Positions 1-32,000 of a stretch of 32,000 nucleotides of DNA are shown here, in pieces. The notes under the pieces were generated by a model, which searched no databases, had not been told where the DNA came from, and saw only the letters and a program-made list of their open reading frames with translations. A program made the translations under genes and the position numbers. This DNA is from an archaeon. Lineage in GTDB: Archaea > Undinarchaeota > CAZHTU01 > JBDRCC01. The stretch's first letter is position 1. Each line of letters starts with the position of its first letter. The stretch spans positions 22,539-54,538 of the forward strand of contig JBDRCC010000007.1 in assembly GCA_043822065.1 (NCBI GenBank), read 5' to 3'.

Positions 1-336
1 TACTTTTGAAGACGCTGCACCGGTTCTCCTATCTGGAGCCGTCTTGCTACCTGCAGTCCGTCTCTGCCTTCTAAAATCTTCCCGGTCATACTCTGTGGCA
101 ACTGCGTTAAATCCGCTGTTTCTCAGCTCATTGCTGGCATTCTTTCGAATCTCGTCAGAAGAACTATCTTTATCTCCAAATCTTTTAGTTATCCTGTCCG
201 ATATCTGTCTCGCAACTTCATCGGCGCGGTCCTTAAAATCTGAAGTGCGGCGAGCTGCCTCACGAATAGACCTCTCAATTTTCTGCCCGTTAAAGGCCTC
301 TGTACCTCTTGAACCCCTTTTCTTAACTTTAGCCAT
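1..336 (-). CDS. ATP-cone domain protein (first 112 codons; C-terminus lies beyond the window edge)
   Basis: The reverse-strand frame is open from the ATG at 336-334 to base 1. It is absent from the ORF track because it has no stop in the window. The translation MAKVKKRGSRGTEAFNGQKIERSIREAARRTSDFKDRADEVARQISDRITKRF...EIRKNASNELRNSGFNAVATEYDREDF follows the ATP-cone pattern (V-KR-G--E-F---KI-RSI ... A--Y). An SD-like GGGGGGAT lies just upstream. Confidence 0.5.
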   Translation of the reverse strand, partial: MAKVKKRGSRGTEAFNGQKIERSIREAARRTSDFKDRADEVARQISDRITKRFGDKDSSSDEIRKNASNELRNSGFNAVATEYDREDFRRQRRTAGSKTAPDRRTGAASSKV

Positions 337-442
337 TATTTTATCCCCCCATTTAAACCAATCTTCTCATTTTATAAATTACTTGTGCATATACTTCCTA
401 TACGCTTAGGTTCACGCCCAATAGTCAAATGAAAGGTTCCGG

Positions 443-468
443 GCTGGTTCAAATCCGGCCGAGGGGAC
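443..468 (+). repeat. Partial copy (3' portion) of the 37-nt intergenic repeat family
   Basis: GCTGGTTCAAATCCGGCCGAGGGGAC aligns with the 3' 25 nt of the copy at 1577-1613 (GCAGTTGAAACCCGGCAGAGGGGAC) with one indel and about 4 mismatches. It lies upstream of acr3. Confidence 0.55.
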
Positions 469-527
469 TCCTACAAAAAGAAAACTTATTTATTGAGCAA
501 AAACTCTACTGAGCCTTAGTATAACCT

Positions 528-1571
528 ATGACCGAAAAACGAGAGCTTAAATTTTTCGAGAAGTACCTGACCCTCTGGGTTTCGTTGTGTATATTAGCCG
601 GCATCCTGTTCGGGAAGTTTTTCCCGGCAGTTGCAACTTCGCTGAACGGCATCCAATATGCCAACGTATCAATACCCATAGCTGTCCTGCTGTTCTTTAT
701 GATATACCCCATAATGGTCCAGATAGACATTCGGGACGTCATAAAGGCAGGCAAAACGCCGAAGCCGGTTGCCCTCACGCTTTTCGTAAATTGGGCAATA
801 AAGCCCTTCTCAATGGCATTCATTGCATGGCTTTTCATGAGCCGGATTTGGGCTGGTCTGATTCCTGGGGCAATGGCGACGGAATACACCGCCGGCATGA
901 TTCTCCTTGGTGTGGCGCCCTGCACTGCAATGGTTCTCGTCTGGAGCTACCTCTCAAAGGGGAACATGGGCCATACGCTCGTCATGGTCGCAATAAACTC
1001 GCTCACGATGCTCGTTCTTTATGCGCCAATTGCGGGCTTCCTGCTCGGCCTTACAGACATACCCGTCCCGTGGCTGACGATTGCATTATCCGTTGCCGTT
1101 TACGTTGGCGTCCCTCTATTTGCGGGATACTTCTCCAGGAAGGAGCTGTTGCGGAGGTGGGGGCTTACATGGTTTGAGGAATCTTTTGCCCCCAAGCTAA
1201 GGACAGTTTCCATAGTTGCACTCCTCATTACCCTTATCACACTGTTCAGCCTGCAGGGCGGCGTTATCCTTGCACAGCCATTCGTAATAGCTCTCATCGC
1301 AATACCTCTTTTTATCCAGACGATGTTCATTTTCGGCCTTAGCTATTGGCTGTCACAAAAAATAGGGCTTACTTATGCCGATGCTGCCCCAACGTCCCAG
1401 ATAGGTGCAAGCAACCACTTTGAGGTTGCGATTGCAATGGCAGTCATGCTTTTTGGGATAGACTCCGGAGCGGCGCTGGCGACCGTAGTTGGAGTTTTAA
1501 TCGAGGTCCCTGTTATGCTGGGTTTAGTCAAGATATGCCTTGCAACTCAGCATTGGTTTCGCTCTTCTTAA
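528..1571 (+). CDS. acr3: ACR3-family arsenite efflux transporter
   Basis: 347-aa polytopic membrane protein. Motifs [47 protein letters not shown] and [19 protein letters not shown] are characteristic of ACR3 within the BART superfamily. Confidence 0.85.
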
Positions 1572-1576
1572 AAAGA

Positions 1577-1613
1577 GGGATTACAATTGCAGTTGAAACC
1601 CGGCAGAGGGGAC
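1577..1613 (+). repeat. 37-nt intergenic repeat, copy 1
   Basis: GGGATTACAATTGCAGTTGAAACCCGGCAGAGGGGAC. It starts 5 nt after the acr3 stop codon and ends directly against the TATA box of the next gene. Confidence 0.8.
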
Positions 1614-1616
1614 CTA

Positions 1617-1623
1617 TTTATAT
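1617..1623 (+). promoter_or_regulatory. TATA box (TTTATAT) for the 1645 gene
   Basis: AT-rich box centred about 26 nt upstream of the ATG at 1645, consistent with a leaderless archaeal transcript. Confidence 0.5.
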
Positions 1624-1644
1624 TTCTACGTTTTAACACATGCC

Positions 1645-2157
1645 ATGGCTTCCAAAATAAAACTCTATGCCAAAGGCATTGAATCGTATCTCATCTCAAC
1701 TGTAATCCTTGGCAATTTTATGATGCTCTCATGGATTGCACTGGGGACCATGGCTACCCGGTTCTTCAGCCCCCTGATTGCTCAGGCTTATCTGGCCATT
1801 GCTTTGATAATGGTCTACGTTGTCTTGCGGAAGCTCGTATGCACAAACTGCTATTACTATGGCAAGTGGTGCCCTACTGGCTGGGGAAAACTGTCTGCAC
1901 GTCTATTCAAGAAAGGAAAGGTAGACGAATTTGCAAACAGCATTGGCGTAAAACTCGCCCCGGCTACATATGGGCTGTTGAGTCTGGTTCCGATTGTACT
2001 AATTATTATTTCACTATGGCAAGCCTTTACATCCTCTAAGGTTGTTGTACTGGTGCTGCTGCTTTTGGTTTCAGCTTACAGTGGCTCAATAGGCAGAAAG
2101 AAGTCCTGCGCGAACTGCAAGATGCGATTAATTTGTCCTGGCTGTGCTGTGAAGTAA
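1645..2157 (+). CDS. Cysteine-rich integral membrane protein, function unknown
   Basis: 170 aa with about 4 hydrophobic segments. Two Cys clusters sit in non-membrane segments: CTNCYYYGKWC (C-x2-C-x6-C) and CANCKMRLICPGC (C-x2-C-x5-C-x2-C). I do not recognise a family. Confidence 0.6.
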   Translation: MASKIKLYAKGIESYLISTVILGNFMMLSWIALGTMATRFFSPLIAQAYLAIALIMVYVVLRKLVCTNCYYYGKWCPTGWGKLSARLFKKGKVDEFANSIGVKLAPATYGLLSLVPIVLIIISLWQAFTSSKVVVLVLLLLVSAYSGSIGRKKSCANCKMRLICPGCAVK

Positions 2158-2161
2158 TTCA

Positions 2162-2198
2162 GGGATTACACTTGCAGTTGAAATCTGGCAGAGGGGAT
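2162..2198 (+). repeat. 37-nt intergenic repeat, copy 2
   Basis: GGGATTACACTTGCAGTTGAAATCTGGCAGAGGGGAT. By my count 33/37 positions match copy 1. It starts 4 nt after the stop of the 1645-2157 gene. Confidence 0.8.
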
Positions 2199-2248
2199 GT
2201 TTCCATTTTGTACGATAAAAATATAACCTGCTCTTCTTTACCTCTATC

Positions 2249-3412
2249 ATGCCGCAGAACAGAAAGCTTGGGGGGCTTGGAAGAAACATACTTTTGCTCG
2301 CCATTGTCAGCTTCTTAGCTGATGTCAGCAGTGAGATGATAACGCCGATTCTCCCGCTGTTCATTCTTACACTTGGCGGGACAGGCGTAGCAATTGGCCT
2401 GATAGGTGGCGTAGGGGACTCCATTGCAAGCTTCCTGAAGGTTCTGTCCGGCTACTGGTCCGATAGAATTGGGAAGCGCAAGCCGCTGGTAGTAGCCGGA
2501 TACTTTACCTCTGCCTGCGCTAAATTGTTTTTTCCATTCGCAGCGGTGTGGCAACACATACTACTACTAAGGTCTGCCGAAAGAGTCGGCAAGGGCGTCC
2601 GCACTGCACCACGTGACGCAATAATAGCACTGTCTTCGGACAGAAAGAAACTTGGCAAGGGGTTTGGCTTTAATCGGGCAGCAGACTCTGCAGGGGCCGT
2701 AGTTGGGACTTCCCTCGCGTTCATCTTTTTTTGGTTTCTTCATTTCGATTTGCAGAAAATCTTCCTGATAGCTGCGTTTGTCGCCTTCCTGGCCTTGGTG
2801 CCGCTTCATTTTGTCAAGGAGAAAAATTCAATGCCCACTAAGTCAAACCTGAAAATTAGTCTGTCGTCCCTTCCGCCGAAACTTCAGTCGTTTATCTTTA
2901 TTTCAGCCCTCTTCTCATTTGCCGATTTCACTTACATGTTCTTTATTTTAAGGGCTGGCGAGTCATTCTCTGGAACTGCAGCGGTTGCAGTGCCGATACT
3001 GCTGTATCTCCTGTTCAATATGACTTACGCTTCTTTCTCAGTCAAAACCGGTGACCTCTCTGACAGAATAGGGAGGACGAAAGTAATACGCGCAGGTTAC
3101 CTCTTGTTTGTGGCAGTTTGCATTGGTTTTGTCTTTCTTGAGTCACTGCCTTGCCTTGTGCTCCTCTTCCTCGCCTATGGCATTGTCTACGCCCTGGTGG
3201 ACGGAACTCAGCGCGCATATGTCTCGGACCTCAGCAGCGAAGGACTCAAGGGGACAGCACTTGGCACATTCCACGCCGCAAACGGATTCGCAGACCTACC
3301 GAGCGGGATTATCGCAGGTGTCCTATGGCAGTACGTAAGCCACGAAGCGACATTCGTTTTCGGGGCGTTTTTCGCCCTGTGCGCTTTCATATTGTTAAGG
3401 AACCAAAATTAA
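2249..3412 (+). CDS. MFS transporter
   Basis: 387 aa with about 12 TM segments. It has the MFS loop motif GYWSDRIGKRKP and a RSAERVGKGVRTAPRDAII motif between TM segments. Confidence 0.8.
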   Translation: MPQNRKLGGLGRNILLLAIVSFLADVSSEMITPILPLFILTLGGTGVAIGLIGGVGDSIASFLKVLSGYWSDRIGKRKPLVVAGYFTSACAKLFFPFAAVWQHILLLRSAERVGKGVRTAPRDAIIALSSDRKKLGKGFGFNRAADSAGAVVGTSLAFIFFWFLHFDLQKIFLIAAFVAFLALVPLHFVKEKNSMPTKSNLKISLSSLPPKLQSFIFISALFSFADFTYMFFILRAGESFSGTAAVAVPILLYLLFNMTYASFSVKTGDLSDRIGRTKVIRAGYLLFVAVCIGFVFLESLPCLVLLFLAYGIVYALVDGTQRAYVSDLSSEGLKGTALGTFHAANGFADLPSGIIAGVLWQYVSHEATFVFGAFFALCAFILLRNQN

Positions 3413-3413
3413 T

Positions 3414-3450
3414 GGAATTATAACTGTAGTTGAAACACAGCCGAGGGCAC
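3414..3450 (+). repeat. 37-nt intergenic repeat, copy 3 (more diverged)
   Basis: GGAATTATAACTGTAGTTGAAACACAGCCGAGGGCAC. By my count 29/37 positions match copy 1. It starts 1 nt after the MFS stop codon. Confidence 0.7.
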
Positions 3451-3478
3451 GCCCCCTCTATTTGGCAATACATAACCA

Positions 3479-3484
3479 TATAAA
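3479..3484 (+). promoter_or_regulatory. TATA box (CCATATAAAC context) of zinc-ribbon gene 1
   Basis: The same motif, with the same 20-nt spacing to the inverted repeat, occurs at the paralog (4448-4453). Confidence 0.55.
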
Positions 3485-3539
3485 CTTCCTCTGCCAAGAA
3501 GTACTGCCCCATTATTCATCGGGGCAGGAATAAAACATA

Positions 3540-3752
3540 ATGGCATACGAAAACAACTTCCAAGGTGGAAGTGGAAACTTTAACAGGCCGCCGCGCGAGA
3601 TGCACTCCGTTGACATAAATGGCAACGAGCTCGTTTGCGCAGACTGCAAAACAACTGGTTTCCAGCTACCTTTCAAGGCAGACGGCAGCAGGCCGGTTTA
3701 CTGCTCGGATTGTAACAGGAATCACAGACCACCACAGAGAGACAGGTTTTAG
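3540..3752 (+). CDS. Small CxxC...CxxC zinc-ribbon protein with Gly/Arg/Asn-rich N-terminus
   Basis: 70 aa. The core REMH...VCADCKTTGFQLPFKADGSRPVYCSDC resembles the 'CxxC-x17-CxxC' type zinc-ribbon seen as stand-alone proteins and helicase tails (REMH, VPF-P, RPVYC signatures). It has a paralog at 4513-4743. Confidence 0.7.
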   Translation: MAYENNFQGGSGNFNRPPREMHSVDINGNELVCADCKTTGFQLPFKADGSRPVYCSDCNRNHRPPQRDRF

Positions 3753-3926
3753 TAAATAGCGCATAGAAAAATTAGCACATATTGATTTTTCTTAAAGAGA
3801 TTTACTGAATAGCTACGCCTCTATAGGGGTGGGACTGAAAACAGATTGTACCTTTAGTTGGCCCTCAGGCGAGGGCTCAACTATTTATTTAACTCGTTCT
3901 CGAATTTTTCATACTACTCAGAGTAG

Positions 3927-4403
3927 ACCTGCTCCGCCGGCTTTCCGCGGATGTTCCACTCCTTGCTCTTTGGGGACGAAGCGGGTGCTTATACTATTGA
4001 AGTATATTTGATTGCAGCCTCACGCATGGGGCTTCGTAAACGCTTTGTGGTTTAGTATCCTCACCAGGACAATCAGCGGCAGTTCGACCCGCTCTATGAG
4101 AAATACGGCACGCCGATAATCATGATGACGCCATTCCAGAGCTGCGAGTACGGCGCAAAGCAGGACTGGTTCGAGCCGATGATGCTCCAGCCGGACGTCA
4201 AGCAGGACCTGGTTGCGCAGGCAGACATGTACGAGGCGTTCTTCTCAGCGACAATCGACGAGCCATGGTTTGCCGGGCTCATGACCTGGGGCTACTACTT
4301 TGAGGACGAGTTCAACACTAAGGAGTATGCCTCAGAAAAGTCCTCGACCGTCAGGAACAAGCCGGCGGCGCAGATTGTCAAAAAAATGGTTCGAGCAGAT
4401 TGA
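3927..4403 (+). pseudogene. Probable remnant of a TIM-barrel glycoside-hydrolase-like gene (C-terminal part only)
   Basis: The frame is open over 4056-4403, with the first ATG at 4122. It encodes ...FDPLYEKYGTPIIMMTPFQSCEYGAKQDWFEP...QADMYEAFFSATIDEPWFAGLMTWGYYFEDEF, which looks like the nucleophile-strand/C-terminal region of a GH-type barrel. The same frame continues upstream to 3927 across a single in-frame TAG (4053-4055). No N-terminal half or promoter is evident. Confidence 0.35.
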
Positions 4404-4447
4404 GTAATCTCCCTCCCTTCAGCCAATACATGGGGGATACAAATCTA

Positions 4448-4453
4448 TATAAA
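4448..4453 (+). promoter_or_regulatory. TATA box (CTATATAAAC context) of zinc-ribbon gene 2
   Basis: Paralogous to 3479-3484, with identical spacing to the downstream inverted repeat. Confidence 0.55.
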
Positions 4454-4512
4454 CCCCTATTGACAAATAAAACTGTCCTCACATACTGTTGAGGGCAGGA
4501 AAAATAACTAAA

Positions 4513-4743
4513 ATGGATCGTGAAAACAGATTCGGTGGACGCGGAAGAAGTAACTTTGACAGGCCTCGCGGAAATTTCGACAGGCCGGATAGGGAAATGC
4601 ACACAACGTATGACGACGGCACTCCGACGGTTTGCGCAGACTGCAAAGCAACCGGCTTTGGCGTACCCTTCCAGCCAAAAAAGGACAGGGACCTCTACTG
4701 CCAAAACTGCATAAAAAACCACCAGAAGCCAAGAAGGTTCTAA
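4513..4743 (+). CDS. Small CxxC...CxxC zinc-ribbon protein with RGG-like N-terminus (paralog of 3540-3752)
   Basis: MDRENRFGGRGRSNFDRPRGNFDRPDREMH...VCADCKATGFGVPFQPKKDRDLYCQNC. The track start at 4489 is a TTG inside the conserved inverted repeat. The ATG at 4513 matches the position of the paralog's start after GGCAGGAA-A-rich. Confidence 0.7.
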   Translation: MDRENRFGGRGRSNFDRPRGNFDRPDREMHTTYDDGTPTVCADCKATGFGVPFQPKKDRDLYCQNCIKNHQKPRRF

Positions 4744-4821
4744 CAAGTAGACCCTAGAAAAGATTAAACTTTTTGATTTTTTCTTAGAGCTTTACTTAGT
4801 GTAAGATTTGCACAAATATAT

Positions 4822-4852
4822 CCCGGCAGTTTTGCCGGGTACAATTTTTTTT
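4822..4852. terminator. Hairpin plus T-tract between convergent genes
   Basis: CCCGGCA-GTTT-TGCCGGG (perfect 7-bp stem, 4822-4839) is followed by TACAATTTTTTTT. It lies between the + gene ending at 4743 and the - gene ending at 4869. Confidence 0.5.
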
Positions 4853-4868
4853 ATCAACAATAGGTTAG

Positions 4869-5480
4869 CTATCCCTTTTTTCTTAAATACTCAAGAAGCC
4901 CTGGCGTGAGGACCGGCTTGCCCTCGAACACAGGTATTGCGTAATCAAGGGTTATGCTCTCATTCTCGCTGAACTCAATCTCCGGCTTGTTTGAGAGCAG
5001 TACATCCTCCAGCTTTGCCCCGTCCGCAACCTTCTTCGCCATGAAGCATGCCCCGTCGATGCTAAGCTGGTACTGGCCGATTGAGCGCGGGATTCCGTTG
5101 AGCTTGGACGTTATGAGGTCCTTTGTCCTCCCGCGGGGCATGGCGTCGCCAAGTATGCCCCCGATTACAATCTTGTCTGCAAGCTTGAAGTCATCCGGGC
5201 TGAGGAGCTTATCCGTCTGAGGGTCAAGCACGATAACCTTTTCGCCTTTCAGGAAATCTGCCGCGCTCTCCTTGCGGAAATGCCCTATTTTTCCTATGGC
5301 CCGCTGGTCTTTCTCCAGGCTGACGTTGGTGAACAGCAGCTCACCGCCGGCAATCTTCCCGCAGTGCCTGTACTCGAGCTCCATCCACTCGCTTACGCCC
5401 CGTTCGCAGTGCTCGACAATGAAAAGCATACTGAAATTATCTCGCCTTGGTTTAAGTCCTTGCGGGTGCGGCCGCCGCAT
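4869..5480 (-). CDS. SPOUT-fold SAM-dependent methyltransferase, SFM1/DUF431 family
   Basis: MLFIVEHCERGVSEWMELEY..., VIVLDP, IVIGGILGDAMPRGRTKDL, QLSIDGA and EGKPVLTPGLLEYLRK match my memory of yeast Sfm1 (MKYIIEHMEEGFSEW..., GGILGD-PPR-RT, EGKPILPEG). The start is uncertain. ATG 5480 fits a near-leaderless start about 26-30 nt from the TATA at 5507-5514. The family-like N-terminus begins at ATG 5429. The longest ORF (5507) overlaps the TATA box. Confidence 0.7.
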   Translation of the reverse strand: MRRPHPQGLKPRRDNFSMLFIVEHCERGVSEWMELEYRHCGKIAGGELLFTNVSLEKDQRAIGKIGHFRKESAADFLKGEKVIVLDPQTDKLLSPDDFKLADKIVIGGILGDAMPRGRTKDLITSKLNGIPRSIGQYQLSIDGACFMAKKVADGAKLEDVLLSNKPEIEFSENESITLDYAIPVFEGKPVLTPGLLEYLRKKG

Positions 5481-5506
5481 TATGCCAAATTCCAAGCTTG
5501 GTGACA

Positions 5507-5514
5507 TTTTTATA
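5507..5514. promoter_or_regulatory. Shared TATA element (TTTTTATA / TATAAAAA) in a divergent intergenic region
   Basis: This is the only AT-rich box in the 5481-5535 spacer. It is centred about 26 nt from ATG 5536 (+) and about 30 nt from ATG 5480 (-). Confidence 0.4.
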
Positions 5515-5535
5515 CTGCCTTGGATTCAATAGATT

Positions 5536-6183
5536 ATGGCGCTTTACAACACGACCCAGATAGCCCCGCTCATTGCGGAGAACTTCTCAACTGCTGATGC
5601 AATTGCCGCGTCGCGCCCGCTTGCAGCTTATGTTTTTGCAATAGCAATATACGCAATCTTCATCTTCAAGTTCTACCGGTTCCTTGGACGGAAAGACGTC
5701 TTTTCCATCGACCTGGCGAAACACTCCAACACCCGATTTGCGGGCGCAAAGAAGTTCTTCAGCGTAGTTTTTTATGTACTCAAGTACCTGATACTCTTCC
5801 CGCTTGTCGTCTTCGTATGGTTTGCATTCCTCGCCCTGATGCTGATATTCCTGGCGAAGAGCGGCACAGTTGAGCAAATAATGCTAATCTCAGTTTCGCT
5901 TGTCGGCGCCGTTCGCGTCTGCGCCTACTACGACGAGGACCTATCGAAGGACTTGGCGAAGCTGCTGCCGCTGGCTCTGCTTGGCGTTTTCATCGTTGAC
6001 CGGTCGTACTTCAACTTCAGCAATTCGGTACTGACCCTCTTGTCCCTTCCGGACTACTGGAAGCTCCTGAGCTACTACATGGTCTTCATAGTTTCGCTTG
6101 AGTTTGTGCTCCGGGTGCTGTCCGGCACCGCAGGCATGCTGTTTGGCCGTGGCGAAAAAAAGCAGCAAAACATAAAGGATTAA
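5536..6183 (+). CDS. Integral membrane protein, unknown function
   Basis: 215 aa with about 5 hydrophobic segments and a plausible leaderless start. No family recognised. Confidence 0.55.
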   Translation: MALYNTTQIAPLIAENFSTADAIAASRPLAAYVFAIAIYAIFIFKFYRFLGRKDVFSIDLAKHSNTRFAGAKKFFSVVFYVLKYLILFPLVVFVWFAFLALMLIFLAKSGTVEQIMLISVSLVGAVRVCAYYDEDLSKDLAKLLPLALLGVFIVDRSYFNFSNSVLTLLSLPDYWKLLSYYMVFIVSLEFVLRVLSGTAGMLFGRGEKKQQNIKD

Positions 6184-6207
6184 ATATTCCAGGGACAAAG
6201 GATAGCT

Positions 6208-6513
6208 ATGGCAATCGTGCTTTTTAACTCAGTAACGTTGGCCTTTTCCGTGCCAATCTTTGCCGGAGCCGCAGCAGGCTTCATACGGGCGTTTCTCGGC
6301 TACCTCAAGGCGCGCTACAAGAACGGCGAGGCATTCGTTGCAGGGAAATTCGTCCAGCCAATTATTTTTTCAGCAGGTGTCGGGGCCGCGATTGGGTACT
6401 ATATGTCGCAGGCAGATCCTTTATTCATAGGCGCGGTCGCAATCGCAGGCAGCACGCTAATTGACTCCATCGTATGGGTTTTTGTAGGGAAGAAAAAGCC
6501 GCAGGCCGATTAG
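6208..6513 (+). CDS. Small membrane protein, unknown function
   Basis: 101 aa with Gly/Ala-rich hydrophobic segments (FAGAAAGFIRAF, SAGVGAAIGYY, GAVAIAGSTLI) and a KKKPQAD tail. Confidence 0.5.
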   Translation: MAIVLFNSVTLAFSVPIFAGAAAGFIRAFLGYLKARYKNGEAFVAGKFVQPIIFSAGVGAAIGYYMSQADPLFIGAVAIAGSTLIDSIVWVFVGKKKPQAD

Positions 6514-6752
6514 TCAAGCAGCTTTAAGTCTTTGGCCATTCTCCAGGCGACGTACGCAGTCACAGGATAGAGTATCGCATACGAGCCTGCGTCCATGAAC
6601 CTGCTGCCTGAGCCGACATTGGTGCAGCCGGAACTGGCGAGAAGAAGAATAGGGAGGATGGTTTTTGTGGCAAGATGCCTCATCCTGGTGCGTAGCCCTG
6701 TGGCTTTTACCCCAGTACTAGACGCACATTGGGACGAAAGTTTTGAAACCAT
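6510..6752 (-). CDS. Putative small lipoprotein
   Basis: It contains MRHLATKTILPILLLASSGC, a positive n-region plus hydrophobic core plus lipobox-like LASSGC. A strong SD-like GGGGGGAG lies before ATG 6752. An alternative start at ATG 6683 would put the signal peptide at the N-terminus. Its stop overlaps the stop of the convergent gene (TTAG at 6510-6513). Confidence 0.4.
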   Translation of the reverse strand: MVSKLSSQCASSTGVKATGLRTRMRHLATKTILPILLLASSGCTNVGSGSRFMDAGSYAILYPVTAYVAWRMAKDLKLLD

Positions 6753-6949
6753 CTCCCCCCACTAGGTGTTGAAGATAGAGCATTCAACCCCTAATAACCT
6801 ATCATGGTCACATCCCTTTATAGATTTTTCGTGTTTTGCTTTTTTTATTGGAATATTTGTTTAAATATTGCCTATTTTTAGAAAAAATCCATAAAAACTG
6901 ATACTTTTTGAACGAATTCCAAAAAATACATACTTCCCCACCTCCGAAA

Positions 6950-6964
6950 CTGGAAATTTTACAG
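6950..6964. promoter_or_regulatory. Imperfect palindrome CTGGAAATTTTACAG (candidate Lrp-type operator, distal)
   Basis: It resembles the perfect palindrome 35 bp downstream. Both are followed by CATT. Confidence 0.35.
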
Positions 6965-6984
6965 CATTGCGTTCCTGCCGCATA

Positions 6985-6999
6985 CTGAAAAATTTTCAG
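6985..6999. promoter_or_regulatory. Perfect 7-1-7 palindrome CTGAAAA-A-TTTTCAG (candidate Lrp-type operator, proximal)
   Basis: 15-bp AT-centred palindrome ending 14 nt upstream of the TATAAA at 7014-7019 of the Lrp/AsnC gene. Its size and form match known archaeal Lrp-family sites. Confidence 0.45.
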
Positions 7000-7013
7000 C
7001 ATTATAGGAAAAA

Positions 7014-7019
7014 TATAAA
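7014..7019 (+). promoter_or_regulatory. TATA box of the Lrp/AsnC gene
   Basis: TATAAA centred about 24-26 nt upstream of ATG 7040. Confidence 0.5.
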
Positions 7020-7039
7020 TACCTTTCAGCCCTCCTGAT

Positions 7040-7522
7040 ATGGGGATTGGCTTGAAAATTACTGAACCTGACTTAAAACTCCTCTCCGAACTCCAGATTG
7101 ACGCAAAACAGCCCCTCAAGGTGCTGTCGAAAAAGCTCAAAGTCCCAGTCTCAACTCTGCACTCAAGGATAAGCAAGCTGGAGAAGGGGGGCGTGATACA
7201 AAAATATTCTGCTGTGCTTGACCCCCAAAAGCTGAACATGAACTTCACCGCCCTTGTGTTCTGCACCCTGCGGTTCCAAGACGCTGAGGAGAAGCCCATC
7301 ACAGTCGAAAAAATCCTTGATGAGCTTAAAAAAATTCCTGAAATCCAGTCAATCTTTTTAACCACCGGCCAGCGCGACCTCATTCTGAAGGTAAAAAGCC
7401 ACAAGGTCGAGGACGTGTCCTCAATCATAGCAAAGAAAATACGCTCAATCCGCGGCATAGAGCGGAGCGAGACTTATGTCTGCTTCAACGTAGTCAAGGA
7501 TTCGCTTGACCTGCCAATCTGA
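7040..7522 (+). CDS. Lrp/AsnC family transcriptional regulator
   Basis: N-terminal HTH (LDLKLLSELQIDAKQPLKVLSKKLKVPVSTLHSRISKLEKGGVIQKYSAVLDPQKL) followed by an RAM/ACT-like domain (TALVFCTL ... IQSIFLTTGQRDLILKV). Confidence 0.85.
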   Translation: MGIGLKITEPDLKLLSELQIDAKQPLKVLSKKLKVPVSTLHSRISKLEKGGVIQKYSAVLDPQKLNMNFTALVFCTLRFQDAEEKPITVEKILDELKKIPEIQSIFLTTGQRDLILKVKSHKVEDVSSIIAKKIRSIRGIERSETYVCFNVVKDSLDLPI

Positions 7523-7872
7523 TGATTGAAGAGGAGCATAGGCGCGCGGTTGAAAAATTGAAAAAGCTCTCAGCCGAAGGCGTGCCGATTCTTGCCGAAG
7601 GCATTCGGGACCTGAACCGCCTGAGGGCGATTGGCGTCGAGGGCGAAATAATCCTCATCCAGGGCAAGAGCATGCCGCGGCTGGTCCATGACCTCGGCGG
7701 CCTGAAGGCGCTGATAATCCTTACGGATTTTGACCGGACAGGCGCCCAGAAGTGCTCGCGGCTCAAGACGCTGCTTGAGGGATATGGGGTTAAGGTCAAC
7801 ACCGACCTGCGGCTGAAGATATTCAGCACAACCTTCTCAAAGCGGGTCGAAGAGCTTCACCTGCCAGAATAA
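7522..7872 (+). CDS. Small Toprim-domain protein (UPF0292-like)
   Basis: 116 aa with VPILAEGIRDLNRLRAIGV (the conserved Glu) and LIILTDFDRTGAQ (DxD), which are Toprim signatures. Its start overlaps the Lrp stop (TGATGA). Confidence 0.65.
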   Translation: MIEEEHRRAVEKLKKLSAEGVPILAEGIRDLNRLRAIGVEGEIILIQGKSMPRLVHDLGGLKALIILTDFDRTGAQKCSRLKTLLEGYGVKVNTDLRLKIFSTTFSKRVEELHLPE

Positions 7873-7904
7873 AGTATATCAAGCGCGTTGCACAATACTC
7901 TCGC

Positions 7905-8477
7905 ATGGCAACGTATTTTCCGCTTAACCTGAAGGCATGGAGAAACGACGAGTATGGATTTACTATCCGGATAGCCGTCCCTGCCGACTATGACGCGCTG
8001 GTAACTGCGTGGGCTGAAATCGAGGAGGGCCGGCGCTCCATTGCGCGCGTAAACATGCTCAAGGAGAGCATAGAGCGTGGCTGGGTTATAGTGGCCGAAG
8101 AACGCGGAGACATTTTTGGGTATTCAGATATAACCCCCATATATACGAAATATTCAGATTTCCCAGTCACCCACCTGGCAGTCAGCGGCGTTTCGCCGAG
8201 GGATGGCGGGAAATACCGCAAGACGGGGGTCCATGAAGTCATGAGCATTCTTAGGATTTTAGGGATACTTGGCAAGACCCAAACTGCATGTTCTTATGTG
8301 GACTCTGAGTCTCTCTTAAGCCGGCGGGAGGCCATTGCAAAAAAGCTTGGGATACCGCTTACCATTGTTAGAGGGGAAAATAACATCACCCTGAACTACG
8401 ACCTGACCTGCGACATCAAAAAAATAGAGAAAAAAATTCGTGAACACCTAACCTCCCTTAAGTGGCATGAGGCCTAA
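7905..8477 (+). CDS. Possible GNAT-like acetyltransferase-fold protein
   Basis: 190 aa. FTIRIAVPADYDALV and WVIVAEERGDIFGY resemble GNAT beta1/beta4 segments. The acetyl-CoA loop is not obvious, so this call is weak. Confidence 0.35.
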   Translation: MATYFPLNLKAWRNDEYGFTIRIAVPADYDALVTAWAEIEEGRRSIARVNMLKESIERGWVIVAEERGDIFGYSDITPIYTKYSDFPVTHLAVSGVSPRDGGKYRKTGVHEVMSILRILGILGKTQTACSYVDSESLLSRREAIAKKLGIPLTIVRGENNITLNYDLTCDIKKIEKKIREHLTSLKWHEA

Positions 8478-8522
8478 TCTGCAATAAATTTATTAACTGC
8501 CAGACCTATCTTGTTGTATAGG

Positions 8523-8978
8523 ATGGCGAAGCTAGAACTCAAAAAAGCACCTCAGGGTCTGCAGATGCTGCTGGGTGACATAATCAGGTCAATACCCGAG
8601 TTCGGCCACATCGACCCCTCCCGAGTCCACCTTATAGTGTCAAACTCGGACTCGCGGGCGCTTGCACTCTGCCATGAGATGTCAAGGAGGATACAGTTCG
8701 CATTAGGCGTCCCGCCGCACTACGTCATAGAGCTTGTGGAAAAACACTGGAGTGGCTTGGACGCTGAAATGAGGGCAAAAGTCCTGATACACGAGCTATA
8801 CCACATCCCAAAGACCTTTTCCGGGCATCTCAGGAGCCATGACCACAGGAAGGGCTTCGGGAGGTACTCCCGCAGGCTCGAGGAGGACCTTTACCGCGAT
8901 TACCTGCACAAACACCCCCAAAAGTCCAGGGAAGAGGCGCTTGCGCTCGTCAAAACCCTCACTTTTTCCGGTTTTTAG
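8523..8978 (+). CDS. Predicted HExxH metallopeptidase-like protein (COG4900-like)
   Basis: It contains VLIHELYHIPKTFSGHLRSHDH (HExxH plus downstream His residues). ATG 8523 is preferred over the track's TTG 8511 because the AT-rich palindromic box AATAAATTTATT (8483-8494) predicts a TSS near 8517. Confidence 0.5.
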   Translation: MAKLELKKAPQGLQMLLGDIIRSIPEFGHIDPSRVHLIVSNSDSRALALCHEMSRRIQFALGVPPHYVIELVEKHWSGLDAEMRAKVLIHELYHIPKTFSGHLRSHDHRKGFGRYSRRLEEDLYRDYLHKHPQKSREEALALVKTLTFSGF

Positions 8979-9002
8979 CAGGAATAAGCCTAAATCCAAA
9001 CC

Positions 9003-9010
9003 TATATATA
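9003..9010 (+). promoter_or_regulatory. TATA box (TATATATA) of the 5S rRNA gene
   Basis: Centred about 27 nt upstream of the inferred 5S 5' end. Confidence 0.55.
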
Positions 9011-9033
9011 GTATCTTATAGTGATTATCGAAG

Positions 9034-9153
9034 TTAGCGGTCATAGCAGAGGGGTCACACCTGGTCTCATTCCGAACCCAGAAGTTAAGCCCTCTAGCGA
9101 TTTTGATTGTACTATCTTGCGAGAGCAGATGGGAACTCAAAGACGCCGCTAGC
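9034..9153 (+). rRNA. rrf: 5S ribosomal RNA
   Basis: TTAGCGGTCATAGCAGAGGGGTCACACCTGGTCTCATTCCGAACCCAGAAGTTAAGCCCTCTAGCG...GGGAACTCAAAGACGCCGCTAGC. It has the conserved CCGAAC and AGTTAAGC blocks, and terminal helix I pairs TAGCGG with CCGCTA. The ends are accurate to a few nt. Confidence 0.9.
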
Positions 9154-9244
9154 ACTTCCACATAAGAAAGCCGGTGAGTGCCAATTGGCGAGACCCGAAA
9201 AAACAACAAATACATTCTAATTATAGTCCTTGCTGAGCTAGTGC

Positions 9245-9252
9245 TATAATTA
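9245..9252 (+). promoter_or_regulatory. TATA box (TATAATTA) upstream of tRNA-Asp
   Basis: About 29 nt upstream of tRNA position 1. It forms the right arm of a 10-bp inverted repeat (9217-9226 / 9244-9253). Confidence 0.45.
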
Positions 9253-9277
9253 GGGGGGTCACTCGGCTGAGGCGAAT

Positions 9278-9350
9278 GCCCGGATGGTGTAGTGGCCTAG
9301 CATAGAGCCCTGTCGAGGCTCTGACGCGGATTCAAATTCCGCTCCGGGCG
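9278..9350 (+). tRNA. tRNA-Asp (GTC)
   Basis: Acceptor GCCCGGA/TCCGGGC, anticodon stem GAGCC/GGCTC with loop CTGTCGA, and T-arm GCGGA-TTCAAAT-TCCGC. No encoded CCA. Confidence 0.9.
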
Positions 9351-9355
9351 CTCTC

Positions 9356-9429
9356 GGGCTCGTAACTCAGGTTGGCAGAGTGCTTGGCTTTTAACCAAGA
9401 AGTCGCGGGTTCAAATCCCGTCGGGCCCA
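9356..9429 (+). tRNA. tRNA-Lys (TTT)
   Basis: Acceptor GGGCTCG/CGGGCCC (one G-U), anticodon stem CTTGG/CCAAG with loop CTTTTAA, and T-arm GCGGG-TTCAAAT-CCCGT. It begins 5 nt after tRNA-Asp. Confidence 0.9.
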
Positions 9430-9461
9430 TTCCCGTTCGCGGGCCGCAAAGAGAAAACAAG

Positions 9462-10940
9462 ATGCTGAAAAAAGAACCAAATCCCATCCTCGTGGCGTAC
9501 TTTAGGAGCAACTCACTGGTTGAGCACCATGTTTCTTCGTTTAATGACTTCTTAGACCGCGGGCTCCAGAGCGTAATTGACGAAATCAAGGTAATCGAGC
9601 CGGAGCTAGAAGACTATTACATAAAGCTCGGAAAGATATTCGTCGACGAGCCGGTTTCGAAGGAGGCGGACGGAAGCACCAGGAAAATCTACCCGAATGA
9701 GGCAAGGCTCAGGGACAGGACCTATTCCGCGCCGATAACCCTTGAAATGACTGCTGTTGAGGGCGGGGAGGAGCAGGAGACCATGAAAGTGGTCATTGGC
9801 AAGCTCCCAATCATGCTCAAGTCAAAGAAGTGCCTCCTGGCCGGGATGACCGATGACGAGCTCATCCGTGTCGGGGAAGACCCGCAGGACCCGGGCGGCT
9901 ACTTCATCATAAACGGGACCGAGAGGGTTTTAGTCCTTGTTGAGGACCTCGCATCAAACCGGATTCTTGCCGAGCACAACAACACGACCAACACAAACGT
10001 CGCAAAGATATTCTCCGCGCGCGGCTGGTACAGGCGCCCCTGCACCCTTGAAGTCCGCGGCGACTCGTCACTCAAATTCCTGTTCCCGCCCCTGGCCAAG
10101 CCGGTCCCAGTCTTCATAGTCCTGAAGGCACTCGGCCTCAAGACAGACCGCGAGCTGTTCGACTCTGTAACGAAGGACGCTGCAGTCCAGCAGGAGCTCC
10201 TCGTTGCGAACGAGGAGGCGGCAGAAGTCGTGACCGTCTCTGATGCTCTTGACTTCATCGGCAAGCGCGTGGCAGTCGGGCAGCAGAGGGAGCAGAGGAT
10301 TGAGCGCGCAGAGCAGGTCCTGGACAAGTACCTCCTCCCGCACGTCGGAATGGAGCGCGCAGACAGGGCGGCAAAGGCATATTTCATAGGCAAGATGGTC
10401 GAGAAGCTCCTCATGTTCAATATTGGAAAGATTCCAGCAGACGACAAGGACCACTACGCAAACAAGCGCCTCAGGCTCGCAGGCGAGCTGATGGAGGACG
10501 TATTCCGCGTCGCGTTCCGGGGGCTCGTCGCAAACGCAGTATACTCACTTGAAAAGGCAGCCCGCAGGGACCGCAAGGTCGCAATAAGGACTGCAATCCG
10601 ATCATCGCTTCTGACCGAGCGCATAGGCCACGCAATGGCGACAGGCGCGTGGGTCGGAGGGCGGCAGGGAATCTCCCAGCACCTCGACAGGCTCAACCAC
10701 CTATCGACGCTTTCACACCTCAGGCGCGTAAGATCGCTCCTTTCTAGGACCCAGCCGCACTTCGAGGCAAGGGACTTGCACGCAACCCACTGGGGCAAGA
10801 TTTGCCCGAACGAAACTCCGGAAGGCTCAAACATCGGGCTTGTCAAAAACCTCGCGCTTCTGACCGAGATAACAAATCAAGTGGACGAGAAGCCAATTGA
10901 AGACGCCCTCATAGAGCTTGGCGTGCGGAGGGCATGGTAA
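9462..10940 (+). CDS. rpoB2: DNA-directed RNA polymerase subunit B'' (N-terminal part of split RpoB)
   Basis: MLKKEPNPILVAYFRSNSLVEHHVSSFNDFLDRGLQ..., GYFIINGTERVLV and HWGKICPNETPEGSNIGLVKNLAL. The track ORF start at 9372 lies inside tRNA-Lys, so the first ATG after the tRNA (9462) is used. Confidence 0.95.
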   Translation: MLKKEPNPILVAYFRSNSLVEHHVSSFNDFLDRGLQSVIDEIKVIEPELEDYYIKLGKIFVDEPVSKEADGSTRKIYPNEARLRDRTYSAPITLEMTAVEGGEEQETMKVVIGKLPIMLKSKKCLLAGMTDDELIRVGEDPQDPGGYFIINGTERVLVLVEDLASNRILAEHNNTTNTNVAKIFSARGWYRRPCTLEVRGDSSLKFLFPPLAKPVPVFIVLKALGLKTDRELFDSVTKDAAVQQELLVANEEAAEVVTVSDALDFIGKRVAVGQQREQRIERAEQVLDKYLLPHVGMERADRAAKAYFIGKMVEKLLMFNIGKIPADDKDHYANKRLRLAGELMEDVFRVAFRGLVANAVYSLEKAARRDRKVAIRTAIRSSLLTERIGHAMATGAWVGGRQGISQHLDRLNHLSTLSHLRRVRSLLSRTQPHFEARDLHATHWGKICPNETPEGSNIGLVKNLALLTEITNQVDEKPIEDALIELGVRRAW

Positions 10941-12742
10941 TGGCAAGCATATTCGTGAACGGCAAGTTTGTCGGACAGCACGAAAAGCCAGCCCAGCTGC
11001 TGAAGTCCGTAAAGGAACTGAGGCGCGATGGCAAGCTTCCGGGCGGAATCAGCATCGCACACTACGCTGACCTGGACGAGATACAGATAAACACAGATGC
11101 GGGCAGGATACGGCGCCCTCTGCTTGTCGTCACCGGCGGCAAGTCGCCAATCACCCAGGAGATAAACGACAAGCTCAAGAGCGGCCAGCTGACAATCGCA
11201 GAGCTCATAAGGCGTGGAATACTCGAGTACCTTGACGCAGAAGAAGAGGAGAACGCCTACATCGCCCTTCACGCGAGGGACCTGACAAGCGAGCACACCC
11301 ACCTTGAAATCCACCCAGAGACAATCTTCGGCATAAGCACAGGGATAATCCCTTACCTTGAGCACAACCAGGCGTCAAGGGACAACCTCGGCGCTAACAT
11401 GTCCAAGCAGGCGCTCGGGATGTACGCCGCGAACTTCCACCACAGGGCAGACACCCAGCGGCACATCCTCCATTACCCGCAGGCGCCGCTCGTGACAACC
11501 GAGATAGGCGAGGTTCTGAAGGTATGGAACAGGCCGTCCGGGCACAACGCAGTTGTGGCAGTCCTTTCCTACGAGGGCTACAACATGCAGGACGCACTCA
11601 TACTCAACAAATCATCCTGTGACCGGGGATTCGCGCGCTCTACCTTCTACCGCACCTACGCGACCGAGAAGATAAGGTATGCTGGCGGGCAGGAAGATGA
11701 CATAATGACCCCTCCTGAGGACGTCTCAGGCTACAAATCGGAGCGGGCGTACCGGTTCCTTGACGAGGACGGAATAATCACGCCAGAATGCGACATTGAG
11801 GCTGGCGACGTGCTCATTGGAAAGACCTCCCCTCCGCGGTTCCTTGAGAGCCTTGAGGAGTTCGGCGCCGCAGTCACGAAGAGGCGCGAGAGCAGCGAAG
11901 TGGTCAAGCACGGCGAGAGGGGCACGGTCGACATAGTCGTCCTGACAGAGACCGAGGACGGAAACAAGCAGGTCAAGGTAAAGCTCCGCGACCTCCGGGT
12001 CCCAGAGCTCGGTGACAAGTTTGCGTCCCGCCACGGGCAGAAGGGCACAGTGGGGCTTCTTGTAAACTCAGAGGACATGCCTTTCACAGAAAACGGCGTA
12101 GTCCCAGATGTCATAATCAACCCGCACGCCATCCCGAGCAGGATGACCGTTGCGCAGCTGCTCGAGACCATCGCCGGCAAGGTCGGCGCCATGGAGGGCA
12201 GGTACATCGACGCAACCGCGTTCTCAGGCGAGCCCGAGGCTGACCTTAGGAAGGCGCTCGAAAAGCTCGGCTTCAGGGACAACGGCAAGGAAGTCATGTA
12301 CAACGGGATAACCGGCGAGAAGTACGAGGTTGAGATATTCATTGGCGTCGTCTACTACCAGAAGCTAAAGCACATGGTCGCAGACAAGATACGCGCAAGG
12401 TCAAGGGGCCCCGTGCAGGTTCTCACCCGCCAGCCTACAGAGGGCAAAGCCCGCGAGGGAGGGCTCAGGGTCGGAGAAATGGAAAAGGACTGCCTTGTCG
12501 CCCACGGCACTGCCATGCTGCTCAAGGAGCGGCTGCTCGAGGAGTCAGACAAGACGCAGGTTCCAATCTGCCTGTCATGCGGGATGACCGCGATATACGA
12601 CCGGTACCGCGACATAAAATACTGCCCGCTCTGCGGAGAGGACACAAACGTCCAGCTCGTGGAGATGTCATACGCATTCAAGCTCCTCCTGGACGAGCTC
12701 AAGTCAATGTGCACGTACCCAAGGCTGGAGATAGGTGATTAG
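10934..12742 (+). CDS. rpoB1: DNA-directed RNA polymerase subunit B' (C-terminal part of split RpoB)
   Basis: GDKFASRHGQKGTVG, VINPHAIPSRMTVAQLLE, GGLRVGEMEKDCLVAHG and a C-terminal Cys4 ribbon (CLSCG...CPLCG). It overlaps B'' by 7 nt (ATGGTAATG). Confidence 0.95.
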   Translation: MVMASIFVNGKFVGQHEKPAQLLKSVKELRRDGKLPGGISIAHYADLDEIQINTDAGRIRRPLLVVTGGKSPITQEINDKLKSGQLTIAELIRRGILEYLDAEEEENAYIALHARDLTSEHTHLEIHPETIFGISTGIIPYLEHNQASRDNLGANMSKQALGMYAANFHHRADTQRHILHYPQAPLVTTEIGEVLKVWNRPSGHNAVVAVLSYEGYNMQDALILNKSSCDRGFARSTFYRTYATEKIRYAGGQEDDIMTPPEDVSGYKSERAYRFLDEDGIITPECDIEAGDVLIGKTSPPRFLESLEEFGAAVTKRRESSEVVKHGERGTVDIVVLTETEDGNKQVKVKLRDLRVPELGDKFASRHGQKGTVGLLVNSEDMPFTENGVVPDVIINPHAIPSRMTVAQLLETIAGKVGAMEGRYIDATAFSGEPEADLRKALEKLGFRDNGKEVMYNGITGEKYEVEIFIGVVYYQKLKHMVADKIRARSRGPVQVLTRQPTEGKAREGGLRVGEMEKDCLVAHGTAMLLKERLLEESDKTQVPICLSCGMTAIYDRYRDIKYCPLCGEDTNVQLVEMSYAFKLLLDELKSMCTYPRLEIGD

Positions 12743-15256
12743 ATGATACGCTCTATTAGATTCTCACTGCTGAGTCCGGAGCTGCTGCGCAAGATGAGCG
12801 TCGCTAAGATTGTCACCCCTGACACCCACGACGCAGACGGCTACCCGATAAAGGGAGGGCTCATGGACCCGAGAATGGGTGTAGTAGACCCAGGCCTCAG
12901 GTGCAGGACCTGCAGGTGCAGGATGGGCGACTGCCCAGGGCACTTCGGCCACATCGAGCTCGCAAGGCCCGTCCTCCACGTCGGATACGCAAAAAATGTT
13001 TACGAATTCCTCCGCTGCTTCTGCAGGAAGTGCGGACGGGTCCTCGTGCCTGAGAAGGAGATAATCGAGCTGCACAAGGCGGTTGAAGAGGGCGAGGAGA
13101 AAGCCCGCATCTCTGATGCGACCCTCAAGGCAGCCCGCGACACGAAGAAATGCCCGCACTGCGGGGAAAAGCAGATTAAAATCATGTTCGAGAAGCCGAC
13201 CGCGTTCTTTGAGGACAAGGACAGGCTCACCGCGACCGACATCCGCAAGCGGCTGGAGAAGATATCGAATGAAGACCTCGAGATTCTCGGCATAAGCTCG
13301 AAGGACGCCAGGCCGGAGTGGATGATTCTGACAATTCTTCCGGTTCCGCCCGTAACTACAAGGCCGTCAATCACGCTTGAGAGCGGCGAGAGGTCTGAGG
13401 ACGACCTGACCCACAAGCTTGTCGACATACTCCGGCTAAACCAGCGGCTTGCAGAGAACATCGAGGCAGGCGCACCGCAGCTCATACTTGAGGACCAGTG
13501 GGAGCTTGTCCAGTATCACGTCACTACTTATCTCGACAACGAGGTCTCCGGAATCCCGCCCGCAAGGCACAGGTCAGGACGGCCGCTGAAGACAATCGCC
13601 CAGAGGCTTAAGGGCAAAGAGGGCAGGTTCAGGTACTCGCTCGCAGGAAAGCGGGTTGACTTCTGCGCAAGGACGGTCATTTCCCCAGACCCGAACCTCA
13701 GGATTGACGAGGTAGGCGTGCCAATCCGAATCGCAAGGGAGCTCACCATACCTGAGCGCGTAACCCAGTACAACAAGGACTTCCTTGTCAAGATAGTCAA
13801 GAACGGCGAGAATTATCCGGGTGCGAACTACGTCATCCGCGCAGACGGCAAGAGGCGCAGGATAAACAACGAGAACTCAGAGGAGGTCTCCAAGGAAGTG
13901 GACACCGGCTTCACAGTCGAGAGGCACCTTGTCGACAATGACATAGTCCTGTTCAACCGGCAGCCCTCACTCCACCGGCTTTCAATCATGGCTCACCGCG
14001 TAAGGGTCCTCCCCGGAAACACATTCCGGCTCAACCTCTGCGTCTGTTCGCCATACAACGCCGACTTTGACGGGGACGAAATGAACCTCCACGTTCCTCA
14101 GACAGTTGAGGCCCGCGCAGAGTCGCTGATGCTCATGGGCGTGAACTACTCACTCCGCTCGCCAAGGTTCGGCGGCCCGATAATAGGCTGCATACACGAC
14201 CACATAACCGGCGCATACCTTCTGACAAACGACAAGATGGTCCTCTCACGGGAGAAGGCTGCGCAGATTTTTGGAGCCTGCGGCATGGTGCTGGAGGGCG
14301 AGAAAGAAAAATACACTGGAAAGGAAATCTTCTCCATGCTCCTGCCGGACGACATGAACCTGGAGTTCAAGTCAAAGTTTGGCGAGATGGTCACAATAAA
14401 GAACGGCAAGCTCGTAAGCGGCGTGATTGATGACAAGGCAATCGGCGCATTCTCAGGGATTATACTAGATTACATGATAACCAAGTACGGCTGTGAGTTC
14501 GTCGCCAACTTCCTCAACAAGTTTACAATAATCGCGATAGCTATTGCTGCCATGATTGGCGTTACAAACGGCCTTGACGAGGAGGACCTGCCGCCGAAGG
14601 CGCTCGAGGAGATAAAGTCATTGCTCGATGACACAGAGAAAAAGGTTTCAAAAATTGTCAGCATGTACCACGAAGGCTCCCTGAAAATCCTGCCTGGCAA
14701 GACCCTCCAGGAGACGCTCGAACGGAAAATCATGTCCACCGTCAATAAAGGAAGGGACGCGGCAGGCAAAGTATCCGAGTCATACCTCAAGGAAAACAAC
14801 CAAATCGCAATCATGGCAAGAACCGGCGCTAGGGGAAACATACTCAACATAACCCAAATGAGCGCATGCCTTGGCCAGCAGGCAGTCAGGGGCCAGAGGA
14901 TAAACCGGGGATACCGCACTAGGACTCTTCCGCACTTTAGGGAGGGCGACCTCGGGCCGCGGGCGCACGGGTTCGTAAGGAGCTCATACAAGACCGGGCT
15001 TGGCCCGATTGAGTTCTTCTTCCACGCGATGGGCGGAAGGGAGTCTCTCACAGATACTGCAATGAGGACGCCGAAGTCAGGCTACCTCCAGAGGCGGCTT
15101 ATAAACGCGACCCAGGACCTTAAGGTCGAATACGACGGCACAGTCCGCGACAACAGCGGCACAATCATCCAGTTTGAATACGGCGAAGACGGGGTCGACA
15201 CAAGCAAGAGCGATCTCGGAACAGTAAAGCTCGAGAAGGTGTTTGGAACAAAATGA
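12743..15256 (+). CDS. rpoA1: DNA-directed RNA polymerase subunit A'
   Basis: Zn motifs [20 protein letters not shown], the [15 protein letters not shown] active-site motif, and [13 protein letters not shown]. Confidence 0.95.
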
Positions 15257-16530
15257 AGGCAGACTTTGAGACAATAAAGGCGAGGCTTCCTCCGAAGATA
15301 CTCTCCCAGGTAGAGGCGCACATAGCCGACAACAAGATTTCAGAGTCCAAGCAGGGTGACATTTACTCAAAAGTCTACGAGCTATACAAGTCATACCGCG
15401 TCCAGCCGGGCGAAGCGGTTGGCACCATTGCTGCCCAGAGCATAGGCGAGCCTGGCACGCAGATGATGATGCGGACGAAGCACTACGCCGGGGTCGCGAT
15501 GGAAGTAACCAGGGGTCTGCCGAGGCTGATTGAGATATTCGATGCGCGCTCGATACCCTCAACGCCGAGCATGGAAATCCACCTCGAACCGGAAATGGCG
15601 AAGAGCGAGGAAAAGGCAAAAGGGTGCGCAAACAAAATAGTCCAATCCTCAGTCAACCAGCTTGCGAAGTCAATAGAGATAGACTTTGGCCAGGCAAGGG
15701 TCGTAGTCAAGTTCGACCAGAACATGCTCAAGGAGCGGGCCATAGATGTCCTCGACACCGTCAAGCACCTCAAGAACGAGCTGAGGCACAAAATCGGGAT
15801 AGAGGGCACCGAGGTTTACGTCCAGGCGAGAAAATCGTCCGCAGCGTCCCTTTATGCGCTCAGGGACAAAGTAAAGAACGCAAGGATTGCGGGCGTATCC
15901 GGAATCGAGCACGCGGTGCTCCAGGAAACCGGCGGCGAATTTATCATCTACACCAGGGGCTCAAACCTGAAGGACATACTAAACCTTGAATTCGTCTTGA
16001 AGGGCACGACAATCACAAACGACCTCTATCAGGTAGAAAAGGTCCTCGGCATTGAGGCGGCAAGGGCCACTATAATAAAAGAGGCGACCGAAACGCTTAG
16101 GGACGCGGGCTTGGTCGTCGACGCCAGGCACATCATGCTAGTCGCAGATGCCATGTGCGCAACAGGCTCTATACAAGCTATTGGAAGGCACGGTGTTTCA
16201 GGCGATAAGGGCTCAGTCCTTGCGAGGGCAAGCTTTGAGGAGACAGTAAAGCACCTGCTACTTGCCAGCATATACGGCGAGTCAGACTATCTTAGGGGAG
16301 TCGTCGAGAACGTCATCGTCGGGCAGGTCGTCCCAGTAGGGACCGGTCTGCCGAAGCTCGTAATGAAGTCGGGCGACGAATCAATCAAGACAATCCAGCC
16401 AGGCAGGCAAGCTCCAGCCCAGGCGCCGGCAGAGGAAGCCCCTCCTGCGGAAGAAGAAAAGCCAGAATCTGGCGAAGAAGAGCCAGAGCAAAAAGCTAAA
16501 AAAGGCAAAGGTACAAAGTCAAAGTCCTGA
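15253..16530 (+). CDS. rpoA2: DNA-directed RNA polymerase subunit A'' (with a low-complexity C-terminal tail)
   Basis: [23 protein letters not shown] (trigger loop), [13 protein letters not shown] and [14 protein letters not shown] overlap with rpoA1. Confidence 0.95.
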
Positions 16531-16535
16531 TTCAT

Positions 16536-16838
16536 ATGAACCTAGAAAACGCACTCAGAGCGGTAACGAAGACGGGAAAGGTGCAGATAGGCTCCAGGGC
16601 AGCCCTTAAAAATTCCAGGTCCGGGGCGGGCAAGCTCATAATCCTGTCGCAGAACTGCGTAACTGAGACATTCTTCGGAGTGAAGCAGAACGCAGAGCTG
16701 ACCAAGGTTCCAGTCTTCGTTTTCGAGGGTACGAGCAACGACCTGGGGACAGCATGCAAGAAGCCATTCCCGATTTCGGCTATAACCATCTTCGAGTCTG
16801 GCGATTCTGACATACTGGACCTTCTGAAGAAAAAATGA
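16536..16838 (+). CDS. rpl30e: 50S ribosomal protein L30e
   Basis: 100 aa with LRAVTKTGKVQIGSRAALKNSRSGAGKLIILSQNC and GTSNDLGTACKKPF. It sits in the conserved position after rpoA2. Confidence 0.9.
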   Translation: MNLENALRAVTKTGKVQIGSRAALKNSRSGAGKLIILSQNCVTETFFGVKQNAELTKVPVFVFEGTSNDLGTACKKPFPISAITIFESGDSDILDLLKKK

Positions 16839-17260
16839 CGATAACCCTAGACAAGGCGACGATTGAGTGCATAGGCCTTTTTCAGGGCATAACAACGGCA
16901 GCGGTCAGGGACTGCATCCTTGAGCCGACCCGCGCAGTCTATGTCGTCGAGGAAGGGCAGATTGGTTCGGCAATCGGCAGGGACGGCGCAAACATCCATG
17001 CCGTCAGGTCAAGGGTCGGAAAAAGCGTCAAAGTTTACGAGTACAGCCCGGACCCAAAGAGGTTTATAGTGAACCTCCTTGACGGAGTCGAGCCGTATGA
17101 GATAACTATAAAAAACAACACGGCGTACATCACGATCTCAGCCGAGGACAAGGGGCGCGTTGTCGGAAAGGACGGAAAGAATATAAAGTCGCTCACAAAA
17201 ATCCTTGAGCGCCAACACAACATAAGCAGCATAACAGTCAAGACAAAAACAGAGATATAA
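16835..17260 (+). CDS. nusA: Archaeal NusA-like transcription termination/antitermination protein (KH domains)
   Basis: 141 aa with two KH-like GxxG segments ([16 protein letters not shown]). Conserved position between L30e and S12. Confidence 0.85.
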
Positions 17261-17697
17261 TGGCAAAGAAATCAAGAGGGCTCTTCGCAGCAAGGAAGCT
17301 TGAAAGCAGGCGGAAGAAGTTCAAAAACTCTGACAAGGACTGGAAGGTCCGGGCGCTAGGCATTAGAATGAAGTATGCCCCCCTCAAGGGCGCGCCAATG
17401 GGCAGGGGAATAGTCATCGAGAAAGTAGGCCTTGAGGCAAAGCAGCCGAACTCCGCAATCCGCAAATGCGTAAAGATCCAGCTAATCGCCTCCGGCAGGC
17501 AGGTAACTGCGTTTGCCCCGGGCGTTGGCGCGATAAACTTCATAGATGAGCACGACGAAGTCGAAATCGATGGAATTGCCGGCGCAATGGGCAGGTCCAT
17601 GGGCGACATACCGGGAGTCCGCTTCAAGGTCACAGCTGTAAACGGCGTATCCCTTAGGGAGCTCGTCAGGGGCAGGAAGGAGAAGGCCAGAAGGTAA
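17260..17697 (+). CDS. rps12: 30S ribosomal protein S12
   Basis: [15 protein letters not shown] and [16 protein letters not shown]. Confidence 0.95.
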
Positions 17698-17699
17698 AG

Positions 17700-18302
17700 A
17701 TGATAGTCAAAATATTCAACAAGTGGGAAACGACCGGGATAGAGTTCAGGGACCCGGGGATAAAGGAGTATATTTCGCTTTCTGCAGTTATTGCCCCCAC
17801 TTCCGGCGGAAGGCACGCAAAGACCCAGTTCTGGAAGGCCAAGATGTCAATCGTCGAGCGGCTAGTGAACAAGCTTACAGTCACCGGCCACCTGAAAGAG
17901 GGCAGGGTCCACAAGCGCACTTCAGGCAGGGACACTGGAAAGAAAATCACAAGCTACAACTCAGTCAAGGGCGCATTTGAGGCCATAGAGGCAAAGACGA
18001 AGGAGAACCCAATCCAGGTTCTAATCCGGGCGATAGAGAATGCAGCCCCCATAGAGGAGACAACCGCGTTCAGGCAGGGCGGAATAATCGCAAGGAAAGC
18101 AGTCGACCTCGCCCCCTCGCGCAGGCTTGACCTCTCGCTTAGATTCATATCCCACGGCGCAGGCCAGAGGGCGTTCAGATCCAAGGCCACCCTCTCCGAG
18201 GCGCTCGCCGCAGAGCTAATCTCCGCAGCAAACAACGATAACAAGACCTATTCAATACAAAAGAAAGAAGAGACCGAGCGCGTTGCAGTAGGCGCAAGGT
18301 AG
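17700..18302 (+). CDS. rps7: 30S ribosomal protein S7
   Basis: 200 aa with IVERLVNKL, AIENAAPIEE and typical S7/S5e organisation. Conserved position. Confidence 0.9.
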   Translation: MIVKIFNKWETTGIEFRDPGIKEYISLSAVIAPTSGGRHAKTQFWKAKMSIVERLVNKLTVTGHLKEGRVHKRTSGRDTGKKITSYNSVKGAFEAIEAKTKENPIQVLIRAIENAAPIEETTAFRQGGIIARKAVDLAPSRRLDLSLRFISHGAGQRAFRSKATLSEALAAELISAANNDNKTYSIQKKEETERVAVGAR

Positions 18303-18368
18303 GGCTAATTCCGTCCGACTAAATCTTTAAAAACTAAACCCCCATATCTATCGTTGCCTTCGAGAAAC

Positions 18369-18376
18369 TATATAAA
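18369..18376 (+). promoter_or_regulatory. TATA box (TATATAAA) upstream of aEF-2
   Basis: Located in the 138-nt S7-EF2 spacer. It implies an internal promoter and a 5' UTR of about 40 nt. Confidence 0.45.
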
Positions 18377-18440
18377 GAAGGGGAAATAATCTGTCGAATA
18401 TCCTGGTTTAGCAGGCTATTTTAGGTTATACCGGAATACA

Positions 18441-20621
18441 ATGGGACGACGTGAACAAATGATTGCGGACGCGGCGAAAATGAGCCGCGACCCGCTGCAC
18501 ATAAGGAACATTGGGATAGTGGCACACATCGACCACGGCAAGACCACCTTATCTGATTCGCTCATAGCGGGTGCAGGCCTGATGTCCGAGGGGCTTGCGG
18601 GCAGGCAGCTCGTCATGGACTCATATGACCTCGAGCAGCAGAGGGGAATCACAATATTCGCCGGCGTGGCATCCATGGTCCACGAGTTTAAGGGCCAGAA
18701 ATACCTTGTAAACCTCGCCGACACCCCCGGGCACGTCGACTTTGGCGCTGAAGTAGTCAGGTCGATGCGGGCAGTCGACGGAGTCATTGTAGTCGCATGC
18801 GCGGTCGAAGGCGTGATGCCGCAGACCGAAACCGTCATCCGCCAGGCTCTCGAAGAGAGGGCAAGGCCGCTCCTTTTCATAAACAAAGTTGACCGGCTCC
18901 TGAACGAGCTCAAGCTCACTCCGGAGGAGCTCCAGAACCGGTTCCTGAAGACAATCAACGAGGTCAACAAGCTTATCCGGAGCATGGCTCCAGACGACCT
19001 CAAGGAGAAATGGCAGGTCAACGTAAACGATGGCTCCGTCGCGTTCGGCTCGGCTTACCACACCTGGGCGCTGAACGTCCCGGTAATGAAAGAGAAGAAA
19101 ATCACATTCAAGGACATAATCGACACTTACTCCAAGCACGGCTCAAACCTCGAAGCCGCCGCCGAGGAGCTGTCCAAAAAGGCCCCATCCTACCAGGTTC
19201 TCCTTGACATGGTCGTAACGCATCTTCCAAATCCACTCGTCGCCCAGAAGTACCGGATTCCAAAAATCTGGAGCGGGGACATATCCTCTGAACTCGGGAA
19301 GAGCCTTGTAAACTGCAATGCAGACGGCCCGCTCGCATTCATGGTAACGAAAGTCAATGTCGACCCGCAGGCTGGCGAGGTCGCCACAGGGCGCCTTTTT
19401 TCAGGGACTATCAAGCCTGGAATGGACATAAAATATGTCACTGGGAAGTCAACAGGCAGGACCCAGCAGATAAGCCTCATGATTGCAAACGAGAGGTACA
19501 ACGTCGATGAGGTCTCAGCAGGCAACCTCGTAACCGTATCAGGCCTCAAGAATGCAATCTCCGGCGAGACCATCTGCGAGGTAGGCACCGAGATGGAGCC
19601 GTTCGAGTCCATCCACCTCTCTGAGCCGGTCATTTCCAAGGCCGTCGAAGCGAAGAACACGAAGGACCTGCCAAAGCTCATCCAAGTCTTAAGGGACCTT
19701 GAGAAAGAGGACCCCTCAATGAAGATTCAGATAAATGACGAGACCGGCGAGCACATAATCTCCGGCATGGGGGAGCTCCACCTCGAAATCATCGAGCACA
19801 GGATAACAAAGGACAGGGGCGTCCAGATTATCACCTCCCCTCCAATCGTCGTTTACCGGGAGACTGTCGCAAAGGGCGCAGGCCCGATTGAGGGCAAGTC
19901 CCCGAACAAGCACAACAAATTCCTTATCGAGGTCATGCCCGTCGAGGAGAGCATAATAAAAGCCATTGACTCCGGCGAGCTGGACCTCACCCGGCTCAAG
20001 GGCAAGGAGCTCGCTACCTCCCTGATACAGTTCGGGATGGAGAGGGACGAGGCAAAGAGGGTTAAGGCGATACACGGGACCAACATACTCGTAGACGCGT
20101 CGAAGGGAGTTCAGAACCTCTTTGAGACAATGGAGCTGGTAGTCCAGGCATTTGAGGAGGCAATGGACTCAGGTCCGCTTGCAAGGGAGAAAGCGGCACG
20201 AGTTAAGGTAAGGCTTACCGATGCGTCCCTCCACGAGGACACAATCCACAGGGGTCCGGGGCAGGTAATCCCGGCAGTAAAGGACGCTATATACTCAGCA
20301 ATGCTGCAGGCAGCTGCCGGCCTCATAGAGCCGAAGCAGAAGATTTATATCCGCGTCCCGCAGGACTACATGGGTGCGGTTACCCGCGAGCTGCAGTCTA
20401 GGCGCGGGCAGATACTTGACATGAACCAGGAAGGGGATTTATCGATCATTGAAGCTAAGGCCCCAGTTGCCGAGATGCTCGGATTCGCGTCAGCGATCCG
20501 CTCGGCGGCAGAGGGCAGGGTTCTTTGGAGCACTGAAAACGCAGGTTTTGAGCTGCTTCCGAGAGAGCTTCAAGATGACGTTGTCCGGAAAATCCGGCAG
20601 CGTAAAGGTATAGGAGGTTAA
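18441..20621 (+). CDS. fusA: Elongation factor 2 (aEF-2)
   Basis: [30 protein letters not shown], and the diphthamide-region [11 protein letters not shown]. Confidence 0.95.
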
Positions 20622-20626
20622 GACAC

Positions 20627-21907
20627 ATGGCGACCAACAAGCCACACATGAACTTGGTCTTCATCGGACACGTAGACCACGGGAAATCCACCACAGTCGG
20701 GAGGATTCTCTTCGAAAAGGGAGTCATCTCAGAACAGGTGATTAAGAAATACGAAGACGAGGCTGCGAAGTCCGGTAAGGCAACGTTCAAGTTCGCGTGG
20801 GTAATGGATGCTATGAAAGAGGAACGTGAGCGGGGTCTTACAATAGACATCGCGCACAGGAGATTCGACACGGACAAGTACTACTTTACCGTCATCGACG
20901 CTCCCGGCCACAGGGATTTCGTGAAGAACATGATCACGGGCACCTCGCAGGCCGACGCAGCTGTCCTTGTCATCGCCGCAAACGACGGTGTCATGGAACA
21001 GACGAAGGAGCACGCATGGCTCGCCAGGACTCTTGGGATACAGCAGCTGATAGTTGCTATGAACAAGATGGACACGGTGAACTTTGACGAAAAGGTGTAC
21101 AACGACCGCAAGAAGGAAATAGAGAGCCTCCTCAAACCGATTGGCTACAAGATGGAGAATGTCCCCGTCGTGCCGATAGCCAGCTATGCAACAGCCGAGA
21201 ACCTTACTCAGAAGGCTGGCGCAAAGATGGGCTGGTACAAGGGTCCATCCATCATTGAGGCGCTCGATGCGCTTAAGGAGCCGCCCAAGGCGACAGACAA
21301 GCCGCTCAGGCTGCCCCTCCAGGACGTCTACTCCATAACCGGAGTCGGCACAGTCCCGGTAGGCAGGGTTGAGACCGGCGTAATCAAGCCCGGCATGAAG
21401 ATTGCCTTCGAGCCGGCGGGCGTGACTGGCGAGGTCAAGACCGTGGAAATGCACCACGAGCAGCTCTCGCAGGCAGGTCCGGGCGACAACGTAGGCTTCA
21501 ACGTAAGGGGCGTCGGCAAAGACGACATCCGCAGAGGAGACGTCGTCGGGCCGGCAGAAAACCCGCCAACGGTTGTAGAGGAGTTTACGGCGCAGATAGT
21601 TGTTTTAAAGCACCCGTCTGCAATAACCGTAGGCTACACTCCTGTGTTCCACGCACACACGACACAGTGCGCGTGCACCTTTACTGAACTGACAAAGAAA
21701 ATTGACCCGAAGAGCGGCCAAGCGGTTGCGGAGAACCCGGACTTCATAAAGACCGGCGACGCTGCAATCGTCAAGCTGAAGCCATTACAGCCACTCGTGC
21801 TGGAAAAGGCTTCTGACTTCCCGCCACTCGGAAGGTTTGCAGTCAGGGATTCGGGTGCAACTGTCGCAGCCGGTGTTGTGCTGGACATAGTCCCGAAGAA
21901 GAAATAG
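20627..21907 (+). CDS. tuf: Elongation factor 1-alpha (aEF-1alpha)
   Basis: [24 protein letters not shown] and NKMD. GGAGGT lies 8 nt upstream. Confidence 0.95.
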
Positions 21908-21961
21908 GAAATAGCATCCAGAAGCAGCCATAAGGCTGCTTCCTGGAACATTTAGAAGAAC

Positions 21962-22270
21962 ATGTCAACAGCTCGAATAAGGCTGATAAGCACGAACCTG
22001 GACAGCTTAGCCAGCATTTGTGCCGAAATCGGCGACATAGCGAAGCGGACATCGACCAAACTGAAGGGTCCAATCCCACTTCCGACAAAGAAGATGCGGG
22101 TTACCACGCGCAAGTCTGTTTCAGGCGACGGCACGGCAACTTTTGACCGCTGGGAAATGCGAATCCACAAGCGGCTCATAGACATCGAGACTACCGAGCG
22201 CGCCATGAGGCAGATAATGCGCATTCAGGTTCCGGAAGACGTCCAGATTGAGATAGAAGTCCCGACTTAG
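21962..22270 (+). CDS. rps10: 30S ribosomal protein S10
   Basis: 102 aa with [22 protein letters not shown] and HKRLIDI. Confidence 0.9.
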
Positions 22271-22320
22271 GGAGTAGTTTCTCGATAATTATTAAACCGA
22301 GCCAGCAATAGCTTTTTTTG

Positions 22321-23100
22321 ATGAAGACATCCATCCTAATTACCAACGACGACGGCCCGAACTCGCCCTTTCTCGCCCCCCTTGCGAGCGAACTATCCTC
22401 GCTTGGCAACATTACAGTCTGCGTTCCCGCGGTCCAGCAGTCCGCAATAGGCACCGCGTTCTCCGCCCAGTACCCAATCTCCTACTATGAGGAGCAGCTC
22501 AACGGCGGCAAGATGTACATCGTCTCAGGCTCGCCAATCGACTGTTTCAGGATGGCGTACCACAACCTCGTCGGAAAGCGCCCGGACATTGTCGTCAGCG
22601 GGATAAACCTCGGGGAGAACCTTTCCTTGATTTCAACAGCATCTTCCGGCACCCTTGGCGTCGTCAGCTATGCGGCAATGCACGGAATCTCGGGAATCGC
22701 ATTCAGCCAGGAGGTCAGGCTCGAGGCCCTGAAGTACCACCGCGGCAGCATAGACCTTCCTGCGTCAATCCCCTCCAAACTGGCAAAGCGGATGGTGTCT
22801 GCCATTCTTAAGAAGGGAATGCCGGAGGGCGCCGACTTCCTGAACGTTAATTTTCCAGCCGGCGTGAAAATGTCAACCCCAATAAAGATAACGCCCTTAT
22901 CTAAAGCATACTACAAGGACGCGTTGGATCCGAGGAAGGACCCCCACGGCAGGCTTTACTACTGGAACGCAGGCAAGCCAGTGCTCAAGGGCGCCAAAGG
23001 GACGGACACATATGAGCTGAAAAGCGGATTTGTCTCGGTTACGCCAATAGCCCTGCCACACAGCCCGAAAACTCAGCTTCTTCCAGATTTTTTTAGGTAA
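22321..23100 (+). CDS. surE: 5'/3'-nucleotidase SurE
   Basis: MKTSILITNDDGPNSPFL and VVSGINLGENL are SurE signatures. ATG 22321 is preferred over the track's TTG 22318. Confidence 0.8.
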   Translation: MKTSILITNDDGPNSPFLAPLASELSSLGNITVCVPAVQQSAIGTAFSAQYPISYYEEQLNGGKMYIVSGSPIDCFRMAYHNLVGKRPDIVVSGINLGENLSLISTASSGTLGVVSYAAMHGISGIAFSQEVRLEALKYHRGSIDLPASIPSKLAKRMVSAILKKGMPEGADFLNVNFPAGVKMSTPIKITPLSKAYYKDALDPRKDPHGRLYYWNAGKPVLKGAKGTDTYELKSGFVSVTPIALPHSPKTQLLPDFFR

Positions 23101-23171
23101 ACGCCGGAAAATATCCCCTGCGCGCCTATGAGTTAATGATTTAAATCACCTGCACATTTATTGCACTCCTA

Positions 23172-23708
23172 ATGCCGTTAAGCAACAACCAGATACTTGG
23201 CGTAGTCATATCGGTTGTAGTATTCACCCTCGTTGCCCATACCTTCTACCCGCGGCTTTTTCTTTTCACTGCTTTTGTCGCCCTTGGGCTGATAAGCAAG
23301 TACTATAAGGCGCTTTACGCAGTCTCCTTCCTCATAGTTGACCTGACTGACCTTTTTGTTTACCTGACATTCTACAAGCTGGGGCCAAGCTACGCTTTCA
23401 TGATTGCCCCAATATTCGCCTACACCTATCTTGCGATGGGATGGGCTGGAAACGAGGGGCCGACCGACGCAACCGCCAGGCTAATCGGAATACTCATCTC
23501 AACCCTCCTCCTGTTCCAGCTTGGGGTGATGTTTCCGCCCATGATGGCGATAGTGATATACGTCACAGTCGCAGGCTTCATCTGGGGGATGCTGCAGATG
23601 CTGGTTTTTCACATACCCAATCCCATATACTTCCCCATCGCCCTATGCCGGGGCGTCCTTTACTACAAGCTCCTTCCATATTTTATGCCCCTCCTCGGGT
23701 TAGGCTAA
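23172..23708 (+). CDS. Membrane protein, unknown family (tandem paralog A)
   Basis: 178 aa with about 5 TM segments. It shares MPLS-N, GLISKYYKA-YAVSFLI-DLTD, YKLG--YAF, GNEGPTD and MLQML-FH with the next gene. Confidence 0.6.
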   Translation: MPLSNNQILGVVISVVVFTLVAHTFYPRLFLFTAFVALGLISKYYKALYAVSFLIVDLTDLFVYLTFYKLGPSYAFMIAPIFAYTYLAMGWAGNEGPTDATARLIGILISTLLLFQLGVMFPPMMAIVIYVTVAGFIWGMLQMLVFHIPNPIYFPIALCRGVLYYKLLPYFMPLLGLG

Positions 23709-23755
23709 AACCCCGAAAGTTAAGGATTTAAAGCGGACCGTACTCTAGTGGATAG

Positions 23756-24304
23756 ATGCCGCTCAGCAAAAACAAGATAGTGGGGGCTGCCATAACTCTT
23801 AGCCTATTGACCGTACTAACCAACACCTACTATCCAAAGCTTTTCTACTTCCTGGTGTTCGCAAGCATCGGCCTCATCTCGAAGTACTACAAGGCGGTTT
23901 ACGCAGTCTCTTTCCTGATAATCGACCTGACGGATTTTTTTGTAATCCTCGCCTTCTACAAGCTCGGCTCTACCTACGCGTTCGCGCTCGTGCCGATTTT
24001 TGCCTATTTTTACCTTGTAACTGGATTGTACGGCAATGAGGGCCCAACGGACTGCACCTCTAGATTCATAGGGCATTTGCTCAACACCCTCCTGTTGTTT
24101 TACACTGCCGCCGTGTACCCTCCTGCGACTGTCTTTTTCATCTATATACTATTGGCCGGCCTAATCTGGGGTACAAACCAGATGCTGATGTTCCACATAA
24201 TAAACCCAGTCTACTACCCCATAGCTATCTGCCGCGCAGCGCTCTACTGGCGGGTTCTGCCATACCTCCTTCCGCTTATCGGTTTAGCGACTATCCCCCC
24301 TTAG
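23756..24304 (+). CDS. Membrane protein, unknown family (tandem paralog B)
   Basis: 182 aa, collinear with 23172-23708. Roughly half the positions are identical by eye. It has its own TATA-like box (GATTTAAAG). Confidence 0.6.
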   Translation: MPLSKNKIVGAAITLSLLTVLTNTYYPKLFYFLVFASIGLISKYYKAVYAVSFLIIDLTDFFVILAFYKLGSTYAFALVPIFAYFYLVTGLYGNEGPTDCTSRFIGHLLNTLLLFYTAAVYPPATVFFIYILLAGLIWGTNQMLMFHIINPVYYPIAICRAALYWRVLPYLLPLIGLATIPP

Positions 24305-24353
24305 CCCCGCAACTGCATAAAGCATATAAAGATTTCCCGGCTATACTCCGGAT

Positions 24354-24938
24354 ATGAAACTCAGTGAAAGGTTGGCACATTACCTTCCGAACGACTGGAA
24401 GATATACGCGTTCACAGCCGTGGCTCTCCTCTCGCTTGGGCTATACTTCGTAATACTCGGGCTTATACAGTTTGCAGGCACGCTAAAGCTCATTTTCCTT
24501 TTCATCTCGCTCACAATCCTCATCATAATAATGCGGTTTCCCGAGAGGATATCCGAAGTGGGCGGGACGGACATAGAGCTCGTCCTGATAGCATTCATGG
24601 GCGCATTCTACGGCCCGACAATAGGCGGGGCGTTCGGCTTCCTGTCGACCGCAGTTTCCGAATACTTCACTGCGAACACGCCGCAGTACCGGATAGCCGA
24701 GACTATAGCACACACGATAGTCGGGATAGTCGCCGGGCTTTGGCTCACCCTGACTCCAGAGAACTACATGTTCGTCCTGATGGTTTTTGTCGTCGTTTCC
24801 CATGTAATCTCCCGCCCGATTTGCATCGCAATCGGCTGCCCGTTTGTCCCTCAGGTCGGCTACATGTTCGTCAACATCCTCTGGTCCTACGTCATAATCC
24901 GCCAGTTCGGGCTTTACCTCTTCAGCATATTCGCGTGA
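24354..24938 (+). CDS. Membrane protein, unknown function
   Basis: 194 aa with about 5-6 TM segments and a Gly-rich segment FMGAFYGPTIGGAFGFL. It may be distantly related to the two upstream genes (weak). Confidence 0.5.
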   Translation: MKLSERLAHYLPNDWKIYAFTAVALLSLGLYFVILGLIQFAGTLKLIFLFISLTILIIIMRFPERISEVGGTDIELVLIAFMGAFYGPTIGGAFGFLSTAVSEYFTANTPQYRIAETIAHTIVGIVAGLWLTLTPENYMFVLMVFVVVSHVISRPICIAIGCPFVPQVGYMFVNILWSYVIIRQFGLYLFSIFA

Positions 24939-24943
24939 GCCAA

Positions 24944-25273
24944 ATGGAAACAATAAGCTACTCAGACTTCAAAAAAATGGAGCTCAGGGTAGGGAAAATC
25001 CTCCTGGTCTCCCGCGTCGAGGGCGCAGACAAGCTCTACAAACTGAAGGTAGACATAGGCCGGGGTGAGCCAATATCGCTGGTCACCGGGCTTGTGCCAT
25101 ACTACTCTGAAGACAAGCTCCTTGGGAAAGAGATTGTAGTTCTCGTCAACCTAGAGCCGAAGAAGCTCAAGGGCGAAGTGTCCAACGGAATGCTCCTATG
25201 CGCCGAGGACGGCGGCAAGGTCGCGCTGCTGAAGCCCGACTTTGGCGTCTCACCCGGCTCAGTTGTGGACTGA
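24944..25273 (+). CDS. tRNA-binding domain protein (Trbp111/CsaA-like OB fold)
   Basis: METISYSDFKKMELRVGKILLVSRVEGADKLYKLKVDIG...IVVLVNLEPKKLKGEVSNGMLLCAED matches the EMAP/Trbp111/MetRS C-terminal domain pattern. The track ORF start at 24740 overlaps the previous gene, so ATG 24944 is used. Confidence 0.8.
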   Translation: METISYSDFKKMELRVGKILLVSRVEGADKLYKLKVDIGRGEPISLVTGLVPYYSEDKLLGKEIVVLVNLEPKKLKGEVSNGMLLCAEDGGKVALLKPDFGVSPGSVVD

Positions 25274-25316
25274 GAAAAGTTTTAAACAAACACCCACTAT
25301 ACTTTAACTACCTCAT

Positions 25317-25404
25317 GCCGAGGTGGCAGAATCTGGCTAATGCGCTGGTCTTGAGAACCAGTGGGCCTTTCGGGTCCGTATGAGTTCAAATCTCATCCTC
25401 GGCG
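25317..25404 (+). tRNA. tRNA-Ser (TGA)
   Basis: Acceptor GCCGAGG/CCTCGGC, anticodon stem CTGGT/ACCAG with loop CTTGAGA, a long variable arm (GGGCC-TTTC-GGGTCC) and T-arm ATGAG-TTCAAAT-CTCAT. Confidence 0.9.
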
Positions 25405-25430
25405 CTTTTCATTCAGAATCAATCCTAAGG

Positions 25431-25438
25431 TATATATA
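25431..25438 (+). promoter_or_regulatory. TATA box (TATATATA) for the 25461 gene
   Basis: Centred about 26 nt upstream of ATG 25461. Confidence 0.5.
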
Positions 25439-25460
25439 TCGCGCGCATTTACACAGGGGC

Positions 25461-26036
25461 ATGGGGATACTAAAAGAGGCGCGTTTTGAAAAATCACTTC
25501 ATGAGACGGAAAAAATACTGTACGCCATTGTACCGTCGCTTTTGAGCAGTCCACACATATGGTTGGGCGTTTTCCTGTTCTTCTACGGCATACTCTTAGG
25601 TTCTTTTATTTCAGGAGCAGGCATCTTCTTTCTCATTCTCAGTATCCTGATGATACAATGGGGATATGTCAAAATAAAAAGGACAACATACTACATCACA
25701 AACGTGCGGGTAGTTATGGAGTTGCCATTTTTTAATTATCACGTGATGGACATAACCTACGACAAAATCACAGATGTCCAAGCACGCCAAAGCTTTTTAG
25801 AGCGCATCCTTGACTATGGTCACGTAATCATCAACACAGCAGGCACCCCTCTTTCTGAACTCAAGATTATGGGGGTTAGAAACTATGCTGAGCTGGGTGA
25901 GGCGATAAATGGCTGCCGCGCAAAAAAATCCACAACAACGGAAGAATCCCCCTTGGCTATCCTAAAGAAAAGGTTTGCCAGAGGCGAGATAAATGAAGAC
26001 GAATTTTTGAAAAAGAAGCGACTCTTGGCAGAATAG
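25461..26036 (+). CDS. Membrane-anchored bacterial-type PH domain (YdbS/bPH_2-like) protein with C-terminal SHOCT motif
   Basis: Two TM segments, then YYITNVRVVME...ITDVQARQSFLERILDYGHVIINTAG (bPH_2 pattern). The C-terminus LAILKKRFARGEINEDEFLKKKRLL is SHOCT-like. The track start at 25380 lies inside tRNA-Ser. Confidence 0.65.
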   Translation: MGILKEARFEKSLHETEKILYAIVPSLLSSPHIWLGVFLFFYGILLGSFISGAGIFFLILSILMIQWGYVKIKRTTYYITNVRVVMELPFFNYHVMDITYDKITDVQARQSFLERILDYGHVIINTAGTPLSELKIMGVRNYAELGEAINGCRAKKSTTTEESPLAILKKRFARGEINEDEFLKKKRLLAE

Positions 26037-26157
26037 GACATCCTATGTGCTTTTTATTCCAAAGAAACAAAAACCCGTTTCCTTGGCACCTCTTTTTACG
26101 CGGTTTAGTTGAAACCTAAATAAAAGAATAAGAACTAGATGTTCTTTACTCACAAAT

Positions 26158-26805
26158 ATGTGGCCGTTCAAGAAGGACAAGAAAACCGAAATAGAAAAAC
26201 GGAAGAAGACGCTCGAAAAGAAAAAGGCGAAAATTGACAAGAAAAAGAAGGACGCTGCCGAAAAGTCAAAAACGCCGAAGGTAAAGGGCGGCAAAGAGCC
26301 CCCTGCTGCAAAGATGGGGGGCGTCGCCGACCGGCTTGAGCGCGGGCTTGAGCAGCTCGAGAAGCTTGGCGAGGAGGAATATTACCAGCCGGACTCCAAG
26401 CCATACGAGTTCCGGTTTGGTCAGGGGATTGTCAACCTTAATGTGCGCGGCAAGACGCTAGCCGACCTGTTCGAGAACGCAGCCGAAGCCATGTTTGGCG
26501 TAATGGTCGACCTCAACCAGATCGAGGCTGTGGACTCTAAGACCGTTGAAGTCGAGTCGGCGTATCCTGCGGACATGCTGAAGGCGTGGCTCGACAGCCT
26601 GCTATTCCACTACGGCGTGGACTATCTTATCTTCAGCGACTTTGATGTCAAAATAACCGGCAACAAGCTTACTGGAACGGCTACCGGCGAGGAGCTTGAC
26701 AGCAAAATGCATGAAAAGAAATGCGAGGTCAAAAACATACTCAAGGACGTGCAAATCGAGCAAAAAAGGAACGGTTTTGAGGCGAAATTGTCCCTCGAAA
26801 TATAA
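26158..26805 (+). CDS. Archease-like protein, divergent, with Lys-rich N-terminal extension
   Basis: The C-terminal ~140 aa (YEFRFGQGIVNLNVRGKTLADLFENAAEAMFGVMVD...WLDSLLFHYGVDYLIFSDFDVKI...LTGTATGEEL...EVKNILKD...AKLSLEI) are collinear with archease as I recall it (F-DHTADIG--A-G-TLEE-FENAA-AMF--M-D ... EVKAVTYH ... DI). Confidence 0.65.
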   Translation: MWPFKKDKKTEIEKRKKTLEKKKAKIDKKKKDAAEKSKTPKVKGGKEPPAAKMGGVADRLERGLEQLEKLGEEEYYQPDSKPYEFRFGQGIVNLNVRGKTLADLFENAAEAMFGVMVDLNQIEAVDSKTVEVESAYPADMLKAWLDSLLFHYGVDYLIFSDFDVKITGNKLTGTATGEELDSKMHEKKCEVKNILKDVQIEQKRNGFEAKLSLEI

Positions 26806-26827
26806 TTGCCGCCCCTCGATGAAAACC

Positions 26828-26835
26828 TTTATAAA
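26828..26835 (+). promoter_or_regulatory. TATA box (TTTATAAA) of the L3 operon
   Basis: It predicts a TSS near 26858 and a leader of about 50 nt before rpl3. Confidence 0.5.
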
Positions 26836-26909
26836 TGAGGGCACTAAATATGTTGTCACCCTCGAGGGAATCGAGCGGTTTTTTCGATTTATCATATCGA
26901 GAATAGACT

Positions 26910-27902
26910 ATGACTAGATGGAAGGGTAAGCCCCGTGCGGGCTCTCGTGCATACAGCCCTAGGAAGAGGGCAGCATCGCAGTCAGCTCGCGTTAGGTCCT
27001 GGCCCGTTTCTGTGAAGTCCGAGAAGCCAGTTTTCCTTGCCGGCTTTGCAGGCTACAAGGCAGGGATGACCCACTGCTTTGCCATCGACAATCGAAAGGA
27101 TTCCCATTCGTCCGGCAAAGAAATCATGCTCTCCTGCACAGTCCTTGAAACCCCACCTCTTGTTCTCTTCGGCGCCCGTGCGTACAAGAAAACCCCATAC
27201 GGCCTTGTCATACTCTCTGAAACCTACTCAAGTGATAACAGCAAATACGTCCTCGCCCGCGTCCGGCCTGGCAAGCCAAATGCAAACTTCGCCCAGGAGT
27301 CCGCAGGCGCATACGATATACGTGCACTTCTCCACACCCAGCCTTACAAGCTGAAGGGCGTCCCGAAAAAGGTGCCGGAAGTAATAGAGCTCGGGCTTCT
27401 CGGCTCGAACGAGGAGAAGCTCAAGTTCATCCAGGAAAAGCTCGGCAAGGAAGTGCCAGTCTCTGAGGTCCTAAGCCCAGGGCAGTTTATCGATGCCCTT
27501 GCAGTGACGAAAGGCAAGGGATTCCAGGGCAGGATAAAGCGGTTCGGCGTAAAGATGATGAAGCGCAAGCAGGCATCGCTGAAGACCAGGCGCTCAGGCA
27601 CCATCGGCGGAAGGCAGACTGGAACAAGGTGGCAGGTACCGATGCCAGGCCAGATGGGCTACCACCAGAGGTGCGAATACAACAAAAAGCTCATACTCGT
27701 CGGGAGCGAGCCCATAACCCCGAAGGGCGGGTTCATACGCTACGGCGAAGTAGTCGGGGATTACGTCCTTGTCGAAGGCTCAGTCCCAGGCCCGACGAAG
27801 CGGCTCATCACCATCCGGCACGCGCTCAGGTCGTCGCCAACTTACGCTCCAAAGCCAATCGAAATAACCTATATCAGCAGGGAGTCAAAGCAGGGAGCAT
27901 AG
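26910..27902 (+). CDS. rpl3: 50S ribosomal protein L3
   Basis: PRAGSRAYSPRKRA, FAGYKAGMTH and VTKGKGFQG. Confidence 0.95.
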   Translation: MTRWKGKPRAGSRAYSPRKRAASQSARVRSWPVSVKSEKPVFLAGFAGYKAGMTHCFAIDNRKDSHSSGKEIMLSCTVLETPPLVLFGARAYKKTPYGLVILSETYSSDNSKYVLARVRPGKPNANFAQESAGAYDIRALLHTQPYKLKGVPKKVPEVIELGLLGSNEEKLKFIQEKLGKEVPVSEVLSPGQFIDALAVTKGKGFQGRIKRFGVKMMKRKQASLKTRRSGTIGGRQTGTRWQVPMPGQMGYHQRCEYNKKLILVGSEPITPKGGFIRYGEVVGDYVLVEGSVPGPTKRLITIRHALRSSPTYAPKPIEITYISRESKQGA

Positions 27903-27903
27903 A

Positions 27904-28728
27904 ATGAAAGCAGCAGTATATTCCAAATCGGGTGCGAAGACAAAAGACATAGAGCTCCCGCGGGTTTTCAATACCGAATACCGCCCAGACCTGATAAAGC
28001 GCGCGCATCTCGCATTCATGTCCAACACCTACCAGCCGAAGGGCGCTGACCCAATGGCTGGCAAGAGGAACACTGCCGAAAACTGGGGCAAGGGCGGAGG
28101 CATCTCGAGGGTTAGGCGCATCAAGGCAGGCCCAATGCGGAAAGGGCGCGGGTCAAAGCGCTACCGTGCGAAGTTCGGAAGCTTCCACGCAGCCGGCAGG
28201 GCGGCGTTCTCGCCATGCAACGTCGGCGGATACAGGGCGCACCCCCCTAAGGTCGCCAAGATTCTCACTCTCAAGATAAACTCAAAAGAAAAGGCGTATG
28301 CAGTCAGGTCCGCAATTGCAGCCACTGCGCAGAAAGACGTTGTTTCCTCAAGGGGGCACGACATTGAAAAGCTCAAGTCGCTCCCGCTGGTTGTCGAGGA
28401 CGATTTCTCAAAGATTTCAAAATCAAAGGATGCCGTCTTGGCGCTTGCAGCACTTGGCATTATCGGAGATGTCGAAAAGTCAAAGCCAAAGAAGGTACGG
28501 GCCGGCCGCGGAAAGATGCGCGGCAGGAGATACCGCGAGAGGAAGGGCCCGCTTTTCGTGCTTGCATCAAACTCCCCTGCCTCCAAGGCGCTGAAGAACC
28601 TCGCAGGCTCAGACGTAGCCACAGCAAAATCAGTCAACATTGAGCAGCTCTCCCCTGGTGCGCACGGCGCGCGGCTAGTGGTCTGGACTGAGCAGGCGAT
28701 AAAGGAAATTGGCGAGAGGTTCAAATGA
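27904..28728 (+). CDS. rpl4: 50S ribosomal protein L4
   Basis: 274 aa with AGRAAFSPCNVGGYRAHPPK and VRAGRGKMRGRRY. Confidence 0.9.
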   Translation: MKAAVYSKSGAKTKDIELPRVFNTEYRPDLIKRAHLAFMSNTYQPKGADPMAGKRNTAENWGKGGGISRVRRIKAGPMRKGRGSKRYRAKFGSFHAAGRAAFSPCNVGGYRAHPPKVAKILTLKINSKEKAYAVRSAIAATAQKDVVSSRGHDIEKLKSLPLVVEDDFSKISKSKDAVLALAALGIIGDVEKSKPKKVRAGRGKMRGRRYRERKGPLFVLASNSPASKALKNLAGSDVATAKSVNIEQLSPGAHGARLVVWTEQAIKEIGERFK

Positions 28729-28982
28729 AGCCATACGACGTACTAATCAAGCCGCTGGTAACTGAAAGGGCAATCGACCAGATTGAGAAGCAGAACAAGC
28801 TGCACTTCCTTGTGAAGTCCTCTGCCACCAAGAAGGATATCGCGGCGGCCGTTGAGAGCCTTTACAAGGTCAAGGTCCACTCAGTAAACGTACAGATAAA
28901 GTTTGGCATCAAGAAGGCATACGTCCGCCTTGCGCCGGAGAATTCCGCCGCAGATGTGGCAGCCAAGCTAGGGATAGTATAA
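28725..28982 (+). CDS. rpl23: 50S ribosomal protein L23
   Basis: 85 aa with LIKPLVTERA and TKKDIAAAVESLYKVKV. ATGA overlap with rpl4. Confidence 0.9.
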   Translation: MKPYDVLIKPLVTERAIDQIEKQNKLHFLVKSSATKKDIAAAVESLYKVKVHSVNVQIKFGIKKAYVRLAPENSAADVAAKLGIV

Positions 28983-29677
28983 TGGGAAAACGAATCATCT
29001 CTCAGAGGCGCGGGAAGGGAAGCCCAGCATACAGGTTCCCAAGCCACCGCAGCAAGGGCATGATAGCCCTCGCACCCCTCTCTAACCAGGATGCGTTCGT
29101 CGTCGAGGACATTTTCCACAACCAGGCGCATTCGACCCCGCTCGCAAGAATCGTGTCACAAAGCGGGTTCAAGACGCTCATACCTGCCGCAGAGGGAATG
29201 TACGTCGGGCAGAAGCTCGTTGGCGTCCAGCCGGGCGTTCCGATGACGATGCGGGACATACCTGTCGGCAAAAACGTATACAACATCGAGCTCAGCCCTG
29301 GCGACGGCGGAAAGCTCATGCGGAGCAGCGGGACCTCTGCACGGTTCGTCGCAATAGAAGGCAAGACTGCAGTCCTCCGCCTTCCGTCAGGCAAATTCAA
29401 GAACATTTCGCTCAACTGCCGCGCAATAATCGGCACAGCCGCTGGCGGCGGCAGGCGCGACAAGCCGCTGGTCAGGGCAGGCAACGCATACTATAAATAC
29501 AAAGCAAGGAACAAGCTCTGGCCGAGGACTTCTGCGCTGCACATGAATGCAGTCGACCACCCATTCGGTGGAGGCAGGCACCCGCACACAGGCAAGCCTG
29601 AGACGACTTCAAAGAATGCGCCTCCGGGACGGAAAGTAGGATACATCGGCGCCAGGCGGACGGGACACAAACGATAA
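28982..29677 (+). CDS. rpl2: 50S ribosomal protein L2
   Basis: MGKRIISQRRGKGSPAYR, GDGGKLMRSSGTSA and MNAVDHPFGGG. Confidence 0.95.
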   Translation: MGKRIISQRRGKGSPAYRFPSHRSKGMIALAPLSNQDAFVVEDIFHNQAHSTPLARIVSQSGFKTLIPAAEGMYVGQKLVGVQPGVPMTMRDIPVGKNVYNIELSPGDGGKLMRSSGTSARFVAIEGKTAVLRLPSGKFKNISLNCRAIIGTAAGGGRRDKPLVRAGNAYYKYKARNKLWPRTSALHMNAVDHPFGGGRHPHTGKPETTSKNAPPGRKVGYIGARRTGHKR

Positions 29678-30054
29678 TGGCAAAGGAATTCACATACCGC
29701 GGAAAGACACTTGCAGAGCTCCAGTCCATGGATATCTCTGAATTTGCAAAGCTCGCGGACTCGCGCGCACGCAGGCGCCTGCTTGCGATGCCCGAGGTGG
29801 ACAAGAAGCTCCTTAGGAAGATCCGCAAGGCATCAAAGCCGGTACGGACGCACCTTCGGGATATGGTAGTTGTCCCAGAGATGGTCGGCAAGGTACTCAT
29901 GATTTACAACGGGAAAAGCTTCGAGCGGGTCGATATCCAGCCTGACATGGTTGGGCACCGCCTCGGCGAGTTTTCCATGACGCGGCCAAGGGTCAAACAC
30001 TCGGCTCCGGGCATAGGCGCAACTAGGAGCAGCAAATACGTCTCACTCAAATGA
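29677..30054 (+). CDS. rps19: 30S ribosomal protein S19
   Basis: FTYRGKTLAEL, VPEMVGKVLMIYNGKSF and HRLGEFSMTR. Confidence 0.95.
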   Translation: MAKEFTYRGKTLAELQSMDISEFAKLADSRARRRLLAMPEVDKKLLRKIRKASKPVRTHLRDMVVVPEMVGKVLMIYNGKSFERVDIQPDMVGHRLGEFSMTRPRVKHSAPGIGATRSSKYVSLK

Positions 30055-30467
30055 AACTGAAATACTGCTGTCAGACAAAGGGCGCGAAGGCGATGGGCAG
30101 GGACCTTCAGATTTCACCCAAACGGTCATACGAGGTTGCAAGGATGATCCGCGGGAAGAAGCTCGAAACCGCTAAGCGCGAGCTTGAGCTTGTCGTTGCA
30201 AAAAAGATGGCAGTCCCGCACGTCAGGTACAAGCGGAAGACCGGCCACAAGACAGGCATGATGGCTGGCAGGTACCCGGTTAAGACTGCTGCAGAATTCC
30301 TTAAGGTGCTCAAGAATGCAGAATCAAACGCCAAAGACCTGAACAAGGACAAGCTCGTGGTAAGCCACATATCCGTCCACAAGGCGAGAATCATGTACGG
30401 GCGCAAGAAAGGCTCGCCCTACAACAAGAAAACATCGCATATACAGGTGGTATTGACTGAGGCATAA
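30051..30467 (+). CDS. rpl22: 50S ribosomal protein L22
   Basis: 138 aa with ISPKRSYEVARMIRGKKLETA and GRYPVKTAAEFLKVLKNAESNA. Confidence 0.9.
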   Translation: MKLKYCCQTKGAKAMGRDLQISPKRSYEVARMIRGKKLETAKRELELVVAKKMAVPHVRYKRKTGHKTGMMAGRYPVKTAAEFLKVLKNAESNAKDLNKDKLVVSHISVHKARIMYGRKKGSPYNKKTSHIQVVLTEA

Positions 30468-31357
30468 TGGCGATAGAACGACATTTTATTGACGAGAACG
30501 TGAAGAAGCTTGTGGTCAAGAAGTTCACTGAGAAGAAGCTCGAGAGGGTCGGCTGCGGCAACGTCATGATATACCGCACCCCGCTCGGAATGCGGGTCAC
30601 CATATTCGCAGAAAAGCCAGGTCTTGTCATAGGTAGGAAAGGCAAGAGCGTACAGGAGCTAACAGACATATTCCGCGAAGACTTCAAGCTGGAGAATCCG
30701 CAGATAGAGGTTCAGCAGATAGAAATTCCTGAACACAACGCCAACCTGATGGCTCAGAGGGTCGCCTCAGCGCTTGAGCGCGGAATAGCCTTCAGGCGCG
30801 CCGCCTACTCCGTGATAAGGCGCGTAATGGCATCCGGCGCCCTTGGAATCGAAGTCATAATATCTGGCAAGCTAAGCGGCGAAAGGGCGAAGTCAGCCAA
30901 GTTCAAGGAAGGCTTCATACTTCACACCGGCGAGATATGCGACCGGGTTGTCCTGAAGGGCTACGCCGTCGCTAGGCTGAAGCCAGGTATCCAGGGCGTA
31001 CGCGTCAAGATAGTCCCGCCTGGCGTATCAGCCAAAAGCATAATCGAAAAACCGCTTCCGTCTGAGGTGCAGAAGCCGGCGGCAGAAGAGCCCGCAGCAA
31101 AGGCGCCCGCCGAGGCGTCAGCTGAGGCGCCAGAGGGAAAAGCGGCTGAACCCAAGGCGGAAGAGAAAAAAGCGCCGAAAGCCGCAGAAAGCAAGGACGC
31201 GAAGAAAGCGCCAGCTTCAGAGGAGAAATCCGAGACGACGCCAAAAGCAAAGGCTGAGAAGAAATCCAAAGAAGCGCCCGCAGCCGAGAAAAAAGTGTCA
31301 AAGGAAAAAGAGAAAAAGGCTCCGGCGAAACAAGAAACGAAGGAGTCAAAGTCCTAA
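30467..31357 (+). CDS. rps3: 30S ribosomal protein S3 with a ~100-aa Lys/Ala/Glu/Pro-rich C-terminal tail
   Basis: KH domain (VIGRKGKSVQELT), then AFRRAAYSVIRRVM and ISGKLSGERAKS. The tail starts at about 31052. Confidence 0.9.
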   Translation: MAIERHFIDENVKKLVVKKFTEKKLERVGCGNVMIYRTPLGMRVTIFAEKPGLVIGRKGKSVQELTDIFREDFKLENPQIEVQQIEIPEHNANLMAQRVASALERGIAFRRAAYSVIRRVMASGALGIEVIISGKLSGERAKSAKFKEGFILHTGEICDRVVLKGYAVARLKPGIQGVRVKIVPPGVSAKSIIEKPLPSEVQKPAAEEPAAKAPAEASAEAPEGKAAEPKAEEKKAPKAAESKDAKKAPASEEKSETTPKAKAEKKSKEAPAAEKKVSKEKEKKAPAKQETKESKS

Positions 31358-31358
31358 A

Positions 31359-31556
31359 ATGGCAATACTCAGGTCCAAAGAGATCCGGCAAATGAAGCCT
31401 GCGGAAGTTTCCGCGAAGCTTGACGAGCTGAAGCAGACGCTCATGGAAGAGCGGTCTAAGCTCACAGCCGTCGGCGCCGCTGACAACCCCGGGAAACTAA
31501 GGGAAATCAGAAGGACAATAGCTAGGGCAGAAACCATCCGGAGAGAATCCAAGTAA
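31359..31556 (+). CDS. rpl29: 50S ribosomal protein L29
   Basis: 65 aa with [29 protein letters not shown]. Confidence 0.9.
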
Positions 31557-31864
31557 TGCCGGAAATCTGTCAGGTCTGCGGTCTGCCAAAGGAACTCTGC
31601 ATCTGCCAGGAGCTGGCAAGGGAAAAGCAGAGAATCAAGGTCTATGTCCTGAAAAGGAAGTACGGGAAGCTCATGACCGTCGTCGAAGGCTTCGACGAAA
31701 AGGAGATAGATGCAAAAGAGCTCACAAAAGGGCTGAAGGCGAAATGCGCCTGCGGCGGGACCTTCAAGGAAGGCCACGTCGAGCTCCAAGGCGACCACAG
31801 GAACAAGGTGAAAAACCACCTCGTATCGCTCGGGTTTTCCGAGTCAATGGTCGAAGTGAGATGA
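31556..31864 (+). CDS. Translation initiation factor aSUI1 (aIF1)
   Basis: N-terminal Cys knuckle [13 protein letters not shown], then [14 protein letters not shown] and [14 protein letters not shown]. This is the conserved position after L29 in archaea. Confidence 0.9.
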
Positions 31865-32000
31865 GGTCGAAGGAAAACCTCCACCAGCACGAGCTCATAG
31901 GGCTCAAGGTGGAAGTTGCCGAGTCCTCTAATACGGCCCTCATGGGGCTGAAGGGAACGGTCGCGGACGAGACGAGAAACATGCTCGTCGTTGATTCCGG
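31861..32000 (+). CDS. rnp1: RNase P protein component 1 (Rpp29/Pop4 homolog), 5' part only
   Basis: [44 protein letters not shown] matches the HELIG---V-----GI-G-VVDET-N pattern. ATGA overlap with SUI1. It runs off the window. Confidence 0.8.

Follow-up and report, generated by a model that had tools for sequence, protein, structure and literature searches.

Direct repeats that reproduce the 3' part of a tRNA gene mark genomic islands, as well as the genes captured in archaea by SSV-type and pNOB8-type integrases. At such loci an intact tRNA gene stands at one end, the repeat stops where the tRNA gene ends, the content between conserved flanks varies among relatives, and the scars farthest from the tRNA are older and more decayed. 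In the cis-mobilizable elements (CIMEs) of streptococcal ICE accretion, an integrase-less stretch lies between att sites at a tRNA-type target and can be mobilised in trans by the integrase of a related element; CIMEs are bacterial, arise by decay of ICEs or IMEs and commonly span several kb. Archaeal integrases usually target tRNA genes, and tandemly integrated archaeal elements undergo homologous recombination (PMC8371274). The tycheposons of Prochlorococcus integrate repeatedly at one tRNA, driving earlier insertions deeper, and partial tRNA copies lie between the serially integrated blocks of cargo (10.1101/2020.12.28.424599). Integrons and CALINs, which are known from archaeal MAGs including DPANN lineages (PMC9668308), are ordered one-gene cassettes, each ending in a recombination-site-like repeat, with the newest cassette adjoining the insertion point and, in a CALIN, a recombinase that may be missing from the array.

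We compared these systems with a locus near the left end of a 32-kb window (the whole stretch of DNA that was analysed) from an Undinarchaeota-like archaeon, where an arsenite efflux gene and its neighbors are separated by a 37-nt direct repeat. We consider it likely from the sequence comparisons given below that the repeats are att-type direct repeats, left by serial site-specific insertions of small promoter-carrying modules at a tRNA-Tyr(GTA) gene. The locus shares with the tRNA-gene att repeats the properties listed above, apart from the intact tRNA, which is seen in relatives and would lie outside the window in its own array. It differs from them in that no integrase gene or fragment was found in the scanned part of the window or in the corresponding locus of the closest relative, in that each module consists of one gene, measures 0.6-1.25 kb and directly abuts the scars, and in that the element-side arm of the repeat is conserved among modules with unrelated genes. 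The likeness to tycheposons, which includes adaptive transport and resistance cargo and a streamlined host genome, lies in island architecture alone: tycheposons are bacterial, carry multi-gene cargo blocks and are defined by a tyrosine recombinase and replication modules of their own, none of which was seen in the array or its flanks. CIMEs offer a precedent for integrase-less DNA between att sites, but no accreted helper element is visible at the window locus.

A repeat search of the window and direct reading both confirmed the three full copies of the initial annotation, with their sequences, at 1577-1613, 2162-2198 and 3414-3450, all on the + strand. They form one 37-nt family (identities 100, 92 and 76%), and the counts of 33/37 and 29/37 that had been given for copies 2 and 3 are correct. 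A 25-nt family adds a site at 447-471 to these three. When a 22-nt core was searched on both strands of the 32 kb with up to five mismatches, it was found at 446-467, 1591-1612, 2176-2197 and 3428-3449 only, always on the + strand; a 21-nt core pattern has three matches at up to three mismatches, against 0.01 expected by chance, and a profile search of the window returned no additional copies of the 37-nt repeat. The fourth site, copy 0 (431-468, + strand), had been annotated as a partial copy at 443-468; the site stands, but 'partial' does not, as this is the most tRNA-like copy and its tRNA-like sequence reaches left to about 431. A CRISPR array would have regular spacing, spacers of about 25-50 nt and usually cas genes; here the start-to-start spacings are 585 and 1252 nt, whole genes lie between the copies, and the scanned window ORFs include no cas genes.

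The copies delimit three forward modules. In module 1 (469-1576, + strand) a TATA-like box at about 485-494 precedes acr3, a gene for arsenite efflux (528-1571; TIGR00832 acr3, E 1.3e-114; also Pfam SBF). Module 2 (1614-2161, + strand) has its TATA-like box at 1616-1623 and encodes a 170-residue Cys-rich membrane protein (1645-2157) that matched no Pfam or NCBIfam family. Module 3 (2199-3413, + strand), with a TATA-like box at about 2214-2225, carries an MFS transporter gene (2249-3412; Pfam MFS_1, E 9.2e-35). On the right follows a conserved chromosomal flank (3451-3752, + strand), made up of a promoter and 5' region and a CxxC-x17-CxxC zinc-ribbon gene (3540-3752; Pfam zf_Tbcl_2). On the left lies the 5' part of an ATP-cone domain gene (1-336, - strand; Pfam ATP-cone, E 1.1e-09), which runs off the window end and would be the tRNA-proximal module of the array. 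Its GC3 is 0.40, and the module genes as a whole range from 0.40 to 0.58, as against 0.63-0.76 in core genes.

The initial annotation had recognised in the motif no described element, and this was mistaken. The right-hand 22 nt of the repeat correspond, by sequence comparison, to the T-loop, T-stem and acceptor strand of tRNA-Tyr, with 22, 19, 18 and 17 of 22 positions identical in copies 0, 1, 2 and 3, respectively, and each copy stops on its right where the tRNA gene ends. The closest relative, an Undinarchaeota MAG (L001), has a genuine tRNA-Tyr(GTA) gene with an intron; the 3' end of this gene agrees with bases 443-468 of copy 0 at 26 of 26 positions. A profile built from the cassette copies alone retrieves the genuine tRNA-Tyr 3' ends of L001, L004, L005 and L007. 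These comparisons identify the repeat as a tRNA-Tyr 3' end that was copied and has since decayed, and the similarity declines with distance from the tRNA both in the window and in L001, copy 3 being the most distal and the most decayed.

Copy 0 is a pseudo-tRNA-Tyr 3' fragment. Its T-arm (GCTGG TTCAAAT CCGGC) is intact, and the acceptor 3' strand and the discriminator are present; what remains of the variable loop carries 4-5 inserted nt, and the 5' exon is lacking. Searches of the window for tRNAs and other RNAs called no tRNA at this site, and the tRNA-Tyr 5' exon is absent anywhere in the window (best match 22/36). The copies were also checked as 3' halves of a split tRNA: copy 0 has a perfect T-arm but the insertion in its variable region, copies 1-3 have lost C56 and, by direct reading, their T-stem does not pair (2 of 5 pairs), and a 5' half is absent from the window.

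In the closest relative a genuine tRNA heads the equivalent array: ARAGORN with intron detection calls a tRNA-Tyr(GTA) at 9863-9969 of L001, with partial copies of the tRNA end at 10536-10558 (87%) and 11759-11781 (74%), all in direct orientation. Both arrays end at the same zinc-ribbon gene and start at tRNA-Tyr, which for the window would lie just beyond its left end, the zinc-ribbon gene and its flank being homologous to L001 11781-12122 and to L022, but the modules differ: the window has ATP-cone (reversed), acr3, Cys-rich and MFS modules, and L001 has Cys-rich and amino-acid kinase (reversed) modules and is missing the MFS module. The Cys-rich orthologues are 78% identical, with promoter and 5' region conserved between both genomes, and the similarity of the shared modules ends at the GGGGAY end of the repeats; copy 2 is the positional match of L001 10521-10557. 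This difference of gene-plus-repeat units inside conserved flanks, together with the tRNA-Tyr homology and the real tRNA in L001, supports the annotated suggestion of a recombination site or scar delimiting independently acquired cassettes.

The head of the window's own array lies outside the window, and the intact tRNA-Tyr is called directly in relatives, at the array end in L001, L007 and L017. A 466-residue gene precedes tRNA-Tyr in L001, L004 and L017; in the source genome this gene is ABH829_01540 (MFH1786319), ACR3 is MFH1786321 and the Cys-rich protein is ABH829_01560 (MFH1786322). From ABH829_01540 to the Cys-rich gene there are four locus-tag steps but three protein-accession steps, so that the stretch between ABH829_01540 and acr3 accommodates one non-CDS feature in addition to the ATP-cone CDS. 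We infer that a tRNA-Tyr gene is situated just left of the window.

The relatives also bear on two regulatory explanations put forward initially. Each copy precedes a start codon by 32-90 nt and stands just 5' of a TATA-like box, every downstream gene having a box of its own (direct reading), which is where a shared operator or activator site co-regulating arsenic and transport genes might be expected, and co-regulation of acr3 and the MFS transporter is plausible. However, the distance from repeat to box varies, as had been annotated (about 3, 16-20 and 27 nt by direct reading), the repeat has no dyad symmetry, and no ArsR-type regulator is encoded nearby. In L001, moreover, the Cys-rich gene directly follows tRNA-Tyr, and another copy is found beside the amino-acid kinase gene. 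Because the L001 copy upstream of the Cys-rich gene is the functional tRNA gene itself, a shared protein-binding site is very unlikely.

The second explanation takes the 37-mer as a 3'-UTR RNA element, which might terminate transcription, direct processing or stability, or give rise to a 3'-derived small RNA. In the forward modules the full copies do begin 1-5 nt past the stop codon, as annotated (measured gaps 5, 4 and 1 nt, from ORF ends at 1571, 2157 and 3412), and would probably be transcribed in the 3' UTR. The test for structure nevertheless gave no conserved RNA fold: the consensus of five copies contains 3 base pairs (-1.5 kcal/mol, RNAalifold), single-copy fold z-scores of -1.7 to +1.5 do not exceed shuffled sequence in stability, no Rfam family matched up to E = 10, and copies 1-3 have lost T-stem pairing. 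The T-runs noted after the copies are present, but they are weak evidence for termination because they are just 3-4 nt long and fall within the AT-rich promoter of the next gene. In addition, the L001 copy at 11744-11780 adjoins the 5' end of a reversed gene, not a stop codon. The annotated tie to the 3' end of the upstream gene thus holds for the window's forward modules and fails at this L001 copy; stop-codon anchoring therefore comes from the tight packing of the cassettes and does not belong to the element itself. We give the RNA explanation very little credence, and the repeats are probably without function in the mRNAs that carry them.

The att-scar reading suggests the following history. 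Successive modules would insert site-specifically at the tRNA-Tyr 3' end and leave copies of that end behind, each insertion regenerating the tRNA and shifting the previous junction farther away. The array would then read tRNA-Tyr, ATP-cone (reversed), copy 0, acr3, copy 1, Cys-rich, copy 2, MFS, copy 3 and zinc-ribbon gene, with the newest module adjoining the tRNA. Each scar would be a hybrid, its left 15-19 nt contributed by the incoming DNA (the element-side arm of the att site) and its right roughly 20 nt by the resident tRNA end, with a crossover placed near the T-loop. Because no recombinase is encoded in the array, the enzyme was presumably a tyrosine integrase acting in trans.

The search for such an enzyme covered several regions. 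A Pfam scan detected no domain of an integrase or other recombinase in the window ORFs that it covered: the transporter modules, 13 genes of ribosomal, translation and housekeeping function, several small genes, and three ORFs that lack a Pfam match. By gene order and a single BLASTP match, we take the four large ORFs at 9372-16530, which were outside the scan, to encode RNA polymerase subunits. No recombinase was present among the precomputed Pfam families for the 10 kb upstream of the tRNA in L001. This lack of a recombinase counts against the att-scar reading, as do the position of the array's head beyond the window, the restriction of the cassette-type repeat to two genomes, the differences from the tRNA that the window copies have in common (see below) and the size of the units, since single-gene, recombinase-less cassettes this small are not the usual product of tRNA-targeted integration.

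The failure to find an integrase, in the window ORFs scanned and in the 10 kb upstream in L001, would also suit a history with no site-specific recombinase at all, in which one or a few events produced the tRNA-like repeats, and modules were then exchanged, lost or homogenised as the short repeats underwent homologous recombination and gene conversion with one another, for example after DNA uptake from relatives. Recombination of this kind between tandemly integrated archaeal elements is documented (PMC8371274). In two respects the three full window copies depart together from the tRNA, with TTGAAA for TTCAAA and a T-stem one base shorter, and TTGAAA is also missing from the L001 copies, as gene conversion would give. 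Such shared differences are not what independent decay would predict, and need either gene conversion or a common element-side arm. Homologous recombination, however, leaves unexplained how the tRNA 3' end was first duplicated around unrelated genes, repeats of 37 nt that are 57-89% identical are a poor substrate for it, and the coincidence of all right boundaries with the tRNA gene end is as expected of att sites. We regard this history as improbable.

The left 15 nt of the repeat raise a different question. They match the tRNA at 1-3 of 15 positions, yet agree at 8-14 of 15 among five cassettes with different genes from two genomes, and this allows an integron-like reading. A dedicated system would consist of single-gene circles, each with a conserved 37-nt mimic of the tRNA-Tyr 3' half (an attC analogue), which a recombinase of the host or a helper would insert, excise and reorder at the tRNA-Tyr 3' end (an attI analogue). 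The units are compact (promoter, one ORF and repeat, with the gene in either orientation), the shared Cys-rich unit has different neighbors in the two arrays, and no integrase is found inside them, so any recombinase must act in trans. Against this, no recombinase was identified, the sample is just five cassette copies in two genomes, no free or alternative cassette junction was seen, searches of GTDB species representatives, JGI metagenomes and IMG/VR yielded no further copies of the cassette repeat, and differential loss from a common ancestral array accounts equally well for the different neighbors. We find such a system possible but doubtful, and only tentatively suggest a second cassette-capture platform, of Undinarchaeota-type DPANN archaea, that docks on a tRNA gene and evolved independently of, and unrelated to, IntI/attC.

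The canonical integron or CALIN, with the repeats as attC sites used by an IntI integrase, is another matter. The layout of ORF then repeat, in one orientation, resembles it, and integrons do occur in archaeal MAGs. Typical attC sites are about 55-140 nt long, however, and the repeats measure 37 nt. No RYYYAAC or GTTRRRY core sites occur in windows of 160-200 nt around any copy, neither strand forms an imperfect hairpin (ssDNA fold z-scores -1.7 to +0.8), each gene has its own TATA-like box whereas integron cassettes mostly lack promoters and depend on a common one, and the insertion point is a tRNA gene, to whose end the repeat is homologous, and not an attI beside intI. With no attC motifs or hairpin, and no intI among the scanned window ORFs, this explanation is refuted as far as sequence can show, and we assign it practically no probability.

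The tiny genomes of DPANN archaea show few recognisable mobile elements, which obscures the ways in which these organisms gain genes. If the modules were inserted as att-type units, the locus would show a concrete route, with tRNA-Tyr as a docking site at which resistance and transport genes, partly common to bacteria and differing between close relatives, are stacked one module at a time. Two points are unusual, the missing integrase in the window and the L001 locus and the conserved left 15 nt; if that cassette-side arm is a working recombination site, the locus would represent an integron-like capture system built on tRNA mimicry, and if it is not, serial gene capture is still recorded here in a clean and datable form. 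The locus is also a warning for archaeal MAGs in general, where short repeats that follow stop codons may be tRNA-derived recombination scars and not RNA elements.

Other relatives illustrate the variability of the site. The interval from tRNA-Tyr to the tRNA-Asp/RNA polymerase region is 0.7 kb in L004 and about 8.8 kb in the window. In L017 a 21/21 repeat of the tRNA end brackets 2.16 kb containing a beta-propeller gene and two small ORFs, with no integrase-domain match in this insert, and in L007 a 33-nt repeat (82%) lies 100 nt downstream of tRNA-Tyr. The Cys-rich gene of module 2 has counterparts at 60-68% identity in several bacterial phyla.

The three full copies of the 37-nt repeat lie on the plus strand at 1577-1613, 2162-2198 and 3414-3450, with the sequences and the identities (33/37 and 29/37) that the initial annotation had reported, and gaps of 5, 4 and 1 nt separate them from the stop codons of the preceding ORFs, which end at 1571, 2157 and 3412. 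A repeat search of the window recovered them as one family (100, 92 and 76% identity to the reference), along with an additional 25-nt family that includes positions 447-471. A 21-nt core pattern has three matches in the window against a chance expectation of 0.01; at up to 5 mismatches in 22 nt, on both strands of the 32 kb, the only sites are the four known copies, all on the plus strand, and a profile search of the window added none. The repeat is a local array, not a dispersed repeat. Its genes encode, in order, an ACR3 arsenite efflux transporter (TIGR00832, E = 1.3e-114), a 170-aa Cys-rich membrane protein (1645-2157) that matches no Pfam or NCBIfam family, and an MFS transporter; the start of a minus-strand ATP-cone gene lies ahead of the array, and a zinc-ribbon gene (3540-3752, CxxC-x17-CxxC, Pfam zf_Tbcl_2) follows it. 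A group II intron match inside the Cys-rich gene is a chance hit, scoring 16 bits where the gathering threshold is 34.

The motif, at first not recognized as any described element, can now be identified as derived from tRNA-Tyr. The Cys-rich protein has its closest relative (78% identity) in a Candidatus Undinarchaeota MAG, on a contig designated L001, where the Cys-rich orthologue is immediately preceded by a complete tRNA-Tyr(GTA) gene (9863-9969) that contains a 34-nt intron and is called by ARAGORN with intron detection. Window positions 443-468 match the final 26 nt of this tRNA gene exactly and fall within the partial copy ahead of acr3 (copy 0, 431-468), whose sequence, GCTGG TTCAAAT CCGGC CGAGGGG A, reads as a canonical T-arm, the 3' strand of the acceptor and the discriminator. 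Neither ARAGORN nor Rfam calls a tRNA at copy 0, and a matching 5' exon is absent throughout the window; a low-threshold ARAGORN prediction of a 'tRNA-Gly' at 314-468, containing a 74-nt intron, was rejected as spurious, as it overlaps the ATP-cone start and has a broken D-arm. The 3' ends of tRNA-Asp, tRNA-Lys and tRNA-Ser have no partial copies in the window.

When the copies are aligned from their right ends, the two parts of the repeat can be considered separately. Over the right 22 nt, identity to the tRNA is complete in copy 0 (22/22), 19, 18 and 17 of 22 in copies 1, 2 and 3, and 19 and 16 of 22 in two copies on L001, declining with distance from the tRNA in both arrays; the cassette copies match one another at 13-19 of 22 positions and are no closer to one another than to the tRNA. 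In every copy, similarity stops on the right where the tRNA gene itself ends (GGGGAY). The left 15 nt share 1-3 positions with the tRNA and 8-14 among the cassette copies, and this cassette-side arm, GGGATTAYAAYTGCAGTT, is kept across both genomes in each of the five cassette copies despite different adjacent genes. We suggest that each repeat would be a hybrid junction, in which the left part is an arm contributed by the element and the right part is the displaced end of the tRNA, the crossover falling somewhere near the T-loop; if insertion always took place at the tRNA, older junctions would come to lie further away. Serial site-specific insertion at tRNA-Tyr, leaving att-type scars, is probably the best explanation of the array.

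The order of genes on L001 bears on how the units have changed. There the Cys-rich gene is followed by a partial copy of the repeat (10536-10558, 87%), an amino-acid kinase gene in reverse orientation, a second, more decayed copy (11759-11781, 74%) and finally the zinc-ribbon gene that also follows the window array. The window and L001 are homologous from the last repeat to this gene, and likewise over the promoter and 5' region of the Cys-rich gene, even though its left neighbor is the tRNA on L001 but the acr3 repeat in the window. Among the roles initially offered for the repeat, it is the recombination scar that has held up, with tRNA-Tyr-derived scars most probably bounding gene modules that were gained or lost independently.

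The alternative roles fared less well. As a 3'-UTR RNA element the repeat would be expected to fold, but the consensus of five copies has 3 pairs at -1.5 kcal/mol, and single copies, as RNA or single-stranded DNA on either strand, are no more stable than shuffled sequence (z from -1.7 to +1.5). T-runs do follow the copies, as first noted, but they are only 3-4 nt long and lie inside the next promoter, and are weak evidence for a terminator. Nor is the element tied to the 3' end of the upstream gene, as had been proposed, since one L001 copy adjoins the start of the reversed gene; the apparent anchoring to stop codons is accounted for by compact unit boundaries, as a forward-oriented unit would require a promoter to its left but no sequence to its right. 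The layout of single genes and repeats recalls an integron, yet archaeal attCs retain the hairpin of bacterial attCs (PMC9668308), whereas the window repeats have none, and attC core motifs are absent near every copy. Canonical integron membership was rejected on the features tested, and the CRISPR, MITE/IS and attC readings were set aside, as was that of a split tRNA, for which the search for a 5' half covered the window.

How the array begins can be tentatively reconstructed from its neighbors. On L001 the tRNA-Tyr gene is preceded by a gene for a 466-aa surface protein, and distant homologues of this gene occupy the same position on two further contigs, L004 and L017. The source MAG encodes a homologue with 67% identity (ABH829_01540 / MFH1786319), followed by ACR3 (MFH1786321) and the Cys-rich protein (ABH829_01560 / MFH1786322); four locus-tag steps against three protein-accession steps imply that the 466-aa gene is separated from acr3 by a single CDS, the ATP-cone gene, and a single non-CDS feature. 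Synteny makes tRNA-Tyr the most likely identity of the latter, which would lie just outside the left edge of the window. The most likely order, with tRNA-Tyr so placed, is thus 466-aa gene, tRNA-Tyr, ATP-cone (minus strand), copy 0, acr3, copy 1, Cys-rich gene, copy 2, MFS gene, copy 3, zinc-ribbon gene.

Other tRNA-Tyr loci carry comparable repeats. In the distant relative L017, a tRNA-Tyr(GTA) gene (11385-11556) that ARAGORN missed even with intron detection is interrupted by two introns, one following the anticodon and the other within the T-loop. Its 3' end and flank recur 2.16 kb downstream as a perfect 21-nt repeat; the pair encloses two small ORFs and a gene for a PQQ-type beta-propeller protein, and no integrase domain was matched in any of these. 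The T-loop intron falls within the stretch duplicated as the att-like repeat, and could alter the use of the site for integration. L007 is an AT-rich contig of archaeal origin (30% GC) on which the 3' end and flank of tRNA-Tyr recur 100 nt downstream as a 33-nt copy (82%; 582-714); no gene lies between, and the arrangement looks like a minimal scar. L004, from another distant relative, has no repeat after tRNA-Tyr, and the distance from there to tRNA-Asp and the RNA polymerase genes is 0.7 kb (7955-8635), against about 8.8 kb in the window (431-9278). This difference implies that genes beyond the repeat-bounded array may also be insertions; candidates are an SFM1-like methyltransferase, an Lrp/AsnC regulator, a phage-metallopeptidase-like protein and several family-less ORFs, none of them marked by repeats.

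Two genomes carry the cassette-type repeat, and none was found beyond these in GTDB species representatives (one chance match, in a Paracoccaceae genome), JGI metagenomes or IMG/VR; protein searches added no close relatives of the flanking genes. The JGI scan found true tRNA-Tyr genes in L004, L005 and L007; its other matches were chance or unrelated, in high-GC bacteria (L006, L009), within a coding region (L011) or, on L008/L010, reading as a ribosome-binding site followed by ATG. IMG/VR yielded an intron-containing tRNA-Tyr on an AT-rich contig (L003) and a rejected match to the left arm alone, within a coding region and lacking the GAGGGGA part (L021), but no element-borne attP.

Serial site-specific integration at tRNA genes is well known. 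They are the main targets of archaeal integrases (PMC8371274), and in Prochlorococcus islands serially integrated elements are separated by partial tRNA copies (10.1101/2020.12.28.424599). The window differs from standard tRNA-targeted integration in its single-gene units, in the conservation of the left arm across units and in that no recombinase was found among the scanned window ORFs, over 10 kb upstream of the tRNA on L001 or within the L017 insert. The Pfam scan of the window covered ORFs other than four large ones at 9372-16530, read as putative RNA polymerase subunits from one BLASTP match and gene order. A recombinase and present-day mobility would both have to be supposed. Within this explanation the units may have moved as single-gene circles, in the manner of an integron, which seems rather unlikely, or may be trimmed remains of larger elements. 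If the cassette-side arm were an active site, the array would have wider significance.

The composition of the module genes and the spread of the Cys-rich gene fit horizontal acquisition. GC3 is 0.40-0.58 in module genes versus 0.63-0.76 in core genes, and genes 60-68% identical to the Cys-rich gene occur in Cloacimonadota, Dehalococcoidia, Patescibacteria and other phyla. This uncharacterised family, apparently widely transferred across archaea and many bacterial phyla, has CxxC motifs near both ends of its soluble parts and possibly functions in metal or metalloid handling. Its homologues on four contigs from other phyla (L012-L015) have no repeats nearby and occur with DUF3795 (L012-L014) or in a Hachiman-like context (HamA and helicase). 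A 44-aa protein (P0130) representing the 90%-identity cluster that holds the window MFS protein is unrelated, an apparent clustering artefact, and its source contigs (L019, L020) look like mammalian repeat DNA.

Several further features were observed nearby. The window contains two copies of the zinc-ribbon gene, each with its downstream sequence, at a distance of about 1 kb (3540-3752 and 4513-4743; 70-77% DNA identity), both matching zf_Tbcl_2, and the gene is single-copy in the available sequence of L001 and of a third relative, L022. Downstream of the L022 gene, a T-arm-like hairpin (365-405, GTGCAGCTCAAATCCTGCTAAAGGGTGCGACTGCAC) weakly matches the repeat profile (E = 0.25) and may be another tRNA-derived remnant or unrelated. 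The putative RNA polymerase ORFs are directly preceded by a solitary 5S rRNA gene and, after it, tRNA-Asp and tRNA-Lys (9033-9429); the window has no 16S or 23S rRNA genes. Right after tRNA-Ser(TGA), with no partial copy of that tRNA found in the window, a bPH_2 and SHOCT gene (25317-26036) has a GC3 of 0.49 versus about 0.65-0.70 in its neighbors, and may be another tRNA-adjacent insertion.
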